NCBI GenBank assembly: GCA_977017645.1
Contig: OZ360221.1
Coordinates: 65,410,001 to 65,474,000, forward strand
DNA from: Torpedo marmorata
Lineage: Eukaryota
Direction: 5' to 3'
DNA: 64,000 nucleotides
Made by a program: the position numbers and the translations under genes. The notes under the pieces were generated by a model. It made no database searches, was not told the DNA's origin, and saw only the letters and a list, made by a program, of their open reading frames with translations. The number at the start of each line of letters is the position of its first letter. The first letter of the stretch is position 1. Below are positions 1 to 64,000 of this stretch, piece after piece.

Positions 1-1335
1 AGTTATTTGGAAAGACAAGCATTGATTAGGAGTAGTCAACACGGTTTTGTTCATGGTAGATCATGTTTGACAAATCTCATAGAGTTTTTCGATGAGGTTA
101 CTAAGAGGGTTGACGAGGGGAAGGCTGTGGATGTTGTCTATATGGACTTTAGTAAGGCATTTGACAAGGTTTCGCATAAGAGGCTCATTAGGAAGGTTCA
201 AGCATTAGGTATTAACGACGAAGTAGTGAAATGGATTCAACAATGGTTGGATAGGAGATGCCAGAGAGTAGTGGTGGAAAATTGTTTGTCAAATTGGAGG
301 CCGGTGACCAGTGGAGTGCTTCAGGGATCGGTACTGGGTCCATTGTTGTTTGTCATATATATTTATGATCTAGATGATAGGGTGGTAAATTGGATTAGTA
401 AGTATGCAGATGATACGAAGATTGGTGGTGTTGTGGACAGTGAAGAGGGATATCAAAGCTTGCAGGGGGATATTGGACAGTTAGAAGAGTGGGCGGAAAC
501 ATGGCAGATGGAATTTAATACTGATAAATGTGAGGTACTACATTTTGGTAGGATTAATCAGCAAAGGTCATACATGTTAAATGGAAGACAATTGAGAAGT
601 GCAGTAGAACAGAGGGATTTAGGAATTCTGGTACATAATTCCCTGAAAGTTGAGTCACACATAGATAGGGTGGTGAAGAAGGCATTTGGTATGTTGGCCT
701 TCATAAATCAGATTATTGAATATAGGAGTTGGGATGTCATGTTGAAGTTGTATAAGGCAATGGTGAGGCCAAATTTGGAATATTGTGCTCAGTTTTGGTC
801 GCCGAATTACAGGAAGGATATAAACAGAATAGAGAGAGTGCAGAGGAGATTTACAAGAATGTTGCCTGGGTTTCTGGGTTTGAGTTATAGGGAAAGGTTG
901 AACAGGCTGGGACTTTATTCCCTGGAGCGTAGAAGGTTGAGGGGTGATTTGATAGAGGTATTTAAAATTACGAAGGGGAAAGATAGAGTCAATGTGGACA
1001 GGCTTTTTCCATTGAGAGAGGGGAAGATTCAAACAAGAGGGCATGGATTGAGATTGAAGGGGAAAAGTTTAGAGGAAACATGAGGGGGAATTTCTTCACT
1101 CAGAGGGTGGTAGGAGGGTGGAACAAGCTTCCGGCCGAAGTGGTAGATGCAGGTTCAATTTTAATGTTTAAGGAAAAGTTGGATAGGTATATGGACGAGA
1201 GAGGTGTGGAGGGTTATGGGCCGGGTGCGGGTCAGTGGGACTAGGTGGGAGAATGTGTTCGGCATGGACTCGAAGGGCCGAACTGGCCTGTTTCTGTGCT
1301 GTAAATGTTATATGGTTATATGGTTATATGGTAAC
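1..1335 (+). mobile_element. CR1-clade LINE, 3' part (RT domain and C-terminus), cut by the window start
   Basis: ORF 7-1083 has the CR1 RT motifs QHGF, YMDFSKAFDKV, QGSVLGPLLF and YADDTK. A frameshift near 1060 continues as ...NFFTQRVV..WNKLP. Ends in a (TATATGGT)n tail at about 1308-1332. Confidence 0.95.
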
Positions 1336-1542
1336 AGGCCCTTTTGGCCCACGAGCCCATGCCGCCCAATTACACCCACAACTCCCTGTAAATTTTGAAG
1401 GGTGGGAGGAAATCGGAGCACCCGGAGGAGATCCACGCAGACATGGGGAGAATGTACAAACTCCTTTCAGGCAGCGGCGGATTCGAACCCGGGTCGCTGG
1501 CGTTGTAACAGCATTGCGCTAACTGCTACGCTAACCGTGCTG
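1333..1542 (-). mobile_element. tRNA-derived V-SINE (HE1-like), tail-to-tail with the CR1
   Basis: Minus strand reads A-box-like TAGCGTAGCAGTT, B box GGTTCGAATCC, then the V-domain-like GTTTGTACATTCTCCCCATGTCTGCGTGG...CCGGGTGCTCCGATTTCCTCCCAC and a CR1-like tail. Confidence 0.8.
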
Positions 1543-1764
1543 TTCGTTATTTATCATTTATTGCAAGGGGAACTTAATACAAAATTCCGCAAATTATATT
1601 TCAGTTATTTTGGGTCATTGGTGAGTGCATTTGGAGCAATGTTTACAGTACTGACATTCATATTTAAGGAAAAAATATTAATACATCATAAGCAGCTAAC
1701 AGAATGTTTATTCACCTTATTACTAAAATGTGAAGATTGTTTTAAGAAGAAAGGTAAACAGATT

Positions 1765-2095
1765 AGGCTTGTAACTGCTGGAGTTTAGAAGAGTGAGAGT
1801 GGGTTTGAATGAAACATATTAGATCCTGAGAGATCTTGATATGTTGAATGTGATGACACTATTTTCTCTTGTGGGGGAAGCTATAAATGGGGGGTCACTG
1901 TTTAAAAATAAGAGGTTCAGTGATTTCTTTCTCTTTTTCTCCGATGGCTGTGAGATTTTGGAAATCTCTTCCCCAGAAGGCAATGGAAGCCAACAACTTA
2001 AATATTTTTAAGGTTCAGGTAGATAAACACAGTGAGCAAGGGAGTGAGAGGTTACTGTGGGTAGGCAAGAATGCAAAGTTGAGAATACAATAAGA
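1765..2095 (+). mobile_element. Degraded CR1 3' fragment
   Basis: Translates to GHCLKIRG...AVRFWKSLPQKAMEANNLNIFKVQVD, similar to the CR1 ORF2 C-terminus. Confidence 0.75.
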
Positions 2096-2860
2096 TCAGG
2101 GAAACAAGGAGCTGATTGTAGACTTTAGGAAAGGAAAACCAGAGGTGAGTGATCCAGTAATCATTGGGAGATCAGAGGTGAAGCGGGTGAGAACATTTAA
2201 ATTCCTGGGTGTCACTATATAGGAAGACATGTCCGGGACCAAACATACTAATGTCACCGTGAAGCAAGCATGTCAGTGCCTCTCTTCTTTCGGAGTTTGC
2301 TGAGGTTCGCTATGAAATCGGAAACTTTGGCAAACTTCTACATATGTTTAGTGGAAAGTGTGCTGACGGCCTGGTATGAGGGCACCAATAACTCTGAGAG
2401 AAAAGCCCCGCTAAAGGTAGTGGACACAGCCCAGTACATCACAGGCAAAATTCTCCCCACTATTGAGAACATCTACATGGAACGTTGCTGTCGGAGAGAA
2501 GCTGCAATTATCAAGGGTGTACATCACCCAGGACGTGCTCTGTTCTTGCTGCTGCCATTGGTAAGGAGGTACAGGTGCCACAGGACTTGTACCTCCAAGT
2601 TCAGGAATAGTTGCTACCCTTCAACCATCAGACACCTGAACCACAGACTCATTCAGAGACTTATTTAAAGACTCGTACTTTGCTCATTATTTATTATTGA
2701 ATATTTATACTTCTGTATTTGCACAGTCAGTTTGTTCACATTTCTTTCTTTTGTTTACATTTCTTTCTTTCTTTGAGTACAGATTACAGTTACCTGAAAT
2801 TAGAAATTCTGCCTGGCCTGCAGGAAAAAGAATCTCAGGGTTGTATGTGATGTCATACAT
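2096..2860 (+). mobile_element. Rex1/Babar-clade LINE 3' fragment
   Basis: KELIVDFRK, FKFLGV, VESVLTAWY and HHPGRALFLLLP..RRYR motifs, followed by a 3' UTR; similar to the copy at 42711-43724. Confidence 0.8.
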
Positions 2861-2861
2861 A

Positions 2862-3170
2862 CAAGAGGGCACAACTTCAGGATTGAAGGACGTCCACTTA
2901 GAATAGAGATGCGGAGGAATTTCTTTAGCCAGAAGGTGGTGAATTTGTGGAATTTGTTGCCATAGGCAATTGTGGAGGCCAAGTCATTGGGTGTATTTAA
3001 GGCAGAGATTAATAGGTTCTTTATTAGCCAGGGCATCAAAGGTTGTGGGGAGAAGGCAGGGTAGCGGGACTGAGTGGGAAAATGGATCAGTTCATGATTA
3101 AATGGCGGGACAGACTCGATGGGCTGAATAGTCTATTTCTGCTCATATGTCTTATGGTCTTATGGTCATG
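2862..3170 (+). mobile_element. CR1 3' end fragment
   Basis: Encodes RRNFFSQKVVNLWNLLP and ends in a (CTTATGGT)n tail. Confidence 0.85.
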
Positions 3171-3239
3171 AATGTGCTCTGAAAATAAATTTGAACTTTG
3201 AAATCTGAAGGACAACCACAATCTTATTAAATGGTAGAG

Positions 3240-4045
3240 CATGGTAAAACATCGCTGTAGCGGCAGTGCTGCCGCTAGTGCAGACCCGCGGGGAGCAAGG
3301 AGCGGAGATGCAGCATTCCCGTGGGGTCCAGCCGCACAGTCGACTGCCGTCAACTACGCACGGGCTTTGAACGGCCCGTTGAGGGAGCCGATGGTGGTTT
3401 TGTTTGAGATCCCGCGACCGCGGGGTCTGCGCCTAAGATGGCGGCGCCTATTAATCGGCAGCAGCCACAGGGGCTGCAGACTCCGGGGAAGCGGAGGACT
3501 GGAGCAAGGCACCAGAGGACGGAAAGATCATACCCCCATCTGAGAAGGAGAAGCGGAGGAAATGACCCACGGGATGGTGACCACGGCGGCGGACCAGTGA
3601 GGGGCTCTGAGGCTGAAGGACCAGTGCATGCAGTGGGCTGCTGGCGACTCGAGGTGAGGAACCCGCGGAGGCTGCGGGCTGCTGGAGACTGGCTCGAACT
3701 GGCTGGAGGAGTACCAGGTATCGGAACCGGGATGCGAGGGGGTGCCGAAGGGTTCCTGACCATGTCGGAGGTTCAGATCTGGAGCTCGGGATGCCGGTGG
3801 TTTGGACTGGACTCTGTGTGGCTGCGGAGGCTGGGCGGAAGCGCTGGAGGCGAATCTACGGACACTCGGTGCCTCTGGGGGGACTCTCTTTTGCTTCTCT
3901 TTCTCTGACTGTAAGGAATGTTAGAGGCGCTTAGGCAATTTCTGCCTGTGGCGAATCTGTCTGCCTTGCAGCAGGCAAAAAGAAATGTCATGTAATATGA
4001 CACTGTTTTATTACTATGACAATAAATTGAATCTTGAATCTTGAA
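3240..4045 (+). mobile_element. GC-rich non-autonomous retroelement with a Rex1-like 3' tail
   Basis: About 800 bp GC/CpG-rich block in AT-rich DNA, no recognisable protein. Ends TCTGTCTGCC..GGCA hairpin, ATGACAATAAA and (TTGAATC)n. 5' boundary approximate. Confidence 0.6.
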
Positions 4046-4157
4046 GAGTGTCGTGGCTTATTCCCAATACATATATTATAATGCAATTGCAAAGACAATC
4101 CATTCTTCAGATCTGGACGACAAATTGGATTCAAAATTGGCACAGTGGAATTCTGCG

Positions 4158-4288
4158 ATTCCTTGAAGAAGGGCACAGGCCTGAAATGTCGGCAATATAT
4201 CTTTGCTTTTTATGGACGCTGAAAAGACCAGCATTTTGGCGTGTTTTTACTACAATCACAGCGTCTGCAGACTTTCACGTTTCACCCT
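4158..4288 (+). mobile_element. Penelope pseudo-LTR-derived short element with a degenerate hammerhead-like core
   Basis: TTGAAGAAGGGCACAGGCCTGAAATGTCGG...TCTGCAGACTTTC matches the terminal region of the GIY-YIG element at 39538-39650. Confidence 0.7.
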
Positions 4289-6247
4289 TGATCATAAATC
4301 TGACCAAGTTCAAAATAAAATGAGGACAGCAGTAAGTATTTCAGCCACTTGCACTCTATTTTGGAAGAAACAGAAAATGCTTACTTTGTTTAGAATAAAA
4401 TGCAATAAAAACTGTTTTGGGATTGGTTCCTTTATATCATCTACTCCAAATCACTTTGTCGATCGTTTTAGAGAGGCTGTGTGATTAGCAATAGTATTCC
4501 ATGTATTCTTTCTTGTCATGAAGGTAATTGCTGCATGCAAGTGGAAAATTAATTGTAAATATATAACCAATCAAACACGTTGAAACAGTGGGTGAAAAAT
4601 CAAATGAATCCTCTAAAGTTTTTGTTACATTTTACAGAAGTTTTAAATGATGTTGACATTGTTTCATAATTCAACCTGAGGAATATGTTCTTATCCAATG
4701 TCATTTAATATTACTGTGAACATTTGTGAAAAATCTTGTGTTAGAATCCTGATCTCACACCTTTACATTGTCAAACATCAAGTCCTTGATGTCTAAATAT
4801 CCTCAAACTGAACATCGTGACTTCAGTCTACAATTTCAGCACCTCATCTGGTGCACGGTTGGATTTCAAACTCAAAATCTTGACTATTGTTGCTGACATC
4901 ATTATCCTTGCTTTAGATCTTCTGAACTAATTTCTGCTGTGTCAGGTAGGCTGCTTCTTACCCTCTACCTCTGAAAAACCACATATTGAGGGGTCAGATA
5001 TCCACACCAATTTGTATGTATTCTTCTTCAATGAACCACTATATTGCACAATTTAAAAACCTCCTCTTCTAATCCCTCTACTTACAATACATTATATCCT
5101 GATCATGTCCTCAAGCTCTCTCCAAGCCATTTCCACCCTTTGCTTCATCTTATGATTTCTATGGATCTCCATCTCTATTCACCTTGGCTTTACTCAATAT
5201 TTCTTTATATCTTATTGCCATTGTTTTGATCAAACTATTGATCCATCCTATATTATTTTGAAAATTATTTTCAAGTTTAAGTAGCTCGACCAATTTTTTC
5301 TCATCACTCTGTCCTCTGATTGTAGTTAAATTGTTACATCTCCTTACTGCAAAGCAAGTTGTACATGCAACAAAACAAGGCAATATTCAGTAGTCAGGAG
5401 GCTTTGCTCTGGTTGTGGATAAAATACAGCTGGTGAACTCTACTGAGCAAATGTTTACACAGTGAGAGTTCCAGAGATGTAATTTTTTGTTGGTACAATG
5501 TAAGTGAAAACAGAGTGTTCAACAGAACCAAATATTTTTTTTTCTAATACACCTACCTAAACCAAAAAAACAATGTTTTTGATGTAGTGTTGACTTTTAT
5601 ATAGTATAATTGAATGATAAAGAATGAATTGTAGGACATTTCTCAATTGGTTCCATCAAAGCCAATAACTGAAGGGAATGAAATTCTAGAGATTTTATGA
5701 AATCATCCTGCATTTCGGTGTAGCAACCATCTGCTAGTCGGACCTCTTTCATCGTGTTTTCCTCTCTGCTGTTTAGTACAACAAAAGTACAACGATTGCA
5801 TTTACTACTACATACAATTTGTATATCGAAGTTCATCTGAACAATTCCAGATCAAATCCTCTCCATCCACCAACACTCGTGGAGATACCTTCTTATCTCC
5901 TGTTTTAATTAACAATAACATTGGCAATGTTCCATTTTACAACCAGTTTATGTGTTCTGTGCGGTACCATTAGGCTGGCGTTAATGAGAGTAATGCTTTG
6001 CGGAATGAGTTGTGAAAATAATCTCACTGTATTCAATGACATATTACGGCTCTTTTATTTAATGTGCTAAATATATCTGTATGGCCAGGCCCGTCTGCTA
6101 AATGATTCTGCAAACGAGCAGAGAGAAGATTTTTCACTTGCAATAAAGCGCGTTGCTCGCCTCTCAATTCATTGCTAACACTGTCACATCCGTGTGGATC
6201 AGCTGAGCTTAATCACGTGGCTCCGTGTCGAAGGTCAGTTCTGCACA

Positions 6248-9200
6248 ATGGAGCTGCCAGAGTATGCACTGAAAGGATTGCAATTGCTGGCCGATCCCAG
6301 CCACTTCTCCGACAAAGCCTTCCACATTTTAGTGGAAGCAACTTTCGCGAGCCTCCTAAATCCACAAACAGACGGAGCGACATTGGGTAAGTATGTATTT
6401 TCGAGTAGTTTGTAGGGGCGGGAAGGAAGTCTTTTTTTTGTACTGATGTGAATGTAGGAAGGACACGGTTGGGCTGTTCCTCTGCAAGCGGCTCGGCGTT
6501 GCAGCGTCCCGAATCCAGTTATAAATTTATATCTGCAATTGTAGTTTGTGCACTGAACGGGTTTCTGTTGACTGCTGCTTTGTTTTTGAACTGTCGACTT
6601 GATGACGCAGGCTGCAGATTGAGTCTAGATGTTTTTCATTGTAAAGTAATATCCTGGGCCTAATACATCAGGATTGCCGAGTGGACTTGTATTCTGTTTT
6701 ACTTCGATTGTTAAACAATGCATTTAACGTCCCAGTCGTGTAAGAAAATACATAGTTGTGGATACAACACTTTTTCAAAATAATTCGACACAAATCAAGA
6801 GCAGAATGTTTGTTTACTGGGAGAGTGTTTTTGTTCTTATAACTGGATGACATTTGTATTTTGTGCCCGACAAGGCGCAAGAAAACCTTTTCTAAAATGT
6901 GGAAATGGTATTGAAAATCCATTATTTACCCTTGTTGTGCAGATCACGCAGAACTGGGAAATTTGGACTTGACTTTGGTGAAACAATGCCATGTAGCCAC
7001 CGTAACCTGTGTTTTGGAGGCAGGAAAACAAAACGCCGACATATCGACTATAAGGTTAACATGTCCTGGATTTATGACTGCCGTGTATTTGGTTAAACAT
7101 TATTTTAGTGTGTGGAGGTGGTTTGTAACTGGCGTCATTTAATTTCAGCACGTTACTGGAAGACTGCAGCTTTGGAGGAGAAAGAATAGATTTATTTTGC
7201 ACAATCTATCAGGTTTGTTGTCTCTTGTATGCCATACTATTCTGTAAAATTGCTAAGATTTCTGCAAATTAGAAATAATTTGCCTCAAAAAACTGCCCAG
7301 CCGAGTTGTATAGTTTGGTTTTATTTTACTGATGTTTTCATGAGTAATTTCATTGATTTTAAAAGTGCTATTTTGAGTTGTGATGTTGCAGTTCCACGTG
7401 GACCTGTCATAAGGTTTGGACAAGCGAGTGCTCGTGGCACCCCGACATTTAAAAAAAGTAACTGAAGACATTATTATTTTAGCTCTGTTATTACTACTTA
7501 GTGCTTGCATTTCCTTTTGATATTTAGAAGAACAAAGATAAAGTGGAAACCCTACTAGGAGGGTGAGTGTTAATTACATTTACACAGCTGGCCTTTAATA
7601 CAAAACGTCAATCTGGTTCTATGTATTTCCGTGTTGCATCTTGGGTACTAGATTCAAAATGTTCTAATCTCGTTAATATAAACGGTTTAGTTTATCTTCT
7701 GCTCTATCATTTATTTCTCCATGTATTTGATGCCCGTGAATTATGATTACTTAACCAACGCAATCTAGCAATTATATTTAGTGCCAATCCATGGGCGATT
7801 GCGGATTTTTGGAGTGGTTTTAAATGTCATCATTCCACAATCGAAATGAGTGATAACGTTTTGATTTTTCATGTACGTCGGCAGCACCGAGTTACAACAT
7901 TTAGAAATTTTAAGAAAAACGAGTGACAGGCATCTTAATCGTACAATAACTTTAACAAATCAGTGCTTTTCAGTATTCATGCAATCCACTCAAAAATATT
8001 GCCTCAAAATAAATGTAAAAAGTAACTAAAGTTGTGAGCATGCACACGACATTCCATCAATTTAAATTGTGATCAGTTCTACACTGCTCCCATTGATAAT
8101 GGGTCGTTTTACGTTTTGCCCATTAGCACTTATATAGTTTTAGCCCTCTTGAACCAAGCAGTGCGTAGACAGAACAACACAAGACAATTTTATTTTGAAT
8201 AGAGGTTGGGGATCCAACATGACTAACAGTTGTTAAACGTCTGTGATAGGGGCTGCGTGCATTGGGAAAGACAGAGGGGATGGTATTTTGCACAAACATT
8301 AAAATTCCATACACCACATTGTTATTAAATTTCTTGCAGCTTGGGGAGATTTCCTTCTCGTATCACTGATGCTTCTTGGCGTTTGGAATATCACATTAGG
8401 GTAAAAAGCTGAAGTTTCATCTTAGCATGTTTTCTGAATAGCAAGATGCATTATTTTTCAAAAAAATCTTATTATCAGCTACTAAAATTATATTTTTTAA
8501 ATTACAGAATAACCATCTGCATAAAGTCAATCAACCATCATATTTGTTGACCTTAAATGTAGAGGTAAGGGTTAGAAATGTCAGAAATCGCACCACATAC
8601 TGAATTTTGTATTTGCTTTGTGTAGTTTAATATTGCCTTCATAATTATTTTACAGAATGGATCCCTACAACCTCAGGATGTTACTTTCAGTTGTACAATG
8701 GAGCAATTGCAGGTATTCCAGCAAAATAATATATCAGTTTACAAAATGCATTCTTGACTCAATGTTAATTTTTTTCTGTTTGTCTTAACAGTTTGGCATA
8801 AATTGTAAGGAATCTTTAGAATTGTGATTGGTTGAACTAATGCAGAGTGCCATGATACTGTACTTGGAAAGCAAGCCAATGACAAATTTTTATTAGGAGA
8901 AAAAGGAAGTTGGAATGGTCTAAAATACAAGCAGGAAATCCAGTTTTTATCCAGATGCAAACACTTCTATTTTAACATTCAACCATCGTGATTTTTAAAA
9001 TCCACTTTGAACATCTACTGGTTTTCCCCTTAGGGGTTGATTTTCATTGACCTTATTAGCTTGAAATGGAAATGTAACGGGAACTTAAGGTTTTTTTTCT
9101 GATTTATTTTCTAGGATCCAATTAAGTGCTAACTGAATTTATCTCGCAGCATTTTCATCCTTTTCTAGTGTTATCCACTTGGCATCTGATATAATTTTAT

Positions 9201-9914
9201 ATAACAGTATACATTGGTGGGAGGAACATAACTCTTTAGTTCTTTTTCGTATTTGATTGTAATATGAAACACTGGAATCATCTGCAGCTCCGATAACTTC
9301 ATATTTGCACATGTTAATACCATTACTATCGAAGATTATTTGCCGTTTAATAGTCCAGCGAGCTGCCTGTTTTTAATTTACAAAATGTCGGCATTTTTGC
9401 TATTGAGGTTTACTACCAGAAGAATTTTTGTAACTGCTAAATTTAGTAAAGCAGCAGTTTAAAACGATTGTTTCCCGACCCATTAACCTGCTCGGCGAAT
9501 GGTTGAACAAAGGTGTTTTTTTTCTGTGTAGCTACAAGCTCCGAATTTTAAAAAAAAGATTTGTATTTTTCGGACTTTGTTTTAACTTAGCAACAACAGC
9601 TTCCAAAATATGAAGAAGCGCGTCGATACGCAACTATTTGACTTGCTGCTTCTGCTTAAGCACGGGAAAAAGCGATGCCTGTTTACGAAGTTTGTTAACA
9701 TTGTTTGCATTTTTAAAATAAAAATATTTTAATATGTGATACATTTCGTGAGTCTATTCCCGGAAAGAGACTCCACCATGGTACAAAACCTTTCTCCCAC
9801 CACGTTGGTGATATAGATTTGAATATTTTTATTTGAAAACTGTTCCCTTTGCAGGATCTTTTGGGGAAGTTGAAGGACGCGGCTAAAAGCATGGAGAAGG
9901 CGAGTCAGATGTAA
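6248..9914 (+). CDS. COMMD3: COMM domain-containing protein 3 (194 aa)
   Basis: Exons 6248-6386, 6943-7054, 7149-7212, 7528-7562, 8340-8400, 8508-8564, 8656-8712, 9855-9914; all GT-AG and phase-consistent, total 585 nt. Protein MELPEYALKGLQLLADP...ITDASWRLEYHIR...FSCTMEQLQDLLGKLKDAAKSMEKASQM contains the COMM domain. Lies directly upstream of BMI1, as in other vertebrates. Confidence 0.96.
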
Positions 9915-10084
9915 TTGATGGAGCTGTGAGGACCGCGATTGAACTCCAAGCTGTGGGTGGCATTAAATGAATCCGCCAAATCCTGAGCTCGTCCAGATCC
10001 TGTGCAAGCGAAGTGAATAGCCAAACCATAAATAGTTCAACCTTTGCATTTGATGAAATGTATAAAATTCCGCTCCATAAAATT

Positions 10085-10207
10085 AATAAAATGCTTGTAA
10101 GAATTAAAACCTTTGCTGTATCAAACGTGTATATGTGTAGAATGACTAACATTTTGTACTTTTGTTCATATTCATCTGTAAATACTACACTTGTTTTCCT
10201 AAATAAA
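10085..10207 (+). terminator. Candidate COMMD3 poly(A) signals
   Basis: AATAAA at 10085-10090 and 10202-10207 downstream of the stop codon, followed by T-rich sequence. Confidence 0.5.
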
Positions 10208-11189
10208 GAGATTCTTTATGGCCTGATATTGCATTTTTGTTTCTTCCATTCTCCTTTGGTTCTAGATCATTTTACACCGTAGCTGATTCCTGGGTGGATA
10301 GATTTCGAATACCTTTCAAATTTTGCCGTGGGTTTCCCCCATACTTTTCACATTCCTGACATTTGAATTTAATAACATCCTTAATTCTCCTTAAATAAGC
10401 AGACGGGGAGGGGGCGCGATGCGCAGGGAACAACTAACTCCATTCGTTTTATAAAATATTGTCCAATACATAGCATTTCTCGACTTCACAGAAGTTTACA
10501 CTTTCACAAAATCTATTTCCTTGTGCTCTTGATAACCGTATAATTTAAATGCAAGTTTAAGTAAATAAATAGTCTCGTTGAAAACCATAACTCGGTGTTC
10601 TTCGTGCGCCTCCCGTTGGTATTTAGATGTTTAATTAAAACCCACTAAAGCTTTATCAGATAATTCAAATTGCAGATGATCAAAGCTGGAACCACTTCAA
10701 CATTGTGCTCCTCCCTCGCAGAAATTAATTTATCTTTAATTTTGTCAAAAAAAGAGAATTCATGGATGCTTTTGGAGGGATGGCGATATTTATGAAATAA
10801 CACGCTTTTAGGATTTTGGATCGTTCAAATCGTTTTTGAATCCGTATAAAAAAAAATTTATGTTCGTACAAACCATCCAGAGACAAAATTTGGCTCATAC
10901 TCAGTTACAACCCAATGAAGTTTCTGCACCAAATTCTATATCTATCTGTAGCGTAAAACGTGCTGCCACTGCATTTTATTCTGTGGATAAACTTCTTATG
11001 TAATTTGTTCCAAGTCTGGAAATTCACTGGTTTAGTTAATGGTATGTATTCTACATCGAAACCACTATCGCTTTACCATGCCGGGCGGAATATATAGATT
11101 TTTAAAGCGTGTTGATATTGGTGGAATGGAGCTGGAGCGTAGCTGATGTGTGAAGCTGGTAAAGGGTGCGTTATTTAGTGCTATTTTTT

Positions 11190-11524
11190 AAGGGGTAGAT
11201 GGGTGATGGGGGCGGTGCGTGTAGGCGGGGGAGGGGAGGGGGTCGGCTCTGATTACACCGACTCTAATTCCCAGGCCACCCTTAAGGAATGAGACCACGT
11301 GACGGATTGGGGCGGTCGAACTCGAGCCATTTTGGGGACGGTGTCAGTTTCACGGCACCCATCACTGGGCTTCGGGGGTGTTTTTTTTCCCCAACTTCTA
11401 CAACCGGGAACAACGCAGCCGCCCTGAATCAGGTAGAACCGATTGAACAAATATTACAAGAGTCTGGATTGCGTCCTGCCAGGGTGGTAGCGAGGGTTGT
11501 TGGGCAGGCGTTTAACGAATGTTA
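11190..11524 (+). promoter_or_regulatory. BMI1 CpG-rich promoter region
   Basis: G-rich GC boxes 11191-11245, E-box CACGTG 11296-11301, inverted CCAAT (ATTGG 11306-11310), GGGGCGG and YY1-like GCCATTTT near 11325. Confidence 0.7.
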
Positions 11525-11679
11525 NNNNNNNNNNNNNNNNNNNNNNNNNNNNNNNNNNNNNNNNNNNNNNNNNNNNNNNNNNNNNNNNNNNNNNNNNNNN
11601 NNNNNNNNNNNNNNNNNNNNNNNNNNNNNNNNNNNNNNNNNNNNNNNNNNNNNNNNNNNNNNNNNNNNNNNNNNNNNNN
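11525..11679. other. Assembly gap (155 N) inside the BMI1 CpG island, probably covering the TSS
   Basis: Run of N flanked by GC-rich sequence. Confidence 0.99.
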
Positions 11680-11850
11680 GCAATTGACAGCGTCTGCAGT
11701 TCATGCAAGATGGCCGCTTGGCTGCTATTCATTTTTTCCTCCTGATCTACAACTTTCATTGTTTTCTGCGGGGTGCACGCTGTGGCCCGGAGTCGGCGTG
11801 CCCGGGGCATGGTGTGTCCAAGGCTGCACTGTCTAGGAAAGATCTCCCAG
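11680..11850 (+). other. BMI1: Probable non-coding exon 1 (5' UTR) of BMI1, containing uORF 11710-11745
   Basis: AAGATGGCCGCTTGGCT..ATTCATTTT...AACTTTCATTGT resembles the mammalian BMI1 5' UTR as I recall it. Donor CAG|GTACAT at 11850/11851. Confidence 0.6.
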
Positions 11851-14800
11851 GTACATTCTGCCCGTGGTTTGAAGCCGATTTCACTGCTGTAAGTGCACCC
11901 GGTGCTGCCCCTCTCTCCCTTTCTCTCTCGCTCTCTCCTCTCTCGCTCTTCAGGCTGACAGCAACTCGGCGTCTATTCGCCGACCTTATTTCCTCTCAGT
12001 TTCGTTCTACACTTTTGGAAAATTTTTGTTCGATTCTCCGAGGTGATTGAGCCTACGATTGTTCTGCTCGTTTGTGTCGAGAGAATAATGTTTCTACTTT
12101 CGATCGTTGTAAGTTGGGAGGTTCGTACAGTGGCGGATTTTTATTTAAATTTATTTGAAATCTAACCATGGTGGAAATTTGCTGCTGTACCGTCGAAGCG
12201 TCATTACTCAGCTCAGATATAAACGTTTGTTTTAACATCAAACGGGTGACCTGGTGCAACGATTTTATAGAATTGGGATCTGGACAGGACAGGGAGCATG
12301 GCGGCATGGCTGTTTGGCTGAAATGTCGAGTGTGGTGTGTTTTCTGAACTTAACTTTTAAGAAGTACTTTGGATTTTGACGATAAACATGGCGGTTGGTG
12401 GCAGTGACCCCTCGTATTCTTGTACAGTACTTGTGGTGTCAGGAGCGAATAAACAAATACGAATCACGTGAAGCTTGCTCGGAGCTGACAATTGGGGTGT
12501 CGAGATGGTCTTCTCATTCGCGTTTATTGACATTTTCTTGAGTTGGGTGACCAGCGCTGCATCAGATTGGCAGCAGCTATTTCCAGCACGAGCACGAGGT
12601 ATGCTGCGTCAGGGTGTGAGTGAGAGGGAGGAAGTGTTTTCCCCCTTTTTTGTCCAGTTAGATTTGGTAGAGTGCTTTCAGAGAACGCGTTGGCGGCGTG
12701 TGCCGTCCCAAGTCCTGGGTATAGATATTGAGGGTGAAAATGGTGCTGGTGGTCTCGAGAAGGGTTCGGGGTGGCAGGGGTAGAGACGAAGACACCGAAT
12801 GTGTGTTGATTAGGGAGCTACTGATTGCCTTGGAAGCAAATCCTTTCTGACTTTCTCCAGGCCAACAGTGACTGCAAATTATGTGAAGTTTCATAATAAA
12901 ACCCCCAAAATAAGATCTCCAAACGCGATCCTTCCGCTAAATTGACTGTCGGTAAAATTGCTGAATGGTCTTTTCTGCGACGTGCTTGTACAGGAGAACA
13001 GGAATTTGAGAACGGCAATGACATATATTTGGACAAAATTAATCCTTGTTTCTTTTTTAATTAAACGATTGCTGTGAGATCAGAGAGGTCAATGAAGAAG
13101 TACAGATTGCAATATTCCCTTTATCCATATATGTGGTTTTAGCAGTGGGAAATTGAATTTTGGTTAATGACCTGAATTTTGTTTGCACTGTGGTTTAGAT
13201 TTATTGCTGCTTTCAAAAATGTGTTTGTGTATAGGGAGTGTTGAGTATGTCGGGGTTACGGCTGTCATTGGATTTTTTTGTTATAAAGAAGCAGAACGCC
13301 ACGTTTGTTTTTATTGTACAACTGCACATTTCCTTAATGTTACTGTTCCACGTCCCGGTCAATGTTGATATCCTGAAATAGGATATGCATTTTTGAGATA
13401 TGGGTTATTTTACATAGTGGCTTAAAGATCCATGTCTCAAGTGGAATATTTTTTTTTTTTGCATTTTATTCAGTTATGGAATGGAATTCATGTTGCATGG
13501 AAATTATGTGAGCACATGTCATAAGGCTAATTGTTTACCTCGCTGATAATAAAAAAAAGTGGGACATAAATCAGGGAGACGCAAAGTGGTTAATCTATTG
13601 ATCAGCTAAATCCGCAACCGTTCTGTTGATCTCGCTTTGAATAGAGGGGCAGCTCACAGGTCTGATGGTGAGAGCGGAGCGCTGTGAAACACGTGGTTTG
13701 TTTTTATTTTGCCTTTTTTCTCTCTCTTTCGCTGAAAGGATCTACGGCACTTGGTGTTGAGATTCCGCTCAGTGGACATGGGCGGGCTACGAATAGATAC
13801 ATGTGCCGAGAATTCTGTGACTTCAAATCAATGAAAGAACAAGTACTTTTTTCTGAGGTCCGAAGCCTGAGTTGGCGTCTGTGAATCTATGTAAAAAACG
13901 ATTATTTTTAGCAAATTAACGGAGATGGGATTGAGTTCCATTTGTGCTGTTAAGACTGCCTGGAAGGATAATGAATGGAATTCTACTGGAATCTGTCTAT
14001 CGTTTATGTCTCAACGCCAATTGTTACAAACAAATAGAAATTCTGATTGTTTATATCCACATGTTGTAGTTTGATTACTTCGAAACGTCGCGGGTCGGCG
14101 CTGTGGTTTAAACTTGCTTTATTACACCTAATATATGAAACTATATTGAATGTATTAGTCTTGTTTACGTAGTGTGGTAGGGATTATAAGTAAATGCCAC
14201 AATTAATTACTTATTTCGTGTGCTTGATGGTGTCTGTCGTTTATTTGTCCTGCTTGGTTGTGATTTTTCTAGGCGTCGTAGTTATTTCCATGTTGTTCGA
14301 AGAAAATCAAACTGTTTCTTTTACATTTACAAAGGGCGAAAGACCCTCCAAAAGTTGAGTGAAACATTGAAACCTTATTAATTCTTGTTTTCTGATCACA
14401 TTAATTAATTATCAATCAATAGGCGTGCTCTATCAAAGTGATCCTCTGTTGTGGAACCGCAGCTTGTCATTAGCTGTTCTGAATAGCAGAGAGGCGTTTA
14501 CAGAAGAAAATCGTGCGATCACAAAAGCCACCACTTAAAGCTAGTGTTGACGTGGAGACTATCTCAAGGAGAGCCAAAAAAACGATGATGTGCGCTGTGT
14601 TGGGGCTCATTTGAAATGGCGGTGAGATTTGCATGTTTAGATTGCTCAGATCGTCCTCCGTTTCAGATTTAAGTTGTAGGGATTTAATTTGCGTTACTTC
14701 CACGTGATCGTCGTGCGCTCCCCTGCAGAACCTCGCTCTATTTTCGGTCCTTTGGCGAAATGCCAAGTATAACCCAAGTTGCTATAGTAACTGCAAGAAT

Positions 14801-15798
14801 TGCCGAGTATGGGCACCAGCAGACGTCAATGTGCCTTTTTGATCGTCAAGAATGGCCCTTGTGTTGTACACGAGCATTATTTTATTTATTGCATTTGTAA
14901 CGGATTTGCTTTGGTAACCTGCATAACGTTGCTAATGTAACACCGCGACGTTCATTAAAATATTTCCAACGAACATGTAATTGCCGGAAATGGCTTTATA
15001 AAACACAATTCTTCCTGTTTCGCTTTACGCGGTGCTAGAGAATCGTTGGTTTAATGTCAAACGTTGAACGCCTGATCGCAAATCCAGCTGCGATGATCCT
15101 TGTAATACAAACGTGTTTTGCTACTTAAATAGCTGCTTTGTCTTACTGCGAATTTTCATCGATCCGACGCGTCTTGAACCCGCGTAATGAGCCCAAAGGC
15201 ATGCGGGGTTCACAGAAAGAAATGTGTGCACTCGACTTAAACCTGCTCGCAAAGTCTAAAAATGGGCTTTTTGTTATCCTCGAAACACGATGAAAACAAA
15301 GGCAATAAGAATGATCAGGTGAACTGCTCATTCTTCATTGTTATATACCTGCCTGTGGTTTATGGGTGCTTTTAATAAAATAATTGCTGTTAGAGCCAGC
15401 GGGATGGTTGCGTGTATAAGACCATTAAGTCTTTTTGATAAAGAGAACGATGCAGTGGGTCTTCATCAGTTAACCTCCTTCTATTAATTGGGTGACTTTT
15501 GGTTAATGCTGCTAGGTTTTTACTTCAGCTTGTGAGTATTTCATTAAAAGCTATGTTTAGCGTTGGGTGTATCAATAATTTTACAAAGCGGGGTTCTTTT
15601 TACCATTTTGCCTATCAAGATTTAGTTAGCCGAGGGGAGCAAAATGTCAGAATATGGAGATTCTGATACCTTGCCATTCATACCAATATTTTTCACAATT
15701 TATAATTTGCTGATCAATTGTGCCTCAAAACTAATTAGCCGCATTTGCATATTGCTCGTGTAGAATTTGGTTGCTGCTTTACCCGATTTATAAAGTAG

Positions 15799-20218
<4,420 letters not shown>

Positions 20219-21830
20219 CAACATTCATCAAAAAGATAAAATGATTCATAAATGAAGACGTTATACCATGCGATAATATATAGAAATGCTTAGCATTGTG
20301 ACCATCGTTAACATCACTGTTTTGTAGTGAGTGGATATCTGGTTCAGAACAGAAACATTTGGCTTTACTGCAAATGGTTTTGACAGTCCTCTTCTGCAAG
20401 CCAGCTTTCCAGTTTCCTGGGATACATATTTGCAATGGATCTGCATTACTGAAATTTGTATTGCAAATATTTGAGGATATTTACATCAATTAGCATCGGA
20501 TTTAGTTAATTGCAAAGAAGACCGTGTTCTCAAAGTGGAAAATGAAGGAGGAAAAGCTGGATATGGCATTGTTATAAAGATGTAAGCGTTGGAAGATAAT
20601 TTGTATAGTTTAATTGCATTGAAGTTTACTATAACTGTATATCAACATACTTTTAATTTTGCCGAAAATAGGCATTGTGATATTGGCTGTACAGATTAAA
20701 TATAAAGTGTAATGATTTTTCACAAAGATGCTCACTGAAAATTTTAAGAGAAATTAAAATTAGGAAGATGTATTCTTTGTAGCCATTTCACTGTGAAAAC
20801 TGACTGACAATAGATATTGACATCTTTGGTTGTTACATGTTTTCCTGCAGCATTAGTATACTGCAGGATGAACCCAAAACTGATGAACCCAAAATAAAAT
20901 TGTTTTAATGATAAATAATTTTATACTTAAAGTGGGATTAAGTAAGTGAATTGTCTGTAACATTATAATTTTTGCTATACTTAGTGATTCCGTTGACTAA
21001 TTTCCCAGATATAAAAAATGCTTAAGTAAACTCAAAGGTGGAGTATGTACATATGGTTGCACAACATCCAATATATTCACCATATCCCTTTGATAATTCA
21101 AATAATTATTTCTGAATATTCTGCCCCTGTATACTACCACAAGCAAATAATGTGTATTGAGGTATATATAAATATTTTCCTGAAATTTTCATTTCATTTT
21201 GTTTTCATTTAAATTAACCATGTTGTCCAAATTGCTATTAGCAACCATTTAAAGTTGGACAGAGTATCTCTTGTTCATCGACAATTAAAAGTACTTTAAA
21301 TTACATTTTAAAAATAGTATGCCACTTGTTTGCAATGAAATTTTCCACTGCCCTTGCCATTGTTCCGTTTTGGTAAGGACCTTAAAGATCTGAAAATAGA
21401 TCAAGATTTTAAATGTTCTAATAATGAGAACTGAAGATACTTAGTGGCTATTGTTTTTTATCAAATGATAGTGATTAAAACACAGATAATTTAAAATGGA
21501 GGCTGCCATCAGAATAGTTAGATGTGACCAGGTAATTAGTAATGTCCTGTTGTAGAATTACCAACTGCTGACAGGACCAATGTCATACTGCAAATCAGGC
21601 CTATGACTGGACAATTCTATTGAAAAAAAATTTTTTTTCTGTGATATCTGTAAACCAGAGGCATGTGTTATAACAACACAAACTAATTCATGATGGGAAA
21701 TGAAGGCTTAAACATAATCGGATTTCATGTGATTTTTTAAAAAATTCCGTACATTGGCATTTAACGCGGCTAAAGGTGAATTTCTAATTGTCATATTTGA
21801 CAGAATAAAAATGCGCTGATTGGTAAATCG
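20219..21830 (+). other. BMI1: BMI1 3' UTR (about 1.6 kb) with a miR-128 8-mer seed site and a poly(A) signal
   Basis: AT-rich, repeat-free. CACTGTGA at 20789-20796; AATAAA at 21804-21809. The 3' end is inferred. Confidence 0.6.
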
Positions 21831-22714
21831 AAACCATATGATAATTCATTCAAAAGAACATGGAAGTTTTAAACTCTGGCGGCACAGGTTATTAAATGTA
21901 TCATGGCAATTAACTGTTGCCTTAAAATATTCAATACTGTCCAGGATAGCCTGCCACACATTCGTCTGTTTGTGTCTACAGCAAACCGATAAACGGTTGA
22001 ACAAAATAGTTTTCTTTTCATCTTGGTTGACATCTCATCTCAACAGACATTTGATGGCAATTTCTCCTTAATTTTGTGTGTGAAAAGCACGTGACAGTTA
22101 TGTTGTCTGTATTTTGGCATTGTTCTACTTTCGCTGATAATGTACTTAAATCGGCAAGTAAACACGGTTCTTTTTGTCCTGAATTGGGGTAAAAGCACAA
22201 TGCAACTTGTGCTTTAATTTTCTTAAAAGTCAATTAAAAGAAATGATTTTGCATTTTCTCATAGAATTTACTTTATGTTGCTTATTTCTTCCGAAAATGC
22301 TCAATTTCAAATGTATTTGTAAATTCAGCACAATTTCTTCAGTTCAGCCTCGGTATGTAGCGCATTTTCATCAATGCCATTATTTTACGAAACTGCATGT
22401 GCCCATCCTCCTGATTCGTGTTGCTGTGGAAGTCAGGGAAGAGATCAAAATGAGTAATTTCTATATATTTGTATTCCATTATAATGTCGATGTGATGCTT
22501 TTTCAGAAGGGAGGCGGAGGAAGTGATATGAAAACCAGTTGTCTCTGAAACTGTAAAAAGCATGTGATAAGCTCAGGAAACAACCCTGCACCTTAACAAA
22601 TCTCATTGATTTAGCAGAGTTGGGGTATACTTTTTTAAGAACGTTCACGTGATGATTTGGTGTCAACAAGACGGTAGTTTAGTCCCATTCTAAGCCAGCG
22701 AGGATGAGGTTGTC

Positions 22715-22845
22715 ACATGAGAAGGGTTCAGGCTCAGGCCCGAAACGTTGGTTATAATATCTTTGTCTCCCCTGGACGCTGCGGGACCTGCTGAGTTTCT
22801 CCAGCACTTTTGTGTATTTACTTCAATCACAGCATCTGCAGACTT
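22715..22845 (+). mobile_element. Penelope pseudo-LTR-derived short element
   Basis: GGCTCAGGCCCGAAACGTTGG...GACCTGCTGAGTTTCTCCAGCAC...TCTGCAGAC, same family as 39538-39650. Confidence 0.7.
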
Positions 22846-23042
22846 GGTTCACTCAGATGTTGAGCTCCCCTTTCTGAATCTAGGCCTTAATACTCTCATC
22901 GCTTCAGCTAACCATACTTTCAATGTTCTATACTTCTACAGACAATTCACTTACTACATCCCACTACACTTGGTGATTCCATTAACTAATTTCCCAGATC
23001 TTATTCAATTAGCAATTCGAAAAATTCCTTTTGTACTTAAGT

Positions 23043-23260
23043 CATAGAACATAGAACTTTCAGCATGGTATTGGGTCCTTCGACCCATCACGTCTGTAAC
23101 TGACCATGATGGCAATCCAATCTAATTTCATTCGCCTGCCATGGTCCATATCCCTCTCCACTCTGAATGTTTATGTGTCTGTCTAACTGCCTCTTAAACG
23201 CTGCCATTGCATCGGCTTCTATTAGCACCACTGGCAGCGTGTTCCAGATATCAACTCTAC
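23043..23260 (-). mobile_element. CR1 3' tail fragment
   Basis: (CATAGAA)n tail and CACTGGCAGCGTGTTCCAGAT (the WN.LP region) on the minus strand. Confidence 0.65.
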
Positions 23261-23850
23261 CCAATCTAACATTGCAAAAGAGATAAACTGAAAAGGGGCT
23301 CTACAATGCCTTCTGAAACTTCAATTTTACCCACATTGCCTCTCTTAACATCTTTCAAAAGTTTCCAAAATATGTCAATTGTATTTTTTATGAGTCATGT
23401 TATGAAAACGGTTGTATAATAAGAGAGATTGCACCATTAATTTTCACGTGAACTATTGTAGTTCCGAAGATGATACATGTGGGACAAACTTGAAAGCATA
23501 TACTTTCTGATACTCCATCCTATATTTACAATACAAAAACAGATTTAAAAAGGCTCTCTATAAGGTTATATTTGCCGATTTCCCTGAGTTTTCACTCCTT
23601 TTAAAAATCGATTTTAAAAACACCGCTGGACACTCAATATTTAAATAGAATTTTCCCAGTTAAGGATCTTTTTCATTACTCAACATCTACAATCGAGAGC
23701 AGTTTGCAGTAAGGTAGTCAATGTCTGAAGCATATAAGGTATGAATAAACCAGCCGAATGTTCGTTTTGATATTGATTGATTAGTCAAGTGTAGGTTTGT
23801 TCAGAGGTTGCATGCTTGGGTTTTTTTTAGCACTTTTTCCTGTTCTTTTT

Positions 23851-24093
23851 CCGACAGCACCAATAGCCTGAATACGACTGGGATTGTCTGATCTCGGAAG
23901 CTAAGCAGGCACAGGTCAGTACTTGGAGGGGAGACCGCCTAGGAACACCAGGTGCTGTAGGTTTCTGTGAGAGGCGCTGGACAAAGTAGCGACCCTCTGT
24001 CTGCCTTATGGTAGACAAAAATTAAAGAATTTCATGTATGTTACATTCTAAATGTAGTATTACGTGACAATAATGGAACCTTTAACTTTTAAC
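23851..24093 (+). mobile_element. 5S rRNA-derived SINE (SINE3) with a Rex1-like tail
   Basis: About 23851-23964 matches 5S rRNA (TCTGATCTCGGAAGCTAAGCAGG box A; GTACTTGGA.GGGAGACC box C; GGTGCTGTAGG) with an internal deletion and no T-run terminator. It is followed by a hairpin, GTGACAATAA and a short repeat tail. Confidence 0.8.
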
Positions 24094-24124
24094 GCTCCGA
24101 CGTCGAAAGCAGGATCAGCTATTC

Positions 24125-24435
24125 ATGGCGGTCCTTAATTGCTGTTGAACTGCATGGCTTGCTCAAAGGTGGTTAAGGGCCACTGGTGAATTTGGAATCA
24201 AACGGAGACCAGACCAGGGAAAGAAATATCTTCCCCAGGAGGATATAAGTGAGCCATCTGGCAGCGTTGCGACAGTTAGATAGTTTCATGGTAAACCCCA
24301 CTGGTACTGGCACCTTGCTTCAAAATACATTTAATTCACCGAATTTAAATTACCGAACAGTTCTGCTGATATGAGCTCGTATCTCATTCGTCTAGGCCTC
24401 TGGATAACCAGTCTGGTATTTTTAATCATGTACTA
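24125..24435 (-). mobile_element. Old elasmobranch SINE (Deu-domain/SacSINE-like) remnant
   Basis: CCAGACCAGGGAAAG...TTCCCCAGGAGGATATAAGTGAGCCATCTGG...GTTTCATGGT resembles shark SINE bodies as I recall them; heavily diverged. Confidence 0.45.
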
Positions 24436-26349
24436 CAAAGCCCAAAATCATCACTTTTAACAGCATATTGTTGATTTATAAATGTATTATTTTTCAAAGT
24501 CCACTTCAGTCATAATGCTTTTGCGCAAAGAAATGTTTATGAACTATCCGCTAGACTTAAATTAATGGAGCGATTAGAGATTGGCATCGTTGGTAGAGTC
24601 CAGTGAAAAGTTATACAGTATGTAATTTTACAAGTTATTTCTTAAAAAGACACAATGACACTTTCCTTTAACTTAATTCACAGCCGGAATATAATACTTC
24701 GCGTTTAATGTAAAGTTAACCATGACTCGGTAAAGGAAACAAAGAAAAATCACATAATTAAGATATTTGATATAACACTGCGTTAATAGTACTTTTCCTA
24801 TTGACTGACAAAGGCCCATAGGGATCAACCAAGCATAAACCTGTAAGGTTTCGGCGAATATAAGCGAGAAATGTATCGCTTTTTACTAGTATAAAAGTTA
24901 TTGATATCATAATTCGAGCTCCTCTACTTTCTTGTCAAATTTATTGCACTAAATCGATTAGATAAAATTAGTAACGTTTCCTAATTCAAAAAGTAATCCC
25001 CACGGATGCTATAGCAGTGTGATAGACTCATGATGTCTTCATGGTCCCCTCACGCAATTGAGTGAATTCAACATTCTGGATTCATTCTTGCAGAACTTGA
25101 TTGGCAATTTGGAAATCAGGGTCTGGAGAATATGTCCAAATATTATGATCCTTTTTGAAATTCGAGATGCATGGGCGCACGAGAGTGATGGAAAGGAACT
25201 GAATCTCGAGCTCCACTCACATCAGCAACTGGGCAACATTCACTAAAATAGTACTTTTGAAGCTTATCCTCAAACTTAGAATCGGTGAGGATTGTGCCAA
25301 TTAAAATGTATTGCAGATCAGCATTTTTTGTTATGTAGTTATGTAACTTCTGTATTCTACAAATGCGGTAACCGATACGCATTTGCCCAACAAGAAGACG
25401 CGTACATTTCTATGTGTAACTGCCTGGTGGACTTAAGGAAGCCACTTTCCAGGTGCGCTCCAAACAGGTCGTTCCTATCTCAGGGCTTCTGCGGCGAACC
25501 GCACCGGAAAAGCCACCGCTTGGAATGCACCCTCGGTGGCCTGAAAACCTTCGTGACCTCATGTCCACTTCTCAAAACTGGATGTAAATACCGAATGATC
25601 GATGCAATCTAAATTCGTGCAAAAATGACTTTGCAGCGTCTTTAAATCCGCAAGTGATGCTGTCCGTAATTAAAGATGATGACAAGCACACCATTTGAAA
25701 ATCGAGTGTTACTTGTACTTTCATTTGCAGATTCGGAGCGCGGCTCTCTCATATAAGAATGAAGATTATTATTTTTTTGATTAAGGCTTCAAAAGTAAAC
25801 TGAAAATTTGATCATTTCGTTGTCTTTAAAAGTATTATATGAGCCCACTGGATATAATCCATCAAAATTCTAAGTACATGTTTAATCAGATAGCTGCTTC
25901 CTGTTTCCGTTATCAGTGGTGAGTAACGTTCTCGTCTCCTGCAGACTCGTTTTTAGCCTTTGCTCAACGAGCGGATTTCCTTTTCTCACAAATAAGCTGT
26001 TTCTTTTTGGTGAGCTGAGTGGACGGTTGTTGTAACGTGCCATGATGCATGCGAATGATTTTTCAGGTGGTGGCAGCTATTTAACGCCTTGACAGTTCAT
26101 AGCAGCTCACGGGTTTAACATCTAGAGGTGGAAAAAAATTTGATTTTGATCGTTTGGAGAGAAAACAGCGAGTATTTGGCATTCGGAATCAGCACTGAAA
26201 CTCATTAGTCAGTCTCAGTGTTCCAAACATGTGGTGACATGTTAGTTTCTAAGTTGTTTTTAGACTTTTTTCAAACAGTTTGAGTAAACCTGCAGGATTT
26301 TTCATCTAATGCACGAGCAGACGGGCTAATGTTTCAACTGCACGTTTCC

Positions 26350-26610
26350 TGCTCCTTTTAATGACAAAGAAAGGCCGTTTCTTTTTCCCTCTGCGGTCTG
26401 CAAAGCGACAGCTCGCTCGTCACGTGACCCGTTTGGCGGGCGCCTCAGCCGGCTCGGGCACTGGAGCCGCGTTGGGAAAGGCTACGACGCGCCTGCGCGC
26501 CTCGCTTTCTGCACCGCAGAGAGCAGCGGTCAAACCTCGCCACCAGTGCAGCACGCGGTCCCGCTGCAGCGTCGGTCGTCACATCCCAGTCTGCTCACCA
26601 TCGCTATCAA
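26350..26610. promoter_or_regulatory. Orphan intergenic CpG island with promoter-type motifs
   Basis: Dense CpG; GTCACGTGAC 26419-26428, E2F-like TTTGGCGGG 26432-26440, NRF1-like GCGCCTGCGC near 26489-26498. Confidence 0.6.
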
Positions 26611-27479
26611 AACGAAATTGCATGCATGCATGAGTGTGAATGTTCAGCAATGAACGTCGCACAGTTCCGTATGATACATACATGCTTAAAAAAGCAAAAT
26701 AGTGTCTGTTTTATCTCCTTTATAGAATTCAGTAAAGCCATCAAAGACTTCGAACAACGTAGAGAAAGAAGCATTTGAATAACTGTACATCTTACCCACT
26801 GGAATTTTAGAAACGGGGAAACCGTGAAGATTGACTTCATGGGTACATTTGCAATGTTTAAATGGGCAAGATGTGGGGTTGGCTTGACAGTAGAAATTTA
26901 CCAAGGGCTTTAAGATATGAATTAGATCAATACTATCGAGTGTCAGTTCTAATCCTGGTGAAGGATCACGATGCAATTATTCAATTACGGTACAAAGCCA
27001 CCCTCGTTCTTATTTGTCACGTAAAATATTTGAATTGGGCATCCGTGGAGTGGAAGGAGGGGAAGAAATGCAACTCCGCGTCAAGGGTACTTAATCATTT
27101 TCATCAAATGGAAAGCCGCGGTTTCTATTAGTCAGTGTTAAGACGCCCTTTCTGTACTCCGAGACCAAATGTTTACTGATGGTCACTGAATGTCAGTTGT
27201 GAAAACTCCTCGAAAAAACCCATGTTGTCATCTGTACCCTGGCTGAACGGATGGATACGATGGTTAACAACTCACTTGCTTAAAGTATAAACCAGATTCT
27301 TTCAAATTAAATGTTAATATAATTTTCAGGTTCCTCTCTAATTGATAGTGGTAGCGGAAATTGGAATTGCAAGTCCATGCAAGTTATTTATTTCCAGTCG
27401 TCTGGCTAACTCGCGTTGCATTCAGAAATTTGATTCCCCTGAATACGAAATAACAAATGTGTTCAGTTATGTCTTAAGA

Positions 27480-27615
27480 TATAGAACCATAGACCATAGA
27501 ACAATTACAGCACAGAAACAGGCCATCTCGGCCCCTCTAGTCTGTGCCGAACCATTTTCTTCTTCGTCCCACTGACCTATAGCCCTCCATACCTCTTCCA
27601 TCCATGTACCTGTCC
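27480..27615 (-). mobile_element. CR1 3' tail fragment
   Basis: (CATAGA)n-type tail followed by ACAGCACAGAAACAGGCCATCTCGGCCC. Confidence 0.7.
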
Positions 27616-30600
27616 GGAGGGAAAATGTAAATTAAATAAGACATATTTCTTAAAATAATCATTAAGATCGTTTTTTTTATTGATAGTAATAAAATTATCA
27701 CATTTGAAAGCCATTAAAAGCACAACTGTATTTAAACGTTTCTACATTATAATCACGTTTTAGTCTCTGCATTCTATTTTGTATGACTGTCTAAGCTAGT
27801 GAAGACCACCCATAGCCAAAGCTTGATTATTGCTTTACCGAGGATGTGCAGTACGGTGTTCGGAACGGTGTTGGAAATGCTGGTGGTCTCCTGTACACAT
27901 TGAAACGTTAGGATTTATTAAGTTGGTGTAGCATTTCTTGTTACTAAACAGAATGTGAGTGTAGTTTACACCTCCGTTTGCTTCAAACTTGACTGTCATT
28001 CGAATATCGCCGAAACACCTCATTGTAGTTGTTTTCCATTTCATTTGGAGCTTCAGTAAATCAACACATTTGTACCAGCATTTATCTTGTACACACGCAA
28101 TTATTTGAAGCTGCTTCAAAGTTTACTTTAGACCATTACGAAAACAGTGTTACGTGTAACTCGTAAACCCAAATAATGCATTCCAGATTTTAAAAAAATC
28201 ACGAACGTGTCATTATCACTACCAAACATTTGGTTATTATTAGTTCTGCCACTATGTAACGCCAAACCCCAGAGATATTTATCTCATTAATTTACACATG
28301 TGGTCACTTTATATTTAGATATTGAAAACAGCACGACTCATGTAGCCATAAAAAATAATGCCTGTCGAATAATTGTGACGAACTCATGCATTATTAGCAT
28401 TATTATGTTTTGATAAGAATTTCACTTAGACAATACGTCTAAATAAAACAAACGCCTTTAACGAGTAGCCACATACCAGTACGAGTACGGTTTCACACGT
28501 CCAAACGTCGCGATTCCTTTTTGAACAAAAGCTTCGAAAAATAAGAACACATTGAAATACATGCAGTGCATATAAATGCATCATTCCTCGTGAAGCAGTG
28601 GCGTATTTGTACAATAGCGTAGAGATTAGAGTTTGCTAATTCCGGATATTATGTTTGAAACATTTACATGTAGTGACAATGATTTTGCAGGTCTACTTAA
28701 TAAAAGTGCTGTTATATTGATTAAAAAAAATTATTTCACACTTCAATCAAACGCGACATAAAACCAAATGCTAATTTATTGAGAGATATACACACATGGT
28801 GCTTTGTTCTATTATATAAGTATCAAATGCCAAATTTGACATTTTGCATTTGTTCTTTTCTACAGTTTTGAGATATCGTTTATCCAAGTTGCAAAGCAGC
28901 ACAATTATTTGTGTGACAATATTATAGTATATTTCATGTTAATATGTAACCCAGTAGTCTCTTAAACATGCGGTAGTAACATCTTTGGGTGACAGGCAGT
29001 GTGCCTTCTTCGTTTATTTTTGTTCAGAAAATTAGTTTGAGCCCGCTGTAAACTTCAGATGGTGCCTCCAGCTTGCGCAATCTACACGAGCCGTGGGATT
29101 TATCAAAGGCTTTGTTCAGAAATATAATGTTGGCAAACTACATTCGTTTGACAGTGCACAGTGTCCCTGCAGAATAACTTCTTGTTGCTATGTTTAAAAT
29201 AAAGTAAATTAAAGGTAGATCGTTTAAATCAATCGGACGCAGCCAGAGTTGAGATGACATTCCTACCCATTCTCCCAAGGATGTAATTATTGGTTTTATT
29301 TCTCTTATGGTTATATATCTCAGCCAACAAATAATGAAGTGAAATGCCAAGAAAAAATATACATATGAGGTAGCCATATATTTTTAAGATATTGATTTTA
29401 GCCACTAATTGTAACTGTTTGTGGTCGATGCCCCTTTTGCTACCCGCAGCGTATCGGTAGCTTTGTTGTAGTTCTTCAGCGCTCGAGTGCAGAGTCAGCA
29501 TTCCAACAATTGCCTTTCAAGTCTCTGCGAGATATTACTTCTGGGGCCCTCTTGAAAAGATCAAGTTTCACTTGCAGAATATGTGTCATGCTTAACGTCC
29601 AAATTGACTTGCTTTATCCCATGCACTGTCATTGAGAAAGCTGTATTGGTCCAAGATACTTCCTACATTTTATTTCCAACCATCAAATATTAAGGATGCC
29701 ACGTTCCTAATGATACCTCTAGCACGTCCGAACTACAGCTAACCCTGTCTTGCCACCCGTACCCTGCGCTGTCTAAAAAACAAATGACCTTTGCCTCAAC
29801 GTACAAACAGAAATACTGCAAAAGAAAAGTTAAAAGAAAAACAATTGCAAATGAATCAAAATTAGAAAACCTTGGAAACATTTGAAGGTCGTTCGAAACC
29901 AATAGAGAGAACAGAAAAGGTTAACGTATCAGATATTAATTATCTTCTATCAGGAAGATTTTTTTCTCCTCTGTCTACTGCCATCAGATGTGAACTATTG
30001 TACAAATGCAAAATAGAGGTGATTGGCAACTTTCCGAATTGAATGTTCAGTTTTTAAACCTGCCATAAATTAAAACAGTTTTTGGTGATGCGAAAAATCG
30101 CTAAGATAAGCTATCAGGTAAAAGTTTAACATTTTAACTTTAAGTTGGCTGCACTGTTTCCGCCTTTTAATCATAGTGTATGTACATATAAAATAGGTGA
30201 TATGTCTGGAGTCGGGGTAAAATACTTGGTACCCATGTATCCATGCCATTAACTACTTTAACTAATGATAAATGAACCCTGAAAGCAGATACTCGAGTTA
30301 GTCATCATACGCAACAAATTGGATCGGTTCATCATACAACCTTGGAACAGTCAAAATTCAATTACAAAATGAAGGGATACATTGAATGTAGAATGAACCA
30401 TTCATTATATTTCAGTTTCATTTTACAGTCAAAGACAATCAACAAAAAAAATCACTGTTCCACTGCAGGTGAATTCCCAATGCAGGACAACTTGCGACTC
30501 TCATAGAAGAGGGCTGCTGCAAGTTGCCGTGATTATTCTCACGTGGGATCGTTTTATCGGTGGTAAAGCAATGACAGATGGCTCTTCGCCCTTTCAGTTG

Positions 30601-32199
30601 TGGGGGAGGGGAAAGTCAAAGAATGGAACAATTTAAAACCGGAAACAAAATATTTTGATTTAGATTATGTTTCTTTGTTTTTACTGGTGACTCACTTTAC
30701 CACGTTTTAAGGACCAATTAAATTAAATGAAGATTGGTTTTGTGCACGAACCAGTTTGAAATTCGCATCAGAAAGCCTAGAAATTTTGGGTGTGATCATA
30801 GTTTCTGTTTTAAGATTAGATTTCAGGGAAAATGTTAGACTATTTTCAGTGGCATAGACTTGTTTACATTCCAAGCTCATCACGGCAAAGGATCAATGAC
30901 GCGAGACTTCTGGGGACTGCCACCAGCTGTACTGCCGAGCCAGCTAAAGCGTCAAGTACATATTTTATTTATATCATCAAATGAGCCTTGAAGTTCGAGT
31001 CCCATGAGATTACTTCGCAAATTCCTGCAAGTTAAGAGGTTCTGCGTTCGGGCCAGCACTTCATGCTTCCATTTTAAAATTACCCATGTGATTAAAAAAC
31101 CCTATGCAATCTTTACCCCTTCAATCTACCCATCACCCCCCCCCCCCATCAAACTCGCAAGGATTCGTACACCCAGGATTAAGAACCACAGCCGTATACT
31201 ACTCCCAACAAGCCGTGAAATAATAGAAAACGAACATTTGATTCCTTTCTGCCTAACATCATAAACGCATTTTGAGGTTATTCTCCCACTTTTACATGGA
31301 TATTTATCTCAAAGCGAAATATCTATCGCCAGAGATATCTCAAGCCAGAAGAAGGAGTGTGAAGAAGTGTGAAGCACTGCTCAATTCTGATGCTTCCTCA
31401 CCTTCAGGAATTTATATCATGGGATTCAGACTCCAAGATTCTTTCAGCAAGGTAACAAATCAGAATGACCCCAATTTTAAGGTGTTGAGCCAAATATTTA
31501 TACAATCATCATCCACAGGATAGCTGCTGGCGCTCGACGGTGAAAGAGCGTGCTGTTATGCAGGCGTAATTCGAATTGTTGGTTGTATTTTCAAACGGTC
31601 TAACTCATGGATTATACCATAAAGGCATAGGATCATTTGCGTTTGGTGGAAGGACAGGGGAACCAGGTAGAGGCCTCTCTCAAGGTGAGGGACACGAAGA
31701 CAACTCATCCGGTTGGTTGTCCGGTCTGGTCCCTTAACATTGATCAGCGTGGGATGAAATGTTTACAGCATCAATGAGAATCTATACACCCACTGGACAC
31801 CATGGCCTTATTTCTTTTTGAATTTCGAGAAGAAAATAGTGGAAACAGTCAGAAGGCCAGGCAGCATCCGTGAAAAGAGAAAGAGTAAACGTTTCAGGTG
31901 CAGATCCGATAAACAAAGACTGCACTCATGCAGGAATTATCACTATCAAAACGCTTCCTGCCTATTGAACTGTCCAACTGTTAAGTCGGTGAGGCTGGCA
32001 GGCATTGAGCCCACAACATTGTTTCGCAATGAACAAGGACAATTTTATATTGTCGGAGTGGAAGCAATTTTGATCACTATCGTGAAAGAATTGAAAATAT
32101 AACCGGAGAAATGTTGGGAATGGGCAGGAGATCTGTTAGTATCGGCTTTGGATTCAAATATACCGACCGACGTGCAATGCATTTATTTTACAAGTATGC

Positions 32200-32382
32200 C
32201 TCTGTTCCTACTTTGCTTCCTCCCTCCTCTCCTCTCCTCCACACGCTCCCCCACCCTATTATTTAGACGCCTGCCTGTTTTATACCGGAAGAAGGGCCCA
32301 AGCCCGAAACTTTGGTTACGCTTTACTTCCTATGGATGCTGCGTGACCTGCTGAGTTTCTCCAGCACGTTTGTGTATTGCGT
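32200..32382 (+). mobile_element. Penelope pseudo-LTR fragment
   Basis: Pyrimidine tract, GACGCCTGCC, GAAGAAGGGCCCAAGCCCGAAAC and GACCTGCTGAGTTTCTCCAGCAC. Confidence 0.7.
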
Positions 32383-35219
32383 ATTTCTTTTTATTGATGA
32401 ATCCCAGTGCTTGTATTCTTGTCCACGACTTTGTACCGGTTGATCTCTTTGCTCTTCTCCAAAGATTCAATGAAAATTATAACTCCTTTGGATGGGCAGT
32501 TTATCATGCATTCTGATGGCGACAACTGAACTTATAATGTGAAAGCGAGAGTACCGAGTCACATATACATTGCTGTATCATTTTCATGTTATCCCATTGA
32601 AAAAAAAACATAAAACGCTTCACAGGTCCCAAAACATGCAGCAGCACTGCACTTAGCAAACAATACTATAATCAGTTCCCGTTCAAAATTGTTTCCGGTA
32701 CGAGCTGGATGCTCAAAATCATGACTACTATGGTCTCTTCGAAATACTGTACATACGCTATAATGCAGTGAACGTACAGCATTTCCGCCGAACGAATGGA
32801 AGCCGATTGATTTACTTGCTATTAACCTGCTCTATTTATTTGCATACAACGGGAGAAATGTTTCTCCTTCATCAGCAAATGGTGCAATATGGTTCAATGA
32901 TGTGTCATGTGCTTAGGAACTGGATTTTATAATCATTTTAACAGTCATTGGGTTAGGAAATGACAAATCGGAAAATCTCACGATTTCGAGCCAGCGATTG
33001 GGGATTTTTAAAAAAACGCTCATCAGCGGTATTGGCAGAATTCAACGATAAGCACGGCTGTCATGGCTCCGTGGGACGTTTCCGATGTGCAAAAGGAAAA
33101 TCCAGCCCTGCATGCAAATATAATTAAAATCACCCTGTTTTCTTTTCCCAACGTGGGAAAATAAATTGTTTTGGAATATTGTGTCGAAGTGGGTTCATCA
33201 GGGCAAAATGAACACACCTGGAGAAAAAACAAACAAACAAACAGGATTCTCTTAACTCCTTGAGTTCTTTTGGCTTCATATTTATGTTAGTTTGCAACTC
33301 AGCCAGGTCTTTTTACTGGTTCATTGTGCCATTATGAATAAACCCAATGATTAGAGTTATCTATAAAACCTTCATGACTCACGCTGAATTATAAGCAAAG
33401 TGTAAATTTATTTGCTATTCGTGGGTCGGCGAAGAGCTTGCTGTTCCTTGCTAAATTCAAGATTATACTTGTTCAAGAGCATCCTTTGCTTAATCAGAAA
33501 TAAAGATGGATTTAAGGACGTCCACGATACTTCTTTATTTCAATGTAGAGACTATCAGAGCTGTCTCCGATGCGAGTGAAAAAAAAATCAATGAACCTCA
33601 CCTACCCGTCTTCCCACTATCTCCTCCCATGCCCGAGACCCTAAAGATGATTCAGTGAAACTTTCTGCTTCATTAACACTGCATAATGACGTGATCGGTC
33701 GTACTCTACATCGCCTATTCGTATTTAAATTGTTGTTTGTGATCATTATTATAAAAGAAGGAAGGACGAATACAGTATCAGATAAATAGAGGTGAACAGA
33801 AAATGTGAGAACAGCTTACAAGCTTAAAAAAGTGGCGCTCCAAAAATAAGTAAGAACGTGCACAGAAACACGTAGCTATAAACGTCACTTTTTTGCCCCC
33901 CCCCTCCCTCCCTCGTACTTTCAATTCTGAAAGTGGTCATCTGGGGTATCCCAGTCCTTACATTTCCTGCTCTTCTCGGCAGGAAGCAGAAGACGAGGCT
34001 AAAAGACGGGACAGTCAAATTTTGGATACACTTTCGGGTACTTAACTTTTGGCATTTAATTTGTGAACAGTGTTCTTCCTGAGGCTAATATTAGGATGTG
34101 TTCTTTTCTGGCCGCCAATAGAAGATCTGTTAGGAAGAGAGATAATTGTGGCGGTATAACATTACACGTTCGAAATGTGAGAAGACTACTTTCCAAAACG
34201 TAAGAGTACGACGGACAATCAATCGGTCAACTCGAATGATCATTTGTATCAATGGAACATCAATGAATGTTGTTTTAAGGTAAAGAATCAGGTTACTCCT
34301 TTGGTCATGGTACCTCCTCTAATTAATTTTAAAATAACACGATTGCAGTCATGATATTTTTTGATTTCAAGCGGAATGAAAAACTAATGGCCATCACCTG
34401 CTTGAAACGGTGGTTTCAGTTGATTTCTTCTTGCAAGTGATAGACCAGGAACGGAATTTACCACCCAATCGAGGGTTCGGAGATACTGTACTATTTTGAA
34501 GAATATATTCCAGGTGTTTAAAATACAAAGTGAACATAAATAAATCATATTGCGGTAGAAAATAATTTTCTTTTCCTCTCAATCTGTAAAGATTAGAATT
34601 TCTACGAATGTTAAATGGTTGAGTTTTCGGGAAATAATACGACTCAACTGACTATACCGGAAAGTACCATTAGTATCTCAGTTGGTTTGTACTACTTATT
34701 TCTTATATTACGGACAGTAAGTCAAAACAAGATTAAAGCTACAGGCGAACACGAAAATATGAAAAAAATAAATGAACATAATTTACCACTCCCCTTCAAT
34801 CACCTCTACTCCACTTCTATCCTTTCCCTTTCCAATAAAGGAGTTCGACCCGATTTCTCTCAATGCATGCTGACAGACCCACTGAGTTCCTCCAGCAGTT
34901 CAGAGTCCACAACCTGCATTCTCTTGTTTCTCCTTCCCTCTTATTCTCCCCAGTTCTACCCTTCCCCTCAGCCAAATTACGTTCTATACTTTCTAGATAT
35001 TTATCTTGGCTTGGCAAACTACTCTTTTGAAAGTTAAAAAGCACTCAAAACCCATCGTGTTTGAACATTGAAAGTGACACATAGAACGAGACCATATTTG
35101 ATCATCGTTATTAAGGAATGCACATCACCGGTAGAGAAAATGCCCACAGTCGCAGTTTTCTTGCCTTGTTTCCTCAACTACCATAGTACCAAAAGAAAGT
35201 GGGTTAATTAATGAATTTA

Positions 35220-35525
35220 AGACAAACAAGAAACATGGCAGATGCTAGAAAACTGCAGCAACACACAAAATGTTGGAGGAACTCAGTGGGTCAGGCAGCA
35301 CCCATTAAAACCCTTCACCACGACTGGGAAGGAAGAGGGCAGAAGCCGGAATTAAAAAGGTGGGGGGAGGGGGGGAAGGAGAACGAGCTGGCAAATGATA
35401 GGCAAGTACAGGTGGGAGGGGAAGATAATGGAGGGGGGGGGAGGGAAGAAATGGGAATAATGTAAGCAGTTTGATGGCAGAGGACTAAGGAAGATGCACT
35501 CTGATCGGGCAGGACAGTGGTTAAC
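35220..35525 (-). mobile_element. Penelope pseudo-LTR fragment
   Basis: CACAAAATGTTGGAGGAACTCAGTGGGTCAGGCAGCA followed by a purine-rich tract, as in the element at 39538-39850. Confidence 0.6.
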
Positions 35526-35951
35526 GCACTAATGTTACAACCTAACCTTGGAGTGTTATAGGGCTCCCCTTCATGGCCTTGTAGTTTTATGAGTAGAATG
35601 CAAAAACAGGTTGAATAAACAAATAAACGATTTCAAAATAAAATCATCTTGCTTTGTAAATCAATCTACATCTCCGTACAGCGTTAATTTGTTATTTTCT
35701 TCGTGGGTGCTTTTAAGTTTAACCTATCAATTTACAAACATCCATGCAATATCTCAGGTATTGTTCCATATTTTACATTAAACATTAAAACATGATTATT
35801 TTACATTGAGGTAAAATCTTCCGGGCGAAGTTAAGGAGAGATGAAATGGAGATCGAAAAAAAAATCGTCTCCCGATAGGTTGTGATATCAGTGCTATCGT
35901 TTGCATATGAGTTTATCTGTGCTTACGATGACTACCCACTACCATTGATGC

Positions 35952-36057
35952 TTATTCCTTGAAGAAGGGCTCAGGCCTGAAACGTCGGCAATATATCTTT
36001 GTCTCCTATGGACGCTGAAAGACCAGCTGAGTTCCTCCAGCATTTCGGTGTGTTTTT
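35952..36057 (+). mobile_element. Short (about 105 bp) Penelope-derived insertion with a hammerhead-like core and TSD
   Basis: TTGAAGAAGGGCTCAGGCCTGAAACGTCGG core. Flanked by ACCA(T/G)TGATGC at 35941-35951 and 36058-36068. Confidence 0.75.
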
Positions 36058-36469
36058 ACCAGTGATGCAACACCCACGTTCGCTAACATTCAGACCTGAA
36101 AATTTGGGCAATCATTAAACAAACTGTCTACTTGGTCTTTACAGCTTTTTATAACACAACAGTTGTGAAATGACAGCAAAACTTTCTTCATGACTATACG
36201 AATGTAAATAATAGGCTGACTAAATGCAACATGAGAAATTAAAACTTGCAACTTGTCAAAACCAAAACATTCATTCTCACCTTGACCTTTGCTGTTTCAC
36301 AGTGTTATGGCAACTTGTATATTAAATGCTCTTGAGAAAGGTTAAAACTTTTTTTGTGAATATTACATCGTTTCCGGCGCTTAGTCGATGCTACCGTTTC
36401 ATTTTCAAATGTAGGCAAATCTTCCAGTTACTACGCAATTTTATCTTGTAAACGCCACGAGCGAGTTTT

Positions 36470-36655
36470 TAATATTAGATTTCAGATTTATTGTCAGAGA
36501 ACATACATGACATCACATACAACCTTGAGATTCTTTTTCCTGCGGGCGAGGCAGACTTACCACTTATTGGTAGTGCAAAAAAAACCCAGGACACAATGTA
36601 CACATGTAAACAAAAAGAAATGTAAACAAACTGACTTGTGCAATACAGAGAGAAT
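36470..36655 (-). mobile_element. Rex1-type 3' UTR fragment
   Basis: Reverse complement of the tail at 2720-2860 (CATGACATCACATACAACC.TGAGATTCTTTTTCCTGC). Confidence 0.75.
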
Positions 36656-38499
36656 GGTTTGCAATCGTTAAAATATTCAAAATTTTATTATTGTAGAATT
36701 TCCACAACGGGAGCGCAATAGTTAACTAGAACTGGTGACAGGATGCCTCAGACGTAGCCCAGAAATTTCATCCGCCCTCCCTTAAGCAACTATCTCATTA
36801 GGACAAACAGCCGAAAGCTGCCGTGACGTCTCCTTAAGAGGGCGGGACATGAAACGCCAAATCGGTGCGTAATTACCCTAAGAATGCATTAGGTTAGTCA
36901 AAACCGCTGGAATTTTTGAAAGCCTACATTTTTATTTTGACCCCAGGGCACTTTGGAAACATGGATATGCACACGTTAGTGGATCAAATCGAACCGTTTA
37001 ATTTAAAGGTAAGTTCTTTTAAGCACTTTTGTGTCAATTATTAAGGGACGGCTTTAATATAATTGGAAACCGTGACAAATGGCATTTAATTCGTTAAAAG
37101 GAACAAAACTTAACTTTGTCGCTTTTCACGAAGCTCGTTGCACCGCATTGTGCATACTTCGTTTGCGCCTGCGTCATTTGCGTAAACGAGAGTGTGGGTC
37201 TAACAATTGTTTTCCAGTAGAACGTTCAGGTGCGACTCCACTGAAGTGGTACACCTATAAATACGCAGTTTTAAATCATAATTGTAGTGGATCTCAGTAC
37301 ATTTGTCCATGCAGTTTTTGTTTTTAAAAGTATTAATACCAATAGATAGGAACTGAAGATTATGCAGATTAGTCCAACATTTAACAAAGCATCGTTGGAA
37401 CCTCGGGGGGAGAGGGGGGAATCTCCATTGTGGACAATGGAGGCGTTCTTCGACACTAGAAAATGTGACCGAATACAGATGAAACCAAAATATGCGCATT
37501 TTAAAATAAACTGAATATCCAGACGGGCTTGAAAATAAAATGTTGAAATATTCGTTGCAAAACATGCTCACTTAAATAGAGAATTCTATATGAAATTATG
37601 TTTATGTGGAATAACTGGTACATTAAAATTAATGTCAAACCCTGGTGTTACTATCTATGCGGATAAATTTTTGTAACCTCATTTACTGGAATAACTGGTT
37701 AATCCTTTATCAAAAGAAAATAAAAACTATCAATATTCTGGAAAGTAATCATGCATGCAGTGTAAACATATTTGGTCTTTGGACTTTTCTTCAACCTGAT
37801 GTTTGTGTGTAAAAAAAAAAACACATCGAACGTTCCTTTTGGGCAGTAATTCTGCGTACTTTTCACTGGGGTTCATGAAAAGAATGAGAAGAGTGCATGT
37901 GAACGACCAACCGTTCAAACACAAATGTTGTAATGACATTTCAGGCCACTGTCGAGAAACCAAAAGTTATGATTAATCAAATGTTAAATGCCGAGATGCG
38001 AACAACTTTCATGTTGAGCACGACTGCATGCCCTATCACCAAGCCGCATTTACTGCCACTTTGCCCAACGATTTCCGCATTGATCTTGAAACTCGCATGT
38101 ACTTTTAAATGTGTTTAATTGTTTGTTCCGCTGCAATATAACACTGGTGCCTAAAATATCATGCTTAACCGATTTCACAAAGTTTTATGGAGTTAAACAG
38201 GAAAGTCTTAAGACGCTGTAATTGTCTAGTCTGCTTTCAGATGGAAACAATATTTTACTGTAGAAAATTTGCATAGCCAATCACATTCCAGTAGAAAATA
38301 TGGTATTGTGGGGCATAACAAATAAGGTCGACCGAGGATACAACTCTAAGAAGGCCAAATCGATGTCCTGCTACATTACGAGTGGGGCAATACCAAAGAT
38401 TCCTAACCGAGTTCCTGTCAGTCAAGAGCACAAGGTTTATTAAAACTAATTGACAAAAACCGTTTGGGGTCTTGAGTTGCAAAAAAAAACACCACACAC

Positions 38500-38728
38500 T
38501 CGAGACGCCTCCAGACGGCAAGTGATTTAAAAAAACCTGGGCAAATGGGATCCGTCCGCGCACGTCATGTCGCGAACACAAAGTAACGACCTCTGCTGAG
38601 GATCCTCTTCCGGTTCGTCGCTGTGGCAATCGCAGAACAGCACAAATCGTGGAGCTGGCGGTTGTCATGGACACTGGGCAGAGCGCGGTCGTGGTTGCAC
38701 AGATCCTCGTTCACTATCTACGGCCATC
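38500..38728 (+). promoter_or_regulatory. SPAG6 CpG-rich promoter/5' UTR with an RFX X-box
   Basis: CpG-rich; GTTGTCATGGACAC at 38661-38674 is an X-box-like palindrome, as expected for a motile-cilia gene. Confidence 0.7.
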
Positions 38729-40871
38729 ATGACCCAGAGATTGGCATTGCAAGGTAAAGTTGTTTCAGAGATTCTGACCTCACTGACTTGTTTGGACAAC
38801 TATGAATTGGGAGGGATTTTGTTGTCCTTAATTGTGGGCAGAAGGACGCTTGATCAGAATTTTATCGTCTGAAATTACGAACGACTGTGAAAGAGAGACT
38901 TGCACTTGTATAGCACCTTTGCCTTGCTATAAAATGTCAGGAAATGCTTTATAGGTCCTGAAGACTTAAAAGTTAATAAGCGCAGTGTTGTGTAGGAGAC
39001 GGGTCACCAACTTCTGAATACAAAGGTAAAACACGAAAGTCTGCAGACACTATGGTTGAAGTAAAAACACAATGCTGGAGAAACTCAGCAGGTCAAACAG
39101 TGTCCTTTTAGAGCAACGTAACCAACGTTTCGGGCTTGAGCCCGAAATTGGGAATACAAAGTTCCACAAAAAACAATGTAAAGATGATACCGGTTGAATT
39201 CTATCCAGGGAGACCTTCAGTTCTTCAAATCTTTGGTGTTAATTTGTCTTCCTTTCTCATTGTTGTCCTATATTCTGTACGTTTTGTTCTCTACATGGCT
39301 ATATGAATGTTGGAGATAACTTATTAGTTGGTTCACAAAAGAACCCTTTTCGCTGTACTAGATAGTTTGTGACAAATAAACAAATAAGTTTGGCCTTAGG
39401 GTCTTGCAAGTTCATTTGATTAAGTGTGGCAAGGAATGGTTTAACATCTCGTATGAAAGAGTACATTTTTCTGTGATACATTGGTATGCTGCCTAGTCTT
39501 CAGATTGGAATTCAAACCCATAATTTAACAGGTGGTAAAAAACACAAATGCTGGAGAAACTCAGCAGGTCAAACAGTGTCTTTTATGTAGCAAAGGTAGA
39601 AATACATAACCGACGTTTCGGGCTTGAGCCCTTCATCAAAGTATGAGAAAATGCCGGCAGGCGTCCGAACAAAAGAGTGAGGGGGGAAATGGGGGTGGCA
39701 AAGGCAGGAGATGATAGTTGGAGAAAGAAGGGAGGGGACAGCAGCAAAGAGGGGGAGGAGGGATAGCTGGGTGGGTGGAAAAAAACAGGAAGGACAGGTG
39801 AGGGGGGAGGGGAAGGAAACGACAAGCAGGTTGAGTGGAAAGCAGAAATGTCAATGTTAATGCCATCTGGCTGGAGAGTGCCCAGACGGAAAATGAGATG
39901 TTGTTCCTCCAATTTGCGGGTAGTCTGGGTGGGATAGTACATAAGGCCATGGACAGACATGTGAATGTGGGAGTGTGACCCGGAATTGAAATGGTTGGCT
40001 ACTGGGAGGTCGCTGTTGTTGCGGACGGAGAGGAGGTGCTCAGAAAAGCGATCTCCCAATCTACGACCTGTCTCTCCGATGTAGAGAAAGCCACAAAGGG
40101 AGCACCGGATGCAGTAAATAAGTTCTCTGGATGTACAAGTGAAGTGTAGTTTCACTTGGAAGGCCTGTTTGGGGCCCCGGATCGTGGTGAGGGGGGAGGT
40201 GTGGGAGCAGGTGTTGCACCTCCTGTGGGCACAGGGGAAGGTGCCGGGGGTGTGATGGGTGGGGAGGGGTGAGTGCACGAGGGAATCGCGGAGGGAGCGG
40301 TCCCTACGGAAGGCCGAGAGGGGAGGAGAAGGAAAAATGTGTCTGGTGGTGGGATCCTGTGGTAAGTGCCGGAAAATCCGGCGGATAATGTGTTGGATGC
40401 GGAGGCTGGTGGGGTGGTAGGTGAGGATGAGGGGGATTACTTAACAGGTGGTATTGGATTCTTTTGGGATCCTTTTTTAAATCATGTGGATACATCTTTC
40501 TCGACCCTATTGCCCCCTCCCCCATCAACTCAGCTCCTTTCACTTTTCTCCCTCCCACTGGTATCCAACCTATCATCTGCTAACCTTGCTACTCCTCCTT
40601 CCCCTCCCCCACCATATTTGGGTGTCTTTCTGATTTTCGGTAAATCTGAAGAAGGGCTCGGGAACAAAACATCAACTGCCTATTGCTTTCCACGGATGCT
40701 GAGTTCCTTCAGCACTTTTGTGTAATCATTATGCGTATTAGTTCTTGTTTAACATTTTTACCTTTTTTACCTTAGTTTTTGAACAGTACCAGAAGGCCAG
40801 AACACACTTTGTACAAACAATTGCAGAACTTGCAACAAGGCCACAAAATATCGAAACATTACAAAATGCCG
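38729..40871 (+). CDS. SPAG6: Sperm-associated antigen 6 (armadillo-repeat axonemal central-pair protein), coding exons 1-2 only; gene continues beyond the window
   Basis: Exons 38729-38753 (MTQRLALQ, GTAAAG donor) and 40776-40871 (VFEQYQKARTHFVQTIAELATRPQNIETLQNA, GTAAGG donor) match the SPAG6/PF16 N-terminus and its position downstream of BMI1. Confidence 0.93.
38895..39230 (-). mobile_element. Ancient L2-tailed SINE remnant interrupted by a short Penelope derivative (39026-39151)
   Basis: ACTTGCACTTGTATAGCACCTTT tail-like motif. The insert is flanked by TSD GAATACAAAG (39016-39025, 39152-39161). Confidence 0.55.
39538..40440 (-). mobile_element. 5'-truncated Penelope-like element with GIY-YIG endonuclease and pseudo-LTR
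   Basis: ORF 39583-40278 contains CxxxxCxxC, LIYCIRCSLCGFLYIGET.RRL..RF.EH, PVANHFN and GTLQPDGIN. 13-bp TSD TTAACAGGTGGTA at 39525-39537 and 40441-40453. Confidence 0.92.
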
Positions 40872-42129
40872 GTAAGGAAAAATTGTGTTTTAAATTTTAA
40901 TGCAGACCTTTCACATTGTGGATAAAATATTAGTTCATGATTTTTTATTAAAATATTCATCTACAATTCTTACACAAGCATGGATAGTTGCATTCATTTG
41001 GTTAAAATGTATTGCATTTAAATATAAATTTGTGTGGTGGAAGAATATTGCAGGAAAATCATGAATATATTGTATATATTTCCCAGTGTTTAGTTCATGA
41101 GGTGCAGAATGTAAATATGCATGAACACCAAGCAATTAGTAAGGCAAAGAAGTACATTGGCTTGTCATGTTGGAGTTTTTGAGTGATAAAACACAATGCT
41201 ATAAATACTCAAATTGGGCATCATTTGTTGAGAGAGAAAAAGTTGATCTTTTGGATTGATGCAAATAGTGGTGGTGCTGCCTGAGAGGATGGGGAGGGGA
41301 GTGCTGAAACAGTGAGATACAGAACACTCATTGTTGGAAATGTGAACTTAAAAAAAATCTGGAAATGTCAAGCAACACTTGCAAAAGGAAAAACTCGAAT
41401 TTTATAGTGGATGACATTCCATCCAATCACGTCAGCATGACTGAGGTGGGCTGAATGGGTCAATTTCTGTGCTGTAGACTTCTATGGTTCATTGTGAAGT
41501 CGTGTCTCATCATAAGATGAGGTGTATCCCTCAAGTTTGCATTGATTTTGTTGGAACAGTGTTGTAAGCCAAAGTCAGGGAGTTTGGAGGAATGGAGAAT
41601 TATAGTGGCTGGTAACAGAAAGACTAAGGTTGGCCCATCTGGATGAATGGAGGCATTGTCTGAAATGGTTATCCAGTCTGCATTTGACTACGACAATGTA
41701 GAGGAAACCATATTGTGAACTCTGCACTGAATTCATAAGCGAGTTAATGCTCTACCGGAATGTTATGAGAAAGAGAGTGAGTGTTGTTGCAGATTGAAAA
41801 GTGAACCAGGGAATCACTGAAATAACAGTTGCTTTGGAATGGTGAAAAGGGAGGGAAGTTTATCCACTAGTTCTGTTTGGCTTCCCCTTCCAGCCTATGG
41901 CTTTCACACTGAGCAGCTTATCCTCCATAATTTCTGCTGCTTTCAATGTAATGCCATGATCAGATGTATCTTTTTCTTCTCTCCACAACACTTTCTGTTG
42001 GTTTGCAGCATTTGCAGTTTTAAGTTTTTTGAAGTTTGGTGAGACCTCATTCGAGGACTGTTTCTGTAGCTGAAATGATATCATTCCCTTGTAGAGTGGA
42101 TTTCATTGAAAATATGCAGTTCAACTATG

Positions 42130-42520
42130 GAGTGAAATTATGAGATGGGCTTGTGTGTACTGGGTTTCAGAAGAATCCGATATACAACATTCTGAATAGA
42201 ATTGACAGAATAGATCTTGAGTGTCTATTTCAATAAGCTGGAACATTCAGTCATGGGGGCATTTAGTACTGAGATGACCATAAATGTATTTACACAGATG
42301 GTTGTAAATCTTTTGAATGTTTCTATTTGGGGCTGTAAACAATGATTGAATGAACACAGGCAAAGCTGATATTGATAGATTTTGTACACTTGGGGAATAA
42401 GGGATACTGGGATGCTGGTAAAGTGGATGAGGTATAGGATCAACCATGATCTTAATGAATGGTAAAGCAGATAGGAGAACTGATTGATCTCCTCATGCTT
42501 TTATTTCCTATGTTCTTATT
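42130..42520 (+). mobile_element. Degraded CR1 3' fragment
   Basis: FTQMVVNLLNV-like segment and tail ending CCTATGTTCTTAT. Confidence 0.6.
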
Positions 42521-43724
42521 AACTGTCAAGCTGTGCCTGCTTTGATCCAATTTACTGAACTTAAATCGGGTTGTATCAGCAGTTGTTTATTTAACAAAAG
42601 TTTCTTGTTTTCTATAGTGGCTTTAAGATAGTAATACAGGAAAATAACCAGATAAAACAACGTCAGGGAAATGTGGAGATATTTAAACTAATTGCTTTCT
42701 CTGCGGATTCTCAGAATCAGAATTTATTGTCATGAACAAGTCACAAAATTTGGTGTTTTGCGGCAGCATCATAGTGCAAGCATTCATATTATGAACCATC
42801 TTACAACAATAATATAAAAAAAATTAAAAATAAAAATAGTAGTGCACGAAAAGTAAGGCAGTGTCTTTGGTTCATTGATTATTCAGGAATCTGATGGCAG
42901 CGGGGAAGAAGCTGTCCTTGTGCCACTGAGTGCTCGTCTTTAGGCTCCTGTACCTTTTTCCCGATGGTAGCAGAGTGAAGAGGGCATGGCCTGGGTGGTG
43001 GGGGTCTTTGAGGATAGAAGCTGCTTTTTTAAGACACCACCTCGTGTAGATGTCCTCGATGGAGTGAAGTCTGGTGCCTGTGATGTCGCAGGCCGACGTA
43101 ACAACCCTCTGGAGTTTTTTCTTGTCCTGAGATTTGGCGCCTCCATACCAGGCAGTGATGCAACCAGCCAGAATGCTCTCCACGGTACACCTGTATAAGT
43201 TTTCGAGAGTCTTCGGTGACATACCGAATCTCCTCAAGCACCTCACAAAATATAGCTGCTGGCGGGCCTTCTTCATGATTGCATCAACATGGAGGCTCCA
43301 GGACAGATCCTCGGAGATGTTGACACCCAGGAATTTGAAGTTCTTGACCCTCTCCACTACTGAGCCCTCGATGAGGACTAGGTCATGTTCCCCTGACTCC
43401 CTCCTGAAGTCCACAATCATCTCCTTGGTTTTGCTAACATTGAGCGCAAGGTGGTTGTTTTGACACCACTCAGTGCTGATCTATCTCCCTCCTGTACGCT
43501 TCCTCATTGCCGTTTGTGATTCTGCCGACAATTGTGGTGTCATCGGCAAACTTGTAGATAGCATTGGAATTGTGCCTGGCCACACAGTCATGGGTGTATA
43601 ATGAGTAGAGCAGTGGGCTAAGCACGCATCCTTGGGGTGCGCCTGTGTTGATAATCAGTGAGGAGGAGATGTTTATTCCAATTCGTACTGACTGTGATCT
43701 TCCGATGAGAAAGTCAAGGATCTA

Positions 43725-44310
43725 GTTCTAGTTTCCGTCGCTCCCGATGCAATTAAGCACAGCACTCAGAAATTTTGTTATTAACTCTTTATTAAGTAAC
43801 AAGCTACCTGAGAGAGCCCTCCCCTGCTCTCCAGTGGAAGCTACCTGGGAGAGCCCTCCCCTGCTCTCCAGTCTCCGTCCGACCAGAGGACGCACCAGAT
43901 ATTTATACACACAGACAAGGTAGTTACAGCAAAAGTTGCATCAGCCACAGACCCACGTGATCTCAAAGTAGAACATTACATGTAAGCTGAGGAGAACCCC
44001 CTTCCCCACACCCCCCCCCCAAGCCTGTGTCCTTAAAGATTATCATACAAGGTTGCAAAAAATCTCTTAGAACAAAGGACAGTTTACAATTCTCAGACTC
44101 AGCGAAAAAGCCAGAACATCTTATCTGTTCTTGCACCATCTGTTTTTGCTCAGCTCTAACCGTACCAGGCACCTCAAGGGTGAGAGCGAGCTTCCTGGCA
44201 CCAACACACACAGCAACACAGCACTTCTTTCAATCCTTTCACCCCCCCCCCCCCACTACAATGAGTCCCACCAGGCTTCCAAGGGTCCCAACAATCACCT
44301 CCTAACATCA
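43725..44310 (-). repeat. ERV 3' LTR
   Basis: Direct repeat of 48823-49383. Minus-strand TATAAATAT near 43899-43907 and AATAAA 43788-43793; internal tandem duplication of about 37 bp at 43801-43872. Confidence 0.93.
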
Positions 44311-44338
44311 TTCCTTCCTTTTATCATTCTATGATAAC

Positions 44339-45468
44339 TTATAGCAGAACAGAGGCAGATACACGTGCTAGTATGGTTTTACAGCAGACATTTATACAGG
44401 TGACAACAGCACAGAGAGCAACTAGTACTGCCGAGAGTATTACAAATGCATGTAAGATATATGACCCCCATGATCCTCCGAATATCCATTTTAGCCAGTC
44501 AAACCACCCATCCTGTCCTGTGGGACCCTGTCTAAAACTGTCCAGCTGATCATGGATATCCTGTATTGCTTTAGAGATATTAAAGGATTCATCTGCGACC
44601 TTGGTGATGCACTTATCTCCGACAATAGCGCAAACACCATCCTGGGTAGCTAACTGATAATCCACTGCATACCGGGTCTGTTGTTCAAAGAGCCTCAACT
44701 CCACCAGTTCTCGATCAACAGCCTCCAGCCCTGCCATAGTCTCATTGCCCAACGCCGTTAAGCCACAGATGTAATAATTGTGATTCTTCGTAGCCACCAC
44801 CCCAGCCGATCCTCCAAGGGATATGGAACTGAGCACTCCCCATCCGATGTCGGACCCTAGGTTTTTGGATTATGATAGTCCGCCCAGAATTCCTTGGTCA
44901 CTCCATGGGGGACGATTCATCGTCTGGCTTGAGCGTTCTCAGGGCATGGGACGACTCGAGGTCCTAACGTCCCTATGGCAAACAAGGCAGGGAGACTGTT
45001 TCCATAAATGGCGGTGGTAAAAGTTCCATTAAGAAGGAATACATATCCCTTCTTTTAACTGATAACAGGTGGTGGAGTCTGGGAACATCGTTTGGTACCA
45101 TGGCAACCCCCGTTAGCCTGATTGTACTTTACTATTAGTTCAAATAGGGCTATCTGGCTCTCTATACACCTTCCTTTTGCCACCCTAGAGAGCGTTCCCC
45201 TGATCCCTTTGCAAGCACTGGTGGTGTCCTGTATTTTCAGTTCTTCCTCGTTCTCACTCATCGGTTGGGCCATAAATAAAGCCTGAGTAGAATGCACGAG
45301 AGGGTAACACACTGTCCTGTTCCCATATAGTTTTAAATGCGTTGTATAAAACAGATTATCCGAGAGGGCCCCAGTGGGCCTCCCCTTGGTCATAAACAAA
45401 CAGTAAAGAAGGTATAGTTCAAAATAAAGTTCAAGTCCATAATTCACATGCCATCTGGTTCCCATCAT
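44339..45468 (-). pseudogene. env: ERV env (about 375 codons; stops and one frameshift)
   Basis: Hydrophobic leader, short SU, then TM with fusion-peptide-like GVLSSISLGGSAGVV, heptads, RYAVDYQLATQDGVCAIVGDKC, WFDWLKWIFG and a transmembrane helix. The start overlaps the pol stop (ATGA). Confidence 0.85.
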
Positions 45469-47330
45469 TTGCAGTCACTGAGGTGGATCCACCGTTCAAT
45501 TCCTTGCACTTTCACGGCTGTCGGCGTTTGCAGAAGTATCTGAAAGGGCCCTTTCCACCGAGGTCCCAACTTAACTCTTTCCCAGTCTCTGATTAGGACC
45601 TGATCTCTGGTGGTAACTTGGGGCCACTCCGATTGTCCTTCAGTCGTCCCGAAAGCTTCTCGTACTTGTGAGTGGAGAAACTTTAAAGAGGCTGTTAATT
45701 GATGGAAATATCGATGCAAATATTCACCCATCAAGGTTACGTCTCTGGTTTGGTAGGCTGACATTCGCATCCCATGGGTTTCTTCCTGGTCTCCCGTATA
45801 TCATTTCGGCTGGTGAGACTCCCGTCCTGGAATGAGGGGTTATCCTCATTTGATACAGAGCCAGAGGCAAGACTTTGACCCACCCCAGACCTGTTTCTGT
45901 CATTAATTTTTCTAGTTTAGTTTTTAAAACCCCGTTGGCTCTCTCCACTACCCCCGCCGCTCTTGGATGATGTGTACAGTGGAATTGTTGTTTGATTCCA
46001 AGAGCCTGACACATTTCCTTGTTAATCTTCCCCACAAAATGTGGGCCATTATCCGAGCTAATTTGTGCTGGCAGGCCAAACCTCGGAATTACCTCCGTGA
46101 GGAGTATACATACTACCGTAGATGCCTTATTATTCGAGTAGTCAGGTTGGCTTTGATCCATCTGCTAAAAACATCTATCATAACCAAACAATACTTATAA
46201 CAATGTACACGTAGCAACTCAATGAAATCTAATTGAATGCACTCGAATGGCCCCCCCCCGGCAATGGCGTGTGTCCCACTGCGCATTTTATCCCTTTTCC
46301 TGGATCATTTATTTGTCATACGAGGCATGATTGCTTTCTTTTTCTTGCTGCCTCCTCAATCTTGGGATGCCACCAGGTTCGCAGCAGAACATTACTCATT
46401 CCTTCCTTGCTGAAGTGCGTATCCGAGTGCAGACAATCTACAAGCAACGGCAATAGAGTATCAGGAATACATACTTGGCCCACTGGAGTTGTCCAGAGGC
46501 CTGTGGACGCAATTCGGCCGCAGAAGCGTCCTTCTGGTGCCGTATAATTTCTTCCAAGTCTGGTTTACCCGGAACCTCAGATGTTCGAATTGTTGCCACC
46601 CGGTCATTGGTAATTACCTCAACCTTCCCGTGGCCGTGGCTTGCTTTGCGGCTGAATCCGCCCTATTATTTCCCTGGGTTAGGAGAGAATCATCCGCTCG
46701 GTGCGCAGAGCATTTGTTATGGCCAATTGGGTAGGGAGGAAGATGGCCTCTAATAGGTTCTTCACGATGGTCGCATTCTGTATGGGAGTTCCGGCCAATG
46801 TTAGGAAACCCCTGTGGGACCAGAGGGCCCCAAAACCATGTGCTACTCCAAAGGCATATCTGGAGTCGGTGTATATGTTTACTGCCTTCCCTGATGCCTT
46901 AATGCATGCTCGTATTAAGGCAAATAATTCAGCTTTTTGAGCTGAAACGGGGGGTCGTAGGGCTGCTGCCTCGAGCTCAGAGGTCGAGTCGACAATAGCG
47001 TAACCACTCATTCGTTCCCCCGTACTATGAACATAAGATGAGCCATCTACGAAAAGGGTCATATCGGGTCGTTCGAGAGGGACGTCTTGAAAGTCGGAGC
47101 GCGGAGATGTTAAAATGGAATTGCGAGTGAGGCAATCGTGAGGCGAGGTGGAAAGATTCTGTGGCGGGTTACTGAGGAAAGTCGCAGGATTCAAAGACGA
47201 ACAATGGGCGAAGGTCAGTAATGGGTTATGTAAGAGCAAGATCTCGTAGCGACTTAAATGAGCCTGGGTGAGATGTTGGGTCTGACATGAGGTCATGGTG
47301 ATGGTGTAGTCAGAGTCATACAGCAGAGGC
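45465..47330 (-). pseudogene. pol: ERV pol remnant: connection, RNase H and integrase (PR and RT absent)
   Basis: LNPATFL, HDCL, LFVDGSS, SAQKAEL, NIYTDSRYAFG; IPRFGLP..ISSDNGPHF, GVVERANG; GPRWKGPFQILL and WIH. Frameshifted. Confidence 0.92.
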
Positions 47331-48357
47331 TGAACAAATCTTAGGTAGTAGCCTGATACATCTGGATGGTATTCATTATAATCTATAAATTCTTCTGGGT
47401 TTGTCTTTCGATTAGGGGCTTGGTTCATGATCATACACATCTCATGGGGTTTCCAGGGGGTGTAAACCTGAAGGGTTGGGGCCTGAGCATTTCCATGAGG
47501 GTTGGAGATAGTCAGATTAGGAAGGGCTCTTGCAGCCGGTTGCTAAAGCCTGTAGGGGCCATCCACATTGTATTCCTCCTTTGGGTCAATGTCAGGGCCA
47601 TTCCCTATCGTTCGAACATTTACCGCTGCCTACGGCTTCTGTCAGGGTGTCTTAGCGCTCCATGCGGCTGGGACAGGCAGTTGACTTAAGCCAGGGGTCT
47701 GACTCCTCTTTCGGGCGGCAATTGAAGGGGGTGCAGACGGGGATGCCGGTGGGAGTAGGGGCATCCCTGGCAAGTATGGGGGTGGTCTGGTGGGTTGATT
47801 TCCCTGTTGTGGTGGAAAAGGGGGATAAATAGGGGGACTTGGCCAGTCATCTTCCTCCTGATCTGTCATTTTGGAACAGTTCTGGTAGGCCAGACATGGA
47901 CGGGACCGGTCCCTTTTTTGAGGTTTCGTTACCTTTTTCTTCTCCTGTATCCTTCCTTTGCTTTCCAACCTTTTCCTTATCGTGCTCCTCACATTGATAC
48001 TTCAGCACCTCCCAAGGCTTGTTTCCTCCCTTCCCATCACTTATGTTTATCCCTCTTCGACTTGCATTACGTTCCCAAATTGTTTGTCTAGACCTCTGAT
48101 TAATTTCTTCGGCTTCAGTTTGCCAAGCCGACATTAGTAGTTTCCACTGATCCCCCTTATTTCTTTTCCATATAGCCTCTTCCGCTTTTTTGCACTTAGC
48201 TAGATCCCAAGTTCCTCCCAGAGGCTATTCCTCGTTTCCTAATTTTTTATTTAAAGGAGGCGGATAATTTTCGAAACAACTGTTCTTTCGTTGGATTTTT
48301 CTTACACATTTTACCCAAAGGAGTGATTACTCCCGATTTATCACAAACTTGTCCCAT
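47330..48357 (-). pseudogene. gag: ERV gag remnant (matrix, late domain, start of capsid)
   Basis: ATG at 48357 gives MGQVCDK (myristoylation Gly); (W)PLGGTWD matrix motif; PPIYPP...RPPPY late domain. Stops and frameshifts. 3' limit approximate. Confidence 0.8.
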
Positions 48358-48801
48358 GTTGTCCCTTTTGTTCCTCTGCGCCCACTTCAGGGTCCTGACC
48401 TTCGCGTGGGGGATTTCCCCTCTTAACCAGACTAAGGCAGAGCATCAGAACTAGGACAACACTTTCAGAACTAGGACAACACTTTTATCCCTTCCCTGGG
48501 CGAATCTTCAAGCCCTTGTTTTCCGTCATCGAATCCTCAAGCCGACCTTCTATCCCTACCCTGGGCGAATCCTCAAGCCCTACCTTGTTTTCCGTCAGCG
48601 AATCCTCAAGCCGACCTTCTGTGTGCCCGGGACGCGACGCTCTCGGTTCGTCTGGAGCTCGTCAGAGTCGTGCCATCGGAGGAGGGGATCAGCTGGACTG
48701 ACACCTTAAGAGGAGAACCGGGAAAGTTTCCCGTGGGCCCGATCTCTGGGCGCCAGCTCAGTCGGTCACTTACACCGTCTGGTGAACAATTCTCAATTGG
48801 G

Positions 48802-48819
48802 CTCCTGGCTGGCTCGCCA
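48802..48819 (-). promoter_or_regulatory. ERV primer-binding site, tRNA-Arg(ACG)
   Basis: TGGCGAGCCAGCCAGGAG, 3 nt after the LTR-terminal CA, is the complement of the vertebrate tRNA-Arg(ACG) 3' end (CTCCTGGCTGGCTCG-CCA). Confidence 0.88.
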
Positions 48820-48822
48820 AAT

Positions 48823-49383
48823 TGTCGTTCTAGTTTCCGTCGCTCCCGATGCAATTAGGCACAGCACGCAGAAATGTCTTTATTAAGTAGCAAGCTACCT
48901 GGGAGAGCCCTCCCCTGCTCTCCAGTGGAAGCAGTATCGCAGGGTCTCCATCCGACAAGAGGACGCACCAGATATTTATACACACAGACAAGGTAGTTAC
49001 AGCAAAAGTTGCATCAGCCAGAGACCCACGTGATCTCAAAGTAGAACATTACATGTAAGCCGAGCAGAATCCCCTTACCACCCCCCAAGCCTGTGGCCTT
49101 AAAGATTATCATACAAGGTTGCAAAACATCTCTTAGAACAAAGGACAATTTACAATTCTCAGACTCAGTGAAAAACCCAGAACATCTTATCTGTTCTTGT
49201 ACCATCTGTTTTTGCTCAACTCTAACTGTACCAGGCACCTCAAGGGTGAGAGCGAGCTTCCCGGCACCAACAAACACAGCAACACAGCACTTCTTTCAAT
49301 CCTTTCACCTTCCCCCACCACCCCCCCAATACAATGAGTCCCACCAGGCTCCCAAGGGTCCCAACATTCACCTCCATACATCA
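48823..49383 (-). repeat. ERV 5' LTR
   Basis: TGATG...CGACA on the minus strand, adjacent to the PBS. Confidence 0.93.
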
Positions 49384-49999
49384 GTTGCAGCGGGGGGGGG
49401 GGGGGGGGGGGCGGTACAGAGGCCCAGAGTTTGTAGCTTCTTGACCAGCACTGAGGGAATAATGGTATTGAAGGCTGAGCTGTTGTCGATGAAGAGCAGC
49501 CGTATGTATGAGTTGCTGTTTTCGAGGTGATCCAGAGCTGAGTGGAGAGCCAGCGATATTGCATCTGCTGTGGAGCGATTGTGACGATAGGCGAATTGCA
49601 GTGGGTCCAGATCTTTTCATCACAGTAGAAGTTAGTGCTACTGGGTGATAGTCGTTGAGGCACCTCACACTACTCTTCTTGGGCACCGGGATGATTGATG
49701 CCCTTTTGAAGCAGGTGGGAACCTCTGACTGCAGCAATGAGAGGTTGAAAATGTCTGTGAACACTCCGGCTAGTTGGTTGGCGCAGATTTTCAGTTCCCT
49801 GCCAGGTACGCTGTCAGGGCCAGATGCCTTGCGAGGGTTCACCCTCTTGAATGATGTTCTAACATTGTCCTCAGAGACAGATATCACAGGGTCCTCAGCC
49901 TTTGCAGGGATTCTAGTAGGCACTGTTTGGTTCTTCTCAAAGCGGGCATAGAAGGTGTTCAGCTCATCGGGTAATGAAGCAACACAGCCATCTATGTAT

Positions 50000-50320
50000 A
50001 GTAAAGTAAAACACGAAAATCTGTAGACACCGTGGTTGAAGTAAAAAACACAAATGCTGGAGAAGTCAGCAGGTCAAACAGTGTCTTTTATGTAGCAAAG
50101 GTAGAAATACATAACCGACGTTTCGGGCTTGAGCCCTTCATCAAGAAATACATAACCGACGTTTCGGGCTTGAGGCCTTCATCAAGAAATACATAACCGA
50201 CGTTTCGGGCTTGAGCTCTTCATCAAGAATTGATGAAGGGCTCAAGCCCGAAACGTCGGTTATGTATTTCTACCTTTGCTACATAAAAGACACTGTTTGA
50301 CCTGCTGAGTTCTCCAGCAT
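50000..50320. mobile_element. Penelope-derived palindromic insertion: three tandem 41-bp hammerhead-like units plus one inverted arm
   Basis: Units 50104-50144, 50145-50185, 50186-50226. Inverted arms 50054-50144 and 50230-50320. TSD CATCTATGTAT at 49989-49999 and 50318-50328. Confidence 0.88.
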
Positions 50321-50654
50321 CTATGTATGGTGTTCGCTCTCGCTTTGTAGGCTGTAATGGTCTGCACTCCCTGCCATAGCTGGTGTGTATCTGTCTCTGT
50401 CTCTTGCTTCCTTTGATTATAATCTTAGACAAAAATGTTTGATTTGGACTTTTAACTTGTATTACATGCTAGAGATTAAATACGGTAGTTGAAAAGGGAT
50501 GAATTAAGCTCGCCATTGTGAATCGCTATGTCTCAGAATTTCCAGAAACTAGTGAGTCAATTGCACTTGCTACTGATCTACACAGTAAATTTACATTTAA
50601 CTGCTTGAATCTACAAGTGCCGATTTTGGGTTTCAGAATAGTGTCTTAGGCCTT

Positions 50655-50915
50655 TTTTATGAACATAGAATATTACAGCACAGTACAGGTCCTTCAGCCC
50701 ATGATGTTGTGTTGACCGAACAAAAAAAAAAGAAACCCTCCCTACCTCATAACCCTCCAATTTTTTTCATTCATGTGCCTAAGAGTCTCTTAAATGTCCC
50801 TATTGTTCCAACCATCACTACCATCCCTGGCAATGCATTCCAGGCACCCACAACTCTGTGTTTATATATAAAAAAAACAGCCCTGATGTCTCCCCTAAAC
50901 TTTCCTCCTTTGATC
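50655..50915 (-). mobile_element. CR1 3' end fragment
   Basis: GAACATAGAA tail and CCTGGCAATGCATTCCAGGCAC (WNALP on the minus strand). Confidence 0.7.
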
Positions 50916-51731
50916 TAGGTTTGTACAGCATGGTTGTAATGTGTTAATAAAGAAACCGTTTTACACTTTCAAGGCTTGTAAATGGCCAGCCTTGTATGAG
51001 GGAAGACTAAATTGAGGATTTAAAGCCTTTTGTGCCAGGCAAAGGAGGGCTGACTTTACATAGGCCACTGCAGGGTTCAGAGGCATTTTTCATTTTCTTG
51101 GGAACACTATTCTTTTAAGTTCTTGGTGATTGCTCCCATTTGCCCTGATGTCCTAAGCAATCCCTAATCAAATGCTGTGGATTAGACTGCGTACGAGCTG
51201 AAGTACTGAAGATGCAGTTCAGACTAGCTACACTTTAGCCAAGCTATTCCAGTAGAATGATAATATCGTCAGGTGGATGCTAACGTGGAAAATTTGCCTG
51301 GATGAGTCCATTTCATAAAAAGCAGGACAAAATTATTACTACCAACCAATCTACATTTGATCATCATCAAAGTAATATAGGTGTTTTTGTGTCAACAGTA
51401 CAACCACGTTGCATTTAATTTGCGATAACTTGCTCAGCAGTGCTCAGTTTTTATTTCACTATGACCACTTGGCCCCAGAACTCATCACAGCTTGTTCCAA
51501 ATGTATACTAATGAGGTGAATTCCAGAGGTGAGATGAGAGTGACTGCTCTCAACATCGACGGTGTATTTGACTAAGAATGGCATCAAGGAGCAATGAAGT
51601 CGGGGGCGTGGCGTGATGGCGTAGGAAGAAGACGCAGAAGAACACCACTCCCGACAGATAAAACTTAGAAGACTGTCTAATTAACTTTCTTTAAAGTTAG
51701 AATACTTTGAATAGTATTAACAGTTACTACA

Positions 51732-53096
51732 ATGGCCACAAGAAGAAAAACAAAGGAACAGAAGCCTAAGAAAAGTTTAAAATCGGTAAAACAGTTATCC
51801 ACAGTATATGAAGAAAACAGGCCTACCTTTACTTTGGATCCGGGGACTGTAGTTGTGATGGAGCCCAAGGTCCAGCGGAGGATACGGAAGGAGGAGTCGG
51901 TGGTGACGGCGCCAGCTCCGCAGGGAGCTGCGGAAGATGGCGCCGACACCCGACGTCGGACTACAAGAATCAGCACTGAATCATCGCGCATGCGCGAACC
52001 GGCAGGACTCGGCAAGCTGCAAAAACAGGCAGCTGGATCAGAAACGTCTGTGAGGACTCCTCAGGCTATATTTCAGCCTGAGGAGCTGGAAGGATCGGAA
52101 TCAGAAGAAGAGAGAGAGGAAGACACTGATGATGATGATGATGATGAAGAAGAAATGTCTTCTGAAGGTATGCAAGTTATAAAAAAGGTAACAGGAGCAG
52201 ATAAAGAAAATTTTAAAACTGTGTTATTGGCCATTGTAAAGTTAGAGAAAGGTGTGAAACAAAGATTTACTCAACTTGAATATGAACTGAAAAAAGAAAT
52301 TCGGGAAGTAAGAAAAGACATGAATAAAATGGATACTAGAGTAAAACAAGTAGAAGAGGATGTTGAATATTGCAAAGAGAGAGTGAACACTATGGAAGAT
52401 ACTTTTACGGGCTGGCAATTACAACGTGATCAATTAATGCAGAAGATGGATCAGATGGAAAATCAAAGTCGAAGGAATAATGTTAAAATATTGGGAATAC
52501 CGGAAGGAACTGAGACACAGGACGCAACAGGATTTTTTCAGGATTGGTTGGTGCGGACATTTAATCTTGAACAACCAATGGAATTGGAAAGAGCGCATAG
52601 AGTTGGAAGGAGAAACCAAGTGGACCGGAGACCTCGTCCAGTTTTGATGAAATGCCTTAGATATCAAGATAGGGAAAAAATCTTAAAGATGGCAATTCAA
52701 AGAGCACGGGACAATAGAGGCCCGATGGTTATGGAAGGAAATAGAGTTTTCTTTTACCCTGATTTAAGCACAATGGTGGTTAAGCAACGAAAAGAGTTTA
52801 ATCCAGCAAAGGCTATATTATGGGATAAAGGATATAAATTCTCGTTTAAATATCCAGCAAGTTTGAGGATCCAGGACAATGATGAAAAATTTATATTGTT
52901 TACGGATCACGAAGCGGCGCTTACTCATGCAAAAGCTCTTCCGCGTCGATCAAGAAACTTTCAGAATACTTTAGAACAACAAGATCGGAGAAATCAAGTA
53001 CACCGAGATGATGAGATACCCGGGATATCAGGAGAAAATACTTTAATTCAAGTTGAAGAAGAACGAGATAATATTATTGTGGGAGACGTTAATTGA
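51732..53096 (+). CDS. L1 ORF1p (coiled coil, RRM and CTD), 454 aa
   Basis: ENQSRRNNVKILGIPEG, LERAHRVG, RPRPVL, FFYPDLS and KYPASL motifs; acidic N-terminal tract. Confidence 0.92.
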   Translation: MATRRKTKEQKPKKSLKSVKQLSTVYEENRPTFTLDPGTVVVMEPKVQRRIRKEESVVTAPAPQGAAEDGADTRRRTTRISTESSRMREPAGLGKLQKQAAGSETSVRTPQAIFQPEELEGSESEEEREEDTDDDDDDEEEMSSEGMQVIKKVTGADKENFKTVLLAIVKLEKGVKQRFTQLEYELKKEIREVRKDMNKMDTRVKQVEEDVEYCKERVNTMEDTFTGWQLQRDQLMQKMDQMENQSRRNNVKILGIPEGTETQDATGFFQDWLVRTFNLEQPMELERAHRVGRRNQVDRRPRPVLMKCLRYQDREKILKMAIQRARDNRGPMVMEGNRVFFYPDLSTMVVKQRKEFNPAKAILWDKGYKFSFKYPASLRIQDNDEKFILFTDHEAALTHAKALPRRSRNFQNTLEQQDRRNQVHRDDEIPGISGENTLIQVEEERDNIIVGDVN

Positions 53097-53367
53097 AAAC
53101 ATTTTGGATATTATATAAATCTGTTGGGGGGAGGTGGGTGCATGAGCACTTCTTCCGAACCTATCACCACTTTAGCGGCGAGAACCGCTTCTCGAACAAT
53201 GGAGGGGGGTAACACTGGGAATAGAAGACCAGTGTTCTTTACAGGGGTTTTTTTTCTTATTTTAATGTTTCTTTCTTTCATTCTAACTGAGGAGGACATA
53301 TATATGCAGATGAGTAAGAGGGATACGCTGGTGGATCTGATTGACAGGGAAGGATTATTATTTGATT

Positions 53368-56300
53368 ATGGGGGATTCTAAGAGTATAAACTTAGTTAGT
53401 ATTAATATAAATGGGCTTAACAATCCAATTAAAAGGAAAAGAACTTTGACATATATAAAAAAATTGAAGGTAGATATAGCCTTTTTACAAGAAACTCATT
53501 TGACGGATGTTGAACATCAGAAATTGAAAAGAGATTGGGTAGGACATGTTGTAGCTTCATCATTTAATTCTAGAGCAAGGGGAGTTGCTATTTTAGTTAA
53601 TAAAAAGTTGCCCTTCAGGATACAATCGACAGTGATAGATACGGCAGGTAGATATGTTTTGATTTATTGCCAAATCTATTCAGAATTTTGGACTCTTATG
53701 AATTTGTATGTGTCAAATCCAGATGATGAACAGTTTATTCAAGATGCTTTTTTACATTTATCAGATGCTAAAGATAATATTTTAGTTGGTGGTGATTTTA
53801 ATTGTTGTTTAAATGCAATAATGGATAAAACTTCCAAAACAGCTGTTAGACCAAAAATAGTGAAAAAGATAGTTAATTTGATGGAGGATTTAAATTTGGT
53901 GGATATTTGGAGAAAATTAAAACCTAGAGAGAAGGACTATTCATTCTACTCATTTAGACATAATTCTTTTTCCAGGATAGATTTATTTTTATTGTCTTCA
54001 CAACTTCAAGAAAGAATAACACAGATATCTTATAAAGCAAGAATAATTTCGGATCATTCACCTTTATTAATGACGTGTATAATCCCAGAGAAAGAAAAAA
54101 CTATTTATAACTGGAGATTTGATTCTTTATTATTGAAAAGGAAGGATTTTTGTGAATATATGAGACGAGAAATTCAGGAATTTTTAAGAGTAAATAATAA
54201 TTCGGTAGATGATAAATTTATGGTATGGGAAGCTTTGAAAGCTTATTTAAGAGGTTTAATAATAAGTTTTTCAGCAAAGATAAAAAAAGACTATTTGAGA
54301 GAAGAAGAAAAATTAGAGAAGGAGATTGAAATTATGGAAAAAGATTCACAGAGAAACCGGTCTATTCTTAAGAGGAATCGTTTAGTAAGGAAGAAATTAC
54401 ATTATAATTTATTGCAAACGCGTAAGACTGAAAAATTGATAGTAAGAACAAAACAAAGATATTATGAATTAGGGGAAAAGGCACACAAGGTGTTATCATG
54501 GCAATTGAAAAAAGAGCAAGTTTCTAAAACAATTAATGCTATAAGGAAGAGAAATACCGGGGAAATAACATATAAGCCACAAGAAATAAATGAATCTTTT
54601 AAAGAATATTATCAGAATTTATATAGATCTGAGACAGATCAAGATGAAACGAAGATAAATAGATTTTTATCTAAAATTACTTTACCTAAATTGAGTGTTC
54701 AAAGTAAATATTCTTTGGATTTACCTTTTACGATGAGAGAAGTTACTGAAGCAATATCGACGTTGAGAAGTGGTAAATCTCCAGGTGATGATGGATTTCC
54801 AGTAGAATTTTATAAAGAATTTAAAGATTTATTGATACCTTTGTATATGGAGGTATTGAATCAAGTTAAGGAAACTCATTTATTACCGAAGACATTTCTA
54901 AATGCTATCATTACGGTTATACCAAAGAAAGATAGAGATATATTAAAAACAGAATCTTATAGGCCTATTTCATTGTTAAATGTAGATTATAAGATAATGG
55001 CGAAAATTTTAGCAAATAGATTAGCTAAATGTTTACCACATTTAATACATTCAGATCAAGCCGGATTTATTAAAAATAGATATTCGAAAGATAATATAGC
55101 TAGATTGTTAAGCTTAATCAATGTATATAAGAAGAAACAAGATTTACCACTGGTGGTAACATTGGATGCAGAGAAGGCATTTGATAGAGTAGAGTGGAAT
55201 TTCTTATTTAAGGTTTTGGAAAAATTTGGATTTGGAGATAATTTTATAAATTGGATTAAAACTATATATAAGGAACCTACGGCTAAAGTAGTTACAAATG
55301 GACAGATATCGCAAAAGTTCTTATTATCAAGATCAACACGACAGGGATGTCCTTTATCACCTGCTTTGTTTGTGTTGGTAATAGAACCTTTAGCAGAAAT
55401 GATTAGAGAAGATATAAATATAATGGGAATAAAGGTTGGTAGGGAAGAGCATAAGATTAGTATGTTCGCAGATGATGTATTAATATATATGACAAAATCT
55501 GTTACATCACTTCAACAATTGGCTATTATATTGACAGAATATGGTGAGATATCAGGATATAAGATTAATTCAGATAAAAGTGAGATTTTGGCTTTATCAC
55601 AAGGGGATTATACTAGATGTAAAGAAGTTACAGACTTTAAATGGACTACAGAGAGTATTAAATATTTGGGAGTCAAAGTAGATACAAATTTGTATAAATT
55701 AAATTATACACCTTTATTTATTAAAATAAAAAAAGATTTAGAGCTTTGGAAAGACTTACCTATAACGTTGATGGGAAGAGTAAATTGTATTAAAATGAAT
55801 GTTTTTCCAAGAATTCAATATCTTTTTCAATCGATTCCTTATGGTATTCCAAATAAATTTTTTAAAGATTTAAAATTTATTGTTAGGAAATTTCTATGGA
55901 AAGGAAAGTTAGCAAGAGTAAGTATAGATAAATTAACATGGAATTATGAGATGGGAGGATTACAACTTCCTAATTTTCAACATTATTATAAAGTAGCTCA
56001 GTTAAAATTTATTAATGAATTTTTTGATTTAAATAAAACTTCTGCTTGGATTAATATAGAATTGAATAATATGGGAGAAATACATAAAGAAGATATTATT
56101 TATAAATGGAATCCTAAATTATTATTACTTAAAAAGAAAAAAACACCAATTATTAAACATCTGTTGGAAATTTGGTCGCAAGTAGATAAGGAGATAGGTC
56201 AAAAAGGATTAATTTCTTTAAATACACCAATATATCAGAATCCGCTTTTACCATTTTCTATGGATAATCAGTTACTTAAGTTATGGTTTTTAAAGGGAGT

Positions 56301-57150
56301 TAAGACATTAAAAGATTGTTTTGAAGCAGGTAAATTTGTTACCTTTCAGAGGTTAAAGGAAAAATTTAATATATTAGATAATACAATGTTAGTTTATTTT
56401 CAAGTCAGAGCTTTTTTGACTGAGAGATTAGGGAATGAATTAATAATATCAAGACAAAGTGAATTGGAGTTATTAATTACCAAAGTTAATGTTAATAAAT
56501 TTATATCACAAATGTATAAGTTGTTTCAAAGAAAGATGTCTAAGGCAGGAGAACATAGGTCTAGATTGAAATGGGAATTAGATTTGAATGTTAATATAGA
56601 TGAAAAACATTGGAAAGATTTATGTAAATTAAGTATGACAAAAGTTATTAATGTGAGATATAGATTAGTACAATATAATTTTTTTCATCAATTGTATTTG
56701 ACACCTAGAAAATTGAAGAAATTTAACCCAGCGTTATCAGATATGTGTTTTAGATGTAAAACTGAAATAGGATCTTTTGTACATTGTACATGGTCATGTT
56801 CAAAGATTCAAGATTTTTGGTTGAAAGTTAAGAATTTTTTAGAAAGAATTTTTAATGTTGAAATTGCAATGGATCCTATGTTATTTTTATTTGGAGACAT
56901 TAAAAAATTTAGTATTAGACATAAATTGAATATGTATCAAGTAGAATTTTTACGTATAATATTAGCAATTTCAAAAAAATGTATAGCTATTACTTGGAAA
57001 TCGGATGTTGATTTAAATTTAGAACGATGGCATGCAGAGTTACGGTCATGTATACCATTGGAAAAAATTACCTATAATTTACGAAATAAATATCATTCTT
57101 TTTTGAAAATTTGGGGCCCATATACGAGGATTATGGGTTTAACATTGTGA
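53368..57150 (+). CDS. L1 ORF2p (APE endonuclease, RT and CCHC), 1260 aa, uninterrupted
   Basis: NINGLN, FLQETH, GGDFN, SRIDLF, SDHSP; LDAEKAFDRV, RQGCPLSP, FADD, KYLG; CFRC..EIGSFVHCTWSC. Confidence 0.96.
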   Translation: MGDSKSINLVSININGLNNPIKRKRTLTYIKKLKVDIAFLQETHLTDVEHQKLKRDWVGHVVASSFNSRARGVAILVNKKLPFRIQSTVIDTAGRYVLIYCQIYSEFWTLMNLYVSNPDDEQFIQDAFLHLSDAKDNILVGGDFNCCLNAIMDKTSKTAVRPKIVKKIVNLMEDLNLVDIWRKLKPREKDYSFYSFRHNSFSRIDLFLLSSQLQERITQISYKARIISDHSPLLMTCIIPEKEKTIYNWRFDSLLLKRKDFCEYMRREIQEFLRVNNNSVDDKFMVWEALKAYLRGLIISFSAKIKKDYLREEEKLEKEIEIMEKDSQRNRSILKRNRLVRKKLHYNLLQTRKTEKLIVRTKQRYYELGEKAHKVLSWQLKKEQVSKTINAIRKRNTGEITYKPQEINESFKEYYQNLYRSETDQDETKINRFLSKITLPKLSVQSKYSLDLPFTMREVTEAISTLRSGKSPGDDGFPVEFYKEFKDLLIPLYMEVLNQVKETHLLPKTFLNAIITVIPKKDRDILKTESYRPISLLNVDYKIMAKILANRLAKCLPHLIHSDQAGFIKNRYSKDNIARLLSLINVYKKKQDLPLVVTLDAEKAFDRVEWNFLFKVLEKFGFGDNFINWIKTIYKEPTAKVVTNGQISQKFLLSRSTRQGCPLSPALFVLVIEPLAEMIREDINIMGIKVGREEHKISMFADDVLIYMTKSVTSLQQLAIILTEYGEISGYKINSDKSEILALSQGDYTRCKEVTDFKWTTESIKYLGVKVDTNLYKLNYTPLFIKIKKDLELWKDLPITLMGRVNCIKMNVFPRIQYLFQSIPYGIPNKFFKDLKFIVRKFLWKGKLARVSIDKLTWNYEMGGLQLPNFQHYYKVAQLKFINEFFDLNKTSAWINIELNNMGEIHKEDIIYKWNPKLLLLKKKKTPIIKHLLEIWSQVDKEIGQKGLISLNTPIYQNPLLPFSMDNQLLKLWFLKGVKTLKDCFEAGKFVTFQRLKEKFNILDNTMLVYFQVRAFLTERLGNELIISRQSELELLITKVNVNKFISQMYKLFQRKMSKAGEHRSRLKWELDLNVNIDEKHWKDLCKLSMTKVINVRYRLVQYNFFHQLYLTPRKLKKFNPALSDMCFRCKTEIGSFVHCTWSCSKIQDFWLKVKNFLERIFNVEIAMDPMLFLFGDIKKFSIRHKLNMYQVEFLRIILAISKKCIAITWKSDVDLNLERWHAELRSCIPLEKITYNLRNKYHSFLKIWGPYTRIMGLTL

Positions 57151-57544
57151 ACTCTCTGGATATTAGACCTACCGGCGAAATAACCTCTAAGATATACTAG
57201 TTTTTTTTCTTTCTTTTAAGCTTATTGACTCCTCGCTCTATCTTTCTATCTCTTTTTTTTTTCTCTTTTTCTTTTACTATTATTATTTTATATCTTAATT
57301 AGATTAGGGGGGTATAGGGGTTAGGGAGGGGAGGGTGGGACGAGGGGGGGAGAAAATGTAAAATAAAAAAAAAAAAAAAAAAAAAAGAAAAAGGAGCAAT
57401 GAAGTCGGTGAATATGGAGAGGAGAGAAGTTGATTCCAAACCCACCACTTCCATCAGCTGGAAGGACAAGGGCAACAAAAGAATGGGCAATATCATCTGG
57501 AAGTTGCCCTCCCGAGCCACACTCCACCAGTGGTAGGTGGTGAG

Positions 57545-58272
57545 AAAGTATATCTAAGATTACAATATGGTCTTGATAAATTGGGAAAGTGGGCCAAAGA
57601 ATGACAAGTGAAATTTAACTCTTAAGTGCAATGTGTTTTGCACTTTGGTAGGTTAAGCTAGGGCAAGACTTGCATGGTCCATGTTAGGGCCCTAGGGAGT
57701 GTTGTAGAACAAAAATACTTGGGAATACAGGTGCACAGTTCCCTGAAAGTGGTGACACAATTAGACAGGTTGGTGAAAAAGGCATTTGGCAAGCTTGCCA
57801 TGTGTCATGGCACTGAGTACAGGAACAGGGACGTTGTGCTGCAACTATGGATGAGACAGCACTTGGAGTATTGTGCTCAGTTCCGCGAAGGATGTAATTA
57901 AGCTAGAAAGGGTGCAGAAAAGATTCACGAGGATGTTACTGGGACTGGAGGGCTTGAGTTATGAAGGTTGGATTGGCTGGTACTTTCATCCCCTGAGTGT
58001 GGGAGGCTGAGGGGGGGGGGGGGGGGAGGGGACCTAACAGAGGTTTATAAAAATTATGAGGGGCATAGATAACTAGTCACAATCTTTTTCCCAGGGTAGG
58101 GGAGTCTAAAACGAGAGGGCATAGATTTAAACTGAGTGGGGAAAAGATTTAAAAGGCAGGTACATGGATAGGAAAGGTTGAGAGGGACATGGGCAAATGG
58201 GACTAGATTTGTCAGCGTGGATGGGTTGGGCAAAAGGGCTTGTTTCTGTGCTGTAGAACTCTGACTCTATGA
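57545..58272 (+). mobile_element. Degraded CR1 3' part
   Basis: YLGIQVHSSLKV, LEYCAQF and ERVQKRFTRML motifs; CTATGA-type tail. Confidence 0.85.
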
Positions 58273-58292
58273 TTATAATGGTTGGAGAATTG

Positions 58293-59027
58293 TCATAGAG
58301 TTCTATAGCACAGAAACAGACCCTTCAACCCATTTACATTCAGCCCACATGCCTCAAAACCTTTCCTATCCATGTACCTGTCTGAATGTCTTTTGAATGT
58401 TATAATTGTCCCCATTTCAACCACTTCTTCTGGCAGCATGTTCCATATACCCACTGTGAAGAAAGTGTCTGTTGTGTCAATTTCAAATCTGTCCCCTCTC
58501 GCCTTGAATCTATAGTTTAACATACCATGAGGGGAAAAAAGTCTGTGACTGTTTATGTTATCTATACCCTTCATGATTTTATGAATCTCTATAGCAATCC
58601 TCTTTAGCCTCCCACATTCTGGGAGAAAAGTCCCAGCCTCTCCTTATAATTCAAGCTGACAAATCTTGACCATCTTTTCCTGAATCTTGCAATACTCCAA
58701 GTCCAGCTTCACCAATGTCTTGAACGGTTGAAAAGTGATGTTCCTGTAATGCCCTGACCAATGAAGATAAGTGTGCCAAGTGTTTTCTTCAACACCCTGT
58801 CTATCTGTGTCACCACTTCCATGGAACTATGTACACCTGTCTTTGTTCTAAAATACTCCCCAGGACCCTACCAATCGCCATGTAAGTCTTATCCTGGTTT
58901 ACCATACTAAAATGCAACTCCTCACAATTGTCGGAGTTAAATTCCACCTGCCATTCCTTAGCCTACTTTCCTAGTTCATCTAGATCCTGTTATAATCTCA
59001 GATAACCTTCTTCACTGTCCCCTATAA
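58293..59027 (-). mobile_element. Degraded CR1 3' part, tail-to-tail with the preceding copy
   Basis: ORF 58293-58574: GIWNMLPEEVVE...FKRHSDRYMDRKG. Confidence 0.85.
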
Positions 59028-59736
59028 CAGCCATTCTTGACCTTTTTTTGGCTATGGCCCCCTTAGGGCTCTGCTCAAAGTTTATGGCCCCCCCTTCCCT
59101 GTGAAGCAGTCAAGTTTAGTTGGTTTCTTCTACACTTCTCTCCTACCGACTTATGCAAAATAAGTATTTATGTTTTTCGTGAGGTGAAAAGAAAACAAGG
59201 CTTTTACTCTGAGTGTAACAACTGTGGCTTGTTATTCCAGAACAAATAGACAAATAAGAAATAATTCTTGTTGAACATGTAGGAAAGAAGAAAACATGAA
59301 CTTGCATATTAAAGAAAATTAAAAAAAGATTCTCGGAGCGCAATGGTTTAGACACAATGAGTCATTAGGGAACCTAAGCATAAACTTGAAGATGTGAAAA
59401 CTTAATCAAAAGAAATAAAAATAATTTTAAAAATAATTCTTACAAAATGTAAATTTTAGTGAGATCCTTGAGCTTGATGTTCCTGTGCAAGTTGTTTTTT
59501 AATGTCAGGCTCCAAATAAATAGTGATAGTCGAAGGTCACCTCTTGTTGTGATATCAAGTTTGTTCCTGGATTTTGTCAAGGAAACTACCTTCCTGAATC
59601 TACATTCAACCAAGTATAGTATGTTGAAGGAAAGGCAGTGAAAAATATTTTGGCCTTTTCTCAAAGTTTTGGAAATCTATTCGGCAGATCACTCTGAACC
59701 CAAAAATCTTTTTTAAATTGATTGAGCTTGCGGCGT
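59028..59736 (-). mobile_element. hAT (Charlie/Buster-like) DNA transposon 3' remnant, interrupted by the Gypsy element
   Basis: YLVECRF...KSRNKLDITTRGDLRLSL resembles the hAT C-terminal dimerisation region. Terminus CAGCCATTCTTGACCTTTTT at 59028. Confidence 0.75.
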
Positions 59737-59993
59737 TGTGGTAAACCACTATGTATAGGTTGTGGCTGGGTGATATGTCTGGACATGCCCTCTGCTGACT
59801 GTCCTGGTGGCTCCTTCCACAGACCCCCTGAATAAAGGCCATTGTGCCACCACTCCTCCCCCAGTCCAGGACAGATTATCAGCACAGATGTAGCTCCATT
59901 CTTTTGCTAATAAAAGCCTTTCAGTTCCAGTGTAACTTCTAGTCTTTTGAAGTTATTGATGGGCTCATCAATTTTATTAGCAAAATTGTAAGC

Positions 59994-62900
59994 ATGGAGA
60001 ATGTCTTGAGACCAGACAAGCTGGACCTCGATCCACAAAAACCAGAGGCCGGCAATGCTTTTGAACTCTGGCTAGCCTGCTTTGAGTTGTTCCTGGAGGA
60101 GATCAAGGTACAAGAAGATGCTGCAAAACGCAAGGTCCTCCTCTCTAGGGTATGCCCACGAGTCTACTCCATGATCCGAGATCTGCAGACTTACGAAGAC
60201 ACTATGAATGCCCTTAAAAGACAGTATATACGGCCTGTTAATACTGTATATGCGCGACACCGGCTAGCGACGCGGCAGCAGCAGCGGCTCGGGGAGTCGA
60301 GCGCGGAGTTCGTCCGGGCCCTACAGACACTCGTGCGGGCCTGCGACTGCCAGGGACTGACGGCTGAACAACACGCAGAGCTCCTAGTAAGAGACACTTT
60401 TGTTATGGGGACCAGGTCAGTGTATGTGCGCCAGCGGCTGCTGGAACAAGCTGACCTCACCTTCCGTTCCGCGATCGAGCTGGCCGATACAATGGAGGCC
60501 GCACTACAGAACTCTGATGCTATCCAGGCGCGCGATCTCCTGCCGGCTCCGTGGATACCGCAGACCACACACCACGCCGGTGAATTGACCACAGCTGCCG
60601 TCAGCCGCGAGTCTGAGAAATGTTACTTCTGCGGACTTGAAAAGCACTCCTGGAAATGTTGCCCGGCCCGAGAACCGACCTGCTCCAGCTGTAGGCAGAA
60701 AGGCCATTTCGCTAAGGTCTGTAGATCTAAACCGCGTGCGGGATTGAGCAGCGCTGCGTGCGAGACATGGGGCCGCCATCTTACTTACCCGTGGCCAACA
60801 CGTGCGAGTCATTGGAGCGGCCATTTTGTTCCACGCCATCGCGCCGACACGGTGCCGCCATCCCGGAACAGCAGGCACTCCATCGCGTCGGATCAAGACA
60901 GCGACCCATGGGTGCCCCCACCCCGGAACACCTGGCACCCCATCGCGTCGGTTCAAGACAGCGACTCAACGTTGGCGTCAGTTACACTCGATCAGAGTGT
61001 ACCTCACCAACTCGCGAGGTCGATGATGGACATCCTGGTCGAGGGACACAGAACAAACTGCCTGTTCGACACGGGCAGCACAGAGAGCTTCATCCACCCA
61101 GACACGGTACAGCGATGCGGCTTCAAGACACAGCCGGTAAGCCAGAGGGTTGCCATGGCTTCTGGATCGCACACAACAGGCAACCGGGAAGGTTGTGTAG
61201 CGACGCTAGTGGTGCAGGACACTGAATATCGGGACTTCACGCTATTGGTCATGCCCCGACTGTGTGCCCCTGTACTACTGGGGCTCGACTTCCAGAGTCA
61301 CCTCCAAAGTGTGACTATGGAGTATGACGGGCCGCTTCCACCAATTACTGTCGGTAACCACCAATTTCTTAAAAACGACAGACGTATTTCGTCACACCAC
61401 ACTACTTGCGGTCTATCCACCCTCAAGATCCTGCCCCCAACACTGTTCGCCAATCTGACCCCTGATTGTAAACCCGTGGCAACCAAAAGCAGGAGATACA
61501 GTGCAGGGGACAGGGCATTCATTAAGTCAGAGGTACAGTGGTTACTTGGGGAAGGGATCATTGAGGCGAGCATGAGTCCCTGGAGGGCCCAGGTGGTTGT
61601 CGTCAAGAACGGGGAGAAAAACAGGATGGTGGTAGATTACAGTCAGACCGTCAATAGGTTCACACAGCTTGACGCGTACCCCCTACCACGCATTGCAGAT
61701 ATGATAAATCAGATAGCTCAATATAAGCTTTTCTCCACCATAGACCTCAAATCTGCCTACCACCAGCTCCCCATTTGCCGGGAGGATCGCCCCTACACCG
61801 CCTTCGAGGCGGACGGCAGACTCTATGACGTCCTGCACGTTCCCTTCGGGGTCACAAATGGGGTATCTGTCTTCCAGAGGGAGATGGACAGGATGGTGGA
61901 CCAGTACAAATTAAAGGCCACTTTTCCATATCTAGACAACATTACTATCTGCGGTCACGACCGGCAGGACCATGATAACATTCTCCGGAAGTTCCTCCAA
62001 GCGGCCAAAGCACTTAACCTCACCTATAACAAGGATAAGTGCGTGTTCGGAACCACCCGACTCGCTATCCTGGGGTGTGTTGTGGAGAACAGGGTAATCG
62101 GCCCCGACCCCGACTGCATGCGCCCCCTGTTGGAACTACCACTTCCCCACACCCTCAGAGCCCTCAAAAGGTGCTTGGGCTTCTTTTCTTACTATGCTCA
62201 ATGGGTCCCTAATTATGCAGACAAGGCCCACCCCCTAGTCAAGTCCACCACTTTTCCCCTTGCAGCGGAGGCACGTGAGGCTTTCAGCCTCATAAAAGGG
62301 GACATTGACCGAGCAGCAATGCACGCGGTGGACGAGTCCACTCCCTTCCAAGTAGAGAGTGACGCGTCCGACTTCGCACTGGCTGCTACACTCAACCAGG
62401 CGGGAAGACCGGTGGCGTTCTTCTCCCGTACCCTTCAAGGCCCAGAAATTCGGCACTCAGCGGTGGAGAAAGAGGCCCAGGCGATAGTGGAAGCTATCAG
62501 GCACTGGAGGCACTATCTCGCCGGCAAAAGGTTTACCCTGCTGACTGACCAATGTTCAGTCGCATTCATGTTCAGCAACCAGCATCGGGGTAAAATCAAA
62601 TACGATAAAATCCTGAGGTGGAGAATTGAACTCTCCACCTACAACTATGATATAATGTACCGGTCCGGGAAGCTCAACGAGCCCTCCGATGCTCTATCTC
62701 GGGGGACGTGCGCCAGCGCACAGATCGACCGGTTATATGCCCTCCACTGCGACCTTTGCCACCCCAAAGTCACCCGGCTTTTCCACTTTGTGAAAGCCCA
62801 TAACCTACCGTACTCCCTGGAAGAGCTCAGGACGATGACCGGGAGCTGCCATGTCTGCGCAGAGTGCAAACCGCACTTCTACCGACCTGACAAGGCACAA

Positions 62901-63820
62901 TTGATAAAAGCAACCCGCCCATTTGAGCGACTAAGCGTCGACTTTAAGGGCCCCCTTCCCTCCACCGACTGCAATGTGTACTTCCTCAACGTCATTGACG
63001 AATACTCGCGGTTCCCTTTCGCCATTCCCTGCCCCGATACCACTTCCACCTCGGTCATAAAAGCTCTCTGCAAACTCTTCACATTGTTTGGATACCCTTG
63101 CTATATCCATAGTGACCGAGGATCCTCGTTTATGAGTGACGAGCAACGCCAATACCTGTTGGCCAGGGGTATCGCGACTAGCAGGACCACGAGCTATAAT
63201 CCACGGGGAAATGGACAAGTGGAGAGGGAGAACGCCACGGTCTGGAAGGCCACACTCTTAGCCCTCAGGTCTAAGGGATTACCAGTCTCCCGCTGGCAAG
63301 AAGTCCTTCCCGAGGCACTCCACTCCATCCGCTCCCTGCTATGCACATCCACCAATGCCACACCTCATGAGAGACTCTTTTCCTTTCCCAGGAAGTCGAC
63401 CACTGGGACTACCCTACCAGCATGGCTGACGTCCTCAGGGCCAGTGCTGCTCCAGAAACATGTCAGGAGAGGGTTCAATTACTACACGCGAACCCCCAGT
63501 ATGCCTACGTGGTTTTTCCTGATGGGCGGGAGGACACGGTCTCCATCCGGGACTTGCCACCCGCAGGAGCACTGGGGCCCGCCCTCGAACACTCCGTAGT
63601 TACTGTCACCCCCGTACCTACCATTAAAGCCACACAAGAGGCACCACCCAATTCAAACATGACACCAAATGTACCGGCATATTCACACGAGGTTTTGCGA
63701 ACGCCAGATGTGCTGGTACCCCAAATTAGGCAGGAGGCAGCACCGCTGCCTGCCCCATCACCACAAGTACTGCGCCGATCACAGCGGTGGACCCGACCGC
63801 CTGATCGACTCGATTTGTAA
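59994..63820 (+). CDS. Gypsy gag-pol polyprotein (gag-CCHC, PR, RT, RNase H, IN); open 59994-63599, with the true C-terminus shifted into frame 63422-63820
   Basis: CSSCRQKGHFAKVC, LFDTGS, IDLKSAYHQ, PFGVTNG, YLDN, SDASD, EKEAQAI, HHCC and D-D-E (DFKG, SDRGS, QVEREN). A frameshift near 63468 separates LLHANPQYAYV. Confidence 0.9.
60851..60966 (+). repeat. In-frame 60-bp tandem duplication in the gag-protease linker
   Basis: VPPSRNSRHSIASDQDSD / VPPPRNTWHPIASVQDSD, period exactly 60 nt. Confidence 0.9.
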
Positions 63821-64000
63821 TTTGTAAATTCTTTGTAAATATGGTTACACCCTTCATCCCGTGGGACTCTTTGAAAAGGAGGGGTGAATGTGGTAAACCA
63901 CTATGTATAGGTTGTGGCTGGGTGATATGTCTGGACATGCCCTCTGCTGACTGTCCCGGTGGCTCCTCCCACAGACCCCCTGAATAAAGATGATTGTGCC

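What the first reader, a model, noticed from the sequence alone, without database searches (positions are those of the whole stretch)
50000..50328. Tandem trimer plus inverted copy of a minimal hammerhead-like motif, inserted as one TSD-flanked unit
Seen: three 41-bp units read on the minus strand TTGATGA-AGGGC-TCAA-GCCC-GAAA-CGTC-GGTTATG, then a fourth copy in the opposite orientation. This gives about 91-bp inverted arms, flanked by an 11-bp TSD within a Rex1. Known: Penelope-like elements carry minimal type I hammerheads (CUGANGA, stem II, GAAA, vestigial palindromic stem III) that are proposed to cleave as dimers. Inference: this array could form intramolecular dimeric ribozymes, release 41-nt monomers and form a long hairpin in SPAG6 pre-mRNA. 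Caveat: the first core C is T in these copies, and units 2 and 3 have stem II mismatches.
Basis: partly seen in the sequence, partly recalled or inferred. Interest (0 to 1): 0.7.

Follow-up and report, generated by a model that had tools for sequence, protein, structure and literature searches.

The report
Stuttered Penelope retrotransposon insertion stump
This is the broken-off tail end of a very common jumping gene whose copying enzyme likely stuttered three times over a small ribozyme motif and then added a mirror-image copy; the pieces here have lost one arm of the ribozyme, so they probably cannot cut RNA, and similar stuttered insertions occur at many other places in this genome.

Summary
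The structure is real: three 41-bp units, an inverted copy and 97-bp arms, in a LINE fragment inside a SPAG6 intron. The TSD is 14 bp with one mismatch, not 11. It is the 3' end of a Neptune-type Penelope-like element (PLE) whose 34-nt hammerhead motif has 51,105 exact copies here. The layout (tail on one arm, inverted arm, 14-bp TSD) is the known PLE insertion pattern; 1,638 places have head-to-head motifs and 143 junctions are short tandem repeats like this one. U3 is the family state (C3: 191 copies) and is in print. The ribozyme idea fails for this locus: all four copies start at the core and lack the 5' strand of helix I (2, 2, 2 and 0 bp against 6), and SPAG6 pre-mRNA carries the trimer antisense. 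More interesting at family level: short re-copying is 5- and 33-fold more frequent over the hammerhead than in flanking windows, and the period is nearly fixed within an array, suggesting repeated reverse-transcriptase jumps. The scan noted this family, its U3 core and its inverted stubs before on other DNA of this genome.

The parts
49989..50002 (+). Left target-site duplication, 14 bp (one mismatch to the right copy at 50000); its last 2 nt also match the element's 3' end
   Evidence: (D8); family TSD 14-15 bp
50003..50040 (-). PLE 3' 'tail' (38 nt), present on this arm only
   Evidence: 3' ends of 100 sampled copies fall in two classes, 56 with tail and 44 without; PMC11167929, PMC3846280
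50041..50144 (-). Rest of the long arm: PLE 3' end including hammerhead unit 1 (50104-50144; U3 at 50144, C17 at 50117)
   Evidence: 99% identical to many genomic copies; decomposition
50145..50185 (-). Tandem unit 2 (U3 at 50185), stem II substitution at 50175, helix I reduced to 2 bp
50186..50226 (-). Tandem unit 3 (U3 at 50226), stem II substitution at 50217, helix I reduced to 2 bp
50227..50229 (.). 3-nt seam (GAA on +), identical to the first three bases of a further unit
   Evidence: TRF counts 3.1 copies
50230..50317 (+). Inverted, tail-less arm starting at U3 (C17 at 50257), no helix I pair; ends at a 3-nt microhomology (CAT) with the target
50318..50331 (+). Right target-site duplication, 14 bp
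49413..50002 (-). Host LINE fragment (Rex1/Babar-like by recalled motifs), left part
   Evidence: 84-95% to 19 of 19 genomic copies fetched; RT-type reading frames in those copies
50318..50412 (-). Host LINE fragment, right part, continuous with the left part once the insertion is removed
   Evidence: 17 of 19 copies match this flank
40775..40870 (+). SPAG6 exon (residues 9-41) upstream of the intron that holds the insertion
39535..40440 (-). Longer copy of the same PLE family in this window, with intact helix I and a GIY-YIG-like frame

Best explanation
The 315-bp insert is a 5'-truncated, tandem-plus-inverted insertion of a very abundant Penelope-like retrotransposon, likely made in one event in which the reverse transcriptase copied the RNA's last 142 nt, probably jumped back 41 nt twice at the hammerhead core, and was joined to a second copy likely primed from the other cut strand; the hammerhead pieces are predicted to be inactive. 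Shown: family identity, copy number, layout, 14-bp TSD, loss of helix I, U3 as family state, recurrence of the layout. From the literature: PLE protein cuts and extends both DNA strands and starts at two internal RNA sites that define the tail, and hammerhead cleavage is not needed for insertion in vitro (PMC11167929). Inferred: that the repeats were made by the RT during insertion (about 0.6, against later DNA slippage about 0.25 and a small circular template about 0.1); that the stop point near U3 is the physical 5' end of the RNA; that the units do not cleave.
For: Family: RT (PF00078, E 2e-6, 28 bits against a 29.6 cut-off) and GIY-YIG (PF01541, E 7e-4, also under cut-off) in a 3.2-kb copy, with a C-x4-C-x2-C linker; 51,105 exact motifs. 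Layout: 1,638 head-to-head pairs within 30 nt; 11 of 14 inverted clusters in the unselected sample have a 14-15-bp TSD (the other three rows are complex loci). Tandems: 143 junctions over the hammerhead per 51,105 motifs (0.28%), against 24 per 46,190 upstream (0.05%) and 6 per 70,724 downstream (0.008%). 27 of 52 arrays examined also have the inverted arm. Unit starts lie at -7 to +1 of U3 in 47 of 50 junction strings. In 9 of 21 multi-junction arrays the periods differ within the array, which points to separate jumps rather than one duplicated junction. The exact junction of this locus occurs at one other locus. The substitutions in units 2 and 3 are private to each unit, and about 4 changes in 340 bp fit neutral decay since insertion. 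Inactivity: helix I of 2, 2, 2 and 0 bp; stem II closing pair probability below 0.001 in all four copies within the folded insert; no junction string of 50 ends at the cleavage site.
Against: 12 of 21 multi-junction arrays have equal periods, and some repeat the same non-templated bases (L308 'aaa' six times, L311 'accc' twice), which fits copying of an already formed junction (DNA slippage or a circle); this locus has two identical junctions. Both Pfam hits are below the curated cut-offs. The search patterns restrict unit starts to +1 or earlier and periods to 64 nt or less, several '0' starts come from a subfamily that differs from my reference copy, and 12 of the 52 arrays were picked for being long. 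One array (L318) has a junction compatible with an end at the cleavage site. The folding penalties have no positive control. The test for a copied cap (extra G before -5) was inconclusive. No cleavage assay exists.
Confidence: 0.82

Rival explanations
1. One reading: the array is a working dimeric hammerhead cassette (a minimal retrozyme) that releases 41-nt monomers or processes SPAG6 pre-mRNA.
For: Core, stem II and the palindromic CG stem III are present and match the metazoan min-HHR (PMC4209133). Dimeric and trimeric min-HHR constructs showed low cleavage in vitro (PMC4209133). Retrozyme consensus units as short as 51 bp are reported (bioRxiv 10.64898/2026.07.22.740005). Two units stay outside the long stem in the minus-strand fold.
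Against: Helix I is 2 bp or absent, a level that 16-30% of random 10-mers reach. The two free units are the two with stem II mismatches. Core pair U3-G8 is a wobble; other single changes of this pair abolished cleavage in a PLE hammerhead that was also protein-dependent (PMC11167929). Forcing a dimer costs 17-55 kcal/mol over the best fold (no positive control). SPAG6 is transcribed from the + strand, where only the inverted copy is ribozyme-sense and it is buried in the stem. This unit has not spread: its junction occurs at 2 loci.
Confidence: 0.05
2. The insertion came with one jump (or none) and the third unit arose later by DNA slippage or unequal exchange, perhaps helped by the palindrome.
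For: The two junctions here are identical; 12 of 21 multi-junction arrays have equal periods, some with the same non-templated bases repeated.
Against: A partial third junction (GAA) sits right at the inversion seam; substitutions are private to each unit; 9 of 21 arrays have junctions that differ; tandem junctions are concentrated where 5' ends of copies cluster, which plain slippage would not predict.
Confidence: 0.25
3. A small circular or lariat RNA holding the 41-nt unit was copied round and round.
For: Period nearly constant within arrays (mean SD 0.55 nt against 7.6 nt between arrays; 0 of 5,000 permutations); arrays of up to 10-15 units exist.
Against: The first unit is continuous with the linear tail; junctions do not lie at the ribozyme cleavage site; unit ends differ from array to array (+24 to +52); unit starts are not GU, so a spliceosomal lariat does not fit.
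Confidence: 0.1
4. Assembly artefact.
For: Palindromes and tandem repeats can be mis-assembled; public contigs did not bridge the locus.
Against: Units differ by private substitutions; a matching 14-bp TSD of the family's length flanks the insert; the same layout with different junctions occurs at dozens of loci.
Confidence: 0.03

Closest known systems
Endonuclease-positive PLE insertions with partial tandem, inverted 5'-truncated copy and one-sided tail (PMC3846280 and PMC8557442, passages read; PMC11167929, parts 1-2 of 4 read)
   Same: Direct partial tandem plus inverted arm, 30-40-nt tail on one arm, TSD, two 3'-end classes, RT followed by GIY-YIG; Neptune-type C-x-CxxC linker.
   Different: Here no ORF is left, the tandem unit is only 41 nt and does not include the element's 3' end, and the short arm ends 13-16 nt before the usual second start site, at a 3-nt microhomology. 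TSD 14 bp against 8-10 bp in the rotifer examples.
Minimal type I hammerheads of metazoan PLEs (PMC4209133, parts 1-2 of 4 and supplement passages read)
   Same: Core spacing, unpaired nucleotide before stem II, G10.1-C11.1, palindromic vestigial stem III; position 7 varies among sister subfamilies. A U3-G8 core is listed there for Saccoglossus, and opposite-strand pairs 100-700 bp apart are described.
   Different: In this locus helix I is lost. U3-G8 is the norm in a family of tens of thousands of copies rather than one listed example.
Metazoan non-LTR retrozymes (PMC7229834, passages; bioRxiv 10.64898/2026.07.22.740005, part 1 of 5 and passages)
   Same: Non-coding tandem repeats with one type I hammerhead motif per unit, derived from PLE ends.
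   Different: Units there are mostly 150-450 nt (51 at the least), have complete hammerheads, form families and give circular RNA; this unit is 41 nt, incomplete and has not spread.

Membership tests
EN+ Penelope-like element (Neptune type) | RT followed by C-terminal GIY-YIG endonuclease in long copies of the family | tested here: met
   L135: RVT_1 E 2e-6 and GIY-YIG E 7e-4, both just under Pfam cut-offs, split by a frameshift
EN+ Penelope-like element (Neptune type) | CX2-5CxxC linker between RT and EN | tested here: met
   C-x4-C-x2-C in L135, L094 and window 39583-40440; feature taken from PMC8557442
EN+ Penelope-like element (Neptune type) | Placement in the Neptune clade by RT phylogeny | not tested
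   No reference PLE proteins were fetched
EN+ Penelope-like element (Neptune type) | Tandem/inverted insertion with tail on one arm and TSD | tested here: met
Minimal type I hammerhead (intact family motif) | Core CUGANGA ... GAAA ... UH with C3-G8 or U3-A8 pair | tested here: not met
   U3-G8 wobble: C3 in 191 of 51,105 exact motifs; 99 of the first 100 listed sister-subfamily matches have U3. The same variant is listed as a min-HHR in PMC4209133 supplement
Minimal type I hammerhead (intact family motif) | Helix I of 4-6 bp | tested here: met
   6 bp with one bulge in the intact copy; mean -4.8 kcal/mol in 30 copies against -0.9 for random 5' strands
Minimal type I hammerhead (intact family motif) | Compensatory changes in helix I | tested here: inconclusive
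   Partner shuffle p = 0.098 over 30 copies; the search pattern fixed stem II and the first two 3' bases
Minimal type I hammerhead (the four units at this locus) | Helix I present | tested here: not met
   2, 2, 2 and 0 bp
Minimal type I hammerhead (the four units at this locus) | Self-cleavage after GUC as a dimer | not testable with these tools
   Needs an assay; genomic ends show no peak at the site
Rfam hammerhead families | Match to an Rfam hammerhead model | tested here: not met
   No hammerhead family among 15 matches up to E 10 in 49000-51500; top hits are miRNA hairpin models below gathering score
Non-LTR retrozyme | [quoted passage not shown] | tested here: not met
   All units lack helix I; criterion from bioRxiv 10.64898/2026.07.22.740005
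Non-LTR retrozyme | Dispersed family of the same unit | tested here: not met
   Exact junction at 2 loci, and the second has a different further structure
Non-LTR retrozyme | Circular RNA of unit length | not testable with these tools
   No RNA holder listed

The most novel reading that the evidence does not exclude
The reverse transcriptase of this PLE, a close relative of telomerase, re-copies a 25-60-nt segment at the 5' end of its RNA again and again during one insertion (repeat addition on the hammerhead), leaving arrays of 2-15 ribozyme-sized units at well over a hundred junctions; about a third of the junctions examined (36 of 105) keep both helix I strands, so these arrays could be the birth stage of minimal retrozymes. 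This locus is a crippled example of that process.
Probability: 0.3. Interest if true: 0.6.

Novelty: new member of a known kind. Interest (0 to 1): 0.27.

Why it matters
As a locus it matters little: one of thousands of PLE stubs, an intronic hairpin that may be edited like any inverted repeat. The family-level pattern matters more. How PLEs make their tandem and inverted structures is still open (PMC8557442), and an in vitro system now exists (PMC11167929). The genome offers exact predictions to test in it: a 14-nt staggered cut, two start sites, a stop zone just before the hammerhead core, and repeated 35-55-nt jumps. It also offers tens of thousands of young copies that spread with a wobble in the catalytic core, which bears on whether PLEs need ribozyme cleavage at all.

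Tried and rejected
Rfam: no hammerhead match, only miRNA hairpin models below threshold. Public runs: no RNA holder listed; Logan contigs of X1, X2, X3, X7 were swamped by other copies of the repeat and showed no piece bridging this locus, so they say nothing for or against the structure, an empty allele or editing. Cap test: G, A and T before the -5 start number 427, 422 and 761; after removing point mutants in the 30, 15 and 15 loci inspected, G leads modestly, but many G are explained by the target or by microhomology and no control position was run: inconclusive. Helix I covariation: p = 0.098. The first helix I calculation ignored its constraint (first block) and was replaced. A shared seam in two inverted stubs (L113, L116) proved to be at only 2 places, so no spreading MITE family. 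Cleavage-derived ends: none of 100 sampled 5' ends at +28 (nearest +25, +30, +30), 0 of 50 junction strings ending at +27. Literature searches for the C3U variant found nothing; searches for template jumping or repeat addition by PLE RT listed no paper on short hammerhead tandems by title or abstract start. Two key papers were not held (Lunse et al. on PLE hammerhead dimers; Przybilski and Hammann on core pair exchanges), and PMC2377424 was not read, so the effect of U3-G8 on rate and the position of PLE start sites rest on recall or on other papers' passages. One supplementary file of PMC4209133 was not searched; bioRxiv supplements are closed and may list short shark or ray retrozyme units.

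Full report
Observation. The sequence holds three 41-bp units (50103-50229, 3.1 copies), then an inverted copy, giving 97-nt arms at 97% complementarity. Both strands fold near -200 kcal/mol, far beyond shuffles. The flanks are two parts of one LINE fragment: 17 of 19 other copies fetched continue across the point of insertion. The duplication is 14 bp with one mismatch (49989-50002, 50318-50331), so the element spans 50003-50317. An exon at 40775-40870 matches SPAG6, and the next exon found is about 63 kb on, on the + strand. The name Rex1 for the host LINE is recalled, not tested. The genome has 6.2 Gb; earlier notes call it a ray, which I did not test.

What it is. The first 144 bases match many genomic copies at 99%. 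[quoted passage not shown] The element reads on the minus strand, and the motif lies 142 nt from its 3' end. The 34-nt motif has 51,105 exact copies and a downstream 33-mer has 70,724. A longer copy and several older relatives lie in this window.

The layout is the family's ordinary one. In 100 copies from the first 6 Mb of contig C1, 3' ends fall in two classes, 56 with a 38-nt tail and 44 without. PMC11167929 (parts 1-2 of 4 read) reports that a PLE protein cuts and extends both strands and starts at two RNA sites whose distance is the tail; PMC3846280 (passages) describes direct plus inverted pLTRs with a one-sided tail and a TSD. Here 14 of 46 short clusters had an inverted arm, and 11 of these 14 a 14-15-bp TSD. 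Head-to-head motifs within 30 nt occur at 1,638 places. In this locus the long arm has the tail and a 2-nt match to the target end; the short arm starts early at a 3-nt match.

The ribozyme. In intact copies the motif reads as a minimal type I hammerhead with a 6-bp bulged helix I. Helix I is much stronger than random in 30 copies of this and sister subfamilies, but compensatory change is not significant (p = 0.098). Position 7 varies among subfamilies while position 3 stays U; C3 occurs in 191 copies. U3-G8 is listed for Saccoglossus in the supplement of PMC4209133. The effect of this wobble on rate I could not read; C3G and G8C abolish cleavage in the anole PLE motif, which also needs protein and is not needed for insertion in vitro. 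At this locus all four copies begin exactly at U3, so the 5' strand of helix I is replaced: 2 bp in the three tandem units and none in the inverted copy, a level reached by 16-30% of random 10-mers. On the minus strand the best fold buries the one unit with a perfect stem II and leaves free the two with mismatches; forcing a dimer costs 17 kcal/mol or more (no positive control). SPAG6 pre-mRNA carries the trimer antisense. Cleavage and release of 41-nt monomers are therefore unlikely (about 0.05). A 97-bp hairpin in the intron is predicted if the gene is transcribed; editing was not testable.

The tandem units. Short tandem junctions over the motif number 143, with 79 partly overlapping matches for shorter periods. 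Windows of the same width give 24 upstream and 6 downstream: 0.28% against 0.05% and 0.008% of copies; the denominators are counts of nearby patterns and so approximate. Part of the excess follows from where copies stop: 11 of 100 sampled 5' ends lie at -5 to +2 of U3 (two share one seam) and 38 within -54 to +30. In 50 junction strings from the loci units start at -7 to +1 and ends spread from +24 to +52, none at the cleavage site (limits of the patterns apply, and one further array, L318, is compatible with an end there). Of 52 arrays examined (40 rows from the first loci of the two searches, 12 chosen for length), 27 have the inverted arm; within an array the period is almost fixed (SD 0.55 nt against 7.6 between arrays; 0 of 5,000 permutations); 12 of 21 multi-junction arrays have equal periods and 9 do not; 36 of 105 junctions keep both helix I strands.

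Mechanism, best reading. Shown: family, layout, TSD, loss of helix I, recurrence. Inferred: the endonuclease made a 14-nt staggered cut; one end primed at the tail site and the RT copied 142 nt to U3, where it stopped, jumped back 41 nt on a 1-nt match, did so again, and began a third round (the GAA seam); the other end primed inside the RNA and also stopped at U3; the two cDNA ends were joined. The stop zone may be the RNA's 5' end: PLE start sites lie in the pLTR (PMC8557442), and the sequence at -7 to -1 fits an initiator consensus (recalled), but my test for a copied cap was inconclusive. Against this reading, identical non-templated bases repeated in some arrays point to copying of a finished junction, so later slippage or a circular template remain open for part of the arrays, this one included.

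Comparison and novelty. It works like, and meets the tested features of, an EN+ PLE stub. It is not a retrozyme by the published criterion (complete hammerheads in consecutive units) and has not spread. I found no paper on hammerhead-sized tandem re-copying at PLE junctions in the listings; most subscription papers and bioRxiv supplements were not searchable. Other papers seen: PMC4209133 parts 1-2 of 4, PMC7229834, PMC6765202 and PMC3884650 passages, bioRxiv 10.64898/2026.07.22.740005 part 1 of 5 and passages. The scan's own notes already cover this family's U3 core, inverted stubs and long/short asymmetry in this genome; they are not independent support.

Verdict. Real, ordinary at the locus, probably inert as a ribozyme. 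Interest 0.27, carried mostly by the family-level stutter pattern.

Noticed in passing
L004:1765-1780; L320-L335: Telomeric repeats sit at 5' junctions of this PLE family: 12 matches with G-rich and 6 with C-rich repeats within 12 nt of the cDNA end at U3, some between two inverted arms. This suggests telomerase (or the PLE RT on a telomeric template) extends free ends during insertion. No formal chance estimate was made.
   Followed up: partly
L308 (C11:150580000-150581300), L309, L167, L058, L183: Long arrays of 5-15 hammerhead units of 37-52 nt; several (L308, L058) keep both helix I strands and are better candidates for dimer cleavage than this locus.
   Followed up: partly
L113 and L116: Two inverted stubs 87 kb apart share the same 16-nt seam but have different flanks and TSDs, so one stub may have been copied as a unit; only these 2 places in the genome.
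   Followed up: partly
window 43725-49383: An endogenous retrovirus-like element on the minus strand with LTR-like repeats about 87% identical and broken reading frames; its right end abuts a run of 20 G and the LINE fragment that holds the finding.
   Followed up: no
window 51711-57150: An L1-type element with two long open frames (461 aa and 1269 aa, stop to stop) on the + strand in the same SPAG6 intron; looks young.
   Followed up: no
window 59737-64000: A Gypsy-type LTR element with a 1218-aa frame and terminal repeats 95.5% identical over 112 bp.
   Followed up: no
window 15799-16107 and 19880-20218: Exons that read like BMI1 (recalled) upstream of SPAG6, the usual vertebrate gene order.
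   Followed up: no
window 4158-4290, 22727-22845, 32248-32378, 35951-36061, 39015-39146, 39535-40440: Six more copies of this PLE family or older subfamilies in the window.
   Followed up: partly
L135:270-720: The N-terminal part of the PLE frame carries about 51-nt (17-residue) tandem repeats.
   Followed up: no
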